A DNA stretch of 64,000 nt from Escherichia phage OSYSP. The notes under the pieces were generated by a model. The model ran no database searches. It was not told the DNA's origin and saw only the letters and a list, made by a program, of their open reading frames with translations. Below are positions 1 through 64,000 of this stretch, one piece after another. How positions within the stretch are numbered: position 1 is the first letter of the stretch; each line of letters begins with the position of its first letter. The position numbers and the translations under genes are program-made. The stretch lies in the sequence record MF402939; one strand, given 5' to 3'.

Positions 1-1
1 T

Positions 2-865
2 ATTGATCCACCAATTGTAGTCAGTAATATTCAAACAGTGAATAAACACGCGAATAATCTTTCTAAAGTATTCGGTACTGTTATAGTTGATGAAGTTCAC
101 CATTGTGTGGCTACAACTTTCACTAACTTCCTAGAAATATCATGTGCTCGCTATAAAATTGGACTATCCGGTACACTAAAACGAAAAGATGGTTTACAAG
201 TTATGTTCAAAGATTTCTTTGGATATAAGATATTTAGCCCGCCGGTTAATAATACTGTTGCACCTACAATCCATAGGTACTCCGTGCCTGTTGAGCTATC
301 AGGAAACCAAAACGTGCCGTGGGCATTACGTGCTAACGATGTGTATAATCATCCTGAATATCGAGAGACTATTATAAACCTAGCACATTTATATGTGAAT
401 ATGGGACATAAAGTACTCATTGTAAGTGATAGAACAGAGTTAATCCAAACAGTACTAGAAGCACTATCTCAGAGAGGAGTCACAACCTATGAGATTATTG
501 GCGCAACTCACTTAGATGACCGATTAAAAATTCAGGAAGATATAGCAAAAGGTGGGCCTTGTGTGCTTGCAGCAGCTCAAAGTATCTTCTCTGAGGGTAT
601 TTCCCTTAATGAGCTATCTTGTTTAATAATGGGAAGCCTTATTAATAATGAATCTCTCATTGAACAGCTTGCAGGCCGTGTTCAACGTATTGTCGATGGT
701 AAACTCGACCCTATTGTTGTAGATCTAATTATGAAAGGTGGCACTGGACTAAGACAGGCTTCTGGACGTATGGCAGTATATCGTAACAACGGGTGGAAAA
801 CTATTACTATGACTCCGGAGAAAGCAGTTCAATTAGCTAAAATTGCATTTGGCAACAGCTCATAA
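2..865 (+). CDS. SF2 DExH-box DNA helicase, C-terminal portion (5' end outside window)
   Basis: Frame is open from base 2 with no upstream stop; motif II VIVDEVHH, motif III SGT and motif VI QLAGRVQR; sits upstream of SbcCD-like genes as in the T5 replication module. Confidence 0.8.
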   Translation: MDPPIVVSNIQTVNKHANNLSKVFGTVIVDEVHHCVATTFTNFLEISCARYKIGLSGTLKRKDGLQVMFKDFFGYKIFSPPVNNTVAPTIHRYSVPVELSGNQNVPWALRANDVYNHPEYRETIINLAHLYVNMGHKVLIVSDRTELIQTVLEALSQRGVTTYEIIGATHLDDRLKIQEDIAKGGPCVLAAAQSIFSEGISLNELSCLIMGSLINNESLIEQLAGRVQRIVDGKLDPIVVDLIMKGGTGLRQASGRMAVYRNNGWKTITMTPEKAVQLAKIAFGNSS

Positions 866-877
866 ATGATGTATAAT
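849..877 (+). promoter_or_regulatory. Sigma70-type early promoter (TTGGCA, 17 bp spacer, TATAAT) with CATAAATTTGAGAGAG start region
   Basis: -35/-10 hexamers read directly; downstream sequence closely resembles the start region of the T5 PN25 promoter as remembered. Confidence 0.6.
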
Positions 878-950
878 ATATACATAAATTTGAGAGAGAG
901 AAAGTTTCGGATTGATAAGAAAGTCCGAAGCAGAAAAATAAAAATTTTAG

Positions 951-980
951 TTGCTAAATTCTCTCGAAATCTAGTATAAT
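951..980 (+). promoter_or_regulatory. Second copy of early promoter (TTGCTA, 18 bp spacer, TATAAT) with A-rich upstream element
   Basis: Near-duplicate of the 849-877 promoter about 100 bp downstream; GTATAATATATACATAAATT shared by both. Confidence 0.6.
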
Positions 981-1087
981 ATATACATAAATTCGAGGAG
1001 AAAACAAAAATTAAATTCTTCGATTATGAAAAGCTATACTTACTAGCTAGAGGAAATTCCGACCTAATTATTAAGCTATTCAAAAGA

Positions 1088-1372
1088 ATGCTTACGGAGC
1101 CTGATGCTCACCAATTATTGGTCGGTTCCTCATTCATTTTGAATGAATCAACAATAGTTGATAATCCAAATAAATTGTCTAATAGACAACTGGCAGAATA
1201 TCTAGGAATTTTAAGTCTACGAAATTATGCCGAATACAAGTTTACAAACGATCCTAGTTTGGACATACAATATGTTCCAGTATGGATACCACGTTTAGTA
1301 ATCGACACTAACCCACTAATCGCAATTAACAAATCGAAATTAATCTTTAAAGAGGAAATAAAATATGGCTAA
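1088..1372 (+). CDS. Hypothetical small protein (94 aa)
   Basis: ORF between the tandem promoters and the next gene; no clear Shine-Dalgarno; no recognisable motif. Confidence 0.3.
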   Translation: MLTEPDAHQLLVGSSFILNESTIVDNPNKLSNRQLAEYLGILSLRNYAEYKFTNDPSLDIQYVPVWIPRLVIDTNPLIAINKSKLIFKEEIKYG

Positions 1373-2138
1373 GTCTTGGGGCGAAACTACTGGCGGTTCT
1401 AACGATAAAATCGAATTCCTGAAGTTCAACAACGGTATCACTCGTGTTCGTATCGTTTCTGGTGTTCTTCCACGTTATGTCTATTGGCTGACTAATAAAG
1501 AGGGTAGCGTAGCTCCTTTCGAATGTCTCCGTTTTAACCGTGACAAAGAGAGTTTTGTTCGTGGTAAAGCTGATCCGGTTCATGAGATGGGCTTCTTTGA
1601 GAAAGAGCTGGATAAAGATGGTAATCGCGTTCCGCTGAAACCGAAGAAAAACTATATCGCTTTTGTTATCGACCGTTCTGATAACAAACTGAAAGTAATG
1701 GAAGTCAAAGCTACTATTCTGAAAGGCATCCAGTCTATCATGAAGCAGTTGAATCTGGCAACTCCGTTTGATATTGATATTTCTATCGAGAAAAAAGGTA
1801 AAGGTTTCGATACTGAGTATGATGTACAGCAGATTGCTGCTATGCAGTTCCAGATTAAGCTGCAAGATCCTAACAGTGCAGAATCTAAGCAATATGCTGC
1901 GGATGTAGATCTGATTGGTGAAGCTATGTGTGACGAAGATGGCGACATCATTAAGTTCGAAAAAGTTCCTTCTCTGGAACAAACTTATCCGGTTCCTACC
2001 TATGAAGAGCAGAAAGAAGCAATTCAAGCCTTCATGGAAGGTCGTGAGAATAAAGATGATGATGCCAAGTCTGGTAACAGCACTGCTGGTTCCCAGAAAG
2101 GTATTGATCACGAAGCTGCAAGCGATCTGGATGACTAA
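1365..2138 (+). CDS. Replication-module protein of uncertain function with acidic C-terminal tail (possibly DNA-binding)
   Basis: Strong RBS AAAGAGGAAAT; driven by tandem strong promoters and followed by an intrinsic terminator; ends in DLDD; position corresponds to T5 D11 region. Confidence 0.6.
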   Translation: MAKSWGETTGGSNDKIEFLKFNNGITRVRIVSGVLPRYVYWLTNKEGSVAPFECLRFNRDKESFVRGKADPVHEMGFFEKELDKDGNRVPLKPKKNYIAFVIDRSDNKLKVMEVKATILKGIQSIMKQLNLATPFDIDISIEKKGKGFDTEYDVQQIAAMQFQIKLQDPNSAESKQYAADVDLIGEAMCDEDGDIIKFEKVPSLEQTYPVPTYEEQKEAIQAFMEGRENKDDDAKSGNSTAGSQKGIDHEAASDLDD

Positions 2139-2143
2139 TAAAT

Positions 2144-2169
2144 AGAGGGGCTTCGGCCCCTTTCTTTTT
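2144..2169 (+). terminator. Rho-independent terminator
   Basis: GC hairpin GAGGGGC-TTCG-GCCCCT followed by TTTCTTTTT. Confidence 0.7.
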
Positions 2170-2174
2170 AACCA

Positions 2175-3152
2175 ATGAGAATATTATTTAGTGCTGATCA
2201 TCATATCAAACTAGGACAGGATAAAGTTCCAAAGGAATGGCAGAAGCGTCGCTTCCTGATGCTAGGAGAACGGTTAAATGATATATTCCATAATCATAAC
2301 TGTGATCTTCATATTGCTGGTGGTGATATACTTGATGTTGCCGACCCGTCGTCAGAAGAAATAGAACTGCTTGAACAGTTCATGTCAAGACTTGACCATC
2401 CAGGCAAAATCTTTACTGGAAATCATGAAATGTTAACTAAAACCATTTCGTGTCTATATCATTATGCGGGGGTTATTAATAAAGTAACTAGTGGGAAGTG
2501 GGAAGTAATTACCAAACCATATCGTTCCCCTGAATTTGATATTGTTCCGTATGATGAAATCCATAAGTCTAAGTGGAAACCATCTGAATCAAAACTATGT
2601 TTCACGCATGTTCGTGGTGAAATCCCTCCACATGTAAAACCAGAAATTGATCTAACTAAGTACAACTGTTATGATACTGTAATTGCTGGCGATTTACATT
2701 CTTATACTAATAGCCAGACTATCGGATCTACTAGACTCCTCTACCCAGGGTCTCCATTAACTACATCGTTCCATAGAGAACGCACAAAAGGTACAAATGG
2801 TTGCTTTATCATTGATACCGACACATTAAAAGTAGAATGGATTGAACTAGGTGATTTACCACAACTGATCCGTAAAACAATCGGAGCAGGTGAAGAGATG
2901 GAACCTAGTGATTATGATCGTGTAGTCTACGAAGTTACTGGTGACGTTGTTCAATTAAAGTCTATCAAAGACTCTGATTTATTAGATAAGAAGATTAACC
3001 ATCGAGTTACTAAAGATGCTAAGTTAAATCTTGTTGATCTTGATATGTTGGGCGAACTTGAACTTTACTTCCGTGAAGTCGAGAAGCTATCTCAAGGCGA
3101 CATTGATAGAATCTTGGCTAGAGCTGCGAAATATGTCAAAGATTACAATTAA
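2175..3152 (+). CDS. SbcD/Mre11-like metallophosphoesterase nuclease
   Basis: Calcineurin-like motifs ADHH, GGDILD, GNHE, GDLHS; overlaps and precedes a Rad50-like ATPase. Confidence 0.85.
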   Translation: MRILFSADHHIKLGQDKVPKEWQKRRFLMLGERLNDIFHNHNCDLHIAGGDILDVADPSSEEIELLEQFMSRLDHPGKIFTGNHEMLTKTISCLYHYAGVINKVTSGKWEVITKPYRSPEFDIVPYDEIHKSKWKPSESKLCFTHVRGEIPPHVKPEIDLTKYNCYDTVIAGDLHSYTNSQTIGSTRLLYPGSPLTTSFHRERTKGTNGCFIIDTDTLKVEWIELGDLPQLIRKTIGAGEEMEPSDYDRVVYEVTGDVVQLKSIKDSDLLDKKINHRVTKDAKLNLVDLDMLGELELYFREVEKLSQGDIDRILARAAKYVKDYN

Positions 3153-4971
3153 GACACTAAAATTTAGTAACGTTATGTCTTACGGTAAGGACATCGTAAT
3201 TCATTTCGATAAGAATCCAGTTACTCAACTAATCGGTGGCAATGGGCTAGGGAAATCTACTATCGCCACGGTTATAGAAGAGCTGTTCTATAATAAGAAC
3301 TCACGTGGTATTAAGAAAGATGCTCTGTTCTCTTGGTCTTCTCCGAAAAAAGAGTATGATATGCACGCTTACTTCTCAAAAGATGAAGATGAGTATGAAT
3401 TGCATAAAGTAGTTAAATCAACTGCTAAGGTTACACTCATTAAGAATGGAGAAGATATTAGTGGGCATACGGCAACCCAAACATATAAGATGATTGAAGA
3501 AATTATGGGGGGTGACTTTCAAACATTCACCAAACTGATTTATCAATCAGTGGGTTCTAATCTAGACTTCCTAAAAGCAACAGATGCAACACGTAAGGCT
3601 TTTCTTGTTAACTTGTTCAATCAAGAGCAATACAAAGAAATGTCAGAAACTATTAAGGCTGACCGTAAAGAAATAGCAAATACCTTAAATAATTTGCAGG
3701 GCCAGATGGCTGTAATTACGAAAATCCTTAATGGAAAAAATAATCTAGGAACTTTGCAGGAACCTGTAGAGGTGCCGGAGTTTGATGAAGAGCCATTAGC
3801 ACAAGAACTTACTGAATCGAAAATTAAGGCGGCATTAGCCAAGTCTCAAGAGGCTAATATTACTAAGTTGCGTAATTTGGACAAAGCTGTACAAGTTGCC
3901 GAACAATCTTTCGAACCTTTCAAAAATTTGCCCGCGCCCACCGACCAAAGTGAAGAGATCTCGAGTGTTACGCGTGACCTAACGATTGTGACCTCACGTG
4001 CGAGCGAAGTTAAGAAACGTTATCAGAAGTTCAAGCAAGAGGCTTCAAATACTGAATGCCCTACTTGCGGTACTCATCTGGATACAACTGCTGCCCAAAA
4101 AGCAATGGATATGGCTAGAACAGAATATGATCCTCTGTTCAAAGAGAAGCAATCTCTTGAAGCTAAGCTAGAACAGTTGAAGAAAGAACAACTTGAGTAC
4201 GTTGCGTATACTAGAGCAAAGGATGCTTTGGATAAAGCGGTGGTAGCTAGAGACGAGTTCAAAAATTCAATGAGTGATGCTTCTTTTGAAGAACTCAATG
4301 TGCAAATCCTACAGGTGCAAATCCGACAATTAGAACAGGAAATCGCTGATGGCCGCTCTAAGGTTGCAATTGCCAAAGAGCATAATGCAAATGTCGAATT
4401 AGCCAACGCAAAATATAAAGCGAAACTAGAACAGATTGAGAAAGCTGAAGCAGAAATGTCTGAGATTACTTCCAAACTTGATGGAGTAGCCGAAGCTGTA
4501 GCTGATCTTGATATTCTAATTGCTGCTTTGAAAAATCTGGTGGGATATAAACTAGAGCATAGTGTGAAAGTATTCGAAGAATTAATTAATAAATACCTTT
4601 CTATTATGACTGGAGGTAAATTCGCACTTGGATTTGAACTTGATGAAACGAAGTTACAAGTAGTAATCTTCAATGATGGAAATCGTACCAGTATGGAGAA
4701 CTGCTCTACTGGTCAGCAAAGTAGAATTAATCTAGCAACCCTGTTAGCTATTCGTATGCTGTTAACATCTATTAGTAAAGTTAATATTAATCTTCTATTC
4801 CTTGATGAAGTAATTAGCTTTATTGATACGAAAGGACTTGATACTCTCGTTGAACTATTAAATGAGGAAGAAAGTCTAAATTCTATCATTGTTTCTCATG
4901 GGCATACGCATCCATTAGCTCATAAGATTACTGTCAAAAAAGATGCAGAAGGATTTTCCTACTTAGAATAA
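3133..4971 (+). CDS. SbcC/Rad50-like ATPase with coiled coil and zinc hook
   Basis: Start taken at MSKITIK (ATG 3133) rather than the track ATG at 3031; Walker A GGNGLGKST, CPTC hook motif in a long coiled-coil region, signature-like STGQQS, Walker B LLFLDEV. Confidence 0.85.
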   Translation: MSKITIKTLKFSNVMSYGKDIVIHFDKNPVTQLIGGNGLGKSTIATVIEELFYNKNSRGIKKDALFSWSSPKKEYDMHAYFSKDEDEYELHKVVKSTAKVTLIKNGEDISGHTATQTYKMIEEIMGGDFQTFTKLIYQSVGSNLDFLKATDATRKAFLVNLFNQEQYKEMSETIKADRKEIANTLNNLQGQMAVITKILNGKNNLGTLQEPVEVPEFDEEPLAQELTESKIKAALAKSQEANITKLRNLDKAVQVAEQSFEPFKNLPAPTDQSEEISSVTRDLTIVTSRASEVKKRYQKFKQEASNTECPTCGTHLDTTAAQKAMDMARTEYDPLFKEKQSLEAKLEQLKKEQLEYVAYTRAKDALDKAVVARDEFKNSMSDASFEELNVQILQVQIRQLEQEIADGRSKVAIAKEHNANVELANAKYKAKLEQIEKAEAEMSEITSKLDGVAEAVADLDILIAALKNLVGYKLEHSVKVFEELINKYLSIMTGGKFALGFELDETKLQVVIFNDGNRTSMENCSTGQQSRINLATLLAIRMLLTSISKVNINLLFLDEVISFIDTKGLDTLVELLNEEESLNSIIVSHGHTHPLAHKITVKKDAEGFSYLE

Positions 4972-4974
4972 AAC

Positions 4975-5457
4975 ATGGCTGTAGATAGTAGAGAGAAAGG
5001 TAAACGTGGTGAATATCAGGTAAGGGATATTCTACGTGAGCGTACAGGTCTTGAGTGGGAACGTGTTCCTGGCTCTGGTGCTTTTGGCCAGAGCCACGGA
5101 CTGAAGGGTGACATCTACCTTCCACCACAAAGCGGACACATTAGTAAATACTGCTTCGAAGTTAAGTGGTATAAAGATGATAATATATCAAGTAATTTAT
5201 TTAATGTTGGTGAATCCACTCTAGAGAAGTGGTGGCAGCAGTGCTCACGTGAAGGTGAGCAGATGAACTCCAAACCTGCATTAATATTCAAAAAAGACAG
5301 AGGACAGTGGTTAATAGCTTTGGATAGCTCAGACCCGATGGTTGACAACTTAATGAGTCGTACCCATATGGTGTTAAATAAGAAAGGCATGGAAATCGTA
5401 ATCGGTTTATTTGAGCCGTGGCTACATAATGCATCTGTTGAGGACTTAATTAAATAA
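4975..5457 (+). CDS. Putative PD-(D/E)XK nuclease (possible junction resolvase)
   Basis: GD...FEVK arrangement typical of PD-(D/E)XK cores; location between SbcC-like and flap endonuclease genes. Confidence 0.55.
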   Translation: MAVDSREKGKRGEYQVRDILRERTGLEWERVPGSGAFGQSHGLKGDIYLPPQSGHISKYCFEVKWYKDDNISSNLFNVGESTLEKWWQQCSREGEQMNSKPALIFKKDRGQWLIALDSSDPMVDNLMSRTHMVLNKKGMEIVIGLFEPWLHNASVEDLIK

Positions 5458-6332
5458 TGAGTAAATCCTGGGGAAAATTTATTGAAGAAGAGGAAGCTGA
5501 AATGGCTTCCCGTCGTAACCTAATGATTGTCGATGGAACTAACTTAGGCTTTCGCTTCAAACATAACAACAGTAAAAAACCATTTGCCTCAAGTTATGTT
5601 TCCACTATTCAATCTTTAGCAAAATCCTACTCCGCAAGAACTACGATTGTTCTAGGTGATAAGGGGAAATCTGTATTTCGTCTAGAACATCTACCAGAGT
5701 ATAAAGGTAATCGTGATGAAAAGTATGCACAACGTACAGAAGAAGAGAAAGCACTGGATGAACAGTTCTTTGAGTATTTGAAAGATGCTTTCGAGTTGTG
5801 TGAAACTACATTCCCAACTTTTACCATTCGTGGTGTAGAAGCAGATGATATGGCAGCTTATATTGTTAAACTCATCGGGCATCTTTATGATCACGTTTGG
5901 TTGATTTCTACCGATGGTGACTGGGATACGTTATTAACGGATAAAGTTTCTCGATTTTCTTTTACTACACGTCGTGAGTATCATCTTCGTGATATGTATG
6001 AACATCATAATGTTGATGATGTTGAGCAGTTTATCTCCCTGAAAGCAATTATGGGTGATCTAGGGGATAATATTCGCGGCGTTGAAGGTATTGGGGCAAA
6101 ACGCGGATATAATATTATTCGTGAGTTTGGTAACGTACTAGATATTATTGATCAGCTTCCACTGCCTGGAAAACAGAAATATATACAGAATCTGAATGCA
6201 TCGGAAGAACTGCTTTTCCGAAACTTGATTCTGGTTGATTTACCGACGTATTGTGTAGATGCTATTGCTGCCGCAGGGCAAGATGTATTAGATAAATTTA
6301 CAAAAGATATTTTGGAGATTGCAGGACAATGA
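5457..6332 (+). CDS. Flap endonuclease / 5'-3' exonuclease
   Basis: 291 aa as for T5 5'-exonuclease; N-terminal MIVDGTNLGFR; H3TH-like GDLGDNIRGVEGIGAKRG. Confidence 0.9.
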   Translation: MSKSWGKFIEEEEAEMASRRNLMIVDGTNLGFRFKHNNSKKPFASSYVSTIQSLAKSYSARTTIVLGDKGKSVFRLEHLPEYKGNRDEKYAQRTEEEKALDEQFFEYLKDAFELCETTFPTFTIRGVEADDMAAYIVKLIGHLYDHVWLISTDGDWDTLLTDKVSRFSFTTRREYHLRDMYEHHNVDDVEQFISLKAIMGDLGDNIRGVEGIGAKRGYNIIREFGNVLDIIDQLPLPGKQKYIQNLNASEELLFRNLILVDLPTYCVDAIAAAGQDVLDKFTKDILEIAGQ

Positions 6333-6775
6333 TTAAAATTAAATTAACTCACCCAGATTGTATGCCTAAGATTGGTTCCGAAGATGCCGCAGGTATGGAT
6401 CTGCGAGCATTCTTTGGTACTAACCCTGCCGCAGATTTACGTGCTATTGCACCAGGCAAATCCTTAATGATTGACACCGGTGTCGCGGTGTCAATTCCGC
6501 GAGGCTGGTTCGGTTTGGTGGTTCCTCGTAGCTCTTTAGGTAAGCGCCATTTGATGATTGCAAACACCGCAGGGGTGATCGACTCAGACTATCGTGGTAC
6601 TATTAAGATGAACCTCTATAATTACGGTTCTGAAATGCAAACTCTGGAGAATTTCGAGAGACTTTGTCAGCTAGTAGTGCTACCACACTATTCAACTCGT
6701 AATTTTGAAATAGTTGACGAACTAGAGGAGACTATTCGTGGAGAAGGTGGATTTGGAAGCTCAGGAAGCAAATAA
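6329..6775 (+). CDS. dut: dUTP diphosphatase
   Basis: dUTPase motifs AAGMDLRA, PRSSLGKRH, GVIDSDYRGTI and C-terminal RGEGGFGSSG. Confidence 0.9.
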   Translation: MIKIKLTHPDCMPKIGSEDAAGMDLRAFFGTNPAADLRAIAPGKSLMIDTGVAVSIPRGWFGLVVPRSSLGKRHLMIANTAGVIDSDYRGTIKMNLYNYGSEMQTLENFERLCQLVVLPHYSTRNFEIVDELEETIRGEGGFGSSGSK

Positions 6776-6995
6776 TTTTACTGATCCTAATATGGTAGGT
6801 ATTGATACTAATATGTCGGCTTATCAGATTAAAACTGAACCAGAAAAGTATGTACTGAAAACAGACAAAGAAGGTAATGTTACTTTCTGGGATCCTGAAG
6901 GTTTTGTGGAGCTTTGTACTAATAGTGACAACGAGCATTTAAAAATACTATTAACCATTTATAATCTTGGTATTATAGAAGGTTGTAGAAGCTAG
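6738..6995 (+). CDS. Hypothetical small protein (GTG start, overlaps dut 3' end)
   Basis: ORF with GAGGAG 8 nt upstream of GTG; no motif recognised. Confidence 0.3.
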   Translation: MEKVDLEAQEANNFTDPNMVGIDTNMSAYQIKTEPEKYVLKTDKEGNVTFWDPEGFVELCTNSDNEHLKILLTIYNLGIIEGCRS

Positions 6996-7001
6996 TTATA
7001 G

Positions 7002-7040
7002 AAAAACCCCAGCGGATTTTGTCCGCTGGGGTTTCTTTTT
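7002..7040. terminator. Bidirectional rho-independent terminator between convergent dut region and tail-fibre gene
   Basis: AAAAACCCCAGCGG-loop-CCGCTGGGGTTTCTTTTT, A-run and T-run on either side. Confidence 0.8.
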
Positions 7041-7052
7041 ACTATGTATACA

Positions 7053-9962
7053 TTATGAGTTATCTGGCTTAATGAGCTCACTCACAAGTTTTTTCAGTTC
7101 GGTTAATTCTTGCTCAAGTTTGTTAACTTTATCAGCTTGATAACGAAATGCACAAGCTAAATCCGCCATAATTACGTTATTATCAAGAGCTAATGTATCG
7201 TCCGCTTTATCAACAACAATTTGACGGTCTACATATTCTTCACCTTCTTCATTAACACCTATAACATCTGCAAAAATATCCCCGCCAGGAATTAATTTTA
7301 CATATTCCGGGTCTATTTTTAGTAGGTCTTGGGCTATTAAACCAAATCGCTGGATGTTGCTTCCATTGTATTTAAACATTGTAGGCAGCCACTGCATAAC
7401 GCGATCATAGCTTTCTTTTCCATCTGTATAAATTATATCATGCTTTAAATCTCTGTCAGAGTTGGCGGCCTTTTGAAAAATGAAATTTCCACTTGATGAC
7501 CATGTAGTTATATCGTTTGATGCTGGCTGAAACTGGAAGTTACAGAAAAAATTGCCATCACCACGAAGCCTTAACGAGCAAAAAGGCCAAGCATTATTTC
7601 CCTGTGGGATAAGACCCCAAGTTGCACGAATTGGATAACCACCAGTTGATTGTGTACCCCATGAAAGTCCAGGCGCCCATCCACCATCATTGTTAGGAAT
7701 AATCTCGCCCCAAACAAGAGCATTACCCCAATAGTTAGGATCATCCCAGCCCATTTGTTGGGTTTTGCCAGTGTATTGGGCGGAATGAGTTCTGCCGTCA
7801 GGGTAAAACTTGTGCATATAGGCCTGTATCCCTGCTTGATACAATTCTATTCCAAAAGATTCAATGTGTGTGTCGCCTCTTCTGATTAAACCAGCGATAG
7901 CGTAATCGTCATACCAATTGTAACGACTTACACCAGTCCATGTGTTTATGGGTGGATTCATGGTTGAAAATAGTTGTGACGCATTGCGTTCATTCCCGTC
8001 TGCATAAATACCAGCCCCCGGAGCTAATGAGATTGATTTTGCTCCTGAAAAAGTACCATTTTCATTAAATTGATAATAGTGAAACAAGTTATTATGAAAC
8101 ACACCTATTGTATGTTTTCCTACGCCTACTTGAGTTTCGAAATAAGACTGAGAAGAACCAATATCCTCGCCTTGTGTGTTCTTTAATTTTGAATGGTATA
8201 TACCTGCGTTTGCAGTATTTGCATTTTCCGTTTCATTTTCAACATTAAGGCTTAGAAATTTTGGTGCATGTTTTTCGCCAAGTCCTATATTGTTTCTAAT
8301 ACCATTCGCATCCTTAGCACCCGTACCACCAAATTGAATACCTAGTGGTAGCCATTGATTGGTTGTAGCATCATAAACGCCCCAATGATCCCCACCATCT
8401 GGAATGGTTAGATACTTGTTTTTATTTGGGGAATATAAAACTGTTTCACCAGAAGTCTGAAACAGCCTATCAACTCCTAAATTATATCTAGCACCTTCAA
8501 GTGTATCCGCTCCAGTACCACCAGCAATAATTGATAATGGAAGAGATTCCCATGAGATACCATCACCATTTATGTTTTTCTGGAGTACAATAAGCCCATC
8601 ATCTCGCATAACAAATCTATATAATCTATTATGCGAGTATAAAAAAGTATGAACCCCATCCTGCACAAGTGAGTCTATAAGGAGCGTCTGACGAGAAGCA
8701 TTAATATCCGACAGATCTGAAAGATTATTTTCTTTTAGTAACGATTTACCAATAATACCTTCAGCTTTTCCAGCAGCCACTTCTGCACGTCCAGCGTCGG
8801 TAGATGCGCTTTGTGCGCTACTAGCAGCATTACTAGCTTGTTGCCCGGCCTCAACAGCACTGTTACCCGCTTGTGTAGCGGAAATAGCAGCGGCGTCTTT
8901 TAGCACGGTAGTTTCGGACACAGCGGCATCCTTAATTGCTTGCGTCTCGCTTACTGCACTATCCTTAATAGTCTGTGTGTCAGACTTTAATTTTTCAACA
9001 TCTGCTTTTAAAGCTGTTGTTTCACCTACAGCGGCATCCTTAATTGCTTGCGTCTCGCTTACTGCACTATCCTTAATAGTCTGTGTGTCAGACTTTAATT
9101 TTTCAACATCTGCTTTTAAAGCTGTTGTTTCACCTACAGCGCTATCTTTAATTAGTTGAGTATCTGATTTTAGTTGCTCAACATCTGATTTTAAGCCTTG
9201 AATAGTGGTTACTGACTGACTAGCTGAGGTTGCAGAACTAGCTGCGTTAGTCTCACTATCTTTGGCTTTAGTCTCACTAGTTTTAGCATTTGTTTCACTA
9301 GTTTTAGCATTTGTTTCAGAGGTTTTTGCAGCAGACGCTGATGTAGCAGCTTGTGTAGAGAATGTTTCCGCCTCATTCCTAAAACCACTGGAATCCGCAG
9401 CGGAAGCGGCAGCATTAGTCTCACTGATTTTTGCTTTATCTTCACTAATTTTTGCAACAGCAGCAGATGCAGCAGCATTAGTCTCACTGATTTTTGCTTT
9501 ATCTTCACTAGCCTTTGCATTAATTTCGCTAGTTTTAGCTTTATCTTCACTAGCCTTTGCATTAATTTCGCTAGTTTTAGCTTTATCTTCACTAGTCTTT
9601 GCATTAGTTTCGGATATTTTAGCTGCTGCAGCGGATTCTGCAGACTTATTGGCTGACGTTGCGGACTGAGTAGCAGAAGTAGCTGATTGGGTAGCCGATG
9701 CTTCAGAAGCTTCCGCGGAAATCGCAGCTTCCTGTTCAGAATTCTTAGCATTAAGCTCTGAAGTCTTAGCAGCTATTTCAGAATCTTTTGCAGCCGCAGC
9801 AGATTTAGCAGTGGCCTCTATAGAAGATACTAACTCATTAGCAGTAATAGAGCTAATAGAATTTCCAAGAGTTACTGTGTATCTAGGAAATTTACTAGCA
9901 GTAGCTTTAGTATCATCAATATTTAATATTTGTTGTACAATAATCTTAGTAGTTATTGCCAT
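7053..9962 (-). CDS. L-shaped tail fibre protein (pb1-like) with C-terminal intramolecular chaperone domain
   Basis: 969 aa; Ala/Ser/Thr/Lys-rich repeat region encoded by tandem DNA repeats; C-terminal segment resembles autocleaving chaperone domains of fibre proteins; first gene of late module as in T5. Confidence 0.75.
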   Translation of the reverse strand: MAITTKIIVQQILNIDDTKATASKFPRYTVTLGNSISSITANELVSSIEATAKSAAAAKDSEIAAKTSELNAKNSEQEAAISAEASEASATQSATSATQSATSANKSAESAAAAKISETNAKTSEDKAKTSEINAKASEDKAKTSEINAKASEDKAKISETNAAASAAVAKISEDKAKISETNAAASAADSSGFRNEAETFSTQAATSASAAKTSETNAKTSETNAKTSETKAKDSETNAASSATSASQSVTTIQGLKSDVEQLKSDTQLIKDSAVGETTALKADVEKLKSDTQTIKDSAVSETQAIKDAAVGETTALKADVEKLKSDTQTIKDSAVSETQAIKDAAVSETTVLKDAAAISATQAGNSAVEAGQQASNAASSAQSASTDAGRAEVAAGKAEGIIGKSLLKENNLSDLSDINASRQTLLIDSLVQDGVHTFLYSHNRLYRFVMRDDGLIVLQKNINGDGISWESLPLSIIAGGTGADTLEGARYNLGVDRLFQTSGETVLYSPNKNKYLTIPDGGDHWGVYDATTNQWLPLGIQFGGTGAKDANGIRNNIGLGEKHAPKFLSLNVENETENANTANAGIYHSKLKNTQGEDIGSSQSYFETQVGVGKHTIGVFHNNLFHYYQFNENGTFSGAKSISLAPGAGIYADGNERNASQLFSTMNPPINTWTGVSRYNWYDDYAIAGLIRRGDTHIESFGIELYQAGIQAYMHKFYPDGRTHSAQYTGKTQQMGWDDPNYWGNALVWGEIIPNNDGGWAPGLSWGTQSTGGYPIRATWGLIPQGNNAWPFCSLRLRGDGNFFCNFQFQPASNDITTWSSSGNFIFQKAANSDRDLKHDIIYTDGKESYDRVMQWLPTMFKYNGSNIQRFGLIAQDLLKIDPEYVKLIPGGDIFADVIGVNEEGEEYVDRQIVVDKADDTLALDNNVIMADLACAFRYQADKVNKLEQELTELKKLVSELIKPDNS

Positions 9963-10384
9963 TATCTAGTTACCCCATCACTGATAAATACTTTACCCTC
10001 CATTATACGAAAAGAACTAATAGCTGATCCTATGACGTCTCGTGTCATAATTATATCATAGTATCCTGCAAAACGTTGGCGAGGGTTATACTTATCTCTC
10101 TCTTTGGTAGCTTTTTCGCCAATATTATCTACTGCCTCTACAGGTAAACTTATAGCTATAGCACCTTGAGCAGCATCAGTAATTTTAGTAGTAAAAGATG
10201 CCAAAGTTTCCGCATTCTCATCAAGCCCGGCCTTTATAGTACCCCTTAGGGAATACCCTGTTAAGTTAACAGGGGTATTTGTAGGTGGATAAGTACTATC
10301 ATCAACATCTAAGAATTGCATCATTAGACCATAAGGTACTTTCTCATCTATCACTAAGTCTATAACTCTATTTTCAGTACTCAT
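9962..10384 (-). CDS. Tail collar-like protein (T5 p132-like)
   Basis: 140 aa, same length and position as T5 p132. Confidence 0.55.
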
Positions 10385-10390
10385 TATTTA

Positions 10391-12463
10391 TTACCTTATA
10401 TGGATATACCCACTATTTAGGTCTATCTTCATCTTGTAGTATGCCTCAGGATTTCCTGATAACGCAGCGTTCCTATCATAAATGATGTTAACACCGATCT
10501 GAGATAAGAAAGCATTTCCTGCTACAATTTTATCTGCCGTCACCGTCCCGTTAACAATCATGTTTCCGTGGAGAACCATTGCAGGGTTAACCCAACCAGA
10601 CCCGTTCCATTGCCTTGTAAATGCTGATTGTGGGGCATTACTGTTAAATTCAGTTAATACATCATATTTAACTGGAGGAGAACCGAAGTTACTTTGAAAG
10701 AAGGAATTAGCTTGTCCATCATCCCAACCACCTAAACCTGCTATACCTACAGAGTACATCCCAGGACCACGTTGTCCATCATGCCCTATAGTACCTTCAG
10801 TACCACTCCACTGAACCACATCTGACCAGCTAGTACCCTCTAATAACCTATTAGTAACTGGATCAAGTGTACCCGTAGTCGCATAGATATTTTGTGTCAT
10901 ATCTGTACGGTTAGGTGGAGTTTTTGACCAACCAGGAGGTGGATAATCTTGTTCTAGTGGTTTAGCAGGTAGAGATGTTGCTAACTTATAAACAAATACT
11001 GTCTGTTTACCTTGTAAACCAGTTTCAATATCTACGTCACCATTTGGTGTCCCAATTACTACACCACTAGAGATACGCAAGGTAGTACCATCATAACGTA
11101 TCCATTGTGTAGCGTTACCAATGTCTAATTTAGCTTTGGCAGAGGTATTATCCATACCCATCCAAATACCGGAGTTATTATCCCCCCAAGATTTACCTTG
11201 AGTGTAAATTGCTGGGTTATCCTTACCAGATAAGTTAGTCATAATAAAGTTCGCAGCATTAATATCTCTAGTAATTACTTTACCATCAACGTTAACAACA
11301 CGGTTTATAGGGTCGAAAGAAATAGGTGCTTTTCCTTCTTCATCCAGTAGACCAATGTTAATAGCACCAGTAGCTGCGTCGATTAAGAATGTCTGTCTCC
11401 AGATTTCTCCATCTTTCATGCTACCCTTAATAAAGGCATAATTAACGTCAATACCTGTCTCATTGACAAAGCTATTGTCTAGAGGAGTATCTTCATTCAA
11501 TATAAATGTTACAGGAGCTGATTCTGTTATATCTTGCTTATTTGGTCCCCAGGCAATTGATGATACCTTAAAAGTATGCTCAACTTTCCATGGGAATGAT
11601 ATAATCGTTGCAGCTCTAGCAGCCCCAACGTTTATCTTTTGAGCTTTATCCCAGCCAGTCTTAGCGTATTCTTCAGAGTTTATATAAGTAACCAGAAATT
11701 CACGGACATTAGCACCCGCACCACGTTCCCAGTCCCACTCTATTCTGACATCATATCGTTCCTTACCATCTGCAATTCGTGCAGCTTTAAAGGCAATGTT
11801 AGTAGGTGCAGTAGGTGGTACAAAATTATAAGCTACAGTGAAAACGCTAGGATATTCATAATAACCAGATGAGTCAACTGTAACACCATCTGGCATCGTA
11901 ACTTGACCAGATATTCTGATCTTATAGTCGCCAACGGGAACACCACCAAATTTGATAGTAGGTCCCAGCGCGCCTATATAGTATTTAACCCATTCACTAT
12001 CTTCTGATGCAGTACTTTTTAATTCAATAGTGCAGTAACTAGCTTCACCAGTAGTCTCTACAACAACTATTGGAGCACCAACACCAACGTCAACGGGTTC
12101 TGATTCAGATCTTGCTGCAGTAATTATTGGCTTTTCCTTTGTTCTAAAGTTAGTTTCATTAGAGAGGTTTATACCAATTTTTGCATTTAAAAGTTCTGAG
12201 TCGATAATTGAATCATAGAAAGCCCCCTGAACCTGGTAGGTGGTTGAGGGGGTTAAATTATTAATCATTACGAAGAAAGTATCTATACCGGTATAATCAC
12301 GTCTATCTATACTTTCTCCTATTTTTAACCAAAAAGATCTACCAATAACATCATAATCAGTATAAATGGAGTGCTGGACATAAGCCAAAGTATATCCAGT
12401 CATTATACTATTTAAGACCATTTTGGCTGGTGCATTATTTGAAATCATTAAATGGATGCCCAC
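10391..12463 (-). CDS. Baseplate/tail tip protein (T5 pb4-like)
   Basis: 690 aa; position and size match T5 pb4; overlaps upstream gene by 16 nt. Confidence 0.65.
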   Translation of the reverse strand: MGIHLMISNNAPAKMVLNSIMTGYTLAYVQHSIYTDYDVIGRSFWLKIGESIDRRDYTGIDTFFVMINNLTPSTTYQVQGAFYDSIIDSELLNAKIGINLSNETNFRTKEKPIITAARSESEPVDVGVGAPIVVVETTGEASYCTIELKSTASEDSEWVKYYIGALGPTIKFGGVPVGDYKIRISGQVTMPDGVTVDSSGYYEYPSVFTVAYNFVPPTAPTNIAFKAARIADGKERYDVRIEWDWERGAGANVREFLVTYINSEEYAKTGWDKAQKINVGAARAATIISFPWKVEHTFKVSSIAWGPNKQDITESAPVTFILNEDTPLDNSFVNETGIDVNYAFIKGSMKDGEIWRQTFLIDAATGAINIGLLDEEGKAPISFDPINRVVNVDGKVITRDINAANFIMTNLSGKDNPAIYTQGKSWGDNNSGIWMGMDNTSAKAKLDIGNATQWIRYDGTTLRISSGVVIGTPNGDVDIETGLQGKQTVFVYKLATSLPAKPLEQDYPPPGWSKTPPNRTDMTQNIYATTGTLDPVTNRLLEGTSWSDVVQWSGTEGTIGHDGQRGPGMYSVGIAGLGGWDDGQANSFFQSNFGSPPVKYDVLTEFNSNAPQSAFTRQWNGSGWVNPAMVLHGNMIVNGTVTADKIVAGNAFLSQIGVNIIYDRNAALSGNPEAYYKMKIDLNSGYIHIR

Positions 12464-15297
12464 TCCACAGACTGTTCTCCATCATCCCCTTCTGCCCTAA
12501 TACGAAAATACAATTTTCTATTTATACCTAGAGCACCGCTGTTCTGGAGAGCAAAGTCTGCCTTATTATATGTTAATAAATAGTCATAAGTATACTGATT
12601 TTCAATACGTACACTTCTTAACATCCTATTTTGTGAATCGTGTATTTCAAGGGTATAAAATATACTCTCTATTATATCTTCTTCAGGTATTCTATCCCAG
12701 GCTAGTTTCACATCTGGGCCAACAAACTCAGTTACATCTCCAGAAGCAGTATTAGTTACCCTAAAATTAGATACTACACTAAGGTTTTTAGCAGAGTTAA
12801 GTTCTATAGACAGAGTCACCGGGGAACTTCTTCTACCATTAATATCTACTGCCCTTATCTCAAATATAGCCAGACCTGCTGGTTCCCCAATTATTTCTTG
12901 GACCATACGTTCGTTAGGATTGGTCTCTAACTGTTGTATTATGTAAGGTTCGGCATGGCCTGAGTGCACAATAGAGTAGTAAACTACATTATTGGTTAGA
13001 CTCGGAAGCCAGGATAACTCACCATTTTTACCTATAGAGCCTACTAAACCGCCAGGAGTAGGAGTATATTTAAAGTCTCTAGGAGGAAGGACATTGTTAC
13101 TAATATCAGGAATATCATTACCGCTATTATCAACCTGCTCAGAGTTGATGAATACATCCTCTCCATACTCCTGTAAGGTAACATTTATCTTACCCTCTCT
13201 AGAGTTTTCAACCTCATCAACTAGGAAATACTTTTTGTTCCACCCGTAACGGTCATACGTGAATGCAATAGCATCATTGGGTTCAATCCCTATGAACTGG
13301 TATGGTAATGAGAAAGAAAGTGTTCTTGAGTATCTGGATTTCTTAAGTTCTCTATCCGCAAAACTTCTTGCAGTATAGTAGTTAGTAATATTAGCAAAAG
13401 ATAGTTGTAATTTTTTATCTAGGTTCTTGTCCTGTTCCTTATACTTGGAATTATAGAATGTAATAGAATTAGTTTTCCAGCTAAGGGCGGGATCTACGAT
13501 AGATGCTTGAACTGAGTTGAATTTATTTCTACCAGTAGTATCTGATAGCTCCAAATCACCGTAAGTATCTAGAAAATTAATCTCTAAGGGAGTATTAGAG
13601 TATTTTTCTACAGTAACCCTATACTGACCAGATAAATTGTTAATAGCCCCACCATAGGACTCTAACAAACCTTGCACATTTTTAAATACTGATTCAGATG
13701 TATCCAAAATAGTATTCATTTGTACTATTTGTCTATTTTCTGCTAGTGGATCAGTCCACCCAACGTATCTCCAATATGGCTGCCAAGATACCTGATAGGA
13801 TTCATCTATAATATCTAAAATAGCTGCCTCCTGTATTAATTGCTGAAGAGGGAACTGATCAATGGTAATATTAGCGCCATATCTATCAGAGGTTAAGTAA
13901 TCAAGTGTTTGCCAAATACCATTTAAACTAGTACTATTAGCAGTTACTCTACCATCAGAATGATAGACTTTTACTTTTTTACCTTGAATTTCAGCACTAA
14001 CTTCTGGAATCTCAGTCCTATTTTCATTAATAGTGAAGCGCACCACTGCGTATGCAGTATCTAGTAGCTTATATCTAGCATCCCAGTACTCCGGCCCATT
14101 GCCATTCATATTCTGAAGGTAGAATCCACGTTCTTTAGCTATATCTACTAGTACTTCAGAGGCTGTTTGATCAGATTTTCCGTGATAAGTCCAAATCCTT
14201 ATGTCACCATTTCCATCATTATACTTATACTCTTGACCATGGACGGATGGACTACTAGAAGAGGTTCCAGATGCTATCCTCTGCATTGTATCTCCTGCTA
14301 TTTTTTTAGTACCAAAGCAGGTTCTAGCGGAGCTATCATTAGCATCTACGCAGATCATAGGATTATCACCGAAGGAGAAATCAAGAAAACCATCAATCTC
14401 CCCCTCAGCAAAGGCGTATACGACATAAACTATGTTGGGATTGTGTAGTTCTGTATCAGCAAAAATAGGTATTCCAGGAATTTTTTGAACCCCATAAACC
14501 ACCGGTATGTATTTAGCAGCAAGGTTAAAATCTATATCCACTTCCTTAGTGACAGTTTCATAGTATTTTTTAAGGCTGTAGCTTCTAGATAAACCAAATA
14601 ATTTTTTCTTTGATTTTAGCTTGTATCTTTCTTCTTGAACCTGATATTTTGCTAGGATAGAGATACTTTTATTAGAGTGGAAGAAGCCGTAGTCTTCTTG
14701 ATACTCTGGTCTTTTAGCACCATTAGATGGTACTAACTGTCCAGCTACAACTTCAAGCCCCCTATGGGAAGCGTCATCAGTATATCTACCATTAACTCTA
14801 TCAAAGTCATAGAATTGGTTAGAACAATTCCAGGTAATTGTAGAGGTTCCTACTCCAGAGGTACTAATGTTATCTTTAATACCCCCTCCAGTAATCCTCC
14901 CCCTAAAATATAGTAAAGGACCATTTGTATCTGGGTCTACTGGCAGAATAGAACCATCTTCAGTAATAATTGCTTGATGAATTGATACGGTTCTATCTAA
15001 GAAGGATACACCATTTTGTACTAGTTTTAGTACTTCATCCTGAGCTGTACCAGTAATAGTAAAAGATAGACTACCAATAGATAAATCTCTATTTTGTTTA
15101 TGTGAGCTAATAGACTTAACTTTACCCGCCTGGTATAAGATGCCATTATATAGTACATCCCTAAAATAATCAGTTAAATAAATAAAAGCAGTACTAGTAC
15201 CAGTAGAGCCAGGTAACTCTAGAGAAATTAGACTAGCAGTTTTTATTCTGCTATTATTTTTTAAGTAGTTTCTAGCACTATCTAGTATTTTTTTCAT
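12448..15297 (-). CDS. Baseplate hub protein (T5 pb3-like)
   Basis: 949 aa, matching T5 pb3 length and position. Confidence 0.7.
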   Translation of the reverse strand: MKKILDSARNYLKNNSRIKTASLISLELPGSTGTSTAFIYLTDYFRDVLYNGILYQAGKVKSISSHKQNRDLSIGSLSFTITGTAQDEVLKLVQNGVSFLDRTVSIHQAIITEDGSILPVDPDTNGPLLYFRGRITGGGIKDNISTSGVGTSTITWNCSNQFYDFDRVNGRYTDDASHRGLEVVAGQLVPSNGAKRPEYQEDYGFFHSNKSISILAKYQVQEERYKLKSKKKLFGLSRSYSLKKYYETVTKEVDIDFNLAAKYIPVVYGVQKIPGIPIFADTELHNPNIVYVVYAFAEGEIDGFLDFSFGDNPMICVDANDSSARTCFGTKKIAGDTMQRIASGTSSSSPSVHGQEYKYNDGNGDIRIWTYHGKSDQTASEVLVDIAKERGFYLQNMNGNGPEYWDARYKLLDTAYAVVRFTINENRTEIPEVSAEIQGKKVKVYHSDGRVTANSTSLNGIWQTLDYLTSDRYGANITIDQFPLQQLIQEAAILDIIDESYQVSWQPYWRYVGWTDPLAENRQIVQMNTILDTSESVFKNVQGLLESYGGAINNLSGQYRVTVEKYSNTPLEINFLDTYGDLELSDTTGRNKFNSVQASIVDPALSWKTNSITFYNSKYKEQDKNLDKKLQLSFANITNYYTARSFADRELKKSRYSRTLSFSLPYQFIGIEPNDAIAFTYDRYGWNKKYFLVDEVENSREGKINVTLQEYGEDVFINSEQVDNSGNDIPDISNNVLPPRDFKYTPTPGGLVGSIGKNGELSWLPSLTNNVVYYSIVHSGHAEPYIIQQLETNPNERMVQEIIGEPAGLAIFEIRAVDINGRRSSPVTLSIELNSAKNLSVVSNFRVTNTASGDVTEFVGPDVKLAWDRIPEEDIIESIFYTLEIHDSQNRMLRSVRIENQYTYDYLLTYNKADFALQNSGALGINRKLYFRIRAEGDDGEQSVEWASI

Positions 15298-15908
15298 AAA
15301 CTTTCCCGTAAATTTAATGAGATGCCGGAATATGTTCCGTTATTATTTAATGTAGATCCGAAAGCATCACCATTCATGAGTTTTGTTCTAAACAGTATCC
15401 CATTAAATACTGGTTTTTCAGCTCCAGTAGTCGTTACAAATAAATCAGGGTATACGTTAATAGACCATGAATTACCAGATCTATTAAATGATGTTATTTT
15501 ATAAACTTTTGGGTGATTGGATAATTTAAATAAATCACCTGGTTTAGGGATGCCGGTAAGAACACCTTTTGTATCCATAGTAATATTGGAACCTTTTTGT
15601 CCTGCTGGTATATTTACTAAGTTAGTATTGCCCCTAACCCTAAAAGCCTCATACTGAGGTAATATAACATCAATGTAGCCTCCTGTCCTCTTATACTCTA
15701 GAATAAAGGAATCTAGAACACTATATTCATCAGGAAACAATTCTGGGTAAGAAATATTTATACCCCAGTACTGAGCAGATACCTTAACTTCGTTAACTTT
15801 ACCATTAGGTAACTCATCACGAATTACTGGGTCATTATCAATCAGGTTAACACTTTCGAATCCTAATCCTGAAAGTTCTGGATTCGTGTATGGGTCTGGT
15901 AATCTCAT
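15294..15908 (-). CDS. Distal tail protein (T5 pb9-like)
   Basis: 204 aa, matching T5 pb9 length and position. Confidence 0.7.
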   Translation of the reverse strand: MRLPDPYTNPELSGLGFESVNLIDNDPVIRDELPNGKVNEVKVSAQYWGINISYPELFPDEYSVLDSFILEYKRTGGYIDVILPQYEAFRVRGNTNLVNIPAGQKGSNITMDTKGVLTGIPKPGDLFKLSNHPKVYKITSFNRSGNSWSINVYPDLFVTTTGAEKPVFNGILFRTKLMNGDAFGSTLNNNGTYSGISLNLRESL

Positions 15909-16017
15909 AGTTAATTTCTCCTCTTAGATACAATTATTATAATAGTATTAGAAAATTTTATCAAGAAATTTTTATTTTTCCATATAGAAAAGGAGGACTC
16001 AAAGTCCTCCTCCAGTT

Positions 16018-19000
16018 TTAAGAATTTCCTAGTGTTTTTAGGCTAGCACCATTCTCATTCAGAGCTAGTTCTACTGCATCCCTCAGAGCACCGCTATTAC
16101 TAGAGGCGAACTCTCTAAAACTAGCAGCATCCATAGCACTAATATTCAGGATGATAGGTCTTCCTGAGATTGAATTAGAGGAATTTTTTAACTCATCATT
16201 AGGTGTAGCTTTCATAGGAATCATAGGTGTAATTACTTCTGTACCATGTTCTCCCATCTGGTAGCTAACCCCTGGGTACATATTACCACCTTCGGCACGA
16301 GGCACAAATGAATTAGCATTACCAATACCTTGATCACCACGTATATAGGATAGTTCCCCAGCGTTAGCAGACATAGATACATCAATGTTCTTCTGACGCT
16401 CTCCAAGAGTTAAATAACTAGTAGTATCCGCTCCAGAATCTGCAATACTTGACATACTAGAGGCAGAGGATGCCTGCGCTAATGCCAGAGCACCTGCTAA
16501 TCCTGCCGCTACCATCAGAGGGATAGAGAACGGGTATGGTACAGCTGTTGCTGCCTGCATAACTGCTACTGCAGTTTGGATGATAATCTGCTTCTTAGCT
16601 GCATCTTGTTGAATCTTCAGCTTTTCAGCTTCTAGCTTCTTCAATTTAGCTTTAGATGCTTCTGATTTACCATCACGTTTCTGCTCCGCTGCGATAGCTG
16701 CATCAATAGCACTAACCTGCTGACTAGTACTGTATTGAATCATAGAAGCCACAGTTTGCATACCAGAAGCAATCAAGGAAGTAGTATCTAGAGATCCCTG
16801 AGAGAACTGAATCATAGCATTAGTTAAGTTACCCATACTTTGTGCTACTGCAGTTGCTTCAGAATTTAGCTCAGATAGCTTAGAGATTGCTTGGTCATAA
16901 GAAGCCATTCTATTTTGCATATCAGCAAAATCTTTATCTTCTCCAGATAATCCCGTTGTAGGAGTGTACACAGCACCTACAGAGGATCCTACCTGTTGTT
17001 GCATTTGAGCATTACGTTGCGCCGTTAAAGCAGACATTTGAGCCCTTGTCTTAGCTATTTCAGCATTCCAGCGCATTTGCTCGTTAGCATTACCTTTGGT
17101 AAGTTCTTTCATCTGAGTATAAAAATCTAACTGCATTTCCATTTTTTGCATTTCCCCTGCCAGAGGGAACATGGAAGTTAGAGTATTTTCAAAGGCTTCT
17201 TGCCTTTTACTGGTCATTTCAGCTTGCTGATCCTGACGGAATTTCCATATTTCACGTTCAATTTGAGCTTGAGAACGTCTAGACTGTTCAGCCTCTTTCT
17301 GTTTATCAGCCTGTTTTGTATACCATTCGTACTTCTCTTTTTCAATGGTCAATTCAAGATTTAACTGTGCTAGACGATACTGAGTATCTGTCATAGTACG
17401 GTTATTTAAGAGAGCTATCTCACGATCTACACCAAGAATTTTATCTGTGTAATCCTTGACCTTCTTCTGAGCTTCCATACCCTGATTAGTAAGTTTAAGT
17501 TTCTCCAGCTGAATTTTTTCAATTTCTTTCTCAACAGCTTTATTTCCCTGGTTTGTTTGAAGAACACGGCGTAAAGCAGCTTCTTGCTCTTCTAACTGTT
17601 GGAGTTCTAAACGTCTACCAGCTTCCTGAGCCTTTTCCTTATCCTTAGTTTGATTATACACATCAGCTATTTTCTGTTGAACTGCTAACTGATTTTTAGT
17701 TTCATTACCAGTTAGTTTAACATACTCAGATAGAGCCTGAGATGCAGTTTTCATTTCAGACAGGGTGTTATAACCCAGGTTAAGGTTTTTAACATATTCA
17801 TCGGCACTCTTACCGGTACCTAAGGATAGAGATTCTATATTTTTTATAGCATCTGCCAAAGTAGCACTAGTTTTAGCAGCAGTATCTGTATTATGAGCAA
17901 CGTTCTGTATATCATTAGCTAAGTCACTAGCCGTTTTCTTAGTCTGATTGTACGCTTTCTGCTGCTCAGTTAGTCCTTTTAATACAGTAGAGTTAAAATC
18001 GTATACAGCATCAGGATCAGTAGTATCTCTCTGTAGATTAATTTGCTTCTGAAACTCTGGACTAGCCTTTGCAGCAGCGGCACCAGCAGCTTGATACGCT
18101 GATTTCCAAGCATTGAGATTCTCTGTAGAATCCTCTACTTCCTTACCAAGTCTAGTTACTTGTAGACCCATAGCTGCAGTTTCTGCTACAAATTGCTTAT
18201 TGGCCTCCGAAGCACCTGCTGCTGCAAGACCAACAGGAATACCTTCACCAACTTGACGTATAGCTAATTTTGTATAGAAATCTGCTTGTTCCATTCGTTT
18301 ATCAAACTCAGATTTTAGCTTATTACGCTTATCAAGAGATTCCTTATACATATCTAGAGCTTTATTATAGCCTTCTTCAGAAGCAGCTAAACTTAAAGCA
18401 ACAGCACCAACGTTGGTAGGGTCTATCTGTCTATTAGTTTTTTCTTGGGCCCTAGCTGCTTCAGCAGATATAGAAGCCTGAGATGTATAAAATACTGTGT
18501 TGATAGCATCAATTACTGGCCCTAAATACTTAGCAGCAGCTTGTTGTATTTTTCTTAGTGCAGCATCTGCATTAGCAGCAAATTGCTCCCACGGAGTTGC
18601 ACGTAGTACTTCATCTAGGTAGCCAAAACGCTTAGTAGATTCAGCAATTACCGCGTTAGCGTATGCTTGTTGCTTCTGGAAAGTGGTAAGACTATTAACA
18701 TTATATGTTATACCTGTGTTTGCAGCATTTAACTGTTTAACATAATCAGCGTATGCATCATTAAGACGGATGGTGACACCCAGCTCATCCAGAAGTTCGA
18801 TTTCTTGTTTAGATACGCCCTTAATTACACGGTTAAGTGCATCAGTCATATCAACGCCAAGAACAGCAGCCGCACGACGAGCTACTAAACCAAATTTATT
18901 AAGTTGTTCGGCATCAAATCCATAAGCAGATGCTGAAGATGCCTGTCTCATTGCTTCCTCAAAAGAAATAGCATATCCAGCAGCTTCTTGTAGTGATCTA

Positions 19001-19701
19001 GCAAGGGTCTGAACAGGAGTACCTGTCTGAGTACCTACTATAACACCAAATTTTTCTAGACGATTTAGCTGATCACCTAGTTTAAGTTGTTCAAATGCTG
19101 ATTGCAAAACGAAGATGTTGGAAGCAAGAGCTGCGTACATAATAGGTAGACTACCACCGATCTTAGCCATTGCCGCAAAATCACGAGTTGCACCACGTGC
19201 TGAACCAGAAGTATTACCAATAGCTCTAGAAGCTCTACCAGCGGCACCAGCAGTATCATTAAAACCCCTAGCTGTGCCACCTAATGCTCTATTAGTATCA
19301 TATAATCTATCCTGGACTTTTTCTGTTGCAGCTGCAACATCATTACCCATTGTTTTAACAGATCTAGAAACTCCATCGAATCCAATTTCTAGTTTATCTG
19401 TTACTTCAATAAGCTGGATAGCTAGGTAATCTAGTTTATCACCAATATCATTAATAGATTTGGTGATACCAGCCATACCCCTACTAGCTTGCATTTTAGT
19501 AAGACTTTTTGCTGCTCTGTCTGCTGCCCTCTCAATGGAATAAAGAGTTTTGGGCATTTTACCTAACTGCTCATTTGTTAGTTCGGAAGCAGCAGCAGCA
19601 TTTTCCAACGCATCAGATACGTTTTCAATAGACTTTGCAGTACGAGTTGCCCCCTTCTGTTTAACGTCTATTAGTAATTCTCGTATTAGCTTATCAGTCA
19701 T
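16018..19701 (-). CDS. Tail tape measure protein (T5 pb2-like)
   Basis: 1227 aa, long coiled-coil and Ala/Gln-rich regions, largest gene in the tail block. Confidence 0.85.
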   Translation of the reverse strand: MTDKLIRELLIDVKQKGATRTAKSIENVSDALENAAAASELTNEQLGKMPKTLYSIERAADRAAKSLTKMQASRGMAGITKSINDIGDKLDYLAIQLIEVTDKLEIGFDGVSRSVKTMGNDVAAATEKVQDRLYDTNRALGGTARGFNDTAGAAGRASRAIGNTSGSARGATRDFAAMAKIGGSLPIMYAALASNIFVLQSAFEQLKLGDQLNRLEKFGVIVGTQTGTPVQTLARSLQEAAGYAISFEEAMRQASSASAYGFDAEQLNKFGLVARRAAAVLGVDMTDALNRVIKGVSKQEIELLDELGVTIRLNDAYADYVKQLNAANTGITYNVNSLTTFQKQQAYANAVIAESTKRFGYLDEVLRATPWEQFAANADAALRKIQQAAAKYLGPVIDAINTVFYTSQASISAEAARAQEKTNRQIDPTNVGAVALSLAASEEGYNKALDMYKESLDKRNKLKSEFDKRMEQADFYTKLAIRQVGEGIPVGLAAAGASEANKQFVAETAAMGLQVTRLGKEVEDSTENLNAWKSAYQAAGAAAAKASPEFQKQINLQRDTTDPDAVYDFNSTVLKGLTEQQKAYNQTKKTASDLANDIQNVAHNTDTAAKTSATLADAIKNIESLSLGTGKSADEYVKNLNLGYNTLSEMKTASQALSEYVKLTGNETKNQLAVQQKIADVYNQTKDKEKAQEAGRRLELQQLEEQEAALRRVLQTNQGNKAVEKEIEKIQLEKLKLTNQGMEAQKKVKDYTDKILGVDREIALLNNRTMTDTQYRLAQLNLELTIEKEKYEWYTKQADKQKEAEQSRRSQAQIEREIWKFRQDQQAEMTSKRQEAFENTLTSMFPLAGEMQKMEMQLDFYTQMKELTKGNANEQMRWNAEIAKTRAQMSALTAQRNAQMQQQVGSSVGAVYTPTTGLSGEDKDFADMQNRMASYDQAISKLSELNSEATAVAQSMGNLTNAMIQFSQGSLDTTSLIASGMQTVASMIQYSTSQQVSAIDAAIAAEQKRDGKSEASKAKLKKLEAEKLKIQQDAAKKQIIIQTAVAVMQAATAVPYPFSIPLMVAAGLAGALALAQASSASSMSSIADSGADTTSYLTLGERQKNIDVSMSANAGELSYIRGDQGIGNANSFVPRAEGGNMYPGVSYQMGEHGTEVITPMIPMKATPNDELKNSSNSISGRPIILNISAMDAASFREFASSNSGALRDAVELALNENGASLKTLGNS

Positions 19702-19711
19702 GTTTTATTTT

Positions 19712-19749
19712 TCCCAATAAAAAAGGCTCTGGGCAAATCACCCAGAGCC
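19712..19749 (-). terminator. Rho-independent terminator immediately upstream of tape-measure start
   Basis: Hairpin GGCTCTGGG-loop-CCCAGAGCC followed on the - strand by TTTTTTATTGGG. Confidence 0.6.
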
Positions 19750-19784
19750 AAGCCTCATCGTGGAACGCCCATTGGAGGAAACTT

Positions 19785-20153
19785 TTACCGTGCACGAGAT
19801 CTAGCATGTGGCTTAACGTTAGGAATCCTTCCGTTTTGCGGTTTATGCTTCTCAGCACGCTTACGTGCAGCATCTACAGCTTTAGCATCAAATATATTGA
19901 TAATGTGTAGAACAAATTCTTTTTCTATAGGATCAGTAATCCCATAAATATCAAATAAAACACCTAATGCAGCCTTATCCTTACCTATAAAAATAGGAAA
20001 GTCACCCGGTATGAAACAGTCAATCAGACTGTTATAAATATTCATACTAATAGATACAATAGGTGGAAAATCTTCGAGTTCAACAGGCATAGCCTTTGGA
20101 TCAGGTTCTATACCCATTGACTCGCAAAGTATTAAATATTGTTGTTTAGTCAT
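19785..20153 (-). CDS. Putative tail assembly chaperone
   Basis: 122 aa ORF between tail tube-associated genes and tape measure. Confidence 0.5.
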   Translation of the reverse strand: MTKQQYLILCESMGIEPDPKAMPVELEDFPPIVSISMNIYNSLIDCFIPGDFPIFIGKDKAALGVLFDIYGITDPIEKEFVLHIINIFDAKAVDAARKRAEKHKPQNGRIPNVKPHARSRAR

Positions 20154-20214
20154 TTTAGATGCTGAGCTTTTAATACATTTGTCTGCAAAATCAGCAACAG
20201 CATCTAGGAGTTCT

Positions 20215-20619
20215 TTACGCTTTTGGGCTACGAAAAGTGTCTAAGTGGAACACTGTCTGGTTGATCCAAGAATCAAACGCAGCAGAGTTCTGCATGAGCA
20301 TTACAGCGTTATCGCGGCTAAAAGGAACTTCAGTAGCAGGATCAGCATCTGTTTCAATCAGCATCAGTTTTTCAACGTCACCAACAGTTAAGCCAGTCCA
20401 GCCTTTAATAGCTGCGTCAACAAAGGCTTCAATGAACTTATCGTCATCCTGTACCTGAATCAAAGTACCGTTAACCCATTCATCGCGTTTAGCAGAGGAA
20501 ATAACACGTTTAGAAGTAGCACGAGACATGTAGTTAAGTTCTAATTTAAAGTTCGGCATACCTGGGTAGGAAAGAGTAATAGTACGAGTATCAAGAGTAA
20601 TATCTTTTAAATTAATCAT
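20215..20619 (-). CDS. Putative tail assembly protein
   Basis: 134 aa; start overlaps stop of upstream gene. Confidence 0.5.
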   Translation of the reverse strand: MINLKDITLDTRTITLSYPGMPNFKLELNYMSRATSKRVISSAKRDEWVNGTLIQVQDDDKFIEAFVDAAIKGWTGLTVGDVEKLMLIETDADPATEVPFSRDNAVMLMQNSAAFDSWINQTVFHLDTFRSPKA

Positions 20620-21515
20620 TTTTTAATTTCTCCAAAGAAATCTATTCTCACTGGGTCTGAAGAAGCAGTAGGTATAATATCCCACTCAACTCTATACACA
20701 TCTGAGAACTCTAGGCGTTTTGTAATACGTGCTGAAGGAAAATCTATAGAAATATTATTATTTCTTATCGTTAAAGGTACATCTATCTCCGGTTCTATAT
20801 TATAAACCATATCTCCTGCAAAACGTTTTAAGTAGTACAGAGAAATGGTTGCCGAAGCATTCATTTCAGTTACATAGGCTCTTTTATTATTATAAATTTT
20901 ATTTATATCAAAAACACTCTTATCCTCTCTCCAGGAGCACTGCTGCTGGAAAGATAAAGAGGCAGAAATAAGACCGGGTAAGATGCTGCCATTAGTAGAA
21001 GCTATTACTGGGCTGTAAGACATTACTTCACCCTGTATAATAGAAGCTGCTTCTCTATACGTAGATACTTCTGAGAATTTCCCAGACTCAATACCAACAT
21101 TAAGAATTGGTATGTTCTTATCTAAAGAAAAATCTACCGTAGATACATAACAGTTTTCAAAATATACACAGTTATTATCTTTGTTTACTATATAGATATT
21201 GAACATAATAGGTTCAATATTACTACTATATAGTGGGAGTAAGAAAGTATTACCTTTTCTATCAAAACCTAACCATTCAAAGAAGTTAGCTTCAGTAAGA
21301 GTATTACTAAAATTTACTGCTAGAGAGATAGAAGAGGGGGTTTGAGCATTTATAATAGAGTCTGCATAGTTAGTTCTACGATGAACAGTCCTACGAAGAG
21401 TCTTGAATTCCTCGTAGGAAGTCTGTATATCATAGTTTGATAGGGCATCAAAATGAAATGCCCTACCATCATACTCAACTATAACTTTTGACTCTCTCAT
21501 TAGAGAGTAGTACAT
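20616..21515 (-). CDS. Tail protein (T5 p140-like)
   Basis: 299 aa immediately downstream of tail tube gene. Confidence 0.55.
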   Translation of the reverse strand: MYYSLMRESKVIVEYDGRAFHFDALSNYDIQTSYEEFKTLRRTVHRRTNYADSIINAQTPSSISLAVNFSNTLTEANFFEWLGFDRKGNTFLLPLYSSNIEPIMFNIYIVNKDNNCVYFENCYVSTVDFSLDKNIPILNVGIESGKFSEVSTYREAASIIQGEVMSYSPVIASTNGSILPGLISASLSFQQQCSWREDKSVFDINKIYNNKRAYVTEMNASATISLYYLKRFAGDMVYNIEPEIDVPLTIRNNNISIDFPSARITKRLEFSDVYRVEWDIIPTASSDPVRIDFFGEIKK

Positions 21516-21519
21516 TTAA

Positions 21520-22917
21520 TTAGCCACCTGCTGTTACAGTAATCTGTTTAGTACCTTTAACTCCAGAACCATCTTTAGCAGTAGCTTCTACAGTTACTTC
21601 ACCAGTTTTAGTGGTGTCCGCAGTTAATAGGCCAGATTCTGGATCAATTGTAGCTGCATCACCGGCAGTGATAGCCCAAGTAACTTCCTTATTCTTTGCG
21701 GAAGAAGGAGTAACTTCAACACTCATTTGAAGAGTAGCCGAGTTATTTACTGTAGTAGCATCACCAGCAGATTTAACAGTAATTGCGGTTACAGCATTAG
21801 TAGCACCATCACCATTAACAATCAAGTTATTAATAGTTGTTTTGGTATATTTACTAGAGAAGCCTAAGTAACCTTCGTCACCAGCATCCAGATCAGATGG
21901 AATAGCTTTAAACTCTACTGAAGTACCAAGTACATCATCAGTTTCAATAGTAGGAATATTAACGTGTGCTTGTTTAGCTACCAGAATAGCCGCAGGACGT
22001 TCTTCATCGTATTCACCACCAAGTACTAGAGCAATTTCGAAGCGGTTAACTACCTTCAGAGTTTTGATAAGATCTTTATACAGCTCCATAGAACCAAGAG
22101 ACTTATCATTCAGATAAGCAGTTAATGAACCAGTTAATTCAAAAGCACCAGTAAATGAACCAATTGGAATATTAACACGAGACATAATATTCGGGGTTAG
22201 GTACGTGATGTTGTTATTAATAGTGAAAGTACCACCAGTAATAGGAATATCATAAGACTTATTGGTATCCATGTCTTTGATCTTCAAGATCGTTAGTTTG
22301 TTCTTAATATAAGAACCCTGGATAGTCATATAAGTTTCATCATCAATACCTAACTCATCTGGGTCAAATGGTTGCGCATCCAGAGGAATGAGCTGATTAC
22401 CATTACCAGACCAAGTTACACGGCCAATATCTTCGATATCAACGTTAACTTCTGCCTGATTAATCTGACAGGAATCGATATAACTCCATGCTTTATCAGT
22501 CAGAATATAAATATGTAACATTGCTAACTCATGGTAGGAGTTATCTTTGAAGTTAACCATGAAGTTAGCTTCGTTATTGTGTGCCCCTGTATTACCTTCT
22601 AAGTTAATAGCTTTACCACTAGAAAGTGCATGCCATAACATATAGTCAGGAACGATTTGCTTCTGATCATCTTTATTGATATAGGGCAGGATGTAAGTAG
22701 AGAAACTCCACTCAGCCGCGTTTAAAGAGTCATTAAAACGTTTAGAACCACGAGTTGGACGCGGACCAGCTTCATTAACAGTAATATCTGTTGAGTTACT
22801 GTCCTGACCCCAAGAAATATCATCCTGAACTAGAATCTCTTGCGTGTTGGTCTTATTATGACCAGTCTTAACCGTAGACACGAAGATTCGAGTATTACGT
22901 AATAGTTGTAAAGACAT
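21520..22917 (-). CDS. Major tail tube protein (T5 pb6-like) with C-terminal Ig-like domain
   Basis: 465 aa (T5 pb6 about 464); C-terminal Thr/Ala/Gly-rich beta-type segment typical of Ig-like decorations. Confidence 0.8.
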   Translation of the reverse strand: MSLQLLRNTRIFVSTVKTGHNKTNTQEILVQDDISWGQDSNSTDITVNEAGPRPTRGSKRFNDSLNAAEWSFSTYILPYINKDDQKQIVPDYMLWHALSSGKAINLEGNTGAHNNEANFMVNFKDNSYHELAMLHIYILTDKAWSYIDSCQINQAEVNVDIEDIGRVTWSGNGNQLIPLDAQPFDPDELGIDDETYMTIQGSYIKNKLTILKIKDMDTNKSYDIPITGGTFTINNNITYLTPNIMSRVNIPIGSFTGAFELTGSLTAYLNDKSLGSMELYKDLIKTLKVVNRFEIALVLGGEYDEERPAAILVAKQAHVNIPTIETDDVLGTSVEFKAIPSDLDAGDEGYLGFSSKYTKTTINNLIVNGDGATNAVTAITVKSAGDATTVNNSATLQMSVEVTPSSAKNKEVTWAITAGDAATIDPESGLLTADTTKTGEVTVEATAKDGSGVKGTKQITVTAGG

Positions 22918-22943
22918 TTAATTATTTTCTCCTAATCTGTAAC

Positions 22944-23429
22944 TTATCTGCGAAGTGACCTACGTGGAGGCTGATACCTCACTGTTACATTTATTTCTGC
23001 TAAACCATATGGGGCCAGTAGACCCTCATCTGTACTAACTGATGTAATGCTCATATCAGTCGCCTCACATGGGAAGGTCGATCCATTAGGTTTACTAACA
23101 GTATATTCTAAATTTCCACCTGTGTCAATAACGGTTTTTATATCCGCTACGAGTTTTTCAAGTTGCTCTTGAATGTCTGTTTTCTCTTTATCATACACCA
23201 GGATAGGAAGTTCTAAAAACATCCATTGTTGACCTGAGGGAAGATACTGCCCAGTTTCAGTTCCGATATGAACTGCAACATAAGGAAACTCTCGTATCTC
23301 CTCAAACTTATAAGTTTGACGTGAGACGTTTCCATACAAGTTATTAAAATATTCATCTGGTTGAGAGCCATCCATTTGTTTGGCTATTCGGTCAACCAGA
23401 GCTTGTGCTATACTTGTTCTGTGATCCAT
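22944..23429 (-). CDS. Tail completion protein (T5 p142-like)
   Basis: 161 aa; position between connector genes and tail tube. Confidence 0.55.
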   Translation of the reverse strand: MDHRTSIAQALVDRIAKQMDGSQPDEYFNNLYGNVSRQTYKFEEIREFPYVAVHIGTETGQYLPSGQQWMFLELPILVYDKEKTDIQEQLEKLVADIKTVIDTGGNLEYTVSKPNGSTFPCEATDMSITSVSTDEGLLAPYGLAEINVTVRYQPPRRSLRR

Positions 23430-23432
23430 TTA

Positions 23433-24200
23433 TTAGGTTCCTTGATTAACCTTAATTTTGTACCTGGAGTGAATTAAGTCTCTTGCAGCTTTAGCTATCG
23501 CCTCTCCAATTAGTCTTTGGGGGTTTCTAGCACCTGGGTAGGGTCGTAATGACAATCTTCGATATGTAGATACTGCAGGATTAAATACTGAATATGGACG
23601 TACCATATAATTATATGTAACATTTAATTCAGGAGAACCTTTGCTAGTTCCAGCATCTCTAAGCATAACATCTTTAACTTTTAGAGAATTTGCAAAACGA
23701 CCTGTTCTAAATTTAAGTGGAGCTCCTGCTTTTTTCATATCCTTTATTAAGTATTCTTTAGCAACCAACTCCAGAATAACCTTCATATTACTATTTGATA
23801 CAAAACGACCAGAGGCACCTGTTACTGCACCAGAATATCCATCTTCTACGTCTCTAGGATCCCCAAAGTTTACTTGAACTCTACCAGTAGAACGTTTTTT
23901 ACCTACAGAGGATTTTTTACCAGCGGTTGCTTGAATAAGACTTTCTAAAGCACCTAAGTCTCCTGTTAGATCTAAGCTAGAAGAAACTGCTTTTAGAATA
24001 GAAGCGGTCCTAACATTAAGGAGATCTTGGGATACAGGTTTTGAGAACTTAAAAGATACCTGAGCAACAGTACCATCCCTAGTAGGATCTTTTAGTCCTG
24101 TTTCAACAGAGTATACAACAGTATTCTTATTGTTCTCGGAACGCCCAACATTATCTAGCTGCTCCTTAATAATTTGTGTAGCTAAATCAGAAAGAGACAT
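23433..24200 (-). CDS. Head-tail connector protein
   Basis: 255 aa; synteny. Confidence 0.5.
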   Translation of the reverse strand: MSLSDLATQIIKEQLDNVGRSENNKNTVVYSVETGLKDPTRDGTVAQVSFKFSKPVSQDLLNVRTASILKAVSSSLDLTGDLGALESLIQATAGKKSSVGKKRSTGRVQVNFGDPRDVEDGYSGAVTGASGRFVSNSNMKVILELVAKEYLIKDMKKAGAPLKFRTGRFANSLKVKDVMLRDAGTSKGSPELNVTYNYMVRPYSVFNPAVSTYRRLSLRPYPGARNPQRLIGEAIAKAARDLIHSRYKIKVNQGT

Positions 24201-24712
24201 TATACTCTCCTGTAAACTTCAATAATAGTACGAATATGCTCTGGAATACCAGATTTAGTATTATTAAATGTAACCGTTTCCCCACCAATTGTTTTAGCTT
24301 GACGGTAATCCTGTTTATGCCAATGATCTACTAGCATACATGCTGCAAGTTTGAGATCCTCAGGAATTGGGTTAAATCCACCTTGTGTGTACTCTACATC
24401 CATATAACCTTCTGGAGGACTAAATTTAAGAAGTATAACCCCATCAGAGTACAGCCTATATTGCTCAGGGTCTATCTCCTTATCATTAATAGTCATTTTG
24501 GTCACTGAAGTAGCCGAGGGAGAGCTTAAAAAGTATTTTTTACGAGTAGGTTTTGTATTGATTAACTGGTCTACCGCATCAGCATCATCCATACCTAAAA
24601 GGCTAGTAATCAGCGCATTGGCAGCAGTAATCATCATTTCTACTCCAGACTCTAGTTCAGGTCGTTTTAACCCGCCGTATAATCTATAGTCTTCAGCTGT
24701 GATTATTTGCAT
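24200..24712 (-). CDS. Head completion / adaptor protein
   Basis: 170 aa directly downstream of major capsid gene. Confidence 0.5.
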   Translation of the reverse strand: MQIITAEDYRLYGGLKRPELESGVEMMITAANALITSLLGMDDADAVDQLINTKPTRKKYFLSSPSATSVTKMTINDKEIDPEQYRLYSDGVILLKFSPPEGYMDVEYTQGGFNPIPEDLKLAACMLVDHWHKQDYRQAKTIGGETVTFNNTKSGIPEHIRTIIEVYRRV

Positions 24713-24770
24713 TTATTTTTCCCAATAAAAAAGAGAGCCGAAGCTCTCCTTATCGGCTGAAAAGCCTGTA

Positions 24771-26147
24771 TTAAGATGCAGCGTAAGCACCAGATACAAC
24801 GCCATTTGCAAAGTAACGTTGCAGGTTAACACGCTGAGTAACGTAGTATGCGTCACGCTGTTTACCAGCTTGGCGCTCACGTTCAACAGTAACAGCACGC
24901 TGGCGTGGCATTACGAAGTTATCTTTATAAACAATAACTGCGAACTCTGCGGAAGTAGCTTTAGCTGGGAAGTATTCTGAAACTACAACCGGCAGACCAT
25001 AAATACGACCAACCTGACCCTGCAGTTTAACAGCATCATTACCAACTTGGGCAACATCCTGCCATTCTTCATCTTCCAGCAGATCGTAGTAAGCATCCAT
25101 AGATACAATCAGTACCAGTTTGGACAGTTTCAGACCATGGCGGCCCAGTTTACGACGCAGTTTAGAGATAGTTTTAGCAGTTACCAGTACGGAACCATCA
25201 GCTTTAGCTTCAGTAATAACTTTAGCACTATCTTCACTAGCAAGAGTCAGCAGACCTTTCGGCTTACCGGAACCATCACCAGTCATGAAGGCTTCTTCAA
25301 TAGAAACAGCGTGTGCTTCAATCAGACGCTTACGAAGCAGTGGCAGCAGGGAGAAGATTGCATCTTCTTCAGTTTCATCAGTAATGAAGGATTTAGCAGC
25401 CAGTTTGTAAGTACTGAAGTGGATCTCTTTAAGAGCTCCTTTAACTTCCTCACCAGTAGTTGTATCGGTACCATAAGTAGAAGCAGCAACCCAAGTAGCT
25501 TTACCAGCATCCGGTTCAACCAGCATAGTAAGAATCTTACTGGACATCGGCAGTTCTTCGAACAGTGCGCCAACTACCAGCTCTTTCTGCAGGTCACGGA
25601 TAATACGCTGAGAGAAAATAGTTTCATAGCTTTCACTAGAAACTTCTACAGAAGAAGACTGATTCACTGCTTTCAGGTGTCTCTGACCATGCTCGGTCTC
25701 GAATACGCCTTTTTCCATTACATAAGATAACAGAACCAGTTTTTCAACTTCATCTTCAAAGTTTTCCTGAGTACCGTACAGTGCTTTAGCAACACTATCA
25801 CCAACGAAGGAACGACCTTCACGAGCTGTTAGCAGAGATTTGATTTCGTCTTGAAGACCGACAATAGTTTCCTGTTGTTTTTCTACAGTTTGTGCAAACA
25901 GTTCTGCGCTCTTCTTAGATTTCTCATCCAGAGACTTAACCAGATCCAGAGCCTCTTCCAGACGCTTACGGTCTTCACCAACAGCTTTAGAAACCAGGTC
26001 ATTCATACGAGCCAGTTCTTTTTCTTCCTGCTCTTTACGCATACGTTCAGCTTCCTGAGCTTTCTGAGCAGCGGTCAGACCTTCCAGAGATTTAGCCAGA
26101 TCACCCAGACCAAGTTCTTCTTTCAGCTTATTAATATCAATAGTCAT
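24771..26147 (-). CDS. Major capsid protein precursor (T5 pb8-like) with N-terminal scaffolding delta domain
   Basis: 458 aa as in T5 pb8; N-terminal 150 aa is a charged coiled coil; followed by HK97-fold-like body. Confidence 0.85.
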   Translation of the reverse strand: MTIDINKLKEELGLGDLAKSLEGLTAAQKAQEAERMRKEQEEKELARMNDLVSKAVGEDRKRLEEALDLVKSLDEKSKKSAELFAQTVEKQQETIVGLQDEIKSLLTAREGRSFVGDSVAKALYGTQENFEDEVEKLVLLSYVMEKGVFETEHGQRHLKAVNQSSSVEVSSESYETIFSQRIIRDLQKELVVGALFEELPMSSKILTMLVEPDAGKATWVAASTYGTDTTTGEEVKGALKEIHFSTYKLAAKSFITDETEEDAIFSLLPLLRKRLIEAHAVSIEEAFMTGDGSGKPKGLLTLASEDSAKVITEAKADGSVLVTAKTISKLRRKLGRHGLKLSKLVLIVSMDAYYDLLEDEEWQDVAQVGNDAVKLQGQVGRIYGLPVVVSEYFPAKATSAEFAVIVYKDNFVMPRQRAVTVERERQAGKQRDAYYVTQRVNLQRYFANGVVSGAYAAS

Positions 26148-26164
26148 TTTTAAATAATTCTCCG

Positions 26165-26797
26165 TTATTCTTTAACGTAGCCTAAAGCTATCGCAAGTTT
26201 TTCTAGTTCAGAAAGATTACGTTCTTGAGCTGGGACAGCTTTAGAACTTATTGCAGTAAAAGATTTACGCCATTCAGTATAATCATGACCATTCATGCTC
26301 TTAGCGAGATTGAATGTTGAGTCCTGATTACAAGGTACAGAAACTACCGAAACTTCGTATAGTTCTAAATCTTTAATAATAAATATATCAGTAGCTTCAT
26401 CCCACTCTGCATCTAGGCAGCGGAATCCGATACTAAAAGTTTTCAGTACACCGTTTTTAATTAGTGAAAAGATAGCCGGGTCAGAACTTTCATAGATCTC
26501 GCATTCGATTTCGAGACCCATTTCAGTAGGGTTAAGATCAATACACTTACCGATTGGACGACGATGATCGTGTCCGAAAAGAATAATCGGGTTTTTCATA
26601 TAGTTAGTAAGTGCATTAGATGTTTTCCACGCAGAAGCAGGAATTACATCACCAGCGCGATCTTTACTAATTGTATTAGCGAATCCACGGATTTTTACAA
26701 CGCCCTCTTTGGATTCGCTATCAATAGATTTAATATAAGCATCTAAATGAACGGGTGCTGATTTTAACTTGTTATAGTCAATAGCAGCTTGTGTCAT
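26165..26797 (-). CDS. Prohead protease (T5 pb11-like)
   Basis: 210 aa, located between decoration protein and capsid genes. Confidence 0.75.
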   Translation of the reverse strand: MTQAAIDYNKLKSAPVHLDAYIKSIDSESKEGVVKIRGFANTISKDRAGDVIPASAWKTSNALTNYMKNPIILFGHDHRRPIGKCIDLNPTEMGLEIECEIYESSDPAIFSLIKNGVLKTFSIGFRCLDAEWDEATDIFIIKDLELYEVSVVSVPCNQDSTFNLAKSMNGHDYTEWRKSFTAISSKAVPAQERNLSELEKLAIALGYVKE

Positions 26798-26800
26798 TTA

Positions 26801-27295
26801 TTAGCCTCCAGGAACAGTAGGATTAACTGTCACAGCACATGCAGTAGAATCCTTACTTACTTGCTTACTATCTGTTACAGTTACTTTATAAGAACCGGCA
26901 TCCCCAGCTGCTGCTGTAGGCTTAGTATAGGTAGCTCCTGAAGCATCCGGAATAGGAGAACCATCTTTAGTCCATGCATAAGTATATGGACCAGTACCAC
27001 CAGTTGCAGTAACAGAAAGTGTTAATGCTGCTCCCTCTTCAACTGACATGCTAGCAGTTAAATCTTTAGAAAGAGTTAACGGTGGGGCCGGTGGAGTAGG
27101 AGGAACTGCTTTACCATAAGCCTCTACAAATTTCTTCCATACTTTACGGTTAGTATGCGCAGATGAAAGCCCTAGTTCTCTACGCAGAAAAGCATAGCTA
27201 GGAACATATTTATGCGCAGCAACCGTAGCAAAGAAGATATGAGATTCTGGCAGTTTTTCACCAAAAATGGTCTTTAGACCATTATAATCAATCAT
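26801..27295 (-). CDS. Capsid decoration protein (T5 pb10-like) with Ig-like domain
   Basis: 164 aa; Pro-rich linker PPTPPAPP followed by Thr-rich beta domain. Confidence 0.7.
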   Translation of the reverse strand: MIDYNGLKTIFGEKLPESHIFFATVAAHKYVPSYAFLRRELGLSSAHTNRKVWKKFVEAYGKAVPPTPPAPPLTLSKDLTASMSVEEGAALTLSVTATGGTGPYTYAWTKDGSPIPDASGATYTKPTAAAGDAGSYKVTVTDSKQVSKDSTACAVTVNPTVPGG

Positions 27296-28509
27296 TCTTT
27301 ATCTCCCTCGGTGGAACCTTGAGGTCTACCACCTTCTTGACCAGATACACCTGTTGCAGAACCAGCAACGTTAGCAGGAATACGAATCCTATCCATCTGC
27401 TCATCATCTAAAGGTTCCAGGTTCAGCTCTAAACGAGCTTCGTTACCAGTCATAATACCATTATTAACCAATGAGGTTAAATGTTTAGCCTCAGCTTCTT
27501 TATCTGGTGTTAATGCAGCTACCTCCTTAGTATTAGGGGTAATCTTATAACCAAAAAAGAAAGTAAGAGAACTAGTCAGTTTGTTCAGCATAGGAATGAT
27601 AGTCATATAATAGAACAATTCGATGTTTGGTCGAATATTCGCATTATTACCACCATCAAGCAGTACTTGCGGAACTCCAAAGGCTAGACAAATAGATTTA
27701 TTAAATCCTTCGATGTCTTCCTTAAAGTCTAGATCTTTAAAAGAGGATATTTGGGAGTACGGTTTAGCTTTCATACCACCATCTAGAATCAGGACAGAAG
27801 ACTGACCAGTACTAGGATTATAATCGAGTTGTAATTCTTCTTGTTTACGCTCACGCAATTTCTTGTTCAGGATTTCATCCGTCTCAAGAATAAGACCAAT
27901 CACGGTTCCATTATCTAGGAATTTCTCTTTAAAGTTAAGCATCTTGGAACGCTTCTCAAGAGAATCAATAACAGTAGCAACACGAGATTGTCCAGAAATT
28001 TGAGAATTTGTGCCGCACACGTAACTGTTATCCTTTATAAAGATAATCTCATCTACGCGATAGTCTATCTGATTATTAAATATAAATTTTTTGATAAACT
28101 TATTGGCATCTGCCTCGACCTGCATAAGAGCAGCCGGGACATGGTAAAGCGATGTGCCATCCCAATAGATGTATGCACAACCTTCAAAAAGTAGGTCAGT
28201 GACTACAAGTCTACGGAATGTGCTTATATCCATGAATGGATTAGGTCGTACATTTAAGAGAGTGTCTAGAGTCTTTGTTTTGACGCCATTAGCGTACGTA
28301 ACAATATTATATTTATCTCCGACAGTATAAGAACACTCCGCCGCACTATCTATAACCATATTGGCAGTTCGATTGAGAATCTCAATCTTGCTATAGGCTT
28401 GTCCAGTGGTAAAAGGCTTACGGTTAGTGCGATGACTAACTGGTTCCATGTCTCTTATAATACGTTGACCCGGATTTAACTTTTCAGTAATCCAGCTTTT
28501 TAAACCCAT
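27292..28509 (-). CDS. Portal protein (T5 pb7-like)
   Basis: 405 aa; position between terminase and protease. Confidence 0.8.
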   Translation of the reverse strand: MGLKSWITEKLNPGQRIIRDMEPVSHRTNRKPFTTGQAYSKIEILNRTANMVIDSAAECSYTVGDKYNIVTYANGVKTKTLDTLLNVRPNPFMDISTFRRLVVTDLLFEGCAYIYWDGTSLYHVPAALMQVEADANKFIKKFIFNNQIDYRVDEIIFIKDNSYVCGTNSQISGQSRVATVIDSLEKRSKMLNFKEKFLDNGTVIGLILETDEILNKKLRERKQEELQLDYNPSTGQSSVLILDGGMKAKPYSQISSFKDLDFKEDIEGFNKSICLAFGVPQVLLDGGNNANIRPNIELFYYMTIIPMLNKLTSSLTFFFGYKITPNTKEVAALTPDKEAEAKHLTSLVNNGIMTGNEARLELNLEPLDDEQMDRIRIPANVAGSATGVSGQEGGRPQGSTEGDKE

Positions 28510-29033
28510 TATAAGAACCTTGCGAATCCTGATTTTATTTCAGTCTTGACTTGTGTCTTTTCTTGAGGATTCTGTAATTTGTCTTTCTGCTTTTGAACCC
28601 ATGCTTTCTGTTTATTAGCAGAAAATAATGGAGGTTCTTTCGTGTAAACCTTATGTAATAGTTGGTGATGGTGTACACAAAGGGTAACAGTGTCTTCTAC
28701 TAGCTCATGCCTATATCGATCATAGAATGCCGTCCTATTTGAAAGGACTGTTTCTTCGTCAGTGAAATCCAATTGGAGTTCTTTAGCAAATTTTTTAACT
28801 AGTAGAGACACCGTATGGTAATGATGAAGCTCTAATTCTTCAGCACAACCGCAGATAGCACATTGAGAGTCTTTTTTATATTGACTTTTTATTCCGTCTC
28901 TCATAAGGGATATAGCATCGCGTTTATATTTTATATTGCTTGCCATAGTGTTCTCCTCAACTGTATGAATATAGTATACATAATCGTATCGAATTTGTAA
29001 AGGGGATTTTAAAATACAGGAATGGGATACCAA
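28509..29033 (-). CDS. HNH-type endonuclease (true start probably MASNIKY near 28946)
   Basis: CAICGC...ELHHYH...LCVHHHQLLH His/Cys motifs typical of HNH; lies between portal and large terminase. Confidence 0.55.
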   Translation of the reverse strand: MVSHSCILKSPLQIRYDYVYYIHTVEENTMASNIKYKRDAISLMRDGIKSQYKKDSQCAICGCAEELELHHYHTVSLLVKKFAKELQLDFTDEETVLSNRTAFYDRYRHELVEDTVTLCVHHHQLLHKVYTKEPPLFSANKQKAWVQKQKDKLQNPQEKTQVKTEIKSGFARFL

Positions 29034-29060
29034 CTGAGTAGTATCCCATCCTATACTTAT

Positions 29061-30377
29061 TTATTTACCACGGGAAATAGAGTAAATTCCATAGCGGAGC
29101 GCATCACAAAGGTGAGAGTTAGCATCATGACGTGGTTTTTCACGTGATAATTTCTCTTCACCTTCTTGGAAGTCCCACTTATAGTTCTGCAATGCATGAA
29201 TTAGGGAGGAACATGAGGCATCTACAATAATCTTGCCCTGCTGAAATAACGCTTGCAAACATGCTAGGCCATCTAGAACAGATTTTTTAGCTGGAGCTGA
29301 TGCAATTTCATGCTCATAAGCTAAGTCCTGGCGGAACTGAGCAGCGGCAGAGTCAACAAAAATACGATCAACTTTATAACGATCTATACAGTGCTGAATA
29401 TAAGCAGCATGCTGAGCTGTAGTTTTCTCCACCTGCTGGTACTCTTCTAATACATAGTAAGTATCCGTATCGTAATGATATTTAATAGTAAGAACTGCTG
29501 TAGGATCACGATAACCAACGTCAATACCAAGCAACGTTTCGAATGCTTCATCATCTTTAAAGAAGTGGCGCATACCTTTGAGGTCTTTAACATGATCGAT
29601 AGCATTAAAAGTATCAAAGATCTGGCCTTCAAATACAGAGAAGTCAGCCTCGTATTCCTGGCGGAAGTAGTTTTTACTAACTGTACGACGTGCTTCCTCA
29701 ATGTCATTCAAATCAGCACGTGGGTTATCACGATATGTACCATGAATAGATACCCAGTTAGGCAACGTATCATCAAATCCGTAGGCGTAAAACTCTTTAA
29801 ACCAGTTACCCCCACGAGGGGTGGAAATAAATAGAGCCTTAGAATTAGGTTTATCTAGAGTAGGACGCAGCTGAACCCTGAAGGCATCACCACCCACATC
29901 GGAAATTGCCGCCTCGTCAAAGATGATAAAATCATATGAACGTCCAACTGCGGAGTCAGCCTGAGCCGCGGAAGCTAGTTTAAATAGGGAACCATTTGCC
30001 AGTTCAATCTCTTTATCTTTAGCGTTTTCACGTTCGGTTTGTAGGCCGTACTTCTTAATAAGACCACGAATCTGAGACCACCCGATATTGGCCAGTGAGT
30101 AGTTAGGGGCAACTACTAGTACCTTCACATTAGGTTCCAGCAATTTTAGGAACCCAAGAGTATATGCGATGAAGGATTTACCTACACGGCGTGATACACA
30201 CGCCGTTACAAAACGATGTCTAGGGTCCTCTAGAGCATTAATAATCGCTATTTGAGGGCCATTAGGTGTAATACCCTCTTGTGCTAGTATTCCCGAAACA
30301 GGTAGACGGAAGAAACGTTTGTCTATTCCGAAATCAATAACATCTACTGTGTTAACGTAGGGTCTTGATACTTCCAT
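29061..30377 (-). CDS. Terminase large subunit
   Basis: 438 aa; Walker A-like RRVGKSF, Walker B-like DFIIFDEAA, C-terminal nuclease-like region. Confidence 0.85.
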   Translation of the reverse strand: MEVSRPYVNTVDVIDFGIDKRFFRLPVSGILAQEGITPNGPQIAIINALEDPRHRFVTACVSRRVGKSFIAYTLGFLKLLEPNVKVLVVAPNYSLANIGWSQIRGLIKKYGLQTERENAKDKEIELANGSLFKLASAAQADSAVGRSYDFIIFDEAAISDVGGDAFRVQLRPTLDKPNSKALFISTPRGGNWFKEFYAYGFDDTLPNWVSIHGTYRDNPRADLNDIEEARRTVSKNYFRQEYEADFSVFEGQIFDTFNAIDHVKDLKGMRHFFKDDEAFETLLGIDVGYRDPTAVLTIKYHYDTDTYYVLEEYQQVEKTTAQHAAYIQHCIDRYKVDRIFVDSAAAQFRQDLAYEHEIASAPAKKSVLDGLACLQALFQQGKIIVDASCSSLIHALQNYKWDFQEGEEKLSREKPRHDANSHLCDALRYGIYSISRGK

Positions 30378-30859
30378 TACTTCTTACCTCCAGTAGCTAG
30401 GGAAGTAATTAAGTCCATGTAGTTTTGATCCCCAGCTCCAGCAATAATATTATTCTGGATGTTGGTCTGATTGGCTGGAGTACGGGCTGCTGCCTTCACT
30501 TTCTCCAGTTCTACCATCATTTTCATTTCTTCCATCTTCATCTTGTGTGCCTTCCAGAGAATGTTCATAATATCCTGGTCAGAACCCATGCCGGTTTCTT
30601 CTAGTTCCTCCAGCTTACGCTTGATAACTTCATCCAGAACACCAAATAAACGATCCCTATTACGGAAACCACTCTCCATAAAAATATCATTTAAGTAGTT
30701 CTTAACTTCACTACGATTCATAATATCTCGGAAAGCAATTTCTGACATTCCAAGACTACGTGCGGCAGAAGGCACATCGCTGCCACACTGTAAATAAGCT
30801 TCAATCACATCCATCCCCTCAGGGGACATAAGATCTGGTACTAATACATCATTTGCCAT
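30377..30859 (-). CDS. Terminase small subunit (putative)
   Basis: 160 aa directly upstream of TerL; N-terminal HTH-like [15 protein letters not shown]; Met/Glu-rich coiled coil. Confidence 0.6.
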
Positions 30860-30869
30860 ATTTCCTCCT

Positions 30870-32657
30870 TTAGGTAAGGCGTTGAACTGTTACTCTTAAT
30901 CTCGGTAGGAAAATAGCTGCAGCCTCATCAGCGTGAATAATTACGCCCAATTCAGCATTACCATTTCCTAGATTTTTAATAGTATAAATATATCCGTTTC
31001 TTCTAAATGTTAACTCATCAGGTCTACTTGCCCAAGTTTGAGTATAGCTGTATGCAGTAGTGGAGTGATAAGGGACTAAGTATCCAGGAGGTAAGGTTAA
31101 TATTTGATGGAATATTCCATCACCTTCCGTGTAACTATGCTGTCTTCTTCCTTGTACTTGCCAAGCAACACCACCATATGTGCGTATAGCTCCTCCTGCG
31201 GTATTAATATTCCCCATGATAACTTCAGTAGTTAATATTACTGTTGCGTTAGCGTTAGGCAATCCTAATCCTATGGTGGCCAAAGCTCTATAGTAGTTAC
31301 CTGCTCCAGGATATGTTGGAGTTATATCATCGCCAACGTAAGTGCTAGCAACATTATTAGGAAATAGTCTTAAGGGTACAGTACTAGGACTCCACACAGC
31401 TCCATGCTCATTACCTATAGTGTTATTACTTGAGTTTACGTACCATTGCTTACCCGCTCCGAATTTGTAAATACTAATTTGAGACTTAGCCCCTCCATAA
31501 TCTACGGGAGACCATAAAGATCCATTACTAGATCCTACAATTTCACAGCGCGCAGTAGTATCCCCGAAGGCTCCAGTGTACGCTGCGTTATTTCCAATGT
31601 ACTCCATATCTGGCCTATAGCCTAAGTTACCAAAAGCATTTTGGTTGATAAACTTATATCCAGTATTTGGTAAACTAACCCCTTTTATAGTAAAATTAGA
31701 TGGAGTTATAAGTATATCTGACCCAGTAAATGGATTACCGGATACGCCCATATTACCATTAGAGTACCTTAGATTAAGTACATACCAAATAACTTTGGTA
31801 GGTGTAATATTATAACCATCCTGCACATATACTTTCTTAGCGGCCTGTGCTGCTAGATTAGATGTTGAACCTTTACATATATAAACCTTATCAGGGTAAG
31901 TAGGAGATTGGTACAATAAGTTAACATTATCGGGTACTGTGCCTTTTTTACCTACGTAACTTCGTATATTAGAGTTACAAACGTAAAAACAATTATGCCC
32001 TCTATGGGCGGCCCCTATAGGAGCTTGCCAGTTAGGATGCCAGTAGTCAGCATTACCACCGTCTATAGGTACTGTAGACGCTCCCGCTGGAAATCCTGCT
32101 AAAGTCCATGCCCTACCTATAGCCTCACCAGCATATGCTCCTCCCGGCCTATATAAATTAAACCCGGAGGCTTGAGATATAGTACCTCCTGTACCTTGCC
32201 TAGCAATTGATTCTTCATGGCCTAAACCAGAGTTATAAATATAGGTGCCATGTGCTAAACTATTACCTGATGCAAAAGCTGACGTAAGACCTACTTCTGC
32301 ACCTGCCCTACCAATAGGCGGATCTTCAAAAAATGTAGTAAATTGACCAACTTGAGATTGAGTACCATTAAGAAAAGCCCTATGAGTACCATTAATCTCA
32401 ATAGCAGTTAGTATAACTCTACCTGGGTCATTGGATTTAATATTTATTATGTCAGAAGGCATCTGACATACAAAAAACCCATTTCCGGCATTACCTAGCC
32501 CAGCCTCGTAAGTACCATCAACTAGGACAAATGGCATATCACTATGAAAAATACTATTGGCATTTGGACTATAGTGACGATTAATGTCACCCCCAGATTC
32601 AGTATTTAAAGATAGTACGGTCTTACCATCGCTATACTTTCCAGCGAAAAAACCCAT
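30870..32657 (-). CDS. Receptor-binding tail protein (T5 pb5-like)
   Basis: 595 aa; Gly/Asn/Tyr-rich; divergent from and adjacent to a lipoprotein gene exactly as the T5 oad-llp pair. Confidence 0.7.
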
Positions 32658-32682
32658 ATAATCTCCTATTATAAAAATGTAT

Positions 32683-32711
32683 TTGCTTTTATCCCTCTAT
32701 TTTGCTATAAT
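32683..32711 (+). promoter_or_regulatory. Strong early promoter for llp (TTGCTT, 17 bp spacer, TATAAT, then AGACTCATAAATTAGA)
   Basis: Hexamers and start region read directly; strong resemblance to T5 PN25 architecture as remembered. Confidence 0.65.
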
Positions 32712-32742
32712 AGACTCATAAATTAGAAATGGAGAGATAAAT

Positions 32743-33009
32743 ATGAAAAAGTTTGTGATTGCACTAGTTGCCGCAGTTATGTTGTCTGGTTGTGCACCTG
32801 CCCCCAAACCATTTTGTACGGGATTTGTAAAATCTTTTGGCGGTGCGGGAGAGGAGCATTACGGCCTCAAGGTTCAAAAAGTTCGTATTAAGGGAGATCG
32901 CTTTCCAGTAGTACAGCTCCGTACTAAGTTTGGGTGGTGGGATCTCAGTCAGTTTGACCTTAAATACGGTGATTGTAAATTTAAACTAGAGCAATCTAAC
33001 TACCTGTAA
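32743..33009 (+). CDS. llp: Lytic-conversion lipoprotein Llp-like (receptor-blocking, superinfection exclusion)
   Basis: Signal peptide plus lipobox LSGC; 88 aa; divergent neighbour of the receptor-binding protein gene. Confidence 0.75.
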   Translation: MKKFVIALVAAVMLSGCAPAPKPFCTGFVKSFGGAGEEHYGLKVQKVRIKGDRFPVVQLRTKFGWWDLSQFDLKYGDCKFKLEQSNYL

Positions 33010-33122
33010 TTAGTATAAAGCAAAAAGACATCCAAGTAAACTAAATTTTTTATTTCTTGGACGGTATACTGGCAGAAACCACTATATAAGAAAAGTAGAA
33101 GTCCTTCTAGGAAGTCGCAAGC

Positions 33123-33314
33123 ATGGTTGGTTATGCACAAACTATAAAATATTTTAAATACCACACTTATAGGAGCATGAAAGATATGTCAAACAAAAGA
33201 AAGAGTAGGCGCGGAGAAGTGTACGATAGTTGGATTAATAGTTTTGGATTCGGAACTATCCTATTCTTTATTTTCGTAGGTTTTTGGTTAGCAGCTATGG
33301 CGGGGTGGATTTAA
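33123..33314 (+). CDS. Small membrane protein (63 aa)
   Basis: C-terminal hydrophobic helix ILFFIFVGFWLAAMAGWI; AGGAAG RBS; first gene of a four-gene overlapping operon. Confidence 0.5.
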   Translation: MVGYAQTIKYFKYHTYRSMKDMSNKRKSRRGEVYDSWINSFGFGTILFFIFVGFWLAAMAGWI

Positions 33315-33421
33315 TGGAATGGGTAATTATTGCGTTGCTAGGGATTGTGATTATTGGGCAATGTATTTTAGATAATCACTTAGCTAGAATTGAAACTTTA
33401 CTAACGGAGAAACGTAAATGA
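33314..33421 (+). CDS. Small membrane protein (35 aa)
   Basis: ATG overlaps previous stop (TAATG); hydrophobic N-terminus WVIIALLGIVIIG; not in the ORF track because under 60 aa. Confidence 0.4.
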   Translation: MEWVIIALLGIVIIGQCILDNHLARIETLLTEKRK

Positions 33422-33612
33422 TGGAAGTAGTAGCTACACTAATAGTAATACTAGTCTGGGCAACTTTCATTGTTTCTTATAACGCGTATGTTCGCCTAAA
33501 AACTCTAGAGGCCCAGGTAAAGCAGCAACAATTTGCACTAGAAAAATTAGTAGAGCTTCAACGCTGTGATAGTACCCGTATTCTGCAAATTGAGAGGGAA
33601 TTAGATGTTTAG
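33418..33612 (+). CDS. Small membrane protein (64 aa)
   Basis: ATG overlaps previous stop (ATGA); N-terminal TM helix followed by coiled-coil segment. Confidence 0.5.
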   Translation: MMEVVATLIVILVWATFIVSYNAYVRLKTLEAQVKQQQFALEKLVELQRCDSTRILQIERELDV

Positions 33613-33850
33613 TATTATAATTGCTTTTATTATCGGGATACTCACGGGAGTTTTCGGAATGACTGCGGCAATCAACAAGCATCGTAAATATATTGCGGAA
33701 GTATCGCGGGAGATTGCGGAAAGGGAGCGGAAGTTTGATGAGAAACGTGCGGAGTTCGAACGAGAGTGGTCGGACGGTTCTCGGGCGTCGCGGAAGAGAT
33801 TCCGTGAGTTCAGACCAGAATACAGGTTTGATGACCCTTCTATGCGCTAA
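33605..33850 (+). CDS. Small membrane protein with charged C-terminal tail (81 aa)
   Basis: GAGAGGG RBS; N-terminal TM helix IIIAFIIGILTGVFGM; Arg/Glu-rich C-terminus. Confidence 0.5.
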   Translation: MFSIIIAFIIGILTGVFGMTAAINKHRKYIAEVSREIAERERKFDEKRAEFEREWSDGSRASRKRFREFRPEYRFDDPSMR

Positions 33851-34002
33851 TTTGACTTTTGCCAATTTCTTTGGATTACGTACGCGTGGGTGTGTCCAGT
33901 GGCCCCCCAGATGAGAATGAGTCTCATTACCGCCTGGTACTTAGCAGGCTAATAGTCCCGGCATGTTATCATTACACACCGGGACTATTTCAACTTTAAT
34001 TA

Positions 34003-34737
34003 CTACGCAACTTTTAATTTCTCAATATATTGTTGCGGGCTGCAACTATATTCTGCGCGTTCTTCTTCGGTCATACCTTCCCAACATAATTGCAGGCGGT
34101 CGGCTAGGAACTGATAATCATTATCATCCTCAAGAGATTCATCGATAAAGGTTTCACCTATCAATGTAACCCCAATCGATAGAATATCGTTAACGGCTTG
34201 TGCGTCCAGCGTTTTAAATCCGTATGATGCCGCCGCTGATAGCACGCCTTTATGATCATCAATCATCGTGAAATCAGCGTTCGGATATAATTGTTTAAAT
34301 AACTCAAAGTAATGGCTTTTATAAATAGCGTCTTTGCTGTGGTATATTTCGCTAACTTTATCAGCCTCAAAATATTTGTGTAGTGTATCGCGGGAAAATA
34401 CACGGATATTACTATCCCCACGCCCTCGCAATCCTTGTTTACGCAAATAATAATAATCCGACTTGCTCATCAGTCGAGCGGTGCAAATAATGTTTAATGT
34501 ATTTGCGTCATTCATGCACTGGCGCATATATGTAACAAGGGGCAATAAAGTATCTTGCATTATTAAATCATGTTTGCAGGCTTCATTTTTATACTTATTT
34601 AAATCTAAATTGCCCTCGCTATCAAAGCAAGGCGCTACACGATGGAAAGAATTAATGATAGTGCCGTCCAGATCCCAAATCATGACGCGGGAAATATGCG
34701 GGAAATTACGGGTAATATTCATTTTAACTTGATTCAT
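34003..34737 (-). CDS. dmp: HAD-family 5'-deoxynucleotidase (T5 Dmp-like)
   Basis: HAD motif I IWDLDGTI near N-terminus; start chosen at MNQVK (GGAGAA RBS 9 nt upstream) giving 244 aa; the track ORF extends to 34779. Confidence 0.65.
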   Translation of the reverse strand: MNQVKMNITRNFPHISRVMIWDLDGTIINSFHRVAPCFDSEGNLDLNKYKNEACKHDLIMQDTLLPLVTYMRQCMNDANTLNIICTARLMSKSDYYYLRKQGLRGRGDSNIRVFSRDTLHKYFEADKVSEIYHSKDAIYKSHYFELFKQLYPNADFTMIDDHKGVLSAAASYGFKTLDAQAVNDILSIGVTLIGETFIDESLEDDNDYQFLADRLQLCWEGMTEEERAEYSCSPQQYIEKLKVA

Positions 34738-34817
34738 TTTGTTACGTTCTCCATTAAAGGGATTTAGTTTATCCAGCATTGCCCGCTATTTATCAGCGGG
34801 CAATAATAAATCAACTA

Positions 34818-35210
34818 TTAAAGACCATAAGCCAACGCATCAGCGATAAAACTAATATCTTCACCTGATACGCTGGAACGAATCCCCGCACAAGTATATA
34901 CTTTTGCGCTGATCAATTGATCATCGAGGCAAGCGGGGCAAGGCGCGACAACTGCAAAGGCTAGGCCGGATTTTACGGCGTCGATGATAATCGTTTCTTG
35001 TTTCACAGTATCAACATAAACACCTTTTGCTTTAATATGGCTGGTTAGTTTACCTTGCATATATGCAAAGGTAGTAACCTGCAAAGCGTCATTAAAATCT
35101 AATAGGTCATCAATAACGTGCCCCGCCTCGACGTGGTAACGTTCACCATTAGAATAAACCAGAACAATTGAGGACTGAGCGCGATCGAATGGAATATTTT
35201 GCTTTTTCAT
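34818..35210 (-). CDS. Hypothetical pre-early protein (130 aa)
   Basis: GGAG RBS; CPAC motif; no family recognised. Confidence 0.5.
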   Translation of the reverse strand: MKKQNIPFDRAQSSIVLVYSNGERYHVEAGHVIDDLLDFNDALQVTTFAYMQGKLTSHIKAKGVYVDTVKQETIIIDAVKSGLAFAVVAPCPACLDDQLISAKVYTCAGIRSSVSGEDISFIADALAYGL

Positions 35211-35248
35211 ATTTATAAAACTCCAATTAGTTTAATAATGGATTTAAT

Positions 35249-35506
35249 TTATTTGATAATAATCTGCATCTGGTACGGCGTTAATTCACCGTTTACGGGT
35301 AAATTATTATCGCTCAGCCACTCATAAAAAGCGTCATCGTCATCAAAAGGAACAATATCGTTATCACGGGAATCGACGGAAATAATACCATCCGTATTAG
35401 TTTTGGCGGCTAGGATAGGCCCGAAGCTGTAAACTTTATCAGATTCCATTTCATCCGGTGAAATGAATACTTTTTCGTCTAATGTTTTGGGAAGAGTAAC
35501 TTTCAT
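35249..35506 (-). CDS. Small acidic protein (85 aa), candidate DNA mimic
   Basis: AGGAG RBS; about 19 Asp/Glu versus 8 Lys/Arg including a DDDD run. Confidence 0.5.
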   Translation of the reverse strand: MKVTLPKTLDEKVFISPDEMESDKVYSFGPILAAKTNTDGIISVDSRDNDIVPFDDDDAFYEWLSDNNLPVNGELTPYQMQIIIK

Positions 35507-35561
35507 TTAATTTAGCTCCTATAATAGCGGCTATATTTCAAGCCGCTAGGGTATTAATTAT

Positions 35562-37226
35562 TTACGCGAAAAATTTACCGTTTTTAAAGTCGATCAAAGT
35601 GCGCTGACCGTTTGCATAGGTAATAACATGCGTTTGCGTCCAGCTTGACGCGCCAACGTTGTAACCCATGTCCAGACTACCAGCTACGCCAGCGGTATAT
35701 ACCCCGCCGTAAATGCTTGCCGTATGAGTATGCCCCGTGTTTAATTTGCCCAATTTCTTAAACTGTTTAGGATTGCCACGGCTGCCGTTAATGCCATTGT
35801 GACCGTGTACGCCGCACTCGATGCCTGCAATTTTAAATGATTGGTCAGTTGTTAGGAAAATGGCGTTAAATTCACAACCTGCAACCTTACGCAGCGCATA
35901 ATCAAGCACGTTGAAAGTATCGTCATGATCACCGATTGCCGCGTAAATTGCAGCATTTAGGCGGTGATATAGTTCCGCGTTTGCGGGATCGTCTTTAATG
36001 TTAGCATTACGATCATCAAGCCAACGGGATAGCGCTAAATCGTGGTTTGATTCCACGATGATTGTTTGAGAAAAATCGCGCTCCATTGACTCCAGCACGC
36101 GCCCCGTATCGATGAGATCATCCAGAACCTTATCACGTCCGGCGGCGTATTGTTTTGCTAGGAATACACCCGAAGCGCGGTTGTGATGGTTGCGGGATGT
36201 AAAATCATGCACGTCATGAATAAACTGATATTTAGGCTTGAGAATATCAAGCAAGCTATTTTCGCCAGCCCATGACGCAACGGCGCAATCGTCATCTAAT
36301 TTTTCGGCGTGAATATCGCCATATTGCAAGCCTAAAACATGCCCCGATGTTTCATAACATCCGGCGGGAGTGGCGCAAATATTCAAATCGTAAAACACGC
36401 CGCTTTCGTCCATCGTTTCAAGCTGGCGAACAAAAAATTCTCCGTCTTCGTCAAACTCAACAACAAGCGCACCGAAATTATGCAGCGCCTCGGCCTTTTG
36501 TCCTGCTTTCTGCTGGATGTAATTTTTTAGGGTTGCCGTTCCAGTTGAATACATACGACGCACTACTTCACCTTTTAAAGCTGGCACGCTTTCGGCGGTA
36601 ATTTTAGCGTGACCAATTGCCAGACCTTCCAGATTAAGCGCCGTTGCAGTTTCAGCGAATCCAGAAAGCGGATAATCTGCGGTTGGCAAAACGTTAATTT
36701 CAGCCATGAAAGCAAAACGGCGGTTATTTAAAAACACGTTTTTATTGCAGATATATTTGTCAAATGCGGAATCATATTTTATTCCTTCTGCACCCTCGCC
36801 ATTTTGAAAACCGTTTTTGTTATAAATAAACTTGCTAACCAGCAAATCAGCGCCGATATATTTAGCAAATTGCTCCAGTGAGGCTAAAAAGTTTTTATGC
36901 GGGAAAGTATTATTCTGAATCGACGTAATAATAAAGCGTTTACCCTGCTTTACTTCCCATTGCTCAACCGTGCTAGAAACAATCCCCGCCGCTTCTGGAC
37001 GCTCATCGTTTTTAATGGCTTTTGCTACTTTCGCCGCTTTCGGTTTAGCTGGTTTATTTGCTTCCAACCAGTCGCAGATAGCGGTCGAGTGTTTTGTTGT
37101 ATCGTAGACCGCTTTTGATATATCGTCGCAGACCTCCAGTTTAGTAGCGCGCAGACGTTTACCATAGAAATTAAAGTCAGCGGCCATTTTCAGGATAACG
37201 GTTTGTTTTTCTGCGGAAATAATCAT
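35562..37226 (-). CDS. A1: A1-like pre-early protein with metallophosphoesterase motifs
   Basis: 554 aa (T5 A1 about 556); calcineurin-like motifs GDIH, HDVHD, ESNHD, GHTH; sits beside an A2-like gene. Confidence 0.75.
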   Translation of the reverse strand: MIISAEKQTVILKMAADFNFYGKRLRATKLEVCDDISKAVYDTTKHSTAICDWLEANKPAKPKAAKVAKAIKNDERPEAAGIVSSTVEQWEVKQGKRFIITSIQNNTFPHKNFLASLEQFAKYIGADLLVSKFIYNKNGFQNGEGAEGIKYDSAFDKYICNKNVFLNNRRFAFMAEINVLPTADYPLSGFAETATALNLEGLAIGHAKITAESVPALKGEVVRRMYSTGTATLKNYIQQKAGQKAEALHNFGALVVEFDEDGEFFVRQLETMDESGVFYDLNICATPAGCYETSGHVLGLQYGDIHAEKLDDDCAVASWAGENSLLDILKPKYQFIHDVHDFTSRNHHNRASGVFLAKQYAAGRDKVLDDLIDTGRVLESMERDFSQTIIVESNHDLALSRWLDDRNANIKDDPANAELYHRLNAAIYAAIGDHDDTFNVLDYALRKVAGCEFNAIFLTTDQSFKIAGIECGVHGHNGINGSRGNPKQFKKLGKLNTGHTHTASIYGGVYTAGVAGSLDMGYNVGASSWTQTHVITYANGQRTLIDFKNGKFFA

Positions 37227-37322
37227 ATTAATAAAACTCCATTAAAGGGATTAAAAACGTTTGTTATTGGCAAATATTGCCAAATATAACGCCTTGAATA
37301 ATAGGCGTTATAATTTGCAACA

Positions 37323-37520
37323 TTAATTTAAAGGCATAAGGCTAGAACTAACACCACAAGCAACGGCGGCAATAAAACAAATCAGACCTAAACGCTTTGC
37401 CAATTTAGACTTACGTTTAAAATAATATGAGTCTAAATCATTTTGAAAATAAGCGAATAATAACGAGGCCGCCATAATAAATAAGCCTAGAATGAGGGAT
37501 TCAGTAGGGTAAAAGATCAT
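37323..37520 (-). CDS. Small membrane protein (65 aa)
   Basis: GGAG RBS; two hydrophobic helices. Confidence 0.45.
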   Translation of the reverse strand: MIFYPTESLILGLFIMAASLLFAYFQNDLDSYYFKRKSKLAKRLGLICFIAAVACGVSSSLMPLN

Positions 37521-37576
37521 TTTAAAACTCCAGTCAAAGGGAAATTATAGTGGGGAATATTCCCCACTAATTAAAT

Positions 37577-37984
37577 TTATTCGCCTGCGGCTTGTTTTAC
37601 TTCATCGGCAACGCCTAACAGTTGCGCCACGGCGTCCAGTGTTTCAAGTTTTGCACTTTCCAGACTTGCCAGATCATCGGCGTCTTTGATAATGCCGGAA
37701 TCAATAGCATGTTTAGCGATAACGCGTACATAGTGAGCTTTGCGGATTGAGCTACCGCCGCCAACTTTGCGCGGCTTATCGCTTTTCTGATACGCTTTCG
37801 CGCTGGTCAATTTTGACCGAACGGATACGGGAGAAGCCGCGCCCACTGCTTTTGCAATCTCTTTTAAACCGTAGCTATTTGCGAAATCTAAACCGTTTTC
37901 ATTGATTAACTGCTGATACATGGAAACGGCTTTTTGGGTGTTTTCTTCATTCCAAGCAAATTTTGCGGTTTTAACGTTAGTCAT
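37577..37984 (-). CDS. A2: A2-like pre-early DNA-binding protein
   Basis: 135 aa; GGAG RBS; basic central region; immediately upstream of the A1-like gene. Confidence 0.6.
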   Translation of the reverse strand: MTNVKTAKFAWNEENTQKAVSMYQQLINENGLDFANSYGLKEIAKAVGAASPVSVRSKLTSAKAYQKSDKPRKVGGGSSIRKAHYVRVIAKHAIDSGIIKDADDLASLESAKLETLDAVAQLLGVADEVKQAAGE

Positions 37985-38082
37985 GGTAAAAACTCCTATT
38001 AGTTTAATTTAAGGGATAAGATTAACATAGTGTTAATCATTATATTCCCCATATTTCAGAGGAATATAAAGTTAACACTAAA

Positions 38083-38334
38083 TTATAACACAGCTTCCCA
38101 TTTTTCGTTACGCTGTACAACCTTTACAACGTCGCCGGATTTAACGCGAACGCTAAAAACGGTTTTGCCGTTGTTACTACGTTCATTTTCAGCGTATACC
38201 GCGTCGATTGTATCAAACGGCATAAGCGCCGCACCTTTAATACGTTCGGCTTTTCCGGTTAGTTCATCCGTTTTAGTAACGAAAGGAATAAAAACGGATT
38301 GACCAATTTTAGGCGCGGTAATAACGTTTTTCAT
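38083..38334 (-). CDS. Hypothetical pre-early protein (83 aa)
   Basis: AGGAG RBS 10 nt upstream; first gene downstream of the divergent control region. Confidence 0.5.
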   Translation of the reverse strand: MKNVITAPKIGQSVFIPFVTKTDELTGKAERIKGAALMPFDTIDAVYAENERSNNGKTVFSVRVKSGDVVKVVQRNEKWEAVL

Positions 38335-38370
38335 AATATAAACTCCTAGTTATTTGGGGATTGTTCCGCA

Positions 38371-38395
38371 TTACCTGCTAGAAAGTAGCAGGTAA
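38371..38395. repeat. Perfect 10-bp-stem inverted repeat TTACCTGCTA-GAAAG-TAGCAGGTAA
   Basis: Read directly; lies 37 bp upstream of the 38083..38334 gene start; no flanking T-run. Confidence 0.6.
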
Positions 38396-39223
38396 TAAGC
38401 AACAATCCGCTCACCGCTATAATCAATTTAAAGAACTCCATGCAGGCCGCTATATCCCAGTTAGGGGGCGGGACACATTATGGTAAGTGCCGACCGTCAG
38501 ATTTTATCAAGTTATCGCTCTTATCGAACTGAGTACATCTTAAAGCCTATCGGCTAGGTTGTCAAACAATTTTTTGCAGTTTTTTATAATTCTCTTTCAA
38601 GTCAATCATAATATTTCGCCAGATCATTTCTAAACCTTGCTGGCGGCCTTTCTTGTACTGCGTGAATCGGTATTTTACCGATCTTTGCGCTACTGTCAAC
38701 AAATTTTTTGTTTTGCTGTCCAGTGCCTTGCTAGGTTTACCAGTGATCAATAAAGTTTGTTTCATATCTGCGATTCCTTATAATGTATAAGTTTACCGCC
38801 GATAGACTTTAAGATGTACCCAATTTTTAAAGAGCGCGGCGGTAAACTTCCCGCCGTGTAGTTCGTCATTGCCGCCCTACGAGATAAATAATAAGGGATT
38901 CACAAAAATGGCGCAACCTTATTTTTGTAAAGAAACGTAAAGACAAATGCCACCGGACACCGTGCGGCGACCTGGGCGCGACGCACTAAAATTAAAAGAA
39001 ACGGGCGCGCGAATACCACAAAACATAGCAGATAGGCAAGTAATTTTTTCATTTATATTTGCTTTGCCCTACTTGACAAAATCTAAAAAACTCGTGGTAG
39101 CGATAAACGAGGGTAGGCAATGCAATGGCATGGCTAAAAACTTCATCGCGTTCTAGGGCGTTTTAGGCGCATTCTAGCCTTGTTGATAACTTATCCCCAG
39201 AAGCAAAAATGAAATTTTCCTAG

Positions 39224-39633
39224 TTATCCACTTGACTTTTATTTTCCAGTGGATAACTACTTATTTTATAAAATAAATTAATTGACTTTTATTTGTTAGT
39301 ATGCGTCGGAAAGATAGCAGACTAATAATTGCTAGGATGATAATCATGCTGGTGGATTGTAACGGCTTAAATTATTAGCAGACTATTAATCACGGAAAAT
39401 CTCATTAGCCAACTAACTATTTCATGATATATAATATACTTATAAATTAAGGAGAAATAATAATTATAAGAAATAATAGCTACAGTAAATATTAACTATA
39501 AGAAACTATCGGCCTAAGTGAGAACCACTATCATTTAAGTTATCCACAACGTTATCCACAGCACAAAATGATTTGACATAATAGGCGGTGATATAAGGAC
39601 TTTTACACAGACTTATCCACAGCTTATCCTACT
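39224..39633. promoter_or_regulatory. Divergent control region with DnaA boxes: inverted pair TTATCCACT/AGTGGATAA (39224-39256), palindrome TTATTTTATAAAATAA, perfect TTATCCACA boxes at 39540, 39552 and 39613
   Basis: Exact matches to the E. coli DnaA box consensus TTATCCACA read directly; duplicated TTGACTTTTATTT on both sides of the palindrome. Confidence 0.6.
39405..39435 (+). promoter_or_regulatory. Candidate promoter for the rightward pre-early operon
   Basis: TATAAT at 39430-39435 followed by ACTTATAAATTAAGGAGA, resembling the other early promoters; -35 is weak. Confidence 0.35.
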
Positions 39634-39914
39634 GTATAAATATACAAGGTAAAAAGGTAGTGTTAACAACTGCAATCAATTTTAAGCGGCCTAAAACGCT
39701 TTCTAACGAGCTAAATGCGGTGGGGTAATATTAAAGTAAAGTCTTCACCCGTCGCCCTGGTGGCTTCACTGTGTTTTGCTCTTTATTGCACCGCTGCGCG
39801 GTTAGCATAAAACTAGGCGCTAGGCAAGGAAAATAAAAAGGTAAAATAATATTTGCCCCTAGAAAGAAAATACCTTTATCATTCACTCACCGATTAACGA
39901 GGGAGGCCGAACAA

Positions 39915-40907
39915 ATGAGGCTTTATAAACCAGATAACGCAACCGTCTTAAAAGGTGCATTGCGCAACCTGCTGGATGGTAGCAGAACAACCAGCATTAA
40001 ACATTTTGTTTTCAATATTGAAACACTTCATCGTAATTTTCTTGATGATTACGATGCTTATAATATGAATAGTTTTCTACCGTTATATAATCAAGGGGCA
40101 ACGCTTGTTTTATATAATCAGGAATCTCACTTGCTTACTAGTCGAGGGCCAGATACTGATTTTATTATAGTGAAAGGCAGTACAGTAAAAGCCTATGATG
40201 CGGGGGCGGGCTTAGAAGTTTTCACGATAGAAAATTATGAGCCTTATGATAAGGATCTTTATGACGTAGAAAATTTTCTCGATTCATTTTGGCGTTATTT
40301 ATCAATTGGGTGGAATCGATCAGATTATCACGGGTATCGTTTTGCGGCTATAATGGCTTTTGATGATAACGGTAATTTTTTGCTACCGTCGGAATTATAC
40401 CCGTATGTATATAATGATTTAATAGAGGAGGCTGGTTTTACTTTCTGGAAAGATGAAGATCAGCCTATTGACAACACGGAAAAACATGCTGTAAATTCTA
40501 ACACTCAAAGCGTTAACACTCAAACTACTGAAAATAAAGGGAAAAATACTATGACCAAGATCGCTAACATCGTTGCCGCTAATAAATCCGCTGTTGTAAA
40601 CGCTGCAAAACTGGAAGCGGGTAAAATTGCACTGACTCAAATCACGAAAGTAGCGGCTAAAAAACCGCCGTTTATTATCAAGGGTTATATTGATACGCCG
40701 ATTGGTCGGGTAGTGATTGCCAACCTGCTGAGTGTAGCGGTTGACCAGTACGCCCCGAGTAACCAGAAAGCGAAAGCGGTAGCAGGAGCGGCTATGGAAG
40801 CGGCAATGCTAGAAATGGTGCAAAGTTTTAACATCGCTGAAATGATCGATGAAATGGTAAAAGGTATCGATATTTCTACTTTCACCGTTAACAACGAAAG
40901 CGAGTAA
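39915..40907 (+). CDS. Hypothetical pre-early protein (330 aa), two-domain
   Basis: Strong RBS GAGGGAGG; N-terminal domain, Asn/Thr/Gln-rich linker, Ala/Lys-rich C-terminal domain; no family recognised. Confidence 0.6.
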   Translation: MRLYKPDNATVLKGALRNLLDGSRTTSIKHFVFNIETLHRNFLDDYDAYNMNSFLPLYNQGATLVLYNQESHLLTSRGPDTDFIIVKGSTVKAYDAGAGLEVFTIENYEPYDKDLYDVENFLDSFWRYLSIGWNRSDYHGYRFAAIMAFDDNGNFLLPSELYPYVYNDLIEEAGFTFWKDEDQPIDNTEKHAVNSNTQSVNTQTTENKGKNTMTKIANIVAANKSAVVNAAKLEAGKIALTQITKVAAKKPPFIIKGYIDTPIGRVVIANLLSVAVDQYAPSNQKAKAVAGAAMEAAMLEMVQSFNIAEMIDEMVKGIDISTFTVNNESE

Positions 40908-40971
40908 TAATATTAAGCGGGGATTGTTACCCCGCTTTAATGTTCCCTTGTTAATTAATAGGAGGCTAATT

Positions 40972-41466
40972 ATGTCAGAAGAAAAATATGGCTTCTCACT
41001 GGGAGAAGTGAGCACGGCTAAACACGATATGATCATTTTGGTCGATTGTCATACTGGCTATTGCGGAGAAGGCTGGACGGAGGAACATTTTGTTCCAGCT
41101 GGCTGTAATCTGGACGCTTTCGCTCAGGAAATGGCTGTTGATAATGCTTCTCGTTTCGGTAGCGATGGCTATGAAGACGAGGAAACTGGCGAATGGTATG
41201 AAAATGAAAACGTATACGCTAGTCTTTATCATTATCAATTAAGTAAATCCGGCGCATATGTAAACGGCGGCGATCCTATTAATTCCATCATGAGATTAAT
41301 TATTAAACATGGTGGCGTCGAGATAATTGATAACAAAGCGGTAATATACGCAAACCGATTAAAACAGCTTGTTTATATTCCTGATAATACCCGATGGGAT
41401 GAATATGCTGTTTTGCATGACGAATTGAAACGATGTTTCAATATTGAATCCTTACAAGTAGTCTAA
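40972..41466 (+). CDS. Hypothetical pre-early protein (164 aa)
   Basis: Start at MSEEKYG with RBS AGGAGG (the track ORF begins at 40924); acidic, Cys-containing. Confidence 0.55.
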   Translation: MSEEKYGFSLGEVSTAKHDMIILVDCHTGYCGEGWTEEHFVPAGCNLDAFAQEMAVDNASRFGSDGYEDEETGEWYENENVYASLYHYQLSKSGAYVNGGDPINSIMRLIIKHGGVEIIDNKAVIYANRLKQLVYIPDNTRWDEYAVLHDELKRCFNIESLQVV

Positions 41467-41571
41467 TGTAAAGTTTTGTAAAGGTCGCCTTTTATGGTGG
41501 CCTTTTTTGTTATAATGCTTTTACACCAAAACGGTGGATTGAAAATTTTCCCAAAAATTTGGAGGCTTAAA

Positions 41572-41802
41572 ATGGTTGCATACTCTTCTGCTAGTCATCT
41601 GTTTACCGCGCAAGGCTGGGTATCTAATCGCGTCATCATTCATGAAATGGTGCAGGAGTTCGGCATTGCTAAAACTTACACTACCATTCAGGAACTATAC
41701 AACGCCGATAAAATCGATCAGCAAACGGCTGGCTTTTTGCTGGATACCCTGAAGGCGGAACATTGCACCAAAAAACAAGCCGCTAAAATTGTTTTAATGT
41801 AA
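41572..41802 (+). CDS. Hypothetical pre-early protein (76 aa)
   Basis: Start at MVAYSSA with GGAGG RBS (the track ORF begins at 41494). Confidence 0.5.
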   Translation: MVAYSSASHLFTAQGWVSNRVIIHEMVQEFGIAKTYTTIQELYNADKIDQQTAGFLLDTLKAEHCTKKQAAKIVLM

Positions 41803-41848
41803 TTAATAACGGGGCGTTATTTTCGCCCCGCTAACTAGGAGAATGAAA

Positions 41849-41998
41849 ATGGTTATTTTTCGAGCTATTCTGGCAGGTATCTTGGGCGCTATTTTATCGT
41901 TGTTTGCAATAGCTTTCGGTGTTCACGCCGTTATTGTCGGCGCGGGTATCGCCGTTTTTTCTTATCTGCTGGGCTGCATGATTAGTAAAGGAGAATAA
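41849..41998 (+). CDS. Small membrane protein (49 aa)
   Basis: AGGAG RBS; two hydrophobic stretches; below the ORF-track length cutoff. Confidence 0.45.
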   Translation: MVIFRAILAGILGAILSLFAIAFGVHAVIVGAGIAVFSYLLGCMISKGE

Positions 41999-42000
41999 AA

Positions 42001-42213
42001 ATGATCCGCAACGTTTCTCTTGCTCGTTCGAAAGGCTTTAAGCTGGTGGACGTTAACACGTTCGAGCGTGAAGATTGTAAAATCGAATATGTAGCGCGGA
42101 ATAAAAACGCCTTTCGTGTTACCGAGAAAAAATTCGATAAGCGCGGCAACGTGGTCGCTGAAACGGTTAAACATTTTGCCACCTTTTACGCTGCGTTTCG
42201 TGGGGTACTATGA
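42001..42213 (+). CDS. Hypothetical pre-early protein (70 aa)
   Basis: AGGAG RBS; basic; ATG 3 nt after the previous stop. Confidence 0.5.
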   Translation: MIRNVSLARSKGFKLVDVNTFEREDCKIEYVARNKNAFRVTEKKFDKRGNVVAETVKHFATFYAAFRGVL

Positions 42214-42335
42214 AAAGCGTTATCATTATTAGCCTTGCAATGGTTGGCGGTTTTACCGCCACCTTATTTAAAAATGATCCCCTTTTACTGGGGATTTTTA
42301 TGCTTTTATCTGGCTATCTGATTGGGAGGTTATAA
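42210..42335 (+). CDS. Small membrane protein (41 aa)
   Basis: ATG overlaps previous stop (ATGA); hydrophobic throughout. Confidence 0.4.
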   Translation: MKSVIIISLAMVGGFTATLFKNDPLLLGIFMLLSGYLIGRL

Positions 42336-42336
42336 A

Positions 42337-42681
42337 ATGGTAATTTATGAAGGCAATCGTTTTGTTGCTAATTGCCGTCCTGCATTGCTAGCAAATTACT
42401 TAAATCAGCTTTCACCAGCTTATAAGGGCGTTATTAATATTTATGAGGGCAAAGTGCATTATAAGGTTAATGCGGTCGTTGCCCGTGAACTAGCGTTTCA
42501 ATTTTTGACCTTTGCATCTTGTGACGTTCAGGTTATGGGTGAGGCGTTAATTGCAGAAAATGAAGATGATTTTATTAACATTTTTCGCAAGATATGCACC
42601 GAGCGCCTGATCATGAAAGGCGCTTATATTCAATCCACTGCGGATAGTATTGAAACAGCGTTTCGAAAGGTGGCGCAATGA
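42337..42681 (+). CDS. Hypothetical pre-early protein (114 aa)
   Basis: Start at MVIYEGN with GGGAGG RBS (the track ORF begins at 42322). Confidence 0.5.
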   Translation: MVIYEGNRFVANCRPALLANYLNQLSPAYKGVINIYEGKVHYKVNAVVARELAFQFLTFASCDVQVMGEALIAENEDDFINIFRKICTERLIMKGAYIQSTADSIETAFRKVAQ

Positions 42682-42836
42682 AAAAGTTTTTAATAGCTGG
42701 CATGTTTCCGTTGTTGCCTTATGTAATTTGCTGGGCTTTATATGCTCATGGTGCTAGTGTTCCCGGTGTGGCTTCATTTGGTGTATCGGCGGGCTTTCTA
42801 GCTGGACTATTGGCAAGCGTATATTTACGCAAATAA
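42678..42836 (+). CDS. Small membrane protein (52 aa)
   Basis: ATG overlaps previous stop (ATGA); two hydrophobic helices. Confidence 0.4.
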   Translation: MKKFLIAGMFPLLPYVICWALYAHGASVPGVASFGVSAGFLAGLLASVYLRK

Positions 42837-42855
42837 TTAATAACGGAGCGTTATT

Positions 42856-43050
42856 ATGAGCAATAAAATTGTTGTAACCAAAATCAGTACAATGGTTGAT
42901 GTTTTTTACGTGCCCGATACGCCGGAGAATCGGCGAGCGGTCGAGCGTGGCGAGTATGATAAAGTGATTTATGATCACGATGGTTACTATCAACATTTGG
43001 TGGATTCCTACGGGGAGGAGGAAAAAATCACGCATCGACTACCAGACTAA
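42856..43050 (+). CDS. Hypothetical pre-early protein (64 aa)
   Basis: Last gene of the rightward operon; preceded by palindrome AATAACGGAGCGTTATT; acidic. Confidence 0.5.
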   Translation: MSNKIVVTKISTMVDVFYVPDTPENRRAVERGEYDKVIYDHDGYYQHLVDSYGEEEKITHRLPD

Positions 43051-43090
43051 TAATCACGGGGCGCAACTACCAGGGAGTGCCCCCAATTCT

Positions 43091-43113
43091 CAAATGAGAA
43101 TCATTCTCATTTG
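43091..43113. repeat. Perfect 23-bp palindrome CAAATGAGAATCATTCTCATTTG
   Basis: Read directly; same core as the 43447-43608 repeat family. Confidence 0.7.
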
Positions 43114-43128
43114 ACTGCGCCCGCGATG

Positions 43129-43187
43129 GTTAGCCTGCTAATGATTAGGGTGTTACGTGTCGCCTTGTGTGATCGTTAGCAGGCTAA
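43129..43187. repeat. 13-bp inverted repeat GTTAGCCTGCTAA / TTAGCAGGCTAAC with 33-bp spacer
   Basis: Read directly; could form a large hairpin. Confidence 0.6.
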
Positions 43188-43334
43188 CTAATTTTTAAGC
43201 CTCCTCCAATTTTGCCCTTGTTTTAGTACCCCCACCAAAATTAAACGCGTTAGAATGCGATCTAGGACGTTTTAGCGGTATACTAGAATTATTCACTACA
43301 TAGGAATACTGTATATTTATACAGTAGGATATCC

Positions 43335-43416
43335 TGTGGATAAGTCTGTTAATAACGCCTCAAAATGGCTAGGATTCTGTCAAATCAAATCGTGCTGTTA
43401 ATAAGTCTGTGGATAA
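43335..43416. promoter_or_regulatory. Two consensus DnaA boxes (TGTGGATAA) in repeated context CTGTTAATAAGTCTG
   Basis: Exact reverse-complement matches to TTATCCACA at 43335-43343 and 43408-43416. Confidence 0.55.
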
Positions 43417-43446
43417 CTTAAATAACAGTGTTTCTCACTTCCATTC

Positions 43447-43608
43447 TTAAATGAGAATCATTATCATTCGCAGTCCACTGTCTAACCGATAATCATTTCC
43501 TTTCTTAAATGAGAATCATTTCACTTTTTGAATAGTTCTCATTTCCTTTCTTAAATGAGAATAATTATCATTCGCATTCCACTTCTTAAATGATAATGAT
43601 TCTCATTC
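43447..43608. repeat. Five copies of 24-bp motif CTTAAATGAGAATCATTATCATTCG (one inverted), Fur-box-like
   Basis: Copies at 43447, 43504, 43550 and inverted at 43584, plus palindrome at 43091; core matches 15 of 19 positions of the E. coli Fur box GATAATGATAATCATTATC. Confidence 0.6.
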
Positions 43609-43637
43609 AAAGTCGCAGGGCAATTGCCCTGCGCTTT

Positions 43638-44239
43638 TGTGCAAATCCGACATTGCTCCACGGGTGTTACGTGCGGGCATGTATGTGCGAATCCGACAAT
43701 TTTTGGTAGTGTGCGAATCCGACCCTAAAAACTTTTGTGATGTGCGAATCCAACAATGAATTTTCCCAAAAACTCCAGCAATCACGAACTGCGTTCGAAT
43801 CCTGTGGGATATGTGCAAATCCGACACGGTTTTTCTAGGATTAAGATGTGCAAATCCGACAAGATTTTTGTGACTTCGATGAGAGGGTGTGTGATTGTAT
43901 AGGTTTGAGGAGAAGATGAGAGAGCGAGAAAAGTTTGGGAGGCTAGAAGGATGCGGGCGCAGGATTGGTGCGGAGCACCTGATTTGCGGGGATTTTGGGG
44001 AAGAGTTGAGATAATTTGGGAAGATTTGAGATAGGTGCAGAAAAAGTAAAATTTTATTAGCAAAATGGGGCAAAATAGCTTGACAAGTGAAAATTTCTGT
44101 GGCTCTAAAAACTCAGGCAATCATGGGCCTTCGGCCCGAAATAATGCTGCCATTTTCAAGAGATTATATGTTCCTAAAAACTTAGGCGTTTGTGCAAATC
44201 CGACCATAAATTTCTAGGAACACAATGTACAAATCCGAC
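43638..44239. repeat. Nine direct copies of 15-bp motif TGTGCRAATCCGACA
   Basis: Copies starting near 43638, 43684, 43711, 43741, 43812, 43847, 44190, 44225 and a degenerate one at 43785; motif has partial dyad symmetry. Confidence 0.65.
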
Positions 44240-44280
44240 AGTAATTTCTGGAAATGTGTTTTCAAAAAATGTCTCCTAGA

Positions 44281-44340
44281 AATAACCGCCCTCCCTATAA
44301 CCGCCCTGTATTAACCGCCCTGTATTAACCGCCTATTGCT
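44281..44340. repeat. Four tandem copies of about 14 bp AACCGCCCTNTATT
   Basis: ATAACCGCCCTCCCTATAACCGCCCTGTATTAACCGCCCTGTATTAACCGCCTATT read directly. Confidence 0.6.
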
Positions 44341-44761
44341 AGAGTTTCTAGGAATATGAAAACCGCCTGAGTTGACTAGAGAAACAGATTTAAAGTTTAA
44401 TGTAAACTCTAGAGTTAGTGCTCAACTATTCCTAGAAACTTAGGAGTCTAGAAGAAAGTGTTGTGCCATCCTAGCAGATGAGCGGCAACAGGTGTATCAT
44501 CTTGAACACAAATATTGCCTTTAAATATTTTTAGTTATTTAAAAGTAAATATACCCCCATTTCATGAGAGCTTACTCGTGGGGCGCGTGAGTATTACGGA
44601 AGACTTAGTAATTAGATCTATACTCGTGCTGTCGCAACGTATAGACGTAATACTAAGTGTAATAATCATCGCCCCTAGAGTTCAAAACAAGAGTTGTTTT
44701 TAATCTATGAGATTATTATAACATGTGCCGCAATGAGTTGTCAAGAAGATTTTGTTAATGT

Positions 44762-45118
44762 TTATACATCTCCTTCGAAATTGGTATTGGGATCGTAAAT
44801 CTTTTTGGCTCCTGTATTTAATAGGAATCGTTCTGCAAGTTGTGGGTGAATATCAAAGAACTCTGTACATCCTTCGAATCCCTTTAAATTACAGCGGTAT
44901 TTCTTAAAGTAGATATGAGCAGCGGCTTCTAGATCTCTAGGGTTATGGGTTTCATAGATTCCATACACATATAAATCGTCAAAACCTCGATAGACTATCT
45001 TATCTAAGTTTAGAGTTTGAATCCTATTATGTGGATTCATGCTAATACCGATCTTTGTTCTCTTAGGGATCTTTGTCAGATCCCTGTTCGCAAGAATATA
45101 TACTTTATATAGTGACAT
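44762..45118 (-). CDS. Possible GIY-YIG-like (T5orf172-type) domain protein
   Basis: 118 aa; N-terminal YKVYIL...KIGIS pattern reminiscent of GIY-YIG-like folds; weak assignment. Confidence 0.4.
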   Translation of the reverse strand: MSLYKVYILANRDLTKIPKRTKIGISMNPHNRIQTLNLDKIVYRGFDDLYVYGIYETHNPRDLEAAAHIYFKKYRCNLKGFEGCTEFFDIHPQLAERFLLNTGAKKIYDPNTNFEGDV

Positions 45119-45836
45119 TCTTTCTAGCCTTTAGATAGATTCCTTTAGATGCTAAATAAATATATGTAGCAAGGAATGAAGATGTAGATCCTGTTTCTTC
45201 AAGAGTAATAGATCCCTTTGCATAACGCTTGGTTCTAGGAGCCTGGTTAAGCACAAGCGCAGTGAGACTACCTAATCCTAGAGCATCCATTAGACGTTTG
45301 AAGGAGTCCTTTTCATCATGGATAGCGTATAGGATATAATCTTCCGCTGTAGTAAGTTCTATGTCACGATGATGTGCCACTGCAATCCGTGCTACTACAG
45401 CTCCAATCGTTCTATAAATATCTTCAAACGTGATACTAGTTTCAAATGCTAACGCTGGAAGATGATCGAACTTACATTTCTTAGGCGGAATGTATAATTG
45501 TTCTGGATATGCTTCTAATGCTTCTCTAGCGGATGTTTCTCTATAAGCCGGGAGAGGTTCATCAATGATAACATGGATATAGTTTCCCATGTGACCTTTA
45601 GCAGTGGGGTCTAAAGACTTGAGGAGTTTATTCATATCAACGTAAGAATAAGCAAGGTCGGCTTTTGCTGCTTTGTTATCATACTTAATCTTACCACCCT
45701 CCCATCTAGCTGGGAACATTTCGCAAACAAACATTACTGCATGTTTCTCTTCAGTGGTTAAATCAGAGAAACAGCGATGATCAGCCCCCTTAGCGAGGGC
45801 TAGAATATTCTTAAACTTTACAGCCAAATCTTTCAT
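45105..45836 (-). CDS. Hypothetical early protein (243 aa)
   Basis: Co-directional, overlapping early gene array; no motif recognised. Confidence 0.5.
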   Translation of the reverse strand: MKDLAVKFKNILALAKGADHRCFSDLTTEEKHAVMFVCEMFPARWEGGKIKYDNKAAKADLAYSYVDMNKLLKSLDPTAKGHMGNYIHVIIDEPLPAYRETSAREALEAYPEQLYIPPKKCKFDHLPALAFETSITFEDIYRTIGAVVARIAVAHHRDIELTTAEDYILYAIHDEKDSFKRLMDALGLGSLTALVLNQAPRTKRYAKGSITLEETGSTSSFLATYIYLASKGIYLKARKNVTI

Positions 45837-46456
45837 TAATTACCTCTCTTATCTTCATTAATGACAGCTCCCAACGCTTCCATAATTGCATCTTCTAAAC
45901 TTCCATGTTTACTAGGATTATTAAAATGAATAGTACAAACAGAACCCCTAGAAACTCCAGCATCCGCAGGTGCTACGCTTCGCATATCAGATTCAAAAGC
46001 TTCTTGGGTATGTTGCAACTGTACAGAAGGGCCGTAATCTTCACCAAACTTATATGACTTCGTACTACTTACCACACCCCCACAAGGAACATTGTGCATA
46101 TCCGACATTAATCTTTTATCGGAGTTATTCAGCATTGAGATTGTCCCTGACTGCCATGGATCTCTAATAGTCACTGGAGTACTAGGGCGGTTCACCTCAG
46201 TCTTCACAAGTTTGTACCCTGCATCGATTAGTGCATTAATCAGGTTATCCGCCGGGATGCGAGCCGTACCAAAAATCTTACGAGCGTTGTTGAGCCTACC
46301 TTCAAAATCTTTACATGCTTTAATATTAGTGTGTGCAAAGGTTAGCTTCATAGATTTGAACTGTACAGTGGCAGTTAAATCTTTAAAGCTATAATCCCAC
46401 GTATTCAGTTCATGATCTGGTACTACTTGAATAGATTGTTGTGCATATAAAGTCAT
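45836..46456 (-). CDS. Hypothetical early protein (206 aa)
   Basis: Co-directional early gene array; no motif recognised. Confidence 0.5.
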   Translation of the reverse strand: MTLYAQQSIQVVPDHELNTWDYSFKDLTATVQFKSMKLTFAHTNIKACKDFEGRLNNARKIFGTARIPADNLINALIDAGYKLVKTEVNRPSTPVTIRDPWQSGTISMLNNSDKRLMSDMHNVPCGGVVSSTKSYKFGEDYGPSVQLQHTQEAFESDMRSVAPADAGVSRGSVCTIHFNNPSKHGSLEDAIMEALGAVINEDKRGN

Positions 46457-46641
46457 TATTTATTCCCCAGTTTGTCTAACAGCTTATGAGCTGCTAGATT
46501 ATATTGTTTAAGTTCACGATTAAGAATTTGGTTCTCACACTTTAACTCTAAATTCTTATTATTAAGAATATTGCAGATTAGTAGAAGTGCTAGTATAACT
46601 AGCAGAGAACCTACGAGCATTAAAAGAAAAAGAGTTTCCAT
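46456..46641 (-). CDS. Small membrane protein (61 aa)
   Basis: N-terminal TM helix then coiled coil. Confidence 0.45.
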   Translation of the reverse strand: METLFLLMLVGSLLVILALLLICNILNNKNLELKCENQILNRELKQYNLAAHKLLDKLGNK

Positions 46642-46874
46642 TATTTAACTCCCATGTAACGTTTGAGATATATGATGAAGTCTTCTGCTGTATGCTCTAC
46701 GCTACCTTGAGCTACAAATAGCTTGAGGGCTTCACGTTGTAGTTTAAGAGCAGCCAACTCACCACGTAATTTTATTAGATCTTCTGCTAGTTCTCTAGCT
46801 CTACGCATAATAGCAAAAGATACAAGTACTACGATGAATAACATAACTACTAAAATAATTGCTATGATTTCCAT
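46641..46874 (-). CDS. Small membrane protein (77 aa)
   Basis: N-terminal TM helix IIAIILVVMLFIVVLVSFAI then coiled coil. Confidence 0.45.
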   Translation of the reverse strand: MEIIAIILVVMLFIVVLVSFAIMRRARELAEDLIKLRGELAALKLQREALKLFVAQGSVEHTAEDFIIYLKRYMGVK

Positions 46875-47152
46875 ATTAACATCCAGCTTTTATCACACAT
46901 TTGGGCATGATCTATCAGTTCATTCATTGATGTATTGTTATCATAAATGCACTCTAGTATATACCTTCTGTCAAATTCGTCAACCAAATATTCTACATTA
47001 TTTATTACTACTTTATACAGATCTGGGACTAGAGAGCATGTATTTGGTATGGGGCGACTGCTTAAGTCTATTTCATTATAGCCCCATGTTGTTTTAAATA
47101 GTTTGTTACTAAGTGCTGCTAATGGATTTGACCATATAATATAGCTACTCAC
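46862..47152 (-). CDS. Hypothetical early protein (96 aa)
   Basis: Overlapping gene array. Confidence 0.45.
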   Translation of the reverse strand: MSSYIIWSNPLAALSNKLFKTTWGYNEIDLSSRPIPNTCSLVPDLYKVVINNVEYLVDEFDRRYILECIYDNNTSMNELIDHAQMCDKSWMLIWKS

Positions 47153-47591
47153 TATTTATCTCCATTCTTAACTTTGAAAACTTATTATACCAAACTATAT
47201 GATTATCGTCAATTACAAATTTATGATAACATGCTGGTACGGTATAAGTTCCATAATCCGTGACACGCTGCACAACCTTGTGTACACACAGTCGACAACC
47301 ATGCCCTTCTAAATGAGATCTAGCAGTCTGCCAGTAATAACCATCATGATCTGGACAATAAATCTCGACTTGTTGCTGCATTGTTTTATAATTTACACGC
47401 TCATACCCAAAGAAAGCTCCATGAGCTGCAACGGCTTTCTTGATAAATATAAGGTTTAGTGCTTCTTGTTGAAAGTCGGGGTGTAGCTGCTTAATCTTAG
47501 TTCTATTAATAGACCCATCCGATTTTACGAATCTATTTATAGGGAAGTTGTTAGCTTCCTCGATTAATAATTCATTTACTTTTTCTCTCAT
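47145..47591 (-). CDS. Cys/His-rich hypothetical protein, possible zinc-binding nuclease
   Basis: Start moved to MREKVNE (1 nt after upstream stop); CPDHDGYY...HLEGHGCRLCVH. Confidence 0.45.
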   Translation of the reverse strand: MREKVNELLIEEANNFPINRFVKSDGSINRTKIKQLHPDFQQEALNLIFIKKAVAAHGAFFGYERVNYKTMQQQVEIYCPDHDGYYWQTARSHLEGHGCRLCVHKVVQRVTDYGTYTVPACYHKFVIDDNHIVWYNKFSKLRMEINSE

Positions 47592-47592
47592 A

Positions 47593-47796
47593 CTAAATAG
47601 TCTCACAGCTAAGGTGGAAACATTCGTAAGCATCTCCAGTAAACTCTTTATCTTGTAGTATACACTTAGCCTGGTCTTCCGGTACTCCAACATCTAATAA
47701 TTGTTGTTTACTTGGCTTTTCAGCGAATACTTTTACAAAATACTCACCATCCTGATTATACTCATTTATATCTCTAGTAAGGACATACACTTGCAT
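47593..47796 (-). CDS. Hypothetical early protein (67 aa)
   Basis: ORF followed by downstream gene start 1 nt after its stop. Confidence 0.45.
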   Translation of the reverse strand: MQVYVLTRDINEYNQDGEYFVKVFAEKPSKQQLLDVGVPEDQAKCILQDKEFTGDAYECFHLSCETI

Positions 47797-47812
47797 TTGA
47801 AGTTCCTTGAAA

Positions 47813-47844
47813 ACACAAAAGGCCAGAACAATTAAGTCCTGGCC
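47813..47844 (-). terminator. Rho-independent terminator
   Basis: Hairpin GGCCAG-loop-CTGGCC followed on the - strand by TTTTGTGTTTT. Confidence 0.6.
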
Positions 47845-47852
47845 TCCTAAAA

Positions 47853-48224
47853 TTAATGAAGTTGTTTACCACTTCTTAACATAGTGGCCGTTTCCATAAG
47901 ACCTAGCGTAGCATCACGCTTATTGATCTGTTTACCAAGTTCATCAGTACGTTTACTGATGTAAGCATTAATAGCCATATTCATAGCTGTAGCGAGATCT
48001 TCTTTGGTTATCTCTTCATCGTCTAAAGCTAATTTAGCCAAAGAATCAAATGTGCTAGAGAGTCCTATAAGATCTGAGGTTTCTCCCGCCAAAATAGGAT
48101 TAATATTATCTACTGTTACTTCTAGCATGGAGTTGACAATATCTTCACCGTCTATTAGACCAGTTTCAATATTACTCTCCCACTCCTTCATCTGCTCCAA
48201 TAATGGATTTTTCTTTTCTGTCAT
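47853..48224 (-). CDS. Hypothetical early protein (about 123 aa)
   Basis: Start placed at MTEKKNP with AGGAAA RBS; the track ORF extends to 48290. Confidence 0.45.
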   Translation of the reverse strand: MTEKKNPLLEQMKEWESNIETGLIDGEDIVNSMLEVTVDNINPILAGETSDLIGLSSTFDSLAKLALDDEEITKEDLATAMNMAINAYISKRTDELGKQINKRDATLGLMETATMLRSGKQLH

Positions 48225-48633
48225 GGTAGAGGTTTCCTGTGTCAGTCGGTAAGAAGGATGATTGCGTTTTAGGTGGATGTTGCTTAGCAATCCAGTTAAG
48301 AATCAGCACGCGACTAGGAACAATATCGGTGTTATACCAAAAATCGTGAACCCATTGACGAGCATCTTCAAACTTACCAAATTTATATGCTTTCTTAAAC
48401 AATTCAAATCCAAAACAATCTGGTGTAAAGTCTACTTCGCGATATTGAATTACTTTAGAACCAGTTAGGTCTTGGATCGCTGCATTAATTTCTGTATGCG
48501 AGAATTTTGTTTCATGAAACTTATTAAAGAATCGGTAGTTGAAGCGTCCGTTCGTTTCGACAAACAACTGGATGAAGAGATCGTTAAATTGGTTATCAAA
48601 CCAGTAATTCTGTAGTTGTTGTAGTGCTGTCAT
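48172..48633 (-). CDS. Hypothetical early protein (153 aa)
   Basis: ORF in early array; 3' end overlaps next gene. Confidence 0.45.
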   Translation of the reverse strand: MTALQQLQNYWFDNQFNDLFIQLFVETNGRFNYRFFNKFHETKFSHTEINAAIQDLTGSKVIQYREVDFTPDCFGFELFKKAYKFGKFEDARQWVHDFWYNTDIVPSRVLILNWIAKQHPPKTQSSFLPTDTGNLYHDRKEKSIIGADEGVGE

Positions 48634-48830
48634 TTACGAACTCCGTTAATTTCCACGATGATGCCTTCGTACATAAAAGGAAGTAGTTCAGAAGTGTAGA
48701 AGATATTTTCCGTTATTCCTAGATGTCGAAAAAGTATATTAAATAATGCTGTTAGAAATACAATCTGAGGCAGTAATACAAAATACTCAGTTATAATCTT
48801 TGGTGCCTGATAAACAAGACGTTTTACCAT
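48630..48830 (-). CDS. Small membrane protein (66 aa)
   Basis: Hydrophobic helix; ATGA overlap with downstream gene. Confidence 0.4.
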   Translation of the reverse strand: MVKRLVYQAPKIITEYFVLLPQIVFLTALFNILFRHLGITENIFYTSELLPFMYEGIIVEINGVRK

Positions 48831-48929
48831 TGTTTTTAAGTCTCCTTATTACTTTGGCCTGCTCCACAATAATGAAAACTGCGAGCACTAATAGTGCTAT
48901 TAGTCCCGCAGTAATTGGTACTAAATCAA

Positions 48930-49256
48930 TCATGGTAGACGCCATACGTAATTAGCTGTCTGTAGGATCTTAGGTGTGTCATTATGATACATTACTACAG
49001 ACTTTGGTGAGTAGCTATCAGCTAGTTCTTTACGAATCATTTCACACTCTTCACCAGTATCAATATTTTTAACTATCACTTTCATATTAAGTGGTGTTAA
49101 TACAGAAAGTGGTTTCCAGGAATCCTCAATTTCAATCCCTACCTTTTTCTCGATTAACATGAGAACTTCTAATGTATCATCCGGAATACTTATATTATTA
49201 TTCACAAACTGTAATATCTCATGTAAGGTATTTAATTCATTAAAATTAAGCTTCAT
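48930..49256 (-). CDS. Hypothetical early protein (108 aa)
   Basis: ORF in early array. Confidence 0.45.
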   Translation of the reverse strand: MKLNFNELNTLHEILQFVNNNISIPDDTLEVLMLIEKKVGIEIEDSWKPLSVLTPLNMKVIVKNIDTGEECEMIRKELADSYSPKSVVMYHNDTPKILQTANYVWRLP

Positions 49257-49491
49257 CTTTAAGAATGTCCTCTACCATTTCACAAGACTGTTGCAATTCA
49301 TCAGCAATACGTTTAATATCGGTTTTTGTTACTTTACCAACTAACATCACCAGTAGCATAGAAAAGATAATAAGTGGAACTGGAATAACAAATAAAGCTA
49401 CCTTAACAACATTCTTTGGTGCCCATGTGTGGTACTTGGTAACCAGTACACCAACCACAATCAAATAAAACGCTAGAATAAACATCATCAT
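49246..49491 (-). CDS. Small membrane protein (81 aa)
   Basis: Two TM helices. Confidence 0.45.
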   Translation of the reverse strand: MMMFILAFYLIVVGVLVTKYHTWAPKNVVKVALFVIPVPLIIFSMLLVMLVGKVTKTDIKRIADELQQSCEMVEDILKDEA

Positions 49492-49769
49492 TTTTTAATC
49501 TCCGTAATTATCTGAGCACGCATCACTTTATTAGGTAATTTTGTATTCCCAGCTATTGCTTCAATATTGTTTAGTTTTTCTTTTAGAATATCTGAGCGTC
49601 TCTGTGCTAGTTCAATATCTTGTTCTTGTTCTATTAAGCGGCAGTGAAGTCCACTATTAGTAGTAAGCATACTCTCTATATTTTTTCGCATGCTTACAAT
49701 ACCAATAACCCCACCAATCGCTACTAGTGTCATAAGCACTAGCAATCCAATGAGAATTTCAGTTAACAT
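49488..49769 (-). CDS. Small membrane protein (93 aa)
   Basis: N-terminal TM helix LIGLLVLMTLVAIGGVIGIV then coiled coil. Confidence 0.45.
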   Translation of the reverse strand: MLTEILIGLLVLMTLVAIGGVIGIVSMRKNIESMLTTNSGLHCRLIEQEQDIELAQRRSDILKEKLNNIEAIAGNTKLPNKVMRAQIITEIKK

Positions 49770-49932
49770 TAAATGCCCCTACATTTTTCGTTATTTGGCG
49801 TTACTTTGCAAATCTCTACGTTTAGCTCATGAAGAGACTTGTCTACTTCAGTTAAGCGTATGTTAAGAGAAACCATATTATATATTAGTATTCCTATAAG
49901 GAATGACAGTATTGAAATTGATACTCTTTCCA

Positions 49933-50202
49933 TTATTTCTTACCTTTCAGTTGCTTAACTTCACGCTCAAAAGATGCTGCACGACGTTCGGCAGTCGCTT
50001 GATGCTCTTTAGCAAAACGTGCTTCCTGTTTTGCAAGGTTGAATGTCATAGCATTCTTATTCAGAGAATCATACATCTTTTTCATTGCCGGAATAGACAT
50101 CTTCATGAGCTGACCCTCAAAACCCTGCATGTCGAGGAGAATTGCCAGAACGTTAGCCATTTCGTTTTTAGTCATGTTTTCCATTAGAATTTCCTCTCTC
50201 AT
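49933..50202 (-). CDS. Hypothetical early protein (89 aa)
   Basis: ORF in early array; helical. Confidence 0.45.
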   Translation of the reverse strand: MREEILMENMTKNEMANVLAILLDMQGFEGQLMKMSIPAMKKMYDSLNKNAMTFNLAKQEARFAKEHQATAERRAASFEREVKQLKGKK

Positions 50203-50262
50203 TAATTTATGAACTTATTATACGGAATTTTAAGGCTTAAAGCAACTGAATTTTTTAATTAC

Positions 50263-50694
50263 TTACCAATCGTTAACAACGCCGGAGAACTCAGAAGCAA
50301 AAACTTTTTCAAATTTCTCTGCAATTTCAGGATGATCTTTGCAGATCAGCTCAATACAGGCTTCTGGAGCCATTCCTTCATCTTCAGGATCACCATAGTA
50401 TTTATCCCAAAGATCATCAGGAATGATATGCTCCGCCAAATCTTGGAAAGATATTAACTGATAACGTTCTGCTTCCTCGGGGATAAGGATTTCACAAAGA
50501 TCTTTATCTATATCGCTACGATAATCCGCAATTAATAAGGCATTGCAAGCATGACATTCCCAGACCATCAAACGTTCAGAGATAGGATTAGACTTATCCT
50601 GAACGTAAGACTGGAACAAGGTTCGGAAAGTTGCCTTAACTTGTTCAAACTTATCTGCTGCTGCGAAAACTAGAGCTTTATCAACTTTGTTCAT
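50263..50694 (-). CDS. Hypothetical early protein (143 aa), acidic
   Basis: ORF in early array. Confidence 0.45.
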   Translation of the reverse strand: MNKVDKALVFAAADKFEQVKATFRTLFQSYVQDKSNPISERLMVWECHACNALLIADYRSDIDKDLCEILIPEEAERYQLISFQDLAEHIIPDDLWDKYYGDPEDEGMAPEACIELICKDHPEIAEKFEKVFASEFSGVVNDW

Positions 50695-50861
50695 TTTGAT
50701 TCCTTCTCATCAATTTATAAAGTAATTATACAGAAACTTAAGCATTTTAGCAAATAAAACTTTCAATTAAAATGCCTAATCCTGTGCCAATAGCAATACA
50801 AATGATTATAAGTATTGCTATCGCCTGTATGATTCGTTTAATAATAACCTCAGCTATATAC

Positions 50862-51455
50862 TTAGACATTTATATCGCCACGCAATACAGCAGCTACGTC
50901 TTCTCCTATTTGTAATACCTCGCCGGTAGTACAATTAACCACTCTATCGTAACTAGTAAACTTACCAGACACAATATCCTCTAGTGGAATTGGAGTTCTA
51001 CTCATTTCAAATGAGACATTAATATAACGTGGATCACGTAAAGAAGTAGTATGTACATGTCCGTGAATATTTAGTTTGCCACGAAGTTCATTAGGGTGCA
51101 AAGGGCAGTGAGATAGCCAAAACTTTTTGCCACCTCCAGTCTGTTTGCCTAGAGCTTGAATATCGTCATAAACTTCCGCTAAGTCCCTAATACTCAGTCC
51201 TTGACGCTCCGCATCATGATTACCCATAATGAGTTGATTAGGGACATTGTGGATAACCGACTTTAATTTGGCCAGACCTTCACGACCTACTGCAATATCT
51301 CCTAGCAAAATAAGTTTTGTTCGTTTACCAATATGCTTGGATAAAGTATTTAGAATATACTCATCGTGCTCTTTCATGTTCTTAAACCACGGACGGAAAC
51401 GTAGTGCTCCAGGGTGGTCTAAGTGCAAGTCTGACCAGAATTTAACCTTCATCAC
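50862..51455 (-). CDS. Calcineurin-like metallophosphoesterase
   Basis: Motifs SDLHLD, GDIAVGREG, GNHD, GHVH. Confidence 0.65.
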   Translation of the reverse strand: MMKVKFWSDLHLDHPGALRFRPWFKNMKEHDEYILNTLSKHIGKRTKLILLGDIAVGREGLAKLKSVIHNVPNQLIMGNHDAERQGLSIRDLAEVYDDIQALGKQTGGGKKFWLSHCPLHPNELRGKLNIHGHVHTTSLRDPRYINVSFEMSRTPIPLEDIVSGKFTSYDRVVNCTTGEVLQIGEDVAAVLRGDINV

Positions 51456-51739
51456 TTACTCCTTTTTTGTATTAAATTATCAATCCAGGTAGTTAATACT
51501 CTAGTTTTAAACTCCTCGGGAGTCTCTCCTTCCTTAAGGTCTACCTCATTAAGGTAGGTAGTAAGCCTTGTTTCTATCTCTATTTCAGCAGGAGAATTAA
51601 AACAAAAATTGACTGCTATTCCAGAATATATTACTCCGGTATCTCCTTTGACGAAAGCATTAACTAATGCTCTCCAACGAAGGGCATCAATACGCATTGC
51701 TCGTAATTCTTCTTGTACTTCTTTCATTCTATCATTCAT
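51452..51739 (-). CDS. Hypothetical early protein (95 aa)
   Basis: ATGA overlap with the downstream gene. Confidence 0.45.
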   Translation of the reverse strand: MNDRMKEVQEELRAMRIDALRWRALVNAFVKGDTGVIYSGIAVNFCFNSPAEIEIETRLTTYLNEVDLKEGETPEEFKTRVLTTWIDNLIQKRSK

Positions 51740-52614
51740 TAAAGAATCCTCTGTACACCACAGCTATCTTCTCGAAGCGTGGTAAATGTTGTGATTTTCC
51801 CAGTTTCATCATTAACTTGCGCAACCGTCAACTGCCCGTTGAAAACACCGCCAGTATCAAGATAAACACGGTTCTGGTATAAAATCGGGTAAGGAACCCC
51901 AGTGTGTCCGTGGAACACAAAGTCTATCCCTTTAACTTCGGGCACTTCTACCATGTATTTTTCTTTAAATCCTGCATAACGCTGGAAATACGGATGTTCC
52001 TCACCGTTTTTGGACAAGTATAAACCTATTTCTTGGATTACATCTCGATCCCATAAGTATGGCTCAACATGGTATCCAGGATGGTCATGTGGGTCTTCCT
52101 TAGCTGCTTCTACTTGTGCAATAAGGCTATCCCATACTGGGGTTTCTACTTCGTTACCGCAGTCTTTGTATGTAAAAGGTACACCACCATGAACAACACC
52201 AAACTTCTTACCACGATGTCTAACAGTTAGGAATACTGGCATTTTTTCAGCCATATCTTCGGCAATATTTTTAATGGTGTCTGCATCTAGTTCATTCATG
52301 GCCCACATACCACCATTATACATCCAATTAGCCCAATCTCCAACAATCATAAATTGATCATGATTACCACGGACACTGATAAAACGTGGATTATATAGGA
52401 ATTTGGCTAAAACTTGTAAATTTTGTGTGCCTCGGTCAATTAAGTCACCAACACATACTACACAATCTTTTTTGCTATTATATCCAGCTAATTTCAGCGC
52501 ATCTTCTAGCAAATCGTTGCATCCATGAATATCCCCAACGAAAAACAAGTTGGCCTCATCCGGCACTACTATTGTTTTATGCACATTAAATTCTTTTTTC
52601 ATAATTATTCCCAA
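51739..52614 (-). CDS. Ser/Thr protein phosphatase-like metallophosphoesterase
   Basis: Motifs GDIHGC, GDLIDRG, GNHD, HGG, GH arranged as in PPP-family phosphatases. Confidence 0.7.
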   Translation of the reverse strand: MGIIMKKEFNVHKTIVVPDEANLFFVGDIHGCNDLLEDALKLAGYNSKKDCVVCVGDLIDRGTQNLQVLAKFLYNPRFISVRGNHDQFMIVGDWANWMYNGGMWAMNELDADTIKNIAEDMAEKMPVFLTVRHRGKKFGVVHGGVPFTYKDCGNEVETPVWDSLIAQVEAAKEDPHDHPGYHVEPYLWDRDVIQEIGLYLSKNGEEHPYFQRYAGFKEKYMVEVPEVKGIDFVFHGHTGVPYPILYQNRVYLDTGGVFNGQLTVAQVNDETGKITTFTTLREDSCGVQRIL

Positions 52615-52850
52615 ATAACAGTTAAAATAGTTGTGCCATACTCATTAGATAATTGGAGAGTATAACCCTCTTTATTGAGGGCTTTTATAGCTTCATAACT
52701 AATTTCGTCACGATTAAGCTGTACAAAAGAACCTCCAATCTCTACAGAAGATACTATCCTCCGCTTAACCCATCTATACGTTTTCTTTCGGCTCTTAAGG
52801 GACGCGGCTCTATTTATCCTAGCTAAACGTTTTGCTTGCTCTGCTAACAT
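52605..52850 (-). CDS. Hypothetical early protein (81 aa)
   Basis: ORF in early array. Confidence 0.4.
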   Translation of the reverse strand: MLAEQAKRLARINRAASLKSRKKTYRWVKRRIVSSVEIGGSFVQLNRDEISYEAIKALNKEGYTLQLSNEYGTTILTVIWE

Positions 52851-52908
52851 TTAATCCTCCTATCAATCTATACAAATATTATACCAAAATTTTTAGCAAA
52901 AAGCAAGT

Positions 52909-52946
52909 AAAATAAAAGCCTGATCAGCTAAGATCAGGCTTTGTTT
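52909..52946. terminator. Bidirectional rho-independent terminator
   Basis: AGCCTGATC-loop-GATCAGGCT with A-run upstream and T-run downstream. Confidence 0.6.
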
Positions 52947-52947
52947 A

Positions 52948-53238
52948 TTAGTCTTCTGGATTATCATCCAGGAAATTTTTAATAGCTTCGTGCATAGTTT
53001 CTTTACGAAGCTGACGTCCAATCAAAATATGGTTAGCTTCTACTCGACCATTAGGTAAGCGATCTGCCAGAACTACTACAGGAACTTGGCGCACACCAAA
53101 TTTCTGCATTAATTCTGTATTATCAGTCTCTTTGTGGACTTCCAAATTATAGTCATTGACTACTTTATCAAATACTGGCTCAAACATTTTGCAAGGATTG
53201 CAAGTGGAACCTTTCAATAGATATACTAACTTACTCAT
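52948..53238 (-). CDS. Thioredoxin/glutaredoxin-fold protein
   Basis: 96 aa with CNPC (CxxC) motif near N-terminus and cis-Pro-like VPVV downstream. Confidence 0.6.
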   Translation of the reverse strand: MSKLVYLLKGSTCNPCKMFEPVFDKVVNDYNLEVHKETDNTELMQKFGVRQVPVVVLADRLPNGRVEANHILIGRQLRKETMHEAIKNFLDDNPED

Positions 53239-53662
53239 AGTTATTAATGGCCTCTAAGAAGTTTTTCATAGTTTTTACGGTTGCGGTGCTCAGATCAAGA
53301 TTTACACCCAAACACTCGGTTAATGCTTCCTGATAAGGAGCCTTTAATCTGCCTTCTGGGACTTCTACCTTCTTATATTCTTTATTTTTGACCTTTTTAA
53401 TCATAGTCTCTAGTACAAGAAGCGGTAATTTAACACCTTCAATATCAGTACCCAAAAGTTCAGTTAAAATTTTATTAAGATCAAGACGAGTTAACTTTTT
53501 GCCCTTAGACATAGATGCACCTACCTTTGTATCAATAGATTTTTCCGCTTTCTTTTCGAGCTTTTTGTACTCAGGAGAGTCATGATCACGGAGTGCAATG
53601 TTTAGCTCGTAATGTGGTATACGAAAATGTTCCGCCATTTGAGTATAGAAACGATCAGACAT
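53231..53662 (-). CDS. Hypothetical early protein (143 aa)
   Basis: ORF in early array. Confidence 0.45.
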   Translation of the reverse strand: MSDRFYTQMAEHFRIPHYELNIALRDHDSPEYKKLEKKAEKSIDTKVGASMSKGKKLTRLDLNKILTELLGTDIEGVKLPLLVLETMIKKVKNKEYKKVEVPEGRLKAPYQEALTECLGVNLDLSTATVKTMKNFLEAINNYE

Positions 53663-53737
53663 AATATATACCTCTCTTAACTAATTTATGTATATATTAT
53701 ATAATAACTAGGGCTAAAAGTCAACTACTTTTTTATC

Positions 53738-54154
53738 TTAATCTACTGCATGGATAAATCTTTTCCTAACTAGATACATAGTTATTGGGTAAATTGAGTA
53801 CATAAGTATCGGGGAGAAAAGGGTGAAATATGCTGTAACTCCCCCAGCTAACATCAAAGGTATTAATGCTAGAGTAAGGGCCATAAGAATCATGCCGAAT
53901 GAAACAGCCAAAGCTATGGATATAGGATTCTCTAGTTCCATCCATAACCAACAATATTTCGTATCTCTATGGCAATTGCATTTACAAACGCCGAATGAAC
54001 CCATAATTATATACTCTAGTCCGTGAATAACCTTTATTAATAAGCTATTTCGGGTAGTTAATGCAAGGATAGTAAAGACTATCATTAAAACGAATACTAC
54101 TAGACTTATTTTCCAGATACCTAGCAGCATCATAGTGAATAGTTCTGCAAACAT
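53738..54154 (-). CDS. Integral membrane protein (138 aa)
   Basis: Four hydrophobic helices. Confidence 0.5.
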   Translation of the reverse strand: MFAELFTMMLLGIWKISLVVFVLMIVFTILALTTRNSLLIKVIHGLEYIIMGSFGVCKCNCHRDTKYCWLWMELENPISIALAVSFGMILMALTLALIPLMLAGGVTAYFTLFSPILMYSIYPITMYLVRKRFIHAVD

Positions 54155-54195
54155 GGCTTTCTCCTATCTTCAAAAATTATTAAAGCCCCCTTTGC

Positions 54196-54220
54196 CTAAA
54201 AAGGCGGGAATATTCCCGCC
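54196..54220 (-). terminator. Rho-independent terminator after endolysin gene
   Basis: GGCGGGAAT-ATTCCCGCC hairpin followed on the - strand by TTTTTT. Confidence 0.6.
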
Positions 54221-54231
54221 TCAGTTATTAA

Positions 54232-54645
54232 TTAAACTAGTTCGACATGACCGCCATCATAGGTACCACGTTTTATTTCATCGTGATAATCTCCCGAAGC
54301 ATTCCAATCAGCACCAAAGCGAAGTTTAATGCCTAGTTCTTTACCCGCTTGTTCAAAAGCCTTTTTAACTGCCCAAAATGCTTCTAAATCATTCCAATCA
54401 ATTTTGCCATTAATGTATGGAGCAAAATCAAGGGCATCCCCAGTAATATGCTTGCTTTTACTAGGATCTTTTAAAAATGAAGTACCATTAGCAATATTCT
54501 GGGCACTTTGTGCTACTGTACGAATACCCTGTACGATCGTGAAATCATAAGGAGATAGTTCTAAAGCCCTACGAGCTACTTTTTGTAGTTCGGGCTTAAC
54601 GGTAGCTAATTGTTTTTCACTATTTTTACCAAATTTAAAACTCAT
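54232..54645 (-). CDS. Endolysin, L-alanyl-D-glutamate peptidase type
   Basis: 137 aa as for T5 endolysin; zinc-peptidase-like H...D...H residues (HITGDALDF, HVE); directly downstream of holin. Confidence 0.75.
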   Translation of the reverse strand: MSFKFGKNSEKQLATVKPELQKVARRALELSPYDFTIVQGIRTVAQSAQNIANGTSFLKDPSKSKHITGDALDFAPYINGKIDWNDLEAFWAVKKAFEQAGKELGIKLRFGADWNASGDYHDEIKRGTYDGGHVELV

Positions 54646-55325
54646 ATTGATCTACCTAAAGATCTCTGTTGTGGAGAACAGAGCTTTGCTAAATATTCCT
54701 TGAACTGTTCAGAATCAGCTGTATCTACCGGATTATCTTTCCAAGCAATACCAATGTACCCAGCATAGATATTTTTTAGATTGAAGTATGGACAAGTGTA
54801 TATGTAATTAAAAGTAACGTTTTTAAACGCAGGTATATTTAACCCCATATATTTATTTACTCTTACACTTAAATCCGATGCGTAGTTAAAGCCCTCTAAA
54901 TGACGTCTGTATAATTCAGACGTTTTATTTACCGCTTTATCGGCCAAGTCAGCCCTATCTAATTGCGCATTACTTTCCCATGCAATAATATTGGAATAAT
55001 CATTGATAGCATCTGGTTTATACTTGACTACAAAAACAGCATCTGCACCCGTCTGAGAGAAGAGAACCATGCTCTTTTCCCCCGCCACATTAGGGAAGTT
55101 ATCTATCCTCTGGGTTTGTAAATCCTGTAAAACTGCAGACGTGGAAAAGGTTTTTAAGAATGACATCACTTCACTAGTATTACTAACAAATAAGAAAATA
55201 ATGACAGCAACTAAGATAGTTAGCAGACGTTTAAGAAGCGATGCTGGGTCTTTCGCTTCTTGGAGCAGTACTGTTAATAATTGTAAGAACTTTTCCAATT
55301 TGTAACCTCCTCTAACCAGTACCAT
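54642..55325 (-). CDS. Holin (putative)
   Basis: 227 aa with one strong TM helix LLTILVAVIIFLFV; ATGA overlap with the endolysin gene. Confidence 0.6.
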   Translation of the reverse strand: MVLVRGGYKLEKFLQLLTVLLQEAKDPASLLKRLLTILVAVIIFLFVSNTSEVMSFLKTFSTSAVLQDLQTQRIDNFPNVAGEKSMVLFSQTGADAVFVVKYKPDAINDYSNIIAWESNAQLDRADLADKAVNKTSELYRRHLEGFNYASDLSVRVNKYMGLNIPAFKNVTFNYIYTCPYFNLKNIYAGYIGIAWKDNPVDTADSEQFKEYLAKLCSPQQRSLGRSI

Positions 55326-55555
55326 TATACTAATTTTGGAGGAAAATTACAATGTGTTTTTAAAGATCACTTCTGGAGCATAAAATTTTGTCGTTGTCAA
55401 GAAGAATTTTAGATAAAAGAAAAGCCAGGGTCGTTAAACCCTGGCTTAAAATTACTTACTCTTCGTTGTGCTCCTCGGATTGAGGTAACTGGGCTTTATT
55501 ATATTGCTCAGATCGATATTTTGCCAAGATTTCAATACGCTTATGGATTTCTTTG

Positions 55556-56056
55556 CTATCTAGATAGATATTTTTTGTTGTCTTTTACCATTTCGTCGAT
55601 TTCGTCTATAGAGAAGAACGGATAGTAGACATCTAGCATCATATCTTCTACGAACTTGTTGTAAGATTCATAGGCTTTCTTGATTTCTTGACCCTTCTCA
55701 CAGAATCCGCCAGAGAACGTGTGTCCCATTAGCGTAGCATGTGGATGTACTACCCATCCATGACAGGATAGGAAAATTGTGCAGTAAGCAGAAGCACTAG
55801 GACCGAGCAGGTGTCCAATAACCGTTCCACGACAGTTAGCGATTAAGTTAGATAGTTGTGCAGCAGTATCAACGTAACCACCAGGCCCATTAATCATCAG
55901 ATTAATTTCATCATCTTCACCAGCCTGCATCAGTATCATGGATAGGTCACGATACTCATCCGGTGAGCCTAATTCTTCATCAAAGAAAAAGGTATATTCG
56001 TTAGATTGGCGAACAGTGTGAAACAGGTTAGTCTTTTCTTCTTTCTTATTAGTCAT
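55556..56056 (-). CDS. ClpP-like serine protease (S14 family-like)
   Basis: INGPGG (cf. ClpP INSPGG), GPSASAY (catalytic Ser context), VVHPH (His context). Confidence 0.6.
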   Translation of the reverse strand: MTNKKEEKTNLFHTVRQSNEYTFFFDEELGSPDEYRDLSMILMQAGEDDEINLMINGPGGYVDTAAQLSNLIANCRGTVIGHLLGPSASAYCTIFLSCHGWVVHPHATLMGHTFSGGFCEKGQEIKKAYESYNKFVEDMMLDVYYPFFSIDEIDEMVKDNKKYLSR

Positions 56057-56068
56057 AGTGATCCTTAA

Positions 56069-56821
56069 TTATCCAACTAGTGGTTCTAGCTCTAAGTCAC
56101 AGAAGTGGTACACATCGGTACGAAGTGCATCAAGTCCGTTGAAGGTATTCTCAAATTTATGAGAAATGTATTTTTCAGGAATACCGCTTTCAGACGGATG
56201 ATCTGTCTCGATGCGATACTTATTAGTAATACCAGATTCAACCTTAATAAGCATGGAATCCATATCTAGAGTATTGGTTTCCATGATTAGCTCTCCCTCA
56301 TTGGGGAAACGCACATCGGTAACGATTGCGACGTCTGGGTCGTCTTTATCGATGGATTGCTCCAGAATTATGAGCCAAATGCGTTCATGCACCAGCTGCC
56401 TTCCTAACTCAGTACCTACAAGCTGTAGCATTTTTCTTGGGGAGATAAACACGCTATACAGCGCATCATCAGCTTGCCCAATTAACTGCTGAGGATCAAG
56501 GTATTTTCCTTCAAAAATCGGCCAAACGTACGAGAAGTCCTCAAACTTATCGATACCATACTTAAACCATACGTCTCTAGCTCGCTCCAATTGAGATTGT
56601 GTGACCGTAAACCATTGGTCAATCTCTTTTCCCCTGCGCTCTCCCAGAAACTCTGGAGTTACCCCGAGGATTACGGATGCAAGTTCGTAAACGGGTTTAG
56701 CAAAACTGTAACGACGGGATAAACACGTTGGGAACGTGTCATTACACCAGTCAATCATTAATTCTGCAACGGTATCTTTTCCCGCACCAGCCTCACCATG
56801 TAAACCGACTAATACTGACAT
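56069..56821 (-). CDS. Deoxynucleoside monophosphate kinase
   Basis: 250 aa; P-loop GLHGEAGAGKDT at N-terminus; same size as T5 dNMP kinase. Confidence 0.7.
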   Translation of the reverse strand: MSVLVGLHGEAGAGKDTVAELMIDWCNDTFPTCLSRRYSFAKPVYELASVILGVTPEFLGERRGKEIDQWFTVTQSQLERARDVWFKYGIDKFEDFSYVWPIFEGKYLDPQQLIGQADDALYSVFISPRKMLQLVGTELGRQLVHERIWLIILEQSIDKDDPDVAIVTDVRFPNEGELIMETNTLDMDSMLIKVESGITNKYRIETDHPSESGIPEKYISHKFENTFNGLDALRTDVYHFCDLELEPLVG

Positions 56822-57174
56822 TAATCTTTCCTATTTGTAATGGGTGGATAGTAAACTAAGCAACGTTTTTCTTGTAAATCTTGACGATAGAAGCAAACCA
56901 TACCAGTCAGTCGTGAAATGTAAGAGTAAACTGCTTCCTCGCATTTTGCTTTTGCATTCCAATCTTTGTAAGGTACAACAACTACTACGCCATCTTCGCC
57001 ATTTGTAGCTAATTTCTTTTCGAATTTGAAATCAAAGCTACACGGCTGAAGTCCTTTAGGCCAGTCAACATGGGCTTGCTTTAACTCATGTGAAGGCTCT
57101 GGTTTTATTTCTTCTGCACAGCCTGTGATTGTGATTGCGGCTGCGAGCAGTACTCCAAGTTTCCAGTTAAACAT
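56821..57174 (-). CDS. Outer-membrane lipoprotein, candidate o-spanin
   Basis: Signal peptide with lipobox ITGC; 117 aa; 5' end overlaps a TM/coiled-coil protein gene. Confidence 0.5.
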   Translation of the reverse strand: MFNWKLGVLLAAAITITGCAEEIKPEPSHELKQAHVDWPKGLQPCSFDFKFEKKLATNGEDGVVVVVPYKDWNAKAKCEEAVYSYISRLTGMVCFYRQDLQEKRCLVYYPPITNRKD

Positions 57175-57548
57175 GCTAATCTTTCCTCGAACTCCTTACT
57201 CTGCTTTTTAGCAATTAATGTAACCAATCCAGGCTTTGCAGCTATAATGTCTTGACGACTAAGTGCTTTATCAAGCTGACTAATTTTCTTGTCTAGATCT
57301 GCTTGGGAAACATTATTCATTGTGAAATACTGATTCATACGAGTTTCACGAAGTTCACTCTCAGCTTTCACATTATTAAGGGAAGTCTCTAGGGACGTAA
57401 TCTTTTTAGTAGCTACTGCAAGATCACCTGCTAGAGTCTCAACCTTATTTACTAAGTGATAAGCACCGAATCCGATACCTATCGCAAGACCAGCTCCCAG
57501 GATATACATCTTATTATCCCAAACTAAGTCTACAAACCATTTCCACAT
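57105..57548 (-). CDS. TM plus coiled-coil protein, candidate i-spanin
   Basis: N-terminal TM helix YILGAGLAIGIGFGAY then long coiled coil. Confidence 0.5.
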   Translation of the reverse strand: MWKWFVDLVWDNKMYILGAGLAIGIGFGAYHLVNKVETLAGDLAVATKKITSLETSLNNVKAESELRETRMNQYFTMNNVSQADLDKKISQLDKALSRQDIIAAKPGLVTLIAKKQSKEFEERLACLTGNLEYCSQPQSQSQAVQKK

Positions 57549-58045
57549 CAGCCTGTACTCGCAAACTCACCGTGGAGTTCTTTGAGTTTGGTATCTCGCC
57601 ATTCTATGGCCTCTTCCAAACTCTTAAGTGTTTTCGAAACTTGCTTACCATGTTTAGTGATTCTTACTTGGTAAGTCCCATTTGTTTTTCTATGAATATT
57701 TTTAACGCCTAAATGGTTATCGCTTCTTACTTTTTGATTACAAGCGTTATCAGATCTTGTAGCAGGTCTTAGATTCTCAAACCTATCATTAGTTGAGTCT
57801 TTATCCTTATGATCAACTATTTCTGGCCATTCTCCAGTATGCCATGCATAGATTAATCTATGTGTACCTATAGCTAGAGAACCATTATATAGCTCAACTA
57901 CTCTATGTCCTGTACTTTGTCTAGATCCTGCTACTGTTCCGGCGAATATCTTATTAAAGTGTTCGTCCCCTTCCCTGGGTTTCCAGATAAGATTACCATC
58001 ATCTCGGTAATCGAACATTCTTCTTAGCTCTTCCTTACTGATCAT
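57548..58045 (-). CDS. HNH homing endonuclease with AP2-like DNA-binding domain
   Basis: HRLIYAWHTGEWPEIVDHKD...NLRPATRSDN (HNH core) followed by NGTYQVRITKHGKQV (AP2-like). Confidence 0.65.
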   Translation of the reverse strand: MISKEELRRMFDYRDDGNLIWKPREGDEHFNKIFAGTVAGSRQSTGHRVVELYNGSLAIGTHRLIYAWHTGEWPEIVDHKDKDSTNDRFENLRPATRSDNACNQKVRSDNHLGVKNIHRKTNGTYQVRITKHGKQVSKTLKSLEEAIEWRDTKLKELHGEFASTG

Positions 58046-58740
58046 CTTTTCATATTCCTAAAAGAAGTAACAGTATCAAATCCATGTGCGGCTAAGCGAT
58101 CCTTATCGGAAGTGGTAATAGTATCTGGTTCACCAGTTCCTAATACGCCCCAGATATATTGCTCGATCATCTGGTGTAAACGGTATAAGTTACTTTCAAT
58201 TTCCTGCCACGGAATACCTGACTGATGGAAACGAATGTTAGTCTGAATCACGAAGTTACGAACATCATCGTTATCGTTCTTTTTAATACCTTTCACATAT
58301 GCAATCGGTACACGCAGTTCGGATAAGATACGTTCTGCTTTAGGTTTTGCTTCAGCGAGCAAATCACGCATTGTTTCACGAACATCTCCGCGACTCTTAT
58401 CCATTAAGTAAGAGCGAGCATGCAATCCCATCTCTTCCATTTTATCGAACATAGTGTCGAGGTTGAACGTTTTGAAGCTAAATGCTGGATGCCAGCAGTA
58501 CAGCTCGTGTAACCAGTAAACTTCACCTGCAACAAATAGTGGGTTTACAAAATATTCGAAATCACCACGGAAAGATAGCGAACCATCACGAAATACCTGA
58601 CGACTATGCACGATGTTCTTTTCTGCATCATCAGTTACTTTAACCAGTAGCTCTTCAGTTTTACGCTCCCAAACACGATCTGCATCAAATAAACTGTTCT
58701 GCAAATCATATACATCGGCGAATTTAGAAATGATCCTCAT
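58042..58740 (-). CDS. Hypothetical early protein (232 aa)
   Basis: ORF in early array. Confidence 0.5.
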   Translation of the reverse strand: MRIISKFADVYDLQNSLFDADRVWERKTEELLVKVTDDAEKNIVHSRQVFRDGSLSFRGDFEYFVNPLFVAGEVYWLHELYCWHPAFSFKTFNLDTMFDKMEEMGLHARSYLMDKSRGDVRETMRDLLAEAKPKAERILSELRVPIAYVKGIKKNDNDDVRNFVIQTNIRFHQSGIPWQEIESNLYRLHQMIEQYIWGVLGTGEPDTITTSDKDRLAAHGFDTVTSFRNMKR

Positions 58741-58894
58741 ATTTAATCCTCTTGCCTCAATCTATAAACATATTATACAAAAGTTTGGGCATCTAAGCAA
58801 CTAAAATTTTATTATAAAAATAGCCCAGTCGCAAAAGTGCAGGCTGGGCTTTGTCATTATTTGCTTTTGCTAGTAAGCTGACTTAGTGTCAATC

Positions 58895-59275
58895 TTATGT
58901 AATATTAGTTTCTCTAGCTTTGCGTAGTACCCCTGCATTTCTCCACAATTTGATGTCAGCAACTGTTTCTTTATACGGAGCAATGGTAGAACCAATTGGG
59001 CCAGCAACTAATAGTCCAAAGAACCCTACAATACGCATGTAGAACAAGCATTCTTTGGCTGTCATATTATTTACTGCTTTTTTCTGCTTTTCATCTTTAA
59101 ACTTCTGTTCTTGATCATCAATACGTAGATATTTAACAAACCATTCAGCAGAATGTTCGTCCAAATGTCTAATAATAGCTATCGCATATCCAGCACCGAT
59201 TAAAAACCAAGTTGCAACAAGAATTAGTAATATAGTCATATTATCTCCAGTTAGGGCTAGCAGCCACCTCACCAC
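58895..59275 (-). CDS. Membrane protein (126 aa)
   Basis: Two TM helices. Confidence 0.5.
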   Translation of the reverse strand: MVRWLLALTGDNMTILLILVATWFLIGAGYAIAIIRHLDEHSAEWFVKYLRIDDQEQKFKDEKQKKAVNNMTAKECLFYMRIVGFFGLLVAGPIGSTIAPYKETVADIKLWRNAGVLRKARETNIT

Positions 59276-59349
59276 TTACCGCACTAAGGGGCACGACTCC
59301 CTTATCCGTAACAGTTGCAGGTGACGCAACTCGGTCCTACGCGAGTTCT

Positions 59350-59634
59350 TTAAGTATTCTGCATTTCAGCTTTAAATTTTTTCATATTACGAGTTTTTCT
59401 ATAAAAGAAAAACACAGATGTTGGGCCTAGAAGAATATCCACAATAAATATCACAGATCTAGCACATCTGAGTAATGTTTTATCATCAAGAGGTGGCAGA
59501 TCTAACGGTCGAGTTTTATGTATAACGTATAATATTACATCTTTATTCTTAGAAATATAAAGATCATCAACCAAGCTGTAAATAGCAACCACAGATCCAA
59601 TGACAAACCAAAGAGCAAATGGAGAGATAATCAT
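59350..59634 (-). CDS. Small membrane protein (94 aa)
   Basis: N-terminal TM helix. Confidence 0.45.
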   Translation of the reverse strand: MIISPFALWFVIGSVVAIYSLVDDLYISKNKDVILYVIHKTRPLDLPPLDDKTLLRCARSVIFIVDILLGPTSVFFFYRKTRNMKKFKAEMQNT

Positions 59635-59927
59635 TTCAGATCCTTTTCATTAATTAGAATATTAGTAAACAGTGGAGTAACTCCTAGACTCATAGTAGGT
59701 CCAAACGTATTCATGGCTACCCATAGCTGCATAGTGATCATCCCATCTTTAATCTCTGGATCTTTATATTCTTCGATACGTTTCTTGGCAAAAGCAACTA
59801 TATCTGGATTATTTTTATTTTCCTGAATATAGTCATGCCAAAACTGAGTATTCTCACTACGTAGGAATGTTAAAACATCCTTAGTTGCTGGAATCTGCAC
59901 TGTGCTGTTGATGTTTAGTCTTTTCAC
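59631..59927 (-). CDS. Hypothetical early protein (98 aa)
   Basis: ATGA overlap with the downstream gene. Confidence 0.45.
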   Translation of the reverse strand: MKRLNINSTVQIPATKDVLTFLRSENTQFWHDYIQENKNNPDIVAFAKKRIEEYKDPEIKDGMITMQLWVAMNTFGPTMSLGVTPLFTNILINEKDLK

Positions 59928-60300
59928 GTTCTTCTCTCCGACGTTTGCGTTCTTTTATCATATGAGCTGCTACAACTTCATGGTAGTAGTCATTAATGTT
60001 ATCTTCTGGCAAGAAATGCTTAATAGTCTCTAGCTGACAAATAACTCGATGAAGATGGTTATTTGGTAGACACAATTTTATACCTGCAACAAATCCAGAG
60101 AAGCCTGGAACACTGAACATGGGTTGGGCTTCTACTCTACCTTCAGAGTTGATATTAAGCTCAATTGAGATACCCATTTTCACGCTATAAAGCTGGCAAT
60201 ATTCTCCGTTACCAGACCTTGACCAAACAGTGAAGTCCTCATCAATTTGATCTTGAATTTCTGTAATAGCAAATTTAATTCTAGGATCTAAATTATTCAT
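59881..60300 (-). CDS. Hypothetical early protein (about 139 aa)
   Basis: Start placed at MNNLDPR to remove overlap; basic C-terminus. Confidence 0.45.
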   Translation of the reverse strand: MNNLDPRIKFAITEIQDQIDEDFTVWSRSGNGEYCQLYSVKMGISIELNINSEGRVEAQPMFSVPGFSGFVAGIKLCLPNNHLHRVICQLETIKHFLPEDNINDYYHEVVAAHMIKERKRRREEREKTKHQQHSADSSN

Positions 60301-60592
60301 CTTCACCTTCAAAGTCGCAATCATAACGACAAGTAAAAGAATCAGAACTATTAGTACGTTGAGTGGTTATTTCACCGCGTTTGCTAATAGTAACGGCTGG
60401 AGTAGAGAAGTTTTTATTAGTATATATTTCTACTTTACCATTACGTTCCTTAACATCACGCACTTTACCATATTCAGTAATGATGCCGTTCTGTTGTACC
60501 CTAACATTCCCATTTTTCATAGAAACTTTGGTAGATGCCAGAGAACCGAAACTAACTGCGGAGATCATCAGTGCAATAATAAACTTATTCAT
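60293..60592 (-). CDS. Secreted small protein with C-terminal Cys pair and acidic tail
   Basis: Start at MNKFIIALMISAVSFGSLA (signal peptide); ends CRYDCDFEGEDE. Confidence 0.45.
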   Translation of the reverse strand: MNKFIIALMISAVSFGSLASTKVSMKNGNVRVQQNGIITEYGKVRDVKERNGKVEIYTNKNFSTPAVTISKRGEITTQRTNSSDSFTCRYDCDFEGEDE

Positions 60593-60866
60593 CTTCGTCC
60601 TCCCCACTACAATCACGACATACATCATAATCGTTGAGAGAACGTTCGTGAGCTTCACACCACCAAGAACAAGAATCGCAGAGGAACATTTCGGTTTTCT
60701 CCAGTGCTTGACCTAAAAGATCATCAGATTCCTCAGCAGTAATCTTCAATCCGCACACATCTGCCACACGTTCTTTAATTAAACGACCTGCTTCGTGGTA
60801 AGACATACAGGTTCCCGTAACATCATGTTCAAGAACATGAACAGCACAGTCTAGACGAGTTTTCAT
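60585..60866 (-). CDS. Cys-rich small protein with acidic tail
   Basis: CDSCSWWC ... CRDCSGEDEDE. Confidence 0.45.
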   Translation of the reverse strand: MKTRLDCAVHVLEHDVTGTCMSYHEAGRLIKERVADVCGLKITAEESDDLLGQALEKTEMFLCDSCSWWCEAHERSLNDYDVCRDCSGEDEDE

Positions 60867-60942
60867 TTCAAACCTCTCTCATCAATTTATAGATATATTA
60901 TAGCAAGAAAAGAGAGGTTTAGCAAATGAATTATTTCAGAAT

Positions 60943-61290
60943 TTAGTCATAGCACCACCATAATCCACGCTTACGCATGTCATGATCGCGATTATAGTCG
61001 TAATTTTCTGGATCTTTCATCACGCGGTGGAGTTCTTGACGATTCCCTTGACGAACCATTTTATTAGAATGCCACTTAACATTCTTACTAATAGAATTCC
61101 AGTTATAACCATCCTTTTTCTCATTACGAATGGTTGCTTCCTTCATTTCTTTTTTGATGTCGTCCCAAGATTTGGCATAAATAACACGAATCCAGTAGCC
61201 ATTTTCTTTGATGAAAGAATATTCTTGAGAGAATTGTTCTTTAGACTTCCACCACTGATCACCAGATTGTTTACGATAAGTACGGCTCAT
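60943..61290 (-). CDS. Hypothetical early protein (115 aa)
   Basis: Trp/Lys-rich ORF. Confidence 0.45.
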   Translation of the reverse strand: MSRTYRKQSGDQWWKSKEQFSQEYSFIKENGYWIRVIYAKSWDDIKKEMKEATIRNEKKDGYNWNSISKNVKWHSNKMVRQGNRQELHRVMKDPENYDYNRDHDMRKRGLWWCYD

Positions 61291-61367
61291 ATTACCTCCA
61301 TTAAGTCTTTTGAATTAACCTAATGTGGGTGAATTTTATTATACATAAATTATTTACCTGTATATAG

Positions 61368-61404
61368 AAAAACCCCAGACTACTTATTCAATAGCTGGGG
61401 TTTG
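61368..61404. terminator. Bidirectional rho-independent terminator
   Basis: AAAAACCCCAG-loop-CTGGGGTTTGTT. Confidence 0.6.
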
Positions 61405-61411
61405 TTATTAA

Positions 61412-61726
61412 TCACAGATCGGGGCGTTCATCTTCGAAACAGCCTGAGCTAATTCCTTCTCCGAATCCTACAAAGCCATCAAATTCATCATTTGAAATAT
61501 CCGTAATCATTGCTTCCATTTTCCTAATTTCCGAGGTTTTCATACCTGCTTTACTATTCTTAAAGTGTTTGCGAGGGTTCCCACACATCCAACAAGAACA
61601 GATGCAAGGAGTAGTAGTGATAATACCTAACCGTTTAGGGCTTTCTTCATGTGGGAAGACTGTCCAATACTTCTTGCGGTTGTTCTTCACACGTTGCCGA
61701 TGGTGACGTCTTAATGCTCGATCCAC
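61412..61726 (-). CDS. Cys-rich hypothetical protein (104 aa)
   Basis: PCICSCWMCGNPRKH motif; basic N-terminus. Confidence 0.45.
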   Translation of the reverse strand: MDRALRRHHRQRVKNNRKKYWTVFPHEESPKRLGIITTTPCICSCWMCGNPRKHFKNSKAGMKTSEIRKMEAMITDISNDEFDGFVGFGEGISSGCFEDERPDL

Positions 61727-61807
61727 ACATTTCTCCTAAAACTTGAGAGATAAATGGAGTTTGCTCGACTACCTTACGTAGTTCGTAGAAACCGTACCCA
61801 AACCCCA

Positions 61808-62176
61808 TTACATCGCCTGAGTAAATGTACGACTAATAACATCGTTCTGCTGTTCACGCGTCAGTGCGTTAAAACGTACAGCATACCCTGAAACACGGAT
61901 AGTTAATTGAGGGTATTTTTCAGGATGTTTCTGTGCATCCAAAAGCTGATCACGACTTAACACATTGACATTTAGGTGTTGACCCCCTTCAATTTGAGGG
62001 GCGACTTCCATCTTGACTTCACGGAAGGATTCGGGGTCAAAATGGGGTGTGATACCTTCTAGATCCTCAACCAGAACTTTCTGTTTAAGTTCGCCATTTT
62101 TAGAGTACAGTTGAATAATCTGATTATCATGAACAAGATTAATTACGCCAGACTTAAGATTTTGATATGCTTTCAT
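61808..62176 (-). CDS. Autonomous glycyl radical cofactor (GrcA/YfiD-like)
   Basis: C-terminal [11 protein letters not shown]...[24 protein letters not shown] closely matches the glycyl-radical motif region of E. coli GrcA (RVSGYAVRF). Confidence 0.8.
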
Positions 62177-62225
62177 TAGCTCTCCCCGATGTTAGAAATT
62201 GGCTCAGCTCTTTATTCTTTATAGT

Positions 62226-62420
62226 TTATAGTTTACCACGATATACAGAAACTGTCTTACCAGTTTGGTTCATAACGTATGCTACTTCATCTTCTTTTAA
62301 GAAGATTGCTTGATCTATTCCAGAAATAGCTATGCTTTTATTTCTGGGATTAAACCCTACGCTTTTACCAACATGAATCTGCTCACCACCATCAGTGGAT
62401 ATTATTTTAACGGTTAACAT
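62226..62420 (-). CDS. Hypothetical small protein (64 aa)
   Basis: ORF in early array. Confidence 0.4.
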   Translation of the reverse strand: MLTVKIISTDGGEQIHVGKSVGFNPRNKSIAISGIDQAIFLKEDEVAYVMNQTGKTVSVYRGKL

Positions 62421-62457
62421 AATTGCTCCTATATTTAGCTATCTCTAGCTCTTTTAA

Positions 62458-62534
62458 TGGTAGTTAGTAGTGGATTTGAACCACTGTAGTCGCTCCGTAT
62501 GAAGGAGGTGCATAACCACTCTGCCAACTAACTA
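62458..62534 (-). tRNA. tRNA, anticodon CAU (Met or Ile2)
   Basis: 7-bp acceptor stem TAGTTAG/CTAACTA, T-loop GGTTCAAATCC, anticodon loop TTCATAC, encoded CCA. Confidence 0.75.
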
Positions 62535-62629
62535 TTATGTTTTACTAAGCTAAGTAAGTATTCTTTATACTCTTTAGACCAATTAGCTTTTTTAAACTTT
62601 CCTGGACGCATAGTCTTAATTCCTAGATT

Positions 62630-62707
62630 TGGTACTCCGGGAGGGATTTAAACCCCCGATCTCTCGGTTATCAGCCGAGTGCTTTAGATCGCTAAGCTAC
62701 CGAAGCA
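62630..62707 (-). tRNA. tRNA-Ile (anticodon GAU)
   Basis: Anticodon stem-loop CTCGG-CTGATAA-CCGAG, T-loop GGGTTTAAATCCC, 3' CCA. Confidence 0.7.
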
Positions 62708-62914
62708 TTAACATTTTACAGCAGAACGTTTGCCATTTCTAGGTGCACCTGGAAGTCGTGCACGTTCTGCCATTCTTCGCTTAATCTTTGAAATATTTTC
62801 TAGTGTTTGTTCTTCAGGCTTAATACCTGAAACACTACACCACTGATTACCATCCCATGCGGTAATGATCATAACACCATTACTCATGATCTTTTCTGTG
62901 AAAGTAATCCTCAT
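62708..62914 (-). CDS. Hypothetical small protein between tRNA genes
   Basis: Start moved to MRITFTE to abut the upstream stop; the track ORF extends to 62935. Confidence 0.35.
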   Translation of the reverse strand: MRITFTEKIMSNGVMIITAWDGNQWCSVSGIKPEEQTLENISKIKRRMAERARLPGAPRNGKRSAVKC

Positions 62915-63207
62915 TATAGCAACTCGTCTAAGCAAGAGGTATATTTAAGTTTACCATCTTTATCTACTTTAATTTCAACTTCCGCTCGTGGTACTTGACG
63001 AACTACACCATGAATCATCTTATAGTTAATAGACTTAGACGGTTCATAATCTTTTGGGAAGACTTGCTTAACCGTTACTACCTTGTACCCATCACGCGGT
63101 GTTAACACAACAACTTGATCACCTTCTTTGATTTTCCAAGAGTTAGGAAATTCATAGGTATAGCGTTGACCACCCGTTTGGAATATAACAGAAAGATAAC
63201 GTTTCAT
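62914..63207 (-). CDS. Hypothetical small protein between tRNA genes (97 aa)
   Basis: ORF in tRNA cluster. Confidence 0.4.
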   Translation of the reverse strand: MKRYLSVIFQTGGQRYTYEFPNSWKIKEGDQVVVLTPRDGYKVVTVKQVFPKDYEPSKSINYKMIHGVVRQVPRAEVEIKVDKDGKLKYTSCLDELL

Positions 63208-63280
63208 TTGGTTTCCCTCTCATTAATTTATATAAATATTATAGCAATAAATAAGAGAGAAAGCAAATGAATTTTTAAAT

Positions 63281-63355
63281 TTGGTGCTCCCACCAGGAAT
63301 CGAACCCGGTTCAGATGCTTACAAGGCAACTGCATCGCCAGCAATGCTTTAGGAG
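63281..63355 (-). tRNA. tRNA, probably Thr (anticodon UGU, tentative)
   Basis: Acceptor stem GCTCCTA/TGGGAGC, T-arm CCGGG-TTCGATT-CCTGG, anticodon loop CTTGTAA, 3' CCA. Confidence 0.65.
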
Positions 63356-63523
63356 CGATAATCCCGTTATTTCAACGGGATTTCTTTTTCAAATACAGGG
63401 GATTTATCTGACATTACTGTCATTGCCAACTGCTGAAGAAACTCGAAAGTAAAGGCAACACGTTCTTCACCAATCTCTACTTCTACACGTTTCTTTTGTT
63501 TATCAATCTTTACTTTTAGGTTG

Positions 63524-63775
63524 TCAGCCATTAGAGGGTACAGTACTGGTAGTTGGCAATACTACAGATGGAGCAACAGTGTTTAAATGCTTTCTCCAGT
63601 CTAGGTTAAATTGTTTTCGAAACTCTTCATAAGGTTCTTCTGGATAAAAGCTAAAACCTCCTTTCTCATCATTCAAGATAACAGAGCCGTCAGTTTGTTC
63701 ATATGCTCGATATGTTTCTCCAATAATGATAACTCGCTTATCAGTACTTTTATTACGAAACTCAAAAACGTGCAT
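63524..63775 (-). CDS. Hypothetical small protein between tRNA genes (83 aa)
   Basis: ORF in tRNA cluster. Confidence 0.4.
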   Translation of the reverse strand: MHVFEFRNKSTDKRVIIIGETYRAYEQTDGSVILNDEKGGFSFYPEEPYEEFRKQFNLDWRKHLNTVAPSVVLPTTSTVPSNG

Positions 63776-63791
63776 AGTGTTTCCTTAAAGT

Positions 63792-63867
63792 TGGAGCGGC
63801 TAGAGGGAATCGAACCCTACTCAGCGAGGCTTGGAAGGCCTGCGACACAACCCGTGTGCTTAACCGC
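63792..63867 (-). tRNA. tRNA, probably Gly (anticodon UCC, tentative)
   Basis: Acceptor stem GCGGTTA/TAGCCGC, T-loop GGTTCGATTCC, anticodon loop CTTCCAA. Confidence 0.6.
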
Positions 63868-63874
63868 GATTATT

Positions 63875-63950
63875 TGGCTGGAGAAGGAGGAATCGAACCT
63901 ACCATTAACGGAGTCAAAGGCCGTTGTGCTAACCATTACACTACTCTCCA
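63875..63950 (-). tRNA. tRNA, probably Gln (anticodon UUG, tentative)
   Basis: Acceptor stem TGGAGAG/TTCTCCA, T-loop GGTTCGATTCC, anticodon loop CTTTGAC, 3' CCA. Confidence 0.6.
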
Positions 63951-63956
63951 AGTATT

Positions 63957-64000
63957 TGGCTGGGATGCCACGGATCGAACGTGGGACCTTCGGAGTCAGA
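63957..64000 (-). tRNA. tRNA, 3' portion only (truncated by window end)
   Basis: TGG (CCA complement) followed by acceptor and T-arm complement CGGATCGAACGTGGGACC. Confidence 0.5.

Follow-up and report, generated by a model that had tools for sequence, protein, structure and literature searches.

Phage T5 stops the entry of its DNA after 8% of the genome and then restarts it, a question that dates from the 1960s. The same question attaches to a non-coding interval, 39181-39640, of Escherichia phage OSYSP (MF402939), which lies within the 64,000-nucleotide stretch that we analysed (the window). By homology, the source phage is a T5/BF23-like Tequintavirus whose terminal repeat contains this interval as its untranslated "Repeat Region 1+2"; the window agrees with T5 and BF23 in both anatomy and annotation. 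The original prediction described a divergent control region in which DnaA boxes next to promoters would allow host DnaA to regulate pre-early transcription, or to be recruited or titrated. All of the motifs that it listed were found in place by direct reading of the sequence. The interval does lie between divergent transcription units, and no ORF of at least 30 aa was found between 39156 and 39715; however, the homologues of the known T5 promoters are outside 39181-39640. It is bracketed by IRB and IRB', which correspond to T5 IRB (5285-5310) and IRB' (6184-6209).

The right half of the interval is a 131-bp IRC-spacer-IRD module, two inverted copies of which bracket the rightward pre-early operon and enclose approximately 3.7 kb of genes (Table 1). 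The arms of the proximal and distal copies are complementary at 82% over 67 nt and at 86% over 51 nt. A full-length 131-bp alignment gave the proximal copy 82% identity to T5 and 92% to BF23, and it is syntenic, with the A2/A1/dmp unit on one side and the gene-011 unit on the other; the T5 annotation (AY587007) places IRC at 6022-6060 and IRD at 6112-6152. The segment 39516-39646 thus has the homology and synteny, the inverted partner, and the paired boxes of a T5-family IRC-spacer-IRD element. Measured from the left genome end, homology places the two copies at approximately 5.6-5.8 kb and 9.4-9.6 kb, the distal one in non-coding DNA at the terminal repeat's inner end. The module contains no ORF of at least 30 aa, its single strand has no significant self-structure (z = -1.3), and an Rfam scan of 38300-44400 returned only sub-threshold chance matches, none above the gathering score.

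Table 1. Coordinates of the features mapped in the window
Feature	Position	Strand	Basis or remark
IRB (inverted repeat B), bracketing the interval on the left	39142..39168	+	Repeat search, pair I6
IRB', partner of IRB	39689-39715		Repeat search, pair I6
TTATCCCCA, near-consensus 'DnaA*' box	39191..39199	+	Direct reading; variant type listed by Davison
Perfect 12-bp inverted repeat TAGTTATCCACT (39221-39232) / AGTGGATAACTA (39248-39259)	39221..39259		Direct reading
TTGACTTTTATTT direct repeats	39232-39244 and 39282-39294	+	Direct reading
AT palindrome TTATTTTATAAAATAA, between the TTGACTTTTATTT repeats	39261-39276		Direct reading
IRC-spacer-IRD module, proximal copy	39516..39646	+	Inverted-repeat pairs I1 + I2, matching 43310-43440
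IRD'-spacer-IRC' module, distal inverted copy, candidate injection-stop region	43310..43440	-	Repeat search; T5 annotation 9332-9462
DnaA-box pair 1, TTATCCACA-acg-TTATCCACA (boxes 1, 2)	39540..39560	+	Motif scan
DnaA-box pair 2, TTTTACACA-gac-TTATCCACA (boxes 3, 4), with the following TTATCCTAC	39601..39632	+	Motif scan, direct-repeat family D14
Distal boxes TTATCCACA	43335-43343 and 43408-43416	-	
Distal boxes TTATTAACA	43347-43355 and 43396-43404	-	
Invariant TTGACA, spacer centre	39573..39578	+	Alignment of copies
SOS/LexA-box-like 20-mer TACTGTATAAATATACAAGG, proximal	39630..39649	.	Direct reading
Near-consensus SOS/LexA box TACTGTATATTTATACAGTA, inner end of distal module	43307..43326	.	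T5 'palindrome D'
Fur-like 7-1-7 site TGAGAACCACTATCA, outer end of IRC	39519..39533	.	12/14 to TGAKAAT-N-ATTMTCA
Four Fur-box-like palindromes TGAKAAT-N-ATTMTCA	43095, 43452, 43556, 43591 (span 43095..43605)	.	Repeat families D2, D3
Fifth Fur-box-like palindrome, near left end of terminal repeat	33912-33926		
Leftward promoter homologue TTGACA-17-TAAGAT, overlapping IRA	38565..38537	-	Scan
Leftward promoter homologue TTGACA-16-TAAAAT	38699..38672	-	Scan
Rightward promoter homologue TTGCCC-18-TATCAT	39853..39882	+	Scan
Promoter-like site TAGCCA-18-TATAAT in AT-rich tract, unverified	39406..39435	+	Consensus scan, 10/12

The perfect TTATCCACA boxes predicted at 39540, 39552, and 39613 were borne out, and a fourth strict box that had been overlooked, TTTTACACA at 39601-39609, is separated from the 39613 box by 3 bp. 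The proximal module therefore carries four strict TTWTNCACA matches within 39540-39621, arranged as two head-to-tail pairs, and TTATCCTAC follows 2 bp after box 4, overlapping the flank of the SOS box. The distal pairs are at 43335/43347 and 43396/43408, with DnaA or DnaA* boxes 3 bp apart within each pair. Perfect TTATCCACA occurred six times in the window, against 0.78 expected and a count that none of 100 shuffles reached, and five of the six fall in the two 131-bp elements. This layout had already been described by Davison (bioRxiv 2020, 10.1101/866236), who reported eight boxes paired 3 bp apart, proposed that membrane-bound DnaA halts DNA transfer, and drew attention to a second, unexplained FST band at approximately 5.8 kb (Rhoades), close to IRC.

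Boxes of this kind directly to the right of an AT-rich tract (39380-39500) bring to mind an origin-like element, at which DnaA would open the first-entering DNA for replication or priming. Davison calls the layout 'reminiscent of oriC', and some relatives carry 7-14 perfect boxes, one locus having 14 in 3.3 kb. However, Davison places the T5 origins near the genome centre and the replication functions on second-step DNA, adding that these functions are unexpressed during first-step transfer; the module exists as two inverted copies, and T5 can do without it; and 13-mer unwinding-element repeats were not noticed. We consider such an origin very improbable.

In the left half of the interval, the predicted inverted DnaA-box pair is present (TTATCCACT at 39224-39232 and AGTGGATAA at 39248-39256), but TTATCCACT matches a DnaA box at only 8 of 9 positions and fails the strict TTWTNCACA at position 9. 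The pair is embedded in the 12-bp inverted repeat, each arm of which bears one 8/9 site around a 15-nt loop with TTGACT; as RNA, 39221-39259 folds at -21.4 kcal/mol (z = -4.8). Judging from the 31 distinct loci compared, 11 of which have it, the inverted TTATCCACT pair is confined to one clade; the sequence differs here in the T5-type allele. The TTATCCCCA box is limited to the BF23-type allele, and TTGACTTTTA and the palindrome TTATTTTATAAAATAA are kept in both alleles. The insertion point of the T5 HNH gene (hegG) is directly after the second TTGAC. The promoter scan found no acceptable -10 element after either TTGACT in the left half and called nothing at normal spacing after the TTGACA of the spacer; because a usable -10 element is missing at 16-18 bp, a promoter reading of these motifs was rejected.

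The LexA operator consensus of gammaproteobacteria is CTGT-N8-ACAG. When sites were tested for this pattern with an AT-rich interior and TA flanks, the distal site fitted and the proximal site had ACAA instead of ACAG, its right half-site being degraded in the source phage. The distal TACTGTATATTTATACAGTA agrees with TACTGTATATATATACAGTA at 19 of 20 positions (one mismatch; no matches in 100 shuffles). Of 30 distinct distal copies, 28 have the box intact, and relatives keep CTGT-N8-ACAG whole in 23 of their 28 distinct proximal copies.

The Fur box is written as GATAATGATAATCATTATC or, in its 7-1-7 form, as TGATAAT-N-ATTATCA, and the aerobactin iucA operator contains AATGAGAATCATTAT. The pattern TGAKAAT-N-ATTMTCA was found six times in the window, against 0.22 expected, always within the terminal repeat. 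The four palindromes of the distal array are equivalent to the T5 DRC/palE-I repeats; three of them (43452-43466, 43556-43570, and 43591-43605) match the Fur 7-1-7 form at 13 of 14 positions and the fourth (43095-43109, with TGAGAAT in both arms) at 12. The site at 34112-34126, which matches at all 14, falls within the coding sequence of dmp and could be a chance match. The segment 39519-39539 matches the Fur-like repeat at 43585-43605 (repeat pair I11), and we read TGAGAACCACTATCA as Fur-like, less securely than the six matches to the pattern. Each module starts with a Fur-like box and ends in an SOS/LexA box (the proximal one degraded), an arrangement that is new here; nothing in the literature open to search connected LexA or Fur with the stop region of T5.

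Comparison of the module with its homologues in T5, BF23, and 37 IMG/VR loci gave 82-95% identity, and both copies were present in 40 of 41 T5-like loci. Across 58 distinct copies from T5-like phages, the DnaA boxes keep their positions. Of these copies, 45 have TTATCCACA as box 1, and box 2 is variable; the best-conserved columns are boxes 1 and 4 and the LexA 20-mer (1.73-1.78 bits, versus 1.41 for the remaining columns). Variation within the boxes is mainly at positions 3 and 5, as in TTWTNCACA, which DnaA tolerates, and boxes 2 and 3 often have A at position 6, outside the strict consensus. Because the compared sequences are phylogenetically related, these counts overstate independence. 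The motifs are common to both copies and the spacers differ between them; since each spacer is copy-specific and conserved, the copies have apparently been maintained independently for a long time.

That maintenance bears on the idea that the 131-bp copies are a relic, the terminal inverted repeats of a once-mobile cassette that carried the variable rightward operon and are now functionless. The copies do flank approximately 3.7 kb of genes that Davison describes as poorly conserved among T5-like phages, and T5 has an HNH homing endonuclease inserted close by. The motifs, however, are conserved more than the neighbouring genes, the exact host consensus is retained in relatives whose A1 is 28-42% identical, and the spacers are each preserved in their copy-specific form, so that we give a functionless relic very little credence.

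Perfect DnaA boxes persist in the pre-early region of those relatives with A1 only 28-42% identical, and they adjoin near-consensus LexA boxes in all 17 of the distant Demerecviridae loci examined (A1 28-72% identical); in the LexA site, the central four bases vary among relatives and CTGTAT...ATACAG is fixed. A search for the DnaA-then-LexA pattern retrieved 81 IMG/VR stretches, against 3 for a reversed-9-mer control, and only 15 stretches in 596 Gb of bacterial genomes. The composite, which is new here, is phage-enriched and recurs across Demerecviridae and in other uncultured phages. One 3-kb contig of the bacterial set (L149), with two composite matches separated by 2.3 kb, could itself be of phage origin. 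Covariation of the LexA motif with host class was considered for A1-carrying alphaproteobacterial phages and was not applicable; Rhizobium phage RHph_N1_15 had no T5-type pre-early region in the 22 kb examined, and RHph_I40 is a T7-like phage with A1 located in the replication module.

The same comparison addresses whether the 9-mers and palindromes are instead sites for phage proteins (A2, or A1/A2 restarting transfer or cutting DNA), their likeness to host operators being incidental. Second-step transfer requires both A1 and A2, of which A2 is predicted to bind DNA; palindromes of this region are where Davison proposes that A1/A2 act, and throughout the family the motifs and A2 homologues are found together. 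However, three independent motifs are each very close to a different host consensus (DnaA 9/9 several times, LexA 19/20, and Fur-like 13-14 of 14), the motifs stay constant while A2 falls to 32-42% identity, and the composite also occurs in contigs with neither A1 nor A2 in the flanks examined. We regard phage-protein sites as improbable, and host proteins are the probable ligands of the boxes on this first-entering DNA.

Whether such binding would control transcription depends on where the promoters are. The leftward homologues at 38537..38699 are likely equivalents of P_D/E20 and P_H22, and the rightward homologue is upstream of a 330-aa ORF (39915-40907), the T5 gene 011 equivalent. The T5 annotation has T5P1 and T5P2 at the leftward promoters and T5P4 at 6331-6420, and three T5 pre-early promoters, including the one upstream of gene 011, are stated to be experimentally characterised. 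The flagged module is not one of these mapped promoters. Its boxes are more than 230 bp from the rightward-operon homologue and more than 800 bp from the P_H22 and P_D/E20 homologues, which weakens the idea that DnaA regulates the divergent promoters and leaves the term "divergent control region" only loosely apt; only weak, non-conserved predictions overlap the boxes. No DnaA-regulated promoter of the dnaA, mioC, or nrd type, with a box at the -35/-10 elements, was found.

Our scan of 38300-40000 did reveal 15 promoter-like sites, against 5.0 expected, and no terminator-like sites. The site at (+)39406..39435 is approximately 105 bp upstream of the first DnaA box and has similar sequence in BF23 and T5, and the -10 element of another, (-)39666..39639, overlaps the LexA-like box. 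DnaA boxes repress or block transcription at dnaA, mioC, and asnC. DnaA, with or without LexA, might accordingly repress, activate, or roadblock pre-early transcription at the module; examples of targets are the promoter at 39406-39435, the small leftward ORFs at 38762-39052, and read-through into or out of the rightward operon. The position between divergent transcription units would suit such a role, as would that of the distal copy just downstream of the operon's last ORF, where a roadblock makes sense. However, the characterised promoters are at distances of 230 to more than 800 bp, none of the predicted promoters overlapping a box is conserved between the window, BF23, and T5, the invariant TTGACA of the spacer has no -10 element, and loss of the T5 homologue is tolerated. 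We therefore consider transcription control unlikely.

The tolerance of T5 is seen in a published mutant with a deletion from hegG to 017, which is viable. Primer mapping of the deletion indicates the removal of AY587007 5393-9081, including the homologue of the proximal module, and because this mutant grows, the proximal module is at most accessory. With the promoters outside the interval as well, an essential role in transcription control is not supported. We rejected titration of DnaA as the principal role: only a few boxes are present on one or two FST copies, and in T5 infection the host chromosome is destroyed within minutes, so that titration has no obvious target. LexA titration was rejected on the same grounds of copy number and early host chromosome degradation. 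What stands of the original prediction is recruitment, which the conserved perfect boxes make plausible for host DnaA; its regulatory and titration components are weaker.

Our best explanation of the whole, held with slightly less than even confidence, is that the module is a host-protein landing pad on the first-entering DNA, with a tether or pause role. Since the cell contains just this DNA and host proteins while first-step transfer is under way, any cis-acting function at that stage must rely on host factors. The module would act as duplex DNA, with a Fur-like box outside, four DnaA boxes in two pairs, and an SOS (LexA) box inside, and we infer binding by DnaA, LexA, and Fur. The most likely role would be architectural, with the complex tethering, pausing, or marking the DNA as it comes in. 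The main site associated with the injection stop would be the distal copy; the flagged proximal copy would be accessory and dispensable, and the complex may also insulate the operon. Against such a landing pad are the viability of T5 without the proximal module, the lost half-site of the proximal LexA box, the frequent A at position 6 of boxes 2 and 3, and the fact that it is not obvious how proteins on already-internal DNA stop further entry. A broader form of the proposal, possible but clearly doubtful, is a composite pad for three host regulators (Fur-like, tandem DnaA, and SOS/LexA) in two inverted copies in the examined Demerecviridae, with a compact same-order form within approximately 75 bp in unrelated uncultured phage groups. 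Its complex would pause or tether DNA, or sense the replication, DNA-damage, and iron status of the host before second-step transfer.

The flagged boxes belong to the sole concrete molecular hypothesis so far, that of membrane-bound DnaA on the stop region. Our analysis adds near-consensus LexA and Fur-type operators in the same modules, conservation of the composite far beyond T5, and the dispensability of the proximal copy according to the published mutant; together these narrow the focus to the distal copy and to three host proteins, DnaA, LexA, and Fur.

The closest known system is T5 Repeat Region 2 (AY587007; bioRxiv 10.1101/866236). In both phages the element is 131 bp between the A2/A1/dmp and gene-011 units, with an IRD'-spacer-IRC' inverted partner approximately 3.7 kb away in the injection-stop (iss) region and four box positions in two pairs with 3-bp gaps, at 82-92% identity to T5 and BF23. 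The source phage differs from T5 in that its proximal copy has four strict boxes (T5 has lost one), that regions 1 and 2 are not split by an HNH insertion as they are in T5, that its left allele is of the BF23 type with the extra inverted TTATCCACT pair, and that a half-site of its proximal SOS box is mutated. Chromosomal DnaA-box clusters in Escherichia coli are oriC, datA, and DARS1/2, and the oriC arrays are in a 9+2 bp register. Like these, the phage element has several TTATCCACA 9-mers close together in a fixed register beside AT-rich DNA; unlike them, it is on a virulent phage, is an inverted duplicate, has pairs in a 9+3 bp register, and adjoins LexA and Fur-like operators. In contrast to typical LexA operators, the phage site overlaps no mapped or conserved promoter; it belongs to a virulent phage and is joined to a DnaA-box array, whose TTATCCTAC overlaps TACTGT. 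The Fur-like sites differ from known Fur boxes in being arrayed in non-coding DNA at the edges of the terminal repeat and in preferring G at position 4 (TGAGAAT).

The 1.2 kb around the flagged interval (39181-39640) matched 450 phage records with a top identity of 92-94%, the best matches being BF23, Baret, mar004NP2 and many Salmonella and Escherichia T5-like phages. As judged from sequence, the window has the gene order of the T5/BF23 terminal repeat (see the table), which by homology extends from ~33,880 to ~43,620. Because this single copy has unique DNA on either side, we infer that the MF402939 assembly is permuted, with its two terminal repeats collapsed into one. A 595-aa ORF left of the repeat possibly encodes the receptor-binding protein, judging by its position. 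An 18-nt direct repeat, ATGTGCRAATCCGACA (T5 direct repeat D), is present in eight copies that straddle the inferred inner boundary, and a 12/12 sigma-70 match (TTGACA-18-TATAAT with an extended -10, TG) facing left just past the repeat region is presumably an early promoter.

All motifs of the original prediction were found at their positions, the second TTGACTTTTATTT starting at 39282. The 64 kb contain six perfect TTATCCACA where 0.78 would be expected, and 0 of 100 shuffles reached six; the box cluster is real and far from chance. Five of the six fall within two 131-bp elements, which our repeat search of the window identified as inverted repeats of each other (the proximal and distal modules); the sixth lies outside the terminal repeat. 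A fourth strict box (consensus TTWTNCACA), TTTTACACA at 39601, had been missed, so that the cluster consists of two pairs, 39540/39552 and 39601/39613, each arranged head to tail across a 3-bp gap; the pairs are 61 bp apart and belong to a direct-repeat family. The T5 record AY587007 annotates the homologues as inverted repeats C and D (IRC and IRD; 6022-6152) and D' and C' (9332-9462). The same layout has been reported for 25 T5-like phages as eight DnaA or DnaA* boxes, always paired 3 bp apart, with one pair each in IRC, IRD, IRD' and IRC', and membrane-bound DnaA on these boxes was proposed to halt DNA transfer (Davison, bioRxiv 10.1101/866236); later papers repeat the idea, still as a hypothesis. 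Since these are the same boxes, the DnaA boxes of this region were previously described, with a published hypothesis attached. Reading the paired boxes as an origin-like element seems very improbable to us.

At its inner end, each module has the palindrome CTGTAT-N4-ATACAG (T5 'palindrome D') directly next to the DnaA-box array. The distal LexA-like box, TACTGTATATTTATACAGTA, differs from the 20-bp LexA consensus at one position and was matched in 0 of 100 shuffles, and the proximal box reads ACAA where the consensus has ACAG. Among copies from relatives, CTGT-N8-ACAG is intact in 23 of the 28 proximal and 28 of the 30 distal ones, and the pairing of DnaA box and LexA box is conserved across Demerecviridae (relatives L042-L047 and L053-L125). 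LexA and SOS are absent from Davison's text, and the searchable literature yielded nothing relevant joining a LexA or SOS box to T5. The Fur-like 7-1-7 pattern TGAKAAT-N-ATTMTCA occurs six times in the window against 0.22 expected, each time inside the terminal repeat, and a weaker copy (12/14 positions) lies at the outer end of IRC; a literature search for 'Fur box' together with T5 returned nothing. The four distal Fur-like palindromes, which lie where shearing and the transfer stop are presumed to occur, correspond to the repeats called 'DRC/palE-I' in T5.

Positions of genes, repeats and predicted sites in the window
Feature	Position	Strand	Basis or remark
595-aa ORF	30870-32657	(-)	left of terminal repeat
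Fur-like palindrome, near left end of terminal repeat	33912-33926		7-1-7 pattern
dmp	34003-34779	(-)	terminal-repeat gene order
Fur-like palindrome inside dmp coding sequence	34112-34126		7-1-7 pattern
A1	35562-37226	(-)	554 aa
A2	37577-37984	(-)	135 aa
Inverted repeat A/A'	38516-38554 / 38798-38836		39 nt, 82% complementary
Mapped T5 promoter homologue	38565..38537	(-)	scan + T5 annotation
Mapped T5 promoter homologue	38699..38672	(-)	scan + T5 annotation
Inverted repeat B (IRB) and partner	39142-39168 / 39689-39715
Best predicted promoter in 39181-39640	39406..39435	(+)	10/12
Proximal module	39516-39646		131 bp
Weaker Fur-like copy	39519-39533		outer end of IRC
Proximal LexA-like box	39630-39649
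Mapped T5 promoter homologue	39853..39882	(+)	scan + T5 annotation
330-aa rightward ORF	39915-40907		beyond A2, after small leftward ORFs and an ORF-free gap
Fur-like palindromes, distal non-coding region	43095-43109, 43452-43466, 43556-43570, 43591-43605		7-1-7 pattern
Distal LexA-like box	43307-43326
Distal module	43310-43440		131 bp
ATGTGCRAATCCGACA repeats	43637-44242		eight copies
Sigma-70 match	44715-44744	(-)	presumably early promoter
Sixth perfect TTATCCACA	51248-51256	(-)

Both 131-bp copies were present in 40 of 41 T5-like loci. Alignment of 58 distinct copies showed that the motifs are the shared part; the spacer sequence differs between proximal and distal modules, each version being conserved between phages. 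Conservation is highest in the columns of boxes 1 and 4 and of the terminal palindrome (1.73-1.78 bits versus 1.41 for the remainder). When the four boxes were pooled, positions 1, 2, 4, 8 and 9 were nearly invariant, and the boxes fitted TTWTNCACA at position 3 (A or T) and position 5 (any base), departing from it at position 6, which is A in about one quarter of copies. To the notion that the modules are relics of a mobile cassette we give scarcely any credence.

The inverted DnaA pair predicted in the left part of the interval proved to be a perfect 12-bp inverted repeat, TAGTTATCCACT / AGTGGATAACTA, but its DnaA-like cores match at only 8/9 positions, missing the strict consensus at position 9. 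This part (39181-39300) sits just inside IRB. An alignment of 19 distinct relatives revealed two alleles, the BF23-type of this window, with TTATCCCCA and an inverted TTATCCACT pair, and the T5-type, which differs in sequence there. The TTATCCACT pair is predicted to fold into a stable hairpin (z = -4.8); 11 of 31 distinct loci have it, and Klebsiella and Erwinia relatives retain one TTATCCACT. Besides the AT palindrome, both alleles have TTGACTTTTA and AATTAATTGAC in common; AATTAATTGAC is the insertion point of the T5 HNH gene hegG, and in T5-type phages the insertion begins right after it. The ~90 bp right of IRB (39170-39260; 5310-5392 in T5, locus L002) represent two old alleles, with DnaA-like sites in the BF23-type and none in the T5-type.

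The interval had also been called a divergent control region. It is non-coding DNA between divergent units, but at most a putative control region for them; all three homologues of mapped T5 promoters lie outside 39181-39640. Within it there are only predicted promoter sites, and no properly spaced -10 element follows its TTGACT and TTGACA motifs. The reading in terms of transcription and titration is only partly supported, and we consider transcriptional control, or a roadblock to transcription, possible but rather unlikely as the role of the module. The P_D/E20-type promoter shares sequence with the left arm of inverted repeat A/A', and its -10 region recurs, oppositely oriented, in the right arm.

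In each of the 17 loci examined from distant Demerecviridae (phages of Klebsiella, Erwinia, Proteus or Vibrio, or uncultured; A1 28-72% identical), the pre-early region contains perfect TTATCCACA with one or two near-consensus LexA boxes next to it. An uncultured Demerecviridae-like locus (L076 7275-10572; A1 35%) has 14 perfect copies in 3.3 kb, far denser than T5, and L065, L094 and L125 have 6-7 each. A search of IMG/VR with TTATCCACA-N(2-25)-CTGTAT-N4-ATACAG returned 81 stretches, compared with 3 for the reversed 9-mer (control) and 15 for the inverted box, and 596 Gb of bacterial genomes yielded 15 stretches with the same composite; relatedness among the sequences inflates these counts, and the independent groups number roughly a dozen versus three for the control. 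The IMG/VR matches included T5-like contigs and groups whose retrieved flanks have neither A1 nor A2, one of them distantly related to ICP2-type Vibrio phages and others uncultured phages with a T5-type terminase. Several of these groups show the order Fur-like palindrome, tandem DnaA boxes and, in some, SOS box, within ~75 bp in total. Uncultured phage contigs that likewise have no A1/A2 in the retrieved flanks show the motifs in compact form, the Fur-like palindrome being followed by TTATCCACA-GG-TTATCCACA and then the SOS box (L079, L098, L101, L121 and L123, 40-46 kb; also L073, L075, L078, L092, L112; L048; L082, L093, L122; L155-L163). In L075 and L112, a terminase-type operon running leftward lies on one side of the motifs and small rightward genes on the other.

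A published T5 deletion mutant lacking 'hegG to 017' is viable and forms smaller plaques; its authors did not discuss the repeats. We placed its primers at 5360-5392 and 9082-9107 of AY587007, and the right-arm reverse primer falls within the distal module. The deletion therefore covers 5393-9081, removing IRC-spacer-IRD (6022-6152) with its boxes and leaving the distal copy. By this mapping, T5 can do without its counterpart of the flagged box cluster in the laboratory.

Our tentative preference is that, while first-step transfer is under way, the module would act in duplex form as a landing pad for host proteins; its role would be architectural (tethering, pausing or insulation), and the proximal copy would be accessory. 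We favor this because host proteins alone are available during first-step transfer, because the motifs match three host operators closely and are deeply conserved, and because the distance of the proximal module from the inferred left end, ~5.6-5.8 kb, is near the size of a second, unexplained first-step band of ~5.8 kb cited by Davison (bioRxiv 10.1101/866236). That the motifs are instead sites for phage proteins is improbable in our estimate. Against the landing pad count the dispensability of the proximal copy, the fact that host-protein binding is only predicted, and the lack of a clear physical way for proteins on already-internal DNA to stop further entry. To the DnaA boxes already known from T5-like phages, our analysis adds the predicted SOS and Fur-like operators adjoining them, the recurrence of the composite family-wide and across families, and the link between the box module and a viable deletion mutant.

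Follow-up and report, generated by a model that had tools for sequence, protein, structure and literature searches.

The nine + strand genes between positions 39,915 and 43,050 of Escherichia phage OSYSP are, with high confidence, the rightward half of the Tequintavirus pre-early, or first-step-transfer (FST), gene set, and they comprise orthologs of the T5 genes 011-017 together with three accessory genes. Positions are those of the window, which is the whole 64,000-nt stretch of record MF402939 that was analysed. The locus is already known and has been rediscovered here, and it does not rank as a new module. New here is the predicted architecture of the product of the first gene, O1, which combines a polymorphic N-terminal head with a conserved C-terminal module of 118 aa; it also seems that O1 specifies a second, separately started nested product of ~12.5 kDa that is apparently unreported.

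Identity and gene content of the locus

The window comes from a Tequintavirus, and it matches 444 T5-like phage records at 80-95%. Judging from the annotation of homologous stretches in chee24 and T5, the block lies inside the left terminal repeat, upstream of the injection stop signal (iss). Homologs of A1, A2 and dmp are located leftward of it on the - strand, and transcription of the block runs to the right, away from a divergent promoter region and in the direction of the injection-stop-signal repeats. The placement is that of a T5-type cluster, flanked within the long terminal repeat by the divergent pre-early promoters on one side and by the injection stop signal on the other. The iss region (43078-44450, no strand assigned) is non-coding and rich in repeats and palindromes, with families of direct and inverted repeats and a terminator-like hairpin at 43614-43633. 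It bounds the FST DNA downstream, and its position is homologous to that of the T5 iss feature at 9140-10149. An earlier reading of the sequence alone (the sequence-only reading) had taken the block to be pre-early, first-entering DNA oriented opposite to its neighbours; both points hold, as the block is in the terminal repeat (FST DNA) of a T5-like phage and is flanked by - strand genes on both sides.

The coordinates and the lengths of the ORFs (O1 to O9, with 330, 164, 76, 49, 70, 41, 114, 52 and 64 aa) were likewise confirmed. Each ORF matches an existing PHROG family, and all nine are intact in relatives with dN/dS values of 0.01-0.32, indicating purifying selection even on the tiny ones; on this comparative sequence evidence all nine are real genes. 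Orthologs of T5.011,.012,.013,.014,.015 and.017 occur in the same order (77, 86, 67, 99, 91 and 89% identity, respectively, by blastp/tblastn). Six of the nine genes are thus orthologous to members of the T5 011-017 cluster (NC_005859; 67-99%), which has the same position, orientation, promoter and terminator/P5 elements. OSYSP differs from T5 in possessing O2, in having O6 between 014 and 015, and in carrying O8 instead of T5.016. No ortholog of T5.016, which is rare (<15% of genomes), was found in the block, and O8, which occupies that slot, is unrelated to it. Conservation across T5-like genomes had been put forward as a check; besides the six genes with T5 orthologs, it shows O2, O6 and O8, which have no T5 counterpart, in 344, 158 and 41 sequenced phages, respectively. 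By their distribution, O1, O2 and O7 are an ancient core conserved across Demerecviridae, O3, O5 and O9 are a Markadamsvirinae-level set, and O4, O6 and O8 are swappable mini-membrane-protein cassettes in variable slots.

The sequence-only reading had expected host-takeover functions from the block and had proposed it as an undescribed module. The expectation is borne out in T5, where T5.015 acts together with Ung to nick the DNA of the host and toxicity is seen for 011 and 013 (PMC8201957; bioRxiv 10.64898/2026.04.02.716235). The proposal of an undescribed module fails, as T5.011-T5.017 are annotated in T5 records, the T5 genes were screened singly for toxicity in 2021 and 2026 (PMC8201957; bioRxiv 10.64898/2026.04.02.716235), and one member is biochemically defined. 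Pre-early transcription and proteins have been documented in T5 and in the Tequintavirus Bas33, with 10 pre-early proteins detected in Bas33 (PMC13250531). The hegG-017 region was removed within the multi-deletion T5 mutant DLDR in 2026 and is dispensable on laboratory E. coli; since the whole of this region is dispensable in T5, the takeover functions are conditional at best.

Transcription units of the block

The block had been described as a single operon of tightly packed genes. Tight packing applies to O4-O8, where the gaps are 2, -4, 1 and -4 nt, and roughly to O9, which lies 19 nt beyond O8, but not to O1/O2, O2/O3 and O3/O4, which are 64, 105 and 46 nt apart. The single operon does not stand, since hairpins after O1 and O2 and a conserved extended -10 element before O3 point to at least two transcription units. 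These promoter and terminator assignments are predictions from consensus matches plus conservation, and the conserved promoter elements are of the sigma-70 type.

A consensus scan of the divergent pre-early control region identified a promoter-like site for O1, TTGCCC-18-TATCAT (39853-39882, + strand); T5, HASG4 and Stitch have its TTGCC, its TATCAT and the downstream leader unchanged. T5 has an annotated promoter at the homologous position, which is described as experimentally characterised (bioRxiv 10.64898/2026.04.02.716235). O1 is followed by a hairpin, AAGCGGGG-ATTGTTA-CCCCGCTT (40915-40937, + strand), that is a putative weak terminator; T5, HASG4 and Lindwurm all have a putative rho-independent terminator annotated at the corresponding position. 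A predicted intrinsic terminator after O2, consisting of a hairpin (41480-41505) with a T-run (41480-41510 in all, + strand), runs into TGTTATAAT (41508-41516, + strand), which precedes O3 and is the predicted extended -10 promoter element for O3-O9. This terminator and -10 element (41480-41516) are invariant in T5, HASG4 and Stitch, and at the homologous place the annotation of AY587007 has a terminator and the pre-early promoter T5P5. Unit 1 would thus lead from its promoter through O1, and possibly on through O2, to stop at the terminator, and unit 2 would start at the extended -10 promoter overlapping that terminator, cover O3-O9 and end in the injection-stop region. A strong Shine-Dalgarno (SD) sequence had been claimed for every gene; most have SD energies of -6.4 to -11.4 kcal/mol, and the claim does not extend to O6, which is weak at -5.4 kcal/mol and is probably translationally coupled to O5 through an ATGA overlap.

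The T7 class I genes and the T4 early 'moron' ORFs are small host-takeover arrays of virulent phages. The OSYSP block resembles them in its strong host-type promoters and many small ORFs, and in both settings genes are individually dispensable and several are toxic alone. It differs from these arrays in that its delivery is physically staged, as it is carried in by the first 8% of the genome and is active before the rest is injected. The block would be an array of host-takeover effectors read by host RNA polymerase and not one functional machine.

Soluble proteins and mini-membrane proteins

The best defined member is O7 (42337-42681, + strand; 114 aa), the ortholog of T5.015 (91% identity over 114/114 residues), which has dN/dS values of 0.03-0.10 and distant homologs at the same position in Sugarland and DU_PP_V. 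T5.015 binds host Ung and nicks the abasic sites made by Ung in uracil-containing (host) DNA, and its action arrests replication and division (PMC8201957). O7, which occupies the same position as T5.015, is the counterpart of this Ung-dependent AP-site nickase, with its activity predicted from orthology and the biochemistry belonging to T5.015 (Mahata et al. 2021, PMC8201957). Neither a solved structure nor a nuclease motif was detected for O7. The UniRef name for T5.015 is 'DNA-(apurinic or apyrimidinic site) endonuclease', and RefSeq and PHROG 4227 put the nickase label on the neighbouring 70-aa gene (O5). The UniRef name and the numbering in the paper indicate that the nickase is the 114-aa protein, not O5. 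The wrong-gene label in RefSeq and PHROGs, recognised here, is spreading to new genomes.

O5 itself (42001-42213, + strand) is a basic protein (pI 10), the ortholog of T5.014 (98.6% identity) and the most constrained gene of the block (dN/dS 0.01-0.11). The other small soluble proteins are O3 (41572-41802, + strand; 76 aa), the T5.012 ortholog (86% identity; dN/dS 0.02-0.16), and the acidic O9 (42856-43050, + strand; 64 aa), the T5.017 ortholog (89% identity; dN/dS 0.02-0.20). T5.012 was toxic in neither screen (PMC8201957; bioRxiv 10.64898/2026.04.02.716235).

Three of the short products had been read as almost entirely hydrophobic, and this is correct for O4, O6 and O8 (GRAVY 1.1-1.8), each of which has two TM-like segments. 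O4 (41849-41998, + strand; 49 aa; GRAVY 1.8; dN/dS 0.11-0.32) is a two-TM hairpin orthologous to T5.013 (67% identity), from which it differs by a 10-aa loop deletion; its start is ATG 41849 (SD -7.3 kcal/mol, compared with -1.8 for the alternative at 41843). Over-expression of T5.013 is toxic; the envelope is compromised and cells lose their integrity in a lysis-like manner (bioRxiv 10.64898/2026.04.02.716235). O6 (42210-42335, + strand; 41 aa; PHROG 19184) is an accessory cassette absent from T5 and ATGA-coupled to O5. It is present in 158 phage records with tblastn identity down to ~50% (dN/dS 0.14-0.27) and is often left unannotated. O8 (42678-42836, + strand; 52 aa; PHROG 35622), a rare accessory cassette in the T5.016 slot, is ATGA-coupled to O7 and occurs in only 41 records, all at least 94% identical (dN/dS 0.03-0.07). 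A holin/lysis cassette was considered and rejected, as no neighbour has a lysis-enzyme domain and the genes are in pre-early rather than late DNA. The idea that O4, O6 and O8 are fortuitous ORFs in the spacers that separate the soluble genes might draw on their shortness (41-52 codons), the weak SD of O6 and its absence from the annotation of many records; it is effectively refuted by the fact that all three are intact in relatives and change mainly at synonymous sites (dN/dS 0.03-0.32), by a PHROG family for each of them and the conservation of O6 to ~50% identity in tblastn, and by the phenotype of T5.013 expression.

The sequence-only reading went further and paired each soluble protein with an adjacent mini-membrane partner in an undescribed anti-defence or host-takeover module. 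The alternation of soluble and TM proteins is real from O3 to O9 in OSYSP and is accompanied by translational coupling via ATGA overlaps, most members of the block are without known function, and a Tequintavirus anti-restriction factor is expected among the FST genes (PMC10644984). Comparative genomics nevertheless contradicts the pairing. T5, chee24 and HASG4 have O5 and O7 but no O6; T5, Lindwurm and Stitch have O7 but no O8; and Stitch has O3/O5 but no O4, so that a comparison of co-occurrence across genomes found no obligate pairs. O6 and O8, found in 158 and 41 records where their neighbours have about 450-500, are facultative. Downstream of O7 a phage may have O8, T5.016, a soluble protein of 71 aa or no gene at all, and the TM proteins show no relationship to one another. 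With the cluster also annotated and experimentally screened in T5, such a module of obligate partners is improbable.

O2 (40972-41466, + strand; 164 aa) belongs to a Demerecviridae-restricted family carried by 344 phage records, and it is absent from T5, where it was lost. It is acidic (pI 4.55, with 28 D/E versus 12 K/R), is encoded on the first DNA to enter and belongs to the conserved core, all of which might suggest an anti-restriction protein of the DNA-mimic kind, like Ocr or ArdA, in the phages that carry it. T5, however, is restriction-insensitive without O2, and Stitch carries O2 yet is an Epseptimavirus, a group reported to be generally R-M-sensitive (PMC10644984); presence of O2 thus does not track restriction insensitivity. 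The structure model of O2 is confident and has a mixed alpha/beta fold, for which no solved structural relative was found, DNA mimics included. The DNA-mimic assignment is accordingly held to be very improbable.

An anti-defence role for some member of the block is possible, and O2, O5, O6, O8 and O9 would be accessory host-manipulation or anti-defence factors. The block holds several candidates for T5 pre-early functions not yet tied to a gene, namely restriction insensitivity, prevention of Dam/Dcm methylation, inhibition of RecBCD and the shielding of phage DNA against A1. Among these candidates, O2, O6 and O8 are beyond the reach of any testing in T5 because T5 lacks them.

O1 and its candidate nested product

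O1 (39915-40907, + strand; 330 aa) is the T5.011 ortholog (77% identity; dN/dS 0.09-0.11). No recognised motif had been seen in the block, which is true of sequence motifs but not of profiles, since a profile search assigns O1 to Pfam DUF7566 (PF24450; 371.5 bits, cut-off 27, covering residues 2-329). The proposed two-domain nature of O1 agrees with the architecture of the family but not with the structure model, which failed (pLDDT 34). The Ala-rich, predicted helical C-terminal module of 118 aa (40551-40907, + strand), a putative separate product, has dN/dS values of 0.03-0.13, and the N-terminal half is far more diverged from T5.011 than the module is. Relatives of O1 form at least 676 representative clusters (50% identity), and 126 of the top 150 match via the C-terminal module only. 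The module is always C-terminal in these relatives, with a median of 10 residues beyond it, and it is joined to heads from at least 45 unrelated N-terminal clusters among 101 representatives, some of them HIRAN domains. Free-standing homologs of ~120 aa also exist (P0145, P0208, P0245; L039). The fast-evolving head of O1 would confer specificity, and the module would probably serve, as a guess, as a common oligomerisation or localisation handle.

Polymorphic effectors and toxins combine a conserved delivery or anchoring domain with a variable effector domain. The O1 family is like them in joining a conserved module to many unrelated variable domains, some with DNA-end-binding HIRAN domains, and in the toxicity of its T5 member. 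It differs in having its conserved portion at the C-terminus and its variable portion at the N-terminus, and in being phage-encoded and intracellular with no secretion or immunity gene evident. T5.011 is toxic alone and leaves the nucleoid disorganised (PMC8201957; bioRxiv 10.64898/2026.04.02.716235). Cloning of wild-type T5 011 failed and a synonymously recoded copy was cloned, an indirect hint of a shorter product.

A nested product is likely because the module has its own conserved Met, a signal at the SD position and a promoter-like site. The in-frame ATG at 40551-40553 (+ strand; Met213, T5 Met219) has a candidate SD, AAAGGGA (40536-40542), 9 nt upstream, and a candidate internal promoter, TTGACA-18-TAAATT, is found at 40468-40497 (+ strand). 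In 7 phages the TTGACA does not vary, and the -10 remains promoter-like despite amino-acid change (TACAAT in Stitch); residues 187-221 have the lowest synonymous diversity in O1. Among 129 fusion-type representatives, 75% have a Met at the boundary (expected 20%), and 13 of 14 lineages have a GGA core at -14..-5 (background 11.5%). The frequencies of E/G at codons -4/-3 before this Met are 0.57/0.48, compared with a baseline of about 0.1. The case for an internal start is indirect: SDs at the junction have moderate energies (-4.3 to -5.9 kcal/mol), and a synonymous-recoding control of the junction SD was not significant (combined p 0.79), so the conserved in-frame start and properly spaced SD typical of a nested gene are accompanied by a null control.

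Alternatively, the boundary Met and SD could be the fossil of a gene fusion, with O1 giving a single protein and no internal initiation today. Free-standing modules make a fusion origin plausible, the junction SDs are moderate, and equally good ones arise upon synonymous recoding with the amino acids fixed. Against this, the boundary signal has been retained in hundreds of clusters at 50% identity and beside no fewer than 45 unrelated families of heads, and it is position-specific, with E/G enriched at codons -4/-3 only, where Glu/Gly interchange fits GAR/GGN nucleotides and not a protein linker. The distance from Met to NK varies from 6 to 20 residues, which speaks against a structurally fixed Met. 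T5-like phages additionally keep the upstream TTGACA-18-TAnAAT with depressed synonymous change, and the uncloneable wild-type 011 becomes cloneable on recoding. The fossil is considered unlikely, and separate translation of the module is preferred.

In-frame nested genes with internal initiation are classical in phages, as in lambda C/Nu3, T7 gene 4A/4B and phiX174 A/A*. O1 resembles these in being a long ORF with an in-frame SD and ATG, and its two predicted products could co-assemble through the shared C-terminal part as C and Nu3 do; unlike the classical cases, the O1-family module is joined to dozens of unrelated heads. The module would also be made alone from the embedded SD and ATG and, in T5-like phages, the embedded promoter would also drive the free module. 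It is tentatively proposed, at somewhat less than even confidence, that O1/T5.011 founds a large unrecognised pre-early class in which a hypervariable effector head is joined in frame to an also separately translated module, the free module being a common scaffold or localisation handle that recruits the full-length protein. If true, this would account for the toxic effect of T5.011, for its nucleoid phenotype and for the failure to clone the wild-type gene. A nested product of the T5.011 type would be a module common to hundreds of divergent phage proteins, and is a possible explanation of the reported cloning failure.

Gene content and transcription of the pre-early block

The window comes from the genome of a T5-like phage. 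With 4 kb around the nine + strand ORFs O1 to O9 (39915-43050) as query, 444 phage records match at 80-95% identity; the closest are the Tequintaviruses HASG4, EASG3 and chee24 (~92-94% identity). In chee24 (NC_047885) and T5 (NC_005859), the homologous stretch falls in the first-step transfer (FST) DNA, annotated there as the left terminal repeat. To the left of the block are late structural genes followed by A1/A2-type genes, and to its right are early genes, all on the - strand. This order of late, terminal-repeat and early genes shows that the window was taken from an assembly that collapsed or circularised the two terminal repeats; the virion would carry the block twice. The non-coding region at 43078-44450, which is dense in direct and inverted repeats, matches the T5 injection stop signal. 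At least six AAATGAGAATCATT-type units, which we think resemble a Fur box, lie in it in direct and inverted orientation, along with six copies of TGTGC(A/G)AATCCGAC and two DnaA-box-like TGTGGATAA motifs at 43336 and 43410.

All nine ORFs predicted by the sequence-only reading exist at the predicted lengths (330, 164, 76, 49, 70, 41, 114, 52 and 64 aa), and each matches a PHROG family. Relatives carry all of them intact, with dN/dS values (0.01-0.32) that show purifying selection, and the constraint extends to the tiny ORFs O4 (0.11-0.32), O6 (0.14-0.27) and O8 (0.03-0.07). The near-wholly hydrophobic character of these three was confirmed, with two TM-like segments in each. Shine-Dalgarno (SD) pairing energies for O1 to O9 are, in order, -11.4, -10.2, -9.3, -7.3, -8.7, -5.4, -10.9, -7.2 and -6.4 kcal/mol; the true start of O4 is the ATG at 41849, which yields the 49-aa product and has the better SD. 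The tight packing claimed for the whole block applies to O4 through O9 (gaps of 2, -4, 1, -4 and 19 nt) but not to O1 through O4 (64, 105 and 46 nt).

Counterparts in T5 are T5.011 for O1 (77% identity), T5.012 for O3 (86%), T5.013 for O4 (67%), T5.014 for O5 (42001-42213; 99%), T5.015 for O7 (42337-42681; 91%) and T5.017 for O9 (89%). Three genes, O2 (344 phage records), O6 (158) and O8 (41), have no T5 counterpart, and O8 is unrelated to T5.016. The block is thus the pre-early cluster T5.011-017, to which common accessory genes are added, and not the undescribed module that had been proposed.

Nor is the block a single operon, as at least two transcription units are indicated by a promoter-like element before O1, hairpins, and an extended -10 element after O2. 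T5, HASG4 and the Epseptimavirus Stitch all keep the promoter-like TTGCCC-18-TATCAT element upstream of O1 and the leader. The T5 record annotates a promoter at the homologous position, and the T5 promoter upstream of 011 has been described as experimentally characterised (Annor et al. 2026, bioRxiv 10.64898/2026.04.02.716235). One hairpin (40915-40937) follows O1. The one after O2 (41480-41510) is GC-rich, has a T-run and leads directly into the invariant extended -10 TGTTATAAT (41508-41516). Since the T-run overlaps TGTTATAAT, upstream termination and downstream initiation share the same ~35 nt (41480-41516), a site at which AY587007, the other T5 record, annotates a terminator and the pre-early promoter T5P5.

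Known functions and a misplaced nickase label

Mahata et al. (2021, PMC8201957) cloned T5.002-.017, found 008, 011 and 015 to be toxic, and demonstrated Ung binding by T5.015 as well as its nicking of the abasic sites that Ung generates. Annor et al. (bioRxiv 10.64898/2026.04.02.716235), who used the NC_005859 numbering, reported toxicity for dmp, A1, hdi, hegG, 011, 013 and 015, with nucleoid disorganisation from gene 011 and a lysis-like loss of integrity from 013, whose product has two TM domains. The same authors deleted hegG-017 within the multi-deletion mutant DLDR, which is viable and forms smaller plaques. Pre-early transcription and 10 pre-early proteins have been detected for the Tequintavirus Bas33 (PMC13250531). 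The toxicity screens, the T5.015 biochemistry and DLDR show a known block that is characterised in part and that laboratory growth does not require. Among the T5 orthologs, one mechanism is established, Ung-dependent nicking of DNA that contains uracil (O7), along with two phenotypes (O1 and O4). The block probably works as a set of host-takeover effectors, each dispensable by itself, that enter with the first 8% of the genome.

The 70-aa family of O5 is called "endonuclease nicking abasic sites generated by host Ung" in PHROG 4227 and in RefSeq (T5.014 in NC_005859, chee24 gp012 in NC_047885, DT57C gp010 in NC_027356 and Stitch12 in NC_027297). Three lines of evidence show that this label is misplaced and that O7, not O5, is the nickase. 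The DT57C notes equate T5.014 with T5p013 and ORF015, and T5.015 with T5p014 and ORF016; UniRef names the 114-aa T5.015 "DNA-(apurinic or apyrimidinic site) endonuclease" and the 70-aa protein "ORF015"; and 015 was toxic and 014 non-toxic in both laboratories (PMC8201957; bioRxiv 10.64898/2026.04.02.716235). O5 is a basic, extremely conserved, uncharacterised protein. In AY587007, a split of T5.011 into ORF011 (245 aa) and ORF012 (77 aa) gives one extra ORF and shifts the numbering by one; the mislabel probably arose because that record calls T5.014 ORF015. The wrong label on the 70-aa family is spreading to new genomes. The split itself reflects a frameshift inside T5.011 that separates the two T5 records (AY587007 418-1427 versus NC_005859 6495-7505) and stems either from a difference between strains or from an error in sequencing; ORF011/ORF012 was accordingly rejected as an annotated nested ORF.

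An ancient core and exchangeable accessory genes

Homologs of O1, O2 and O7 are syntenic in Sugarlandvirus (37, 38 and 34% identity) and Hongcheonvirus (45, 35 and 28%), and Kamaji retains O1 and O2 (40 and 27%), whereas conservation of O3, O5 and O9 is within Markadamsvirinae. This distribution indicates that O1-O2-O7 is an ancient core and that T5 is secondarily reduced by loss of O2. In DT57C, O1, O2 and O3 are all missing, and the rightward pre-early block begins at the T5.013 homolog (NC_027356, 2575-3110); a natural Tequintavirus can thus do without even the "core" gene O1.

O2 is acidic (pI 4.55), with invariant NGGDP and RLKQLVYIP motifs and a confident AlphaFold2 model (pLDDT 87.9, pTM 0.82) whose BFVD matches are uncharacterised proteins only, the significant ones all from T5-like phages. 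Some homologs (P0014-P0016) carry a ~20-residue, zinc-ribbon-like CPEC...C..C insertion in an acidic loop that is short in the window's O2. The anti-restriction determinant of Tequintavirus is expected among the FST genes (PMC10644984). It is unlikely that O2 is a DNA-mimic anti-restriction protein, because T5 is restriction-insensitive without O2, and Stitch, whose genus Epseptimavirus is reported to be generally R-M-sensitive (PMC10644984), possesses it.

The slot after O3 holds O4, a 59-aa T5.013 variant or nothing (Stitch); that after O5 holds O6, an unrelated 33-aa hydrophobic ORF (Stitch) or nothing (T5, chee24, HASG4); and that after O7 holds O8, T5.016, a soluble 71-aa protein (Lindwurm) or nothing. 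In chee24, a 197-nt unannotated gap at the O4 position (4805-5002) contains O4-like DNA (blastn, 91% identity, 3 gaps) that may be a frameshifted or overlooked copy. O4, O6 and O8 share no homology with each other, and paralogy among them was rejected. The variable slots and unrelated mini-genes contradict the idea of obligate soluble/membrane pairs, and the pattern favours O4, O6 and O8 being independent, swappable membrane-active accessory cassettes.

The O1 C-module and a candidate internal start

O1 belongs to Pfam DUF7566, of which no mention was found in the literature searched; this was the only match for the block in Pfam, NCBIfam and PADLOC. Homologs are variously labelled "putative DNA N-6-adenine methyltransferase" and "putative virion structural protein" (NC_105514.1, JLBYU40; PV016700.1, HMD-P5), labels that are unsupported given that only DUF7566 matches. 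PDB sequence searches with O1, O2, O5, O7 and a C-module profile gave no match. The AlphaFold2 model of O1 (19-sequence alignment) has a pLDDT of 33.9, its low confidence being due to aligned homologs that are all >85% identical.

An exhaustive search found 676 representative clusters matching O1. Among the best 150 of these, 126 share only its last ~120 residues, and this C-module (the last 118 aa of O1; 40551-40907, + strand) always ends ~10 residues or less from the C-terminus. The regions N-terminal to it fall into at least 45 unrelated clusters, some of them HIRAN domains, and free-standing versions of ~120 aa exist. Within T5-likes, the N-terminal head is far more variable in amino acids than the C-module, with similarly low dN/dS for both. 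Related loci for the C-module were obtained with a tighter 5-sequence alignment; searches with three single divergent proteins found none.

Several features of the junction suggest that the C-module is also made alone. Met occurs at the module start in 75% of 129 fusion-type representatives versus 20% expected, at a distance of 6-20 residues from the invariant NK motif. In 13 of 14 independent lineages an SD core precedes the module ATG, at -14 to -5, against a background of 11.5% of codon positions (P<5e-6). The window sequence at this point is AAAGGGAaaaatactATG, with the ATG at 40551; its AAAGGGA core spans Lys-Gly, which leaves only the Gly wobble base open to synonymous change. Glu or Gly is enriched at codons -4 (0.57) and -3 (0.48) over a baseline of ~0.1, and a [KQERT][EG] dipeptide falls inside -6 to -2 in 81%, versus 15-25% elsewhere in the same linker. 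The T5-likes also retain a TTGACA-18-TAAATT element (TACAAT in Stitch) at 40468-40497, with which a minimum of synonymous diversity coincides, and a wild-type copy of 011 could not be cloned while a synonymously recoded copy could (bioRxiv 10.64898/2026.04.02.716235).

That Glu and Gly replace each other here fits GAR/GGN nucleotides at SD distance and does not fit a constraint on the protein itself. Against an internal start, the junction SDs are moderate (-4.3 to -5.9 kcal/mol). A synonymous-recoding control for the internal SD was also null (combined p 0.79), so codon-level selection is not claimed and the case rests on the position-specific E/G enrichment. On balance, a functional internal start in O1 is a fairly probable candidate; that the C-module serves as a shared scaffold or handle is less so. 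The junction signals suggest a putative nested O1 product as a new observation, and this nested, polymorphic architecture of O1 is the newest defensible reading of an otherwise known block.

Follow-up and report, generated by a model that had tools for sequence, protein, structure and literature searches.

Two almost identical copies of a 17-bp palindrome are located within one rightward operon of Escherichia phage OSYSP (MF402939), which raises the question of whether they represent a control element shared by two genes or are related for another reason. The window, i.e. the whole stretch of 64,000 nucleotides that was analysed, derives from a T5-like phage (Demerecviridae), and the palindromes lie in the dispensable right half of its pre-early terminal-repeat DNA; in T5, the hegG-017 block was reported to be deletable (bioRxiv 10.64898/2026.04.02.716235). 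A limited literature search surfaced no transcript map of the T5 pre-early region. Based on the analyses described below, we consider it probable that the palindromes represent a single cassette-end sequence, present as paralogs in a mosaic accessory operon, and not a dedicated control element.

The palindrome belongs to a 22-bp repeat that opens with a stop codon

Both 17-mers, AATAACGGGGCGTTATT (41805-41821) and AATAACGGAGCGTTATT (42839-42855), are present as described in the original prediction, and the surrounding 22-mers, TAATTAATAACGGGGCGTTATT (41800-41821) and TAATTAATAACGGAGCGTTATT (42834-42855), are indeed identical at 21 of 22 positions. Each 22-mer opens with the TAA stop codon of its upstream gene. 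The position assigned to both copies, immediately upstream of a start codon, applies to the second copy, which abuts the ATG at 42856, but not to the first, which ends 27 nt before the ATG at 41849, with the descending arm of a GC hairpin and the Shine-Dalgarno (SD) sequence AGGAG of the 49-aa gene starting there in the interval.

When up to two mismatches were allowed, the 17-mer pattern matched three times in the window versus 0.01 matches expected from shuffled sequences, the third match (26153-26169, minus strand) being a looser look-alike of a ribosome-binding site (RBS). Since the window contains 21 perfect 7-bp palindromes with a 3-nt loop (5.7 ± 2.1 in shuffles), such a palindrome alone is not rare, and the non-random part is that the same one occurs twice; that a given 22-mer is palindromic by chance is nevertheless improbable a priori, a point against the cassette-end reading, although 7-bp palindromes are common in the window. 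A genome-wide search for further copies, which had been suggested as a check, revealed no full copy beyond sites 1 and 2 but a partial third copy in the same operon, and a scan of the whole T5 genome (111 kb) with mismatches identified no sites beyond the two junctions. In IMG/VR, an exact scan for AATAACGGNGCGTTATT returned 39 matches, which in T5-like contigs are located at sites 1 and 2 only, while the remaining ones lie in unrelated, mostly apparently coding sequences without a common context. Together, the exact scan and the T5 scan rule out a dispersed repeat family. The covariance models of Rfam 15 (E ≤ 1) did not match at site 1 or 2; three matches within 39000-45000 are far below the gathering thresholds and located away from both sites. 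The published T5 palindromes palC-palJ all lie within untranslated repeat regions (bioRxiv 10.1101/866236).

At site 1, a conserved GC-rich stem-loop out-competes the palindrome

All features described here and below are encoded on the plus strand unless stated otherwise. The 76-aa gene (T5.012 homolog, phrog_5145; 41572-41802) ends with a TAA stop codon at 41800-41802, i.e. the first three bases of the first 22-mer. The A/T-rich tract that follows leads into a GC-rich stem-loop (CGGGGCG-UUAUUUU-CGCCCCG, 41810-41830; A-rich 5' flank), of which the 22-mer covers the ascending arm CGGGGCG and the greater part of the loop; the AT palindrome lies within this 22-mer. The SD of the 49-aa membrane-protein gene (T5.013 homolog; 41837-41998 including the SD at 41837-41841, ATG at 41849, stop codon at 41996-41998) follows downstream at 7 nt from the start codon, resulting in the layout TAATTAATAAC-CGGGGCG..CGCCCCG-..AGGAG-N7-ATG.

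The GC hairpin and the AT palindrome overlap and are mutually exclusive. With −14.8 kcal/mol, the GC hairpin represents the minimum free energy structure of the region and out-competes the palindrome, which alone reaches only −3.4 kcal/mol as RNA; it is also the sole all-GC, perfect 7-bp stem in the window, and the true SD of the 49-aa gene is located outside both hairpins. Among relatives, the core pairs of the GC hairpin are maintained in about 100% of cases, with two-sided changes at at least three pairs and a covariation score that was matched by none of 500 shuffles; the stem variants include GGGGCG/CGCCCC, GGGGGATAT/ATATCCCCC, GGGGCGA/TCGCCCC and GGGGATA/TATCCCC. The AT palindrome is 67% paired across the 13 distinct relatives compared at site 1, without compensation and with a score indistinguishable from shuffles, and every departure breaks the pair. 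Its right arm coincides with the GC hairpin's variable loop and is often broken; in T5 itself, this loop reads CGTTACT.

The hairpin stays with the 76-aa gene even when the next gene differs, as in L095 and L097, which lack the 49-aa gene and whose homology stops where the hairpin ends (41829). None of the annotations of T5, HASG4 and Lindwurm lists the hairpin as a terminator. No U-tract was found 3' of the stem, where CTAACTAGG follows with two T in nine positions, and the terminator scan does not list site 1, so that rightward transcription should read through; on the minus strand, the stem is followed by TTATTAATT, which is marginal as a T-run. The hairpin's most likely role would be that of an intercistronic stem-loop, either shielding the 3' end of upstream mRNA or attenuating transcription weakly, and it might possibly terminate antisense transcripts. 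As judged from the sequence comparison, it is this predicted and so far unannotated GC stem-loop after the T5.012-type gene, supported by covariation, that merits annotation at site 1.

Two further candidates were considered at this site. The ATT codon at 41819 is in frame with the 49-aa gene in this phage; an N-terminal extension from this codon was rejected, the codon being ACT in most relatives. A pseudoknot in which the GC hairpin's loop UUAUU pairs with AAUAA would be excluded by geometry, as its connecting loop would comprise 0 nt.

At site 2, a probable half-hairpin is fused to the 64-aa gene

The TAA stop codon (42834-42836) of the 52-aa membrane-protein gene (phrog_35622; 42678-42836) begins the second 22-mer. 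From the stop codon through the A/T tract and the arm to the loop, this copy is built like the first; it lacks a descending arm and runs directly into the ATG of the 64-aa gene (T5.017 homolog, phrog_6973; 42856-43050). This gene is translated from the SD GGAG (42845-42848) within the repeat, which is located 7 nt from the ATG, and the core ACGGRGCG lies on either side of it (copies 2 and 3).

According to the origin that we propose, the ancestral cassette end would have begun with stop codons in the A/T-rich tract TAAT(T)AATAAC and continued into a terminator-type hairpin with GGGGCG as the G-rich ascending arm and TTATT as the loop. At site 1, the hairpin would have been retained in full, as the 3'-terminal element of the 76-aa gene. 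Site 2 would have kept no more than the ascending arm and loop, now adjoining the ATG of the 64-aa gene, and the G-run (now GGAG) would have been co-opted as the SD of this gene. The dyad symmetry would result from a fortuitous complementarity between the A/T tract AATAAC and the loop GTTATT, which both copies would have inherited.

Several observations in relatives are consistent with this origin. The right half of site 2 is constant with the 64-aa gene, while the left half varies with the upstream cassette or is absent: at least five different upstream genes join at (T)AATAACGG, the 52-aa cassette is replaced or missing in many relatives, and in L010 and L011 the 64-aa gene is instead coupled through an ATGA overlap. 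Site 2 of T5 carries the 17-mer found at site 1 of the window, and site 2 of L095 and L120 carries the palindrome-breaking CGTTACT or GTTACT, a variant that is also common at site 1, which argues for shared ancestry of the two sites; in L095, both sites have the same 19-mer, including the palindrome-breaking C. Counting against it, none of 302 GenBank records had an intact hairpin in front of the 64-aa gene when phages were searched with a synthetic intact junction (at least 80% coverage required). A deletion between two GTTATT sequences, one located in the hairpin loop and the other in an 'ACTAGGAGTTATT-ATG' spacer, as the candidate origin of the site-2 allele is thus unsupported at this coverage, though not disproved. 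In IMG/VR, where the 52-aa gene was tested for a native full hairpin end, the next gene was always the 64-aa gene.

The original prediction of an RNA hairpin is partly supported: a hairpin touching an RBS describes site 2 of this phage fairly, where the SD lies at the loop of a stem of −5.0 kcal/mol, but not site 1, where the GC hairpin prevails. In the strongest form of the prediction, which we regard as rather unlikely, the site-2 palindrome would be a selected hairpin that hides the SD and the AUG until the stem is opened by a ribosome that terminates on the 52-aa ORF, thereby tying both products together, with the site-1 copy as a non-functional relative. The geometry at site 2 is suitable: the mostly A-U stem (42838-42856) includes G42845, GAG forms the loop, A42856 of the AUG takes part in the last pair, and the stop codon of the 52-aa ORF is located 1 nt before the stem. 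Moreover, a hairpin of −3.9 to −6.6 kcal/mol persists in 9-10 of 13 AATAAC-type alleles, whose upstream contexts are of five kinds, L005 retains the pairing via a G.U pair, and the loop-closing pair changes from G-C to U-A between allele classes, on which grounds some selection for the hairpin is conceivable. The covariation score of 0.082, versus 0.034 in shuffles, was reached by 1 of 500 shuffles. However, the left arm is absent in 8 of the 20 distinct alleles compared at site 2, and equally 8 (about 40%) form no stable hairpin; in three more (L019, L095 and L120), an arm is broken. Gene and SD spacing are unchanged in all of these, so that the hairpin appears dispensable in nature; its stability ranges from −6.6 to 0 kcal/mol across alleles. 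Only one pair shows a two-sided change, five of the eight pairs depart solely through unpaired cells, and in L010 and L011 an ATGA overlap provides the coupling instead. The stability itself also counts against this alternative, since for RBS hairpins −5 kcal/mol is reportedly near the value below which the effect is small (de Smit and van Duin). If site 2 arose as a paralogous cassette end, the remaining hairpin would at most mildly couple translation of the 64-aa gene to termination on the 52-aa ORF.

Copies of the repeat coincide with cassette gain and loss

After the last stop codon of the operon, a third partial copy, TAATAATCACGGGGCG, is followed by the hairpin GGGGCGC...GUGCCCC (43058-43083; whole feature 43048-43083), and the 61-nt stretch holding this hairpin folds at −19.1 kcal/mol. 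No U-tract was found at site 3 of this phage, where CAATTCTC follows the hairpin. The orthologs of site 3 resemble real terminators: L096 (TAATAATAACGGGGC...GCCCCGCCTTTT) and L123 (TAATAATAACGGGGAttagATCCCCGTTTTT) have terminators with a T-run, T-runs are also present in L017 and L021, and some relatives carry a true terminator at this position with the same left flank.

The 64-aa gene is absent in L098, L090, L094 and L096. In L098, the junction TATAGTAACGGGGCGCAACT consists of the left flank of site 2 and the right flank of site 3, with the 64-aa gene missing between the two copies. Homology breakpoints cluster at 41829, 42681, 42835-42856 and 43046, and indels are bounded by copies of the motif in L098, L090 and L095. 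The copies are located where cassettes are swapped, inserted and deleted among T5-like phages, which suggests that they are recombination joints or scars.

A stronger claim would be that the phages actively recombine at TAAT(T)AATAACGGRGCG, which would then be a promoter-less analogue of the promoter-early stem-loop (PeSL) elements of T4-type phages, maintained as homologous exchange between its copies shuffles pre-early accessory genes. This would fit three copies in one operon that each mark a cassette boundary, the L098 junction, which is the product expected from recombination of copy 2 with copy 3, the variety of upstream genes joined at the motif, the T and C variants at both sites, which suggest exchange, and the similar description of PeSL (PMC2839356). 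On the other hand, there are only 2-3 copies with only 9-22 bp of identity, a promoter component is missing, and no fusion of site 1 with site 2, i.e. no deletion between copies 1 and 2, was present in any of the 302 GenBank records. Furthermore, other indels in the same operon are located at unrelated microhomologies (ATGA, AAGGTGGCGCAAT, TATATAT and AGGAG), which is compatible with general illegitimate recombination and a subsequent selection of functional junctions. We therefore consider active maintenance quite improbable; the broader notion that T5-like phages use this stop tract plus half-hairpin as a preferred recombination site for swapping pre-early accessory (host-takeover or anti-defence) cassettes, the leftover half-hairpin becoming the RBS of the incoming gene, is doubtful as well, if slightly less so.

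The palindrome is very unlikely to be an operator

That the 17-bp dyad is a DNA operator at which a dimeric phage or host protein controls transcription within the operon, the other function originally envisaged, found no support and is very unlikely: the perfect 7-3-7 dyad symmetry occurs twice and a promoter-like sequence (TTGGCA-16-AATAAT, 42810-42837) is located just upstream of site 2, but the dyad is unconserved at both sites, its right arm being the variable hairpin loop at site 1 and its left arm missing at site 2 in many phages, and the T5 scan mentioned above yielded no additional sites. The promoter-like sequence is the sole match near site 2 (10 of 12 positions) and lies within the upstream coding sequence, no such match is present at site 1, and with 33 matches versus 24.1 ± 4.6 expected from shuffles such sequences are barely above expectation. 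No helix-turn-helix or other regulator domain was detected by Pfam or PHROGs in the nine neighbouring products.

Discussion

The eye-catching repeated palindrome in the T5 first-step-transfer operon is probably not a control switch. As a pair of paralogous cassette ends, it would rather give a picture of how dispensable pre-early genes are shuffled, with indels located exactly at the joints of stop codon and RBS and with a piece of a terminator-like hairpin recycled as an SD sequence. The finding is mostly of housekeeping value; it could be useful for comparing or engineering the region, e.g. for designing deletions that avoid polar effects, and it offers a modest parallel with PeSL-mediated shuffling in T4-type phages.

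Among known elements, two can be set aside. Integron attC sites comprise 57-141 bp with the core sites RYYYAAC ... GTTRRRY and are accompanied by an integron integrase; the element described here comprises only 17-22 bp, matches only the AAC/GTT of the 7-nt cores (TAATAAC, GTTATTA) and has no integrase nearby. The T5 nick consensus given in the T5 record is NPu-pGCGC-N, and neither site contains GCGC, the annotated terminal-repeat nick being located far downstream at 9748.

With RBS-sequestering hairpins, e.g. those at the coat and replicase initiation sites of MS2, only site 2 shares an SD and a first AUG base within a stem-loop that a terminating ribosome could open; its stem, however, is weak, absent in many orthologs and without convincing compensation, and the comparison is inapplicable to site 1. 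Intrinsic (Rho-independent) terminators, including the bidirectional type composed of A-tract, hairpin and T-tract, are resembled in the GC-rich stem, the short loop directly after the stop codon and the A-rich 5' flank. A stable GC stem-loop is present at site 1 and a hairpin at site 3, while site 2, which lacks the descending arm, has no GC hairpin; in contrast to terminators, no T-run follows the hairpins at sites 1 and 3 on the coding strand, and site 1 lies within the gene string.

In the PeSL cassettes of T4-type phages (Arbiol et al. 2010, PMC2839356; Comeau et al. 2014, PMC4122927), an AT-rich tract with a stop codon is followed by a polyG/polyC stem-loop and this by an SD and start codon (PMC2839356). 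The T5-like motif likewise is a short conserved intergenic sequence among small non-essential genes, its copies bound some of the indels between related phages, and at site 1 a polyG/polyC stem-loop is located between the AT-rich stop tract and the next SD and start codon. It differs in that it occurs in another phage family (Demerecviridae), has no sigma-70 promoter and is present in 2-3 copies, all in one operon and one of them truncated to a half-hairpin, instead of dozens; moreover, recombination between copies is deduced here from one genome with an empty site.

In lambdoid phages and mycobacteriophages, homology breakpoints are located at gene boundaries, and short shared sequences, termed linkers, are found at the mosaic joints. 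The T5-like operon resembles these systems in both the position of its breakpoints and its short shared joint sequences; it differs from them in that its joint is a recognisable piece of a hairpin that is apparently re-used as an RBS.

Genomic setting and the repeated palindrome

The window belongs to a T5-like phage (Tequintavirus), and positions 39500-44000 align at 85-93% identity with coordinates 5.6-10.1 kb in the terminal repeats of numerous T5-like genomes. The region represents T5.011-T5.017, a series of rightward genes that lies in the pre-early (first-step-transfer) DNA, directly ahead of the untranslated injection-stop region, and encodes, in order, products of 330 aa, 164 aa, 76 aa (41572-41802, T5.012-like), 49 aa (41849-41998), 70 aa (42001-42213), 41 aa (ORF 42210-42335, phrog_19184), 114 aa (42337-42681), 52 aa (42678-42836) and 64 aa (42856-43050, T5.017-like), all but one of which fall into PHROG families of unknown function. 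T5 deleted for hegG through 017 was reported to be viable (preprint 10.64898/2026.04.02.716235), and the genes of this block are accessory. A T-run accompanies a strong terminator-like hairpin at 41480-41505, and the extended -10 element TGTTATAAT comes directly after it (together 41480-41516), so the 76-aa gene may have its own promoter and the predicted rightward operon may comprise more than one transcription unit. Further downstream, the injection-stop region starts with a perfect 25-bp palindrome conserved in relatives (TCAAATGAGAATCATTCTCATTTGA, 43090-43114), whose core TGAGAATCATTCTCA resembles the E. coli Fur box TGATAATNATTATCA (13 of 15 positions); the related GATAATCATTCTCATT is located upstream of genes in three relatives (L095-L097). 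A 12/12 match to the sigma-70 consensus promoter with an extended -10 TG (44715-44744, minus strand) is directed leftwards to the injection-stop region.

Both 17-mers were found where the original prediction had placed them (AATAACGGGGCGTTATT, 41805-41821; AATAACGGAGCGTTATT, 42839-42855), and the surrounding 22-mers (41800-41821 and 42834-42855), which both begin at the TAA stop of the upstream ORF (41800, 42834), indeed differ by a single base. The claimed position immediately upstream of two start codons applies to copy 2, which abuts the ATG at 42856, but not to copy 1, which ends 27 nt before the ATG of the 49-aa gene (41849), a gene with its own AGGAG at 41837-41841. With two or fewer mismatches allowed, the window contains three occurrences of the pattern versus 0.01 expected, and there are 21 perfect 7-bp palindromes with a 3-nt loop versus 5.7 ± 2.1 in dinucleotide shuffles. 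The non-random feature is the repetition; a single 7-bp palindrome is not unusual in this window.

A conserved GC stem-loop at site 1

At site 1, following the 76-aa gene, the AT palindrome overlaps the GC hairpin CGGGGCG-UUAUUUU-CGCCCCG (41810-41830), and the two structures are mutually exclusive. RNA folding assigned -14.8 kcal/mol to the GC hairpin, which is the minimum free energy structure of the region, and -3.4 kcal/mol to the AT palindrome alone; within the 64 kb of the window, no other perfect 7-bp stem consists of G and C alone. In relatives (25+ IMG/VR contigs, 13 metagenome contigs, HASG4 and Lindwurm), the stems vary yet all pair (GGGGCG/CGCCCC, GGGGCGA/TCGCCCC, GGGGGATAT/ATATCCCCC, GGGGATA/TATCCCC, G10/C5), and the loops vary as well (TTATTTT, TTACTTT, TTAGTTT, AAGTA and others). 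Among 13 distinct sequences, the core of the GC helix stays paired practically throughout, three or more of its pairs show changes on both sides, and its covariation score was reached by 0 of 500 shuffles, while the AT palindrome is 67% paired, with each departure breaking a pair, and is not distinguishable from shuffles. The hairpin remains with the 76-aa gene where the next gene differs, and homology to L095 and L097 stops at 41829. Its flanks are A-rich on the 5' side and lack a T-run on the 3' side; it was not called in a terminator scan of the window, and on the coding strand it lacks the U-tract of an intrinsic terminator. The records of T5, HASG4 and Lindwurm carry no annotation for it, and a GC hairpin after the T5.012-type gene, backed by covariation, represents a small new annotation.

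Site 2 as a probable truncated copy serving as ribosome-binding site

T5, which reads CGTTACT at site 1, carries AATAACGGGGCGTTATT at site 2 (between the 52-aa and 64-aa genes), identical to the site-1 17-mer of the window, and at site 2 (TTAATAACGGGGCGTTACT-ATG) L095 repeats the 19-mer of its own site 1, palindrome-breaking C included. From these identities we conclude that a site-1-type hairpin and site 2 are homologous over the 5' flank, the ascending arm and the loop; judged by the sequences, site 2 appears to be such a hairpin that was cut within its loop and fused to an ATG. At position 21 of the 22-mer, each of the two sites shows both variants, CGTTATT and CGTTACT, depending on the phage, which suggests either exchange between the sites or parallel mutation.

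Beyond the stop of the 64-aa gene, the last of the operon, there is a third member (43048-43083), a copy of the motif TAATAA(T/-)[C/A]ACGGGGC in which TAATAATCACGGGGCG precedes a hairpin (43058-43083). The same left flank sits on a genuine terminator in L096 (TAATAATAACGGGGC...GCCCCGCCTTTT, 4140-4175) and L123 (TAATAATAACGGGGAttagATCCCCGTTTTT), and site 3 is a canonical terminator with T-run in L096, L123, L017 and L021. Alignment of the sites yields the shared core TA[A/G]T[A/C]ACGG[G/A]GCG.

Within site 2, GGAG (42845-42848) provides the 64-aa gene with its Shine-Dalgarno sequence, 7 nt before the ATG, and RNA folding predicts a hairpin of 8 bp with a triloop (42838-42856, -5.0 kcal/mol). 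That this palindrome is a selected coupling hairpin seems rather unlikely to us. A formal count over 20 distinct alleles gives 86.6% paired cells, a figure inflated because the AU-rich TTTACT class was aligned onto AATAAC; five of the eight pairs depart solely by unpaired cells, and two-sided change is limited to the loop-closing pair. The right half, G(C)GTTATT-ATG, hardly changes from relative to relative, whereas the left half varies with the upstream sequence: the AATAAC type occurs in at least five contexts (CGCAAATAATTAATAACGG, GTCAACTAATAACGG, TTATATAGTAACGG, ATTTTTAATAACGG, CATCTATTAATAACGG), the TTTACTAGG type, in which TAG is the stop of a different small gene and overlaps the Shine-Dalgarno sequence, forms no stable hairpin, and in a third type, which lacks the 52-aa gene, the 114-aa gene overlaps the 64-aa gene through ATGA. 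The 52-aa gene is cleanly absent from L010 and L011 (about 2990-3005), where the 114-aa and 64-aa genes are joined at the ATGA stop/start overlap (GGCGCAATGAGCAAT). Natural alleles range from -6.6 to 0 kcal/mol, and L019, L095 and L120 carry single, uncompensated arm-breaking changes. Since natural alleles thus include broken and absent hairpins, the site-2 hairpin is common but dispensable, and any selection for it is putative.

Gain and loss of gene cassettes

In blastn comparisons of 41300-43300 with 25 relatives, homology breaks at 41829, 42223/42323, 42681, 42835-42856 and 43046, in all cases at gene boundaries. Close relatives differ in whether they carry the 41-aa ORF (42210-42335, phrog_19184), the breakpoints being 42223 and 42323. 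The 64-aa gene is missing from L098, and the junction TATAGTAACGGGGCGCAACT of this phage combines a site-2 left flank of the L005/L111 type with a site-3 right flank; direct repeats of ACGGRGCG thus enclose the 64-aa cassette. One copy of ACGGGGCG is left in L098 where this gene is missing, and at 3470-3790 the same phage has, after the 114-aa gene, one additional gene estimated by eye at roughly 90 codons and flanked by 13-bp direct repeats AAGGTGGCGCAAT. A recombination joint resembling the promoter-early stem-loop (PeSL) cassette and maintained for that role would fit the bracketed cassette, and we regard this as improbable: other indels are located at other short repeats (ATGA, AAGGTGGCGCAAT, TATATAT, AGGAG), and none of 302 GenBank records shows copies 1 and 2 fused by a deletion. 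Nor did these records contain a 64-aa gene preceded by an intact hairpin.

Search for further copies

The proposed search for further copies did not extend the family, as T5 (111 kb) adds just one look-alike, AATAACGGAGAATTATT, where ribosomes would bind for the major head protein gene, between the head-protease stop and the major head protein start (T5 about 103006, minus strand; window 26153-26169, minus strand), where it forms a 'stop-AATAACGGAG-AT-rich spacer' initiation region. Within T5-like contigs of IMG/VR, the exact 17-mer occurs solely at the two junctions; the remaining matches are unrelated sequences without common context, mostly apparently coding. Rfam gave nothing at either site, and the named T5 palindromes palC-palJ are located in untranslated repeat regions, not at sites 1 and 2 (10.1101/866236). 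A DNA operator, which a repeated palindrome could represent, is very improbable, no regulator-like product being found among the local genes.

Interpretation and comparison with known elements

The reading we favor, with moderate confidence, is that of two cassette-end copies, a conserved stem-loop at site 1 and a truncated copy turned ribosome-binding site at site 2. The cassette-end sequence would consist of a stop tract and a half-hairpin, of which both palindromes would be copies. Site 1 would be an intercistronic GC stem-loop of the terminator type without U-tract, putatively acting as a read-through attenuator, 3'-end stabilizer or antisense terminator, and site 2 would now serve the 64-aa gene. 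The dyad symmetry would be an inherited accident, AATAAC being complementary to the loop GTTATT, and the -5 kcal/mol hairpin would at most weakly couple translation of the 64-aa gene to the 52-aa ORF.

Among described systems, the PeSL of T4-type phages comes closest; in it, a stop codon in an AT tract, a polyG/polyC stem-loop, a Shine-Dalgarno sequence and a start codon follow each other, and its copies bound indels (PMC2839356, PMC4122927). The T5-like element shares the stop in an AT tract, the polyG/polyC stem-loop, the Shine-Dalgarno sequence with start codon and, for some of its indels, boundaries at motif copies; unlike PeSL, it has no promoter and exists in only two to three copies, and recombination between them is putative. 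It may work as PeSL does, yet it is not a PeSL member. Its class is that of phage intergenic stem-loop and mosaic-junction motifs, a known kind.

Follow-up and report, generated by a model that had tools for sequence, protein, structure and literature searches.

The 64,000-nucleotide stretch of Escherichia phage OSYSP DNA analyzed here (MF402939; hereafter the window) carries two 131-bp units, at 43310..43440 and 39516..39646, in which sites of the DnaA-box type stand in pairs. As the best explanation of their sequence and conservation, we consider it moderately likely that these units form a selected array of sites for host DnaA on the first-step-transfer DNA; the array would, more speculatively, be part of a cis-acting stop signal. 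Judged by sequence and position, the 43.3-kb element is almost certainly the IRD'-spacer-IRC' element of the T5 injection-stop region, inverted partner included. Because the published layout matches and the unit is 91.6% identical to its T5 counterpart (AY543070 9412-9542, over 131/131 positions), the box cluster is an already described feature, rediscovered in a new isolate. Here, we establish the identity, anatomy, box enrichment, and selective motif conservation of this element, and we describe an adjacent LexA-like operator, which on sequence grounds may be the sole new lead.

A T5-like terminal repeat and its injection-stop region

A 1.2-kb query around the boxes matched 440 phage records, nearly all T5-like (Salmonella, Escherichia), with identities of up to ~92%, and several of these matches fall within the annotated "left terminal repeat" of relatives. 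A 24-kb query again returned T5-like phages, and its match covers A1, A2, dmp, and the receptor-binding protein. Since the gene order and coordinates of T5 (AY543070) map onto the window (T5 A1, 1706-3376, corresponds to window 35562-37226), we identify the window as DNA of a T5-like phage (Demerecviridae) with its ~10-kb terminal repeat collapsed mid-sequence. The same correspondence bears out the label "pre-early region" given in the initial annotation, and the synteny from dmp-A1-A2 through the rightward operon to the 131-bp unit is that of T5. Projected from T5 coordinates, the terminal repeat would have its left end at about 33857 and its inner end at about 44100; thus, the assembly is permuted and contains a single repeat copy. 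The GC skew switches sign near 32-34 kb of the window.

The 131-bp unit at 43310-43440 is free of ORFs, as the window's ORF list holds none of ≥40 aa across 43115-43602. An Rfam scan of 38.8-44.6 kb (E≤1) gave three sub-threshold chance hits and no known RNA family, and no Pfam domain was found in the window's A1 (35562-37226) or A2. Homologues of A1 (29-40% identity) also occur outside Demerecviridae, in Rhizobium, Rhodobacter, Caulobacter, Xanthomonas jumbo, Flavobacterium, and Cellulophaga phages.

In the T5 annotation (AY543070), positions 9140-10149 are the injection stop signal (iss), and the T5 homologue of the 43.3-kb unit lies inside it. Davison's 2020 preprint (bioRxiv 10.1101/866236) assigns the 131-bp IRD'-spacer-IRC' to Repeat Region 3 and IRC-spacer-IRD to Repeat Region 2, with an eight-box layout of DnaA and DnaA* boxes in pairs 3 bp apart; it credits the first DnaA box to the 1987 paper of Heusterspreute et al. 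With the T5 iss elements (Heusterspreute 1987; Wang et al. 2005; Davison), our element shares the position in the terminal repeat, the 131-bp length, and the inverted partner. It likewise has four 9-mers per unit in 3-bp pairs, a mix of consensus and DnaA* boxes, and DRC, DRE, and DRD neighbors. Box composition differs: this phage has five perfect boxes, one consensus box, and two DnaA* boxes, whereas each T5 repeat has three perfect boxes and one consensus box, with one box lost.

Anatomy and enrichment of the paired DnaA boxes

The initial annotation had located TGTGGATAA, the complement of TTATCCACA, at 43335 and 43408, and both positions are exact: by sequence match, box a (43335..43343) and box d (43408..43416) are perfect TTATCCACA boxes on the minus strand. 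On the same strand between them are box b (43347..43355), 3 bp (GTC) from box a, and box c (43396..43404), which follows box b after 40 bp and is separated from box d by 3 bp (GTC). Both of these read TTATTAACA, a "DnaA*" box in which C6 is changed to A; boxes a and d fit TTATCCACA/TTWTNCACA, and boxes b and c are off this consensus at position 6. The two perfect boxes are helically phased (73 bp, ~7 turns).

The boxes had also been described as embedded in a local repeat, and this stands in the form of a 23-nt unit present twice (43334-43356 and 43395-43417, 61 bp apart, 83% identical), each copy consisting of two head-to-tail 9-mers with a 3-bp spacer. The order of the 9-mers is TGTGGATAA-GTC-TGTTAATAA at 43335-43355 and TGTTAATAA-GTC-TGTGGATAA at 43396-43416, where TGTTAATAA is the complement of TTATTAACA. 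The string TTAATAAGTCTG, said to be repeated next to each box, did not hold up: it is exact only at 43398, with the order reversed at the other box, and we rejected it as a separate repeat element, as it is the junction of two 9-mers.

The second unit, 39516..39646, is an inverted 131-bp copy homologous to T5 IRC-spacer-IRD (AY543070 6098-6227) and lies between the divergent pre-early operons. The two units align as inverted repeats I1 (67 nt, 82%) and I2 (51 nt, 86%), and the 39.5-kb unit mirrors the box positions of the 43.3-kb unit with four plus-strand consensus boxes. These form the pairs TTATCCACA-ACG-TTATCCACA (39540..39560) and TTTTACACA-GAC-TTATCCACA (39601..39621); both members of the latter fit TTWTNCACA, and it was the relaxed TTWTNCACA scan that added TTTTACACA at 39601 to the cluster. 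Altogether, eight DnaA/DnaA* boxes stand in 3-bp-spaced pairs (43335/43347, 43396/43408, 39540/39552, and 39601/39613). As the arrays are on the minus strand at 43.3 kb and on the plus strand at 39.5 kb, they converge and thereby bracket the 3.7-kb rightward pre-early operon. The initial annotation had missed TTATTAACA as a second DnaA-type 9-mer, the inverted 131-bp arms, TTTTACACA at 39601, and the published T5 structure.

Perfect TTATCCACA boxes occur six times in the 64-kb window against 0.78 expected, a count reached in 0/100 shuffles, and five of the six sit in the two 131-bp units. The claim that the pre-early region contains at least five perfect boxes, beyond chance, is upheld: five (39540, 39552, 39613, 43335, and 43408) fall inside 3.9 kb, where ~0.05 would be expected (Poisson P ~2e-9), with the qualification that the boxes cannot be treated as independent events, the units being inverted copies that are each internally duplicated. 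The initial annotation had named a like box density in the rest of the genome as its refutation, and the complete T5 genome shows the opposite: its six perfect boxes are confined to the terminal repeats (three per repeat), and the ~101 kb of unique DNA contain zero. The relaxed motif TTWTNCACA is unremarkable in the window overall (12 found vs 7.2 expected). We took the sixth perfect box of the window, at 51248, as chance, as it is isolated and inside a 197-aa ORF.

Other sequence features were observed in and beside the units. Mid-spacer, the hexamer TGTCAA (TTGACA on the other strand; 43380-43385 and 39571-39576) is invariant in 56/56 aligned T5-like units; its flanks vary among units, and inspection by eye found no good -10 partner. 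To the left of the 39.5-kb unit, 39181-39256 contains four further one-mismatch boxes. They make up a convergent TGTTGATAA-C-TTATCCCCA and a palindrome, AGTTATCCACT...AGTGGATAACT, with TTGACT after each.

Upstream of the 43.3-kb unit, a hairpin with a T-run (43129..43188, plus strand; I20, 17-nt arms, 94%) is the likely terminator of the rightward pre-early operon, and the T5 annotation has a terminator at the equivalent place. Directly after box d are AT-rich direct repeats of the TTCTTAAATGAGAATCATT type (43435..43610, plus strand; D1, with six copies, and D4; 70% A+T), which correspond to T5 "DRC/DRE." The remainder of the iss repeat field consists of direct repeats TGTGC(A/G)AATCCGAC (43633..44250, plus strand; families D2, D3, and D5), the "DRD" of T5. 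Between the AT-rich and the DRD repeats, at 43614-43640, stands a terminator-like, GC-rich hairpin, CGCAGGGCAATTGCCCTGCG then CTTTTG; it contains GCGC and lies at about the place of T5's annotated 7.9% single-strand interruption (consensus Pu-pGCGC). On the minus strand, four copies of the TGTGCAAATCCGAC ("DRD") repeats in 43633-44250 read as ATTTGCACA, which departs from TTWTNCACA at one position, and 9/9 sites within one mismatch of this motif in 43300-44300 are on the minus strand. By their sequence, the DRD-type repeats could be weak DnaA sites, or the likeness could be coincidental. A tandem array of TTTCGCACA occupies the corresponding stretch of Vibrio phage D254 (L044 6398-6453).

GATC is absent from 43260-44600 and from 39000-40253, compared to 3.2 per kb in the window. 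An oriC-type origin was rejected: the repeat field lacks GATC, and its AT-rich repeat is present without a 13-mer/GATC signature. A sigma-70 promoter scan found 22 sites vs 16.7 expected, which is not above shuffles, and only 9-10/12 matches over the units; with no strong match there and a count near that of shuffles, we claim no promoter/operator arrangement.

Conservation of the boxes and of a LexA-like palindrome

To follow the boxes through relatives, both units were taken from 39 IMG/VR loci and T5, which gave 28 distinct sequences per unit. The unit at 43310-43440 is present at full length, with 89-97% identity, in 36 of the 39 loci. Box a is perfect in 16/28 distinct R3 sequences, the rest having TTATCCCCA, TTATTAACA, or TTATCAACA, and box d is perfect in 22/28. 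When the eight boxes are pooled (28+28 sequences), variability peaks at position 5 (H=0.87), which is the N of TTWTNCACA; position 3 swaps A and T only (the W), and positions 1, 2, 4, 8, and 9 hardly change. Position 6 (C/A) comes next after position 5 in variability; the Schaper-Messer consensus disallows A there, and in R3 the position-6 A type is the regular form of two boxes out of four. Boxes with the C6 to A change are off consensus and would therefore be weak DnaA sites at best. Across relatives, exact TTATCCACA is the commonest form at six of the eight box positions.

In close relatives, box and non-box columns of the 131 bp differ little (H 0.23 vs 0.26); with conservation so nearly uniform, the boxes are not the sole constrained part. 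Between the paralogous units, the spacer has diverged and the boxes have not (H 0.35 in box columns vs 0.52 elsewhere). More distant relatives were found via A1 (31-66% identical): Erwinia KEY, Proteus phage 1, and Vibrio D254, Achelous, and AG74. In each of the five, perfect TTATCCACA boxes cluster in non-coding pre-early DNA. Among them are 3-bp-spaced pairs, TGTGCATAA-GTC-TGTGGATAA in Achelous and GGTGGATAA-GGT-TGTGGATAA in both Achelous and AG74, and in the Vibrio phages the sequence between the boxes is unrelated to that of the window. In Shewanella phage 1/4, a non-Demerecviridae phage with an A1 homologue, no perfect box was found in 25 kb.

A constant host-consensus motif amid drifting surroundings appears best explained by a conserved host protein that reads the motif. 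We favor a host reader because the motif matches the consensus of a conserved host protein while the surroundings drift; DnaA itself is conserved across the hosts of these phages. A phage-encoded reader is less likely but conceivable, since the phage DNA-binding protein A2 stays 41% identical between the window and Vibrio phage Achelous. The Vibrio phages extend the known range of the box pairs, because Davison's set went no further than the Providencia/Proteus "type 4" phages.

At the outer edge of the 43.3-kb unit, 8 bp from box a, is the palindrome TACTGTATATTTATACAGTA (43307..43326), which matches the LexA/SOS-box consensus at 19/20 positions. Scored as mismatch count against the textbook consensus TACTG(TA)5CAGTA, 43307-43326 has one mismatch and is the sole site in the window with ≤3, where 0 are expected. 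The left unit has a copy, TACTGTATAAATATACAAGG (39630..39649), 8 bp from the box at 39613; it is degraded in this phage, and CTGT-N8-ACAG is kept at this place in most relatives. The palindrome core CTGT-N8-ACAG is kept in all R3 copies of relatives, two of them with CCAG, which is the commonest natural LexA operator variant. The start-to-start distance of 28 bp from palindrome to perfect box recurs in KEY (twice, mirrored), Achelous, and AG74, and in D254 and Proteus phage 1 the palindrome is close to the boxes. Its center (43313-43320) reads ATTT or AAAT in relatives, equivalent to reverse complementing the whole palindrome; this flip suggests a symmetric reader or hairpin-mediated flipping.

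The composite CTGTATWWWTATACAG-N6-14-GTGGATAA was found in 40 stretches of IMG/VR (2.9 million viral contigs), and every contig concerned is 103-128 kb long. The 596 Gb of bacterial genomes gave a single 3-kb contig, RZZU01000077.1 ("MAG: Clostridia bacterium"), which is itself T5-like DNA; this contig matches window 39.3-43.7 kb at 80-90% identity, apart from internal deletions, and its presence in a Clostridia MAG is probably a binning contaminant. In both collections, these pattern searches placed the composite in T5-like DNA alone, and it is conserved family-wide.

In its near-consensus CTGT-N8-ACAG and its 19/20 match to TACTG(TA)5CAGTA, the palindrome resembles the LexA operators of colicin plasmids, CTXphi, coliphage 186, and GIL01. 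Unlike these, it has no clear promoter overlap, occurs in a virulent phage, and keeps a constant 8-bp distance to a DnaA box. The one promoter-like match at the palindrome is weak (9/12, minus strand, 43315-43288). Because there is no clear promoter overlap, a putative LexA role would be architectural or that of a roadblock rather than classical repression. LexA and SOS are absent from Davison's preprint, and no link between LexA and T5-like phages was found in the literature searched.

Possible roles of the array in DNA transfer

Read from left to right, the element comprises the LexA-like palindrome, 8 bp, [perfect box]-GTC-TTATTAACA, 40 bp, TTATTAACA-GTC-[perfect box], and the AT-rich repeats. 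Host DnaA would load on the first-step-transfer DNA during entry, with each perfect box nucleating the cooperative filling of its weaker neighbor, and the resulting complex of DNA and host protein (DnaA, perhaps LexA) would be part of the cis-acting stop signal. In Davison's proposal, membrane-bound DnaA retains the incoming DNA until A1 and A2 release it by cutting (bioRxiv 10.1101/866236); on that model, the complex would hold transfer at ~8% of the genome until release by A1 and A2. Binding of DnaA at the boxes of the units is likely, given their match to its consensus. A causal role of the boxes in the injection pause is speculative, and we judge it rather unlikely; the physical logic by which an intracellular complex would halt the entry of DNA that is still outside is weak. 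We also put forward, as an unlikely but arguable reading of the composite, that the injection-stop core is a landing pad for both host LexA and host DnaA, mirrored around the rightward pre-early operon and kept from Escherichia/Salmonella to Vibrio phages.

Alternatively, the 9-mers, the palindrome, or both could be operators for phage A2 or an A1-A2 complex, with the likeness to DnaA boxes a coincidence or mimicry. Protein and site may be co-conserved, as A2 is present and 41% identical even in the Vibrio relatives, and the frequent TTAT(C/T)AACA variants are off the DnaA consensus. According to Davison's preprint (bioRxiv 10.1101/866236), A1 and A2 must act in cis near the region for transfer to resume, which also fits. 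However, if the sites cause the stop, their function would be needed before any phage protein exists; the commonest form at most box positions is the exact host consensus, the changes tolerated at positions 3 and 5 follow DnaA degeneracy, and A1 and A2 offer no recognizable Pfam domain to back a specific-operator model. We consider this quite unlikely. The boxes could instead serve transcription, with DnaA (and LexA) forming roadblocks or insulators on either side of the rightward pre-early operon; these would separate pre-early from early units or modulate divergent promoters. The geometry agrees with such a role: one unit separates the divergent pre-early operons, the other is just past the rightward terminator hairpin, facing the leftward early genes, and the boxes of the two units are opposite and convergent. 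DnaA-box complexes do block transcription in an orientation-dependent manner. Yet no strong promoter overlaps the units (9-10/12 at best, with a count not above shuffles), and the large adjoining repeat field is left unexplained, which makes this role decidedly improbable.

A third possibility is that the region serves the terminal repeat as a DnaA-dependent element for replication or recombination, with a layout like that of plasmids. The origins of P1 (oriR), F (oriS), and pSC101 have DnaA boxes beside an AT-rich stretch and tandem direct repeats, and the boxes, 70% A+T repeats, and ~9 iteron-like TGTGCAAATCCGAC repeats of the window resemble them; unlike those origins, the phage has no Rep-type initiator gene alongside. 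With E. coli oriC, datA, and DARS, the units share several consensus 9-mers in fixed register and a strong box beside a weaker one. They differ in having no GATC cluster in either 43260-44600 or the 39.5-kb unit, a 3-bp pair spacing (oriC arrays have 2 bp between boxes), a location in a phage terminal repeat, and no sign of unwinding or origin function. Moreover, work cited in bioRxiv 10.1101/866236 maps the T5 origins near the genome center and has the replication genes silent during first-step transfer, so that a replication element here is very unlikely. Finally, the boxes might be passengers in a repeat selected for DNA structure (cruciform, bending, or pairing of the inverted units). The units are long inverted repeats and their entire 131 bp are highly conserved in close relatives, but the Vibrio phages retain the boxes and palindrome without the intervening sequence, and the spacer, not the boxes, has diverged between the two units of one genome; only a slight chance is left to this explanation.

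The host-DnaA array bears on a question that dates from the 1960s, namely how T5 transfer halts at 8% of the genome and then resumes. Two-step transfer has been verified for T5 and BF23 only (bioRxiv 10.1101/866236), a 2023 BF23 paper describes experimental studies as lacking, and a 2026 paper states that the second-step transfer mechanism "still remains poorly understood" (PMC13250531). Published clues to the T5 stop consist mainly of the DnaA boxes, to which one more T5-like genome adds little. What our analysis adds is that perfect boxes in T5 are confined to the terminal repeats, that paired boxes in Vibrio phages with diverged surroundings argue for a conserved host reader, and that a consensus LexA-type operator travels with the boxes at fixed spacing. 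The element thus offers a defined target of ~110 bp for questions of DnaA and LexA binding. Should both LexA and DnaA bind, a pause, anchor, or insulator would be built on the first-step-transfer DNA from two host proteins of the repressor/initiator kind, both abundant and conserved, and if the composite reading is true, second-step transfer might be coupled to the SOS state of the host.
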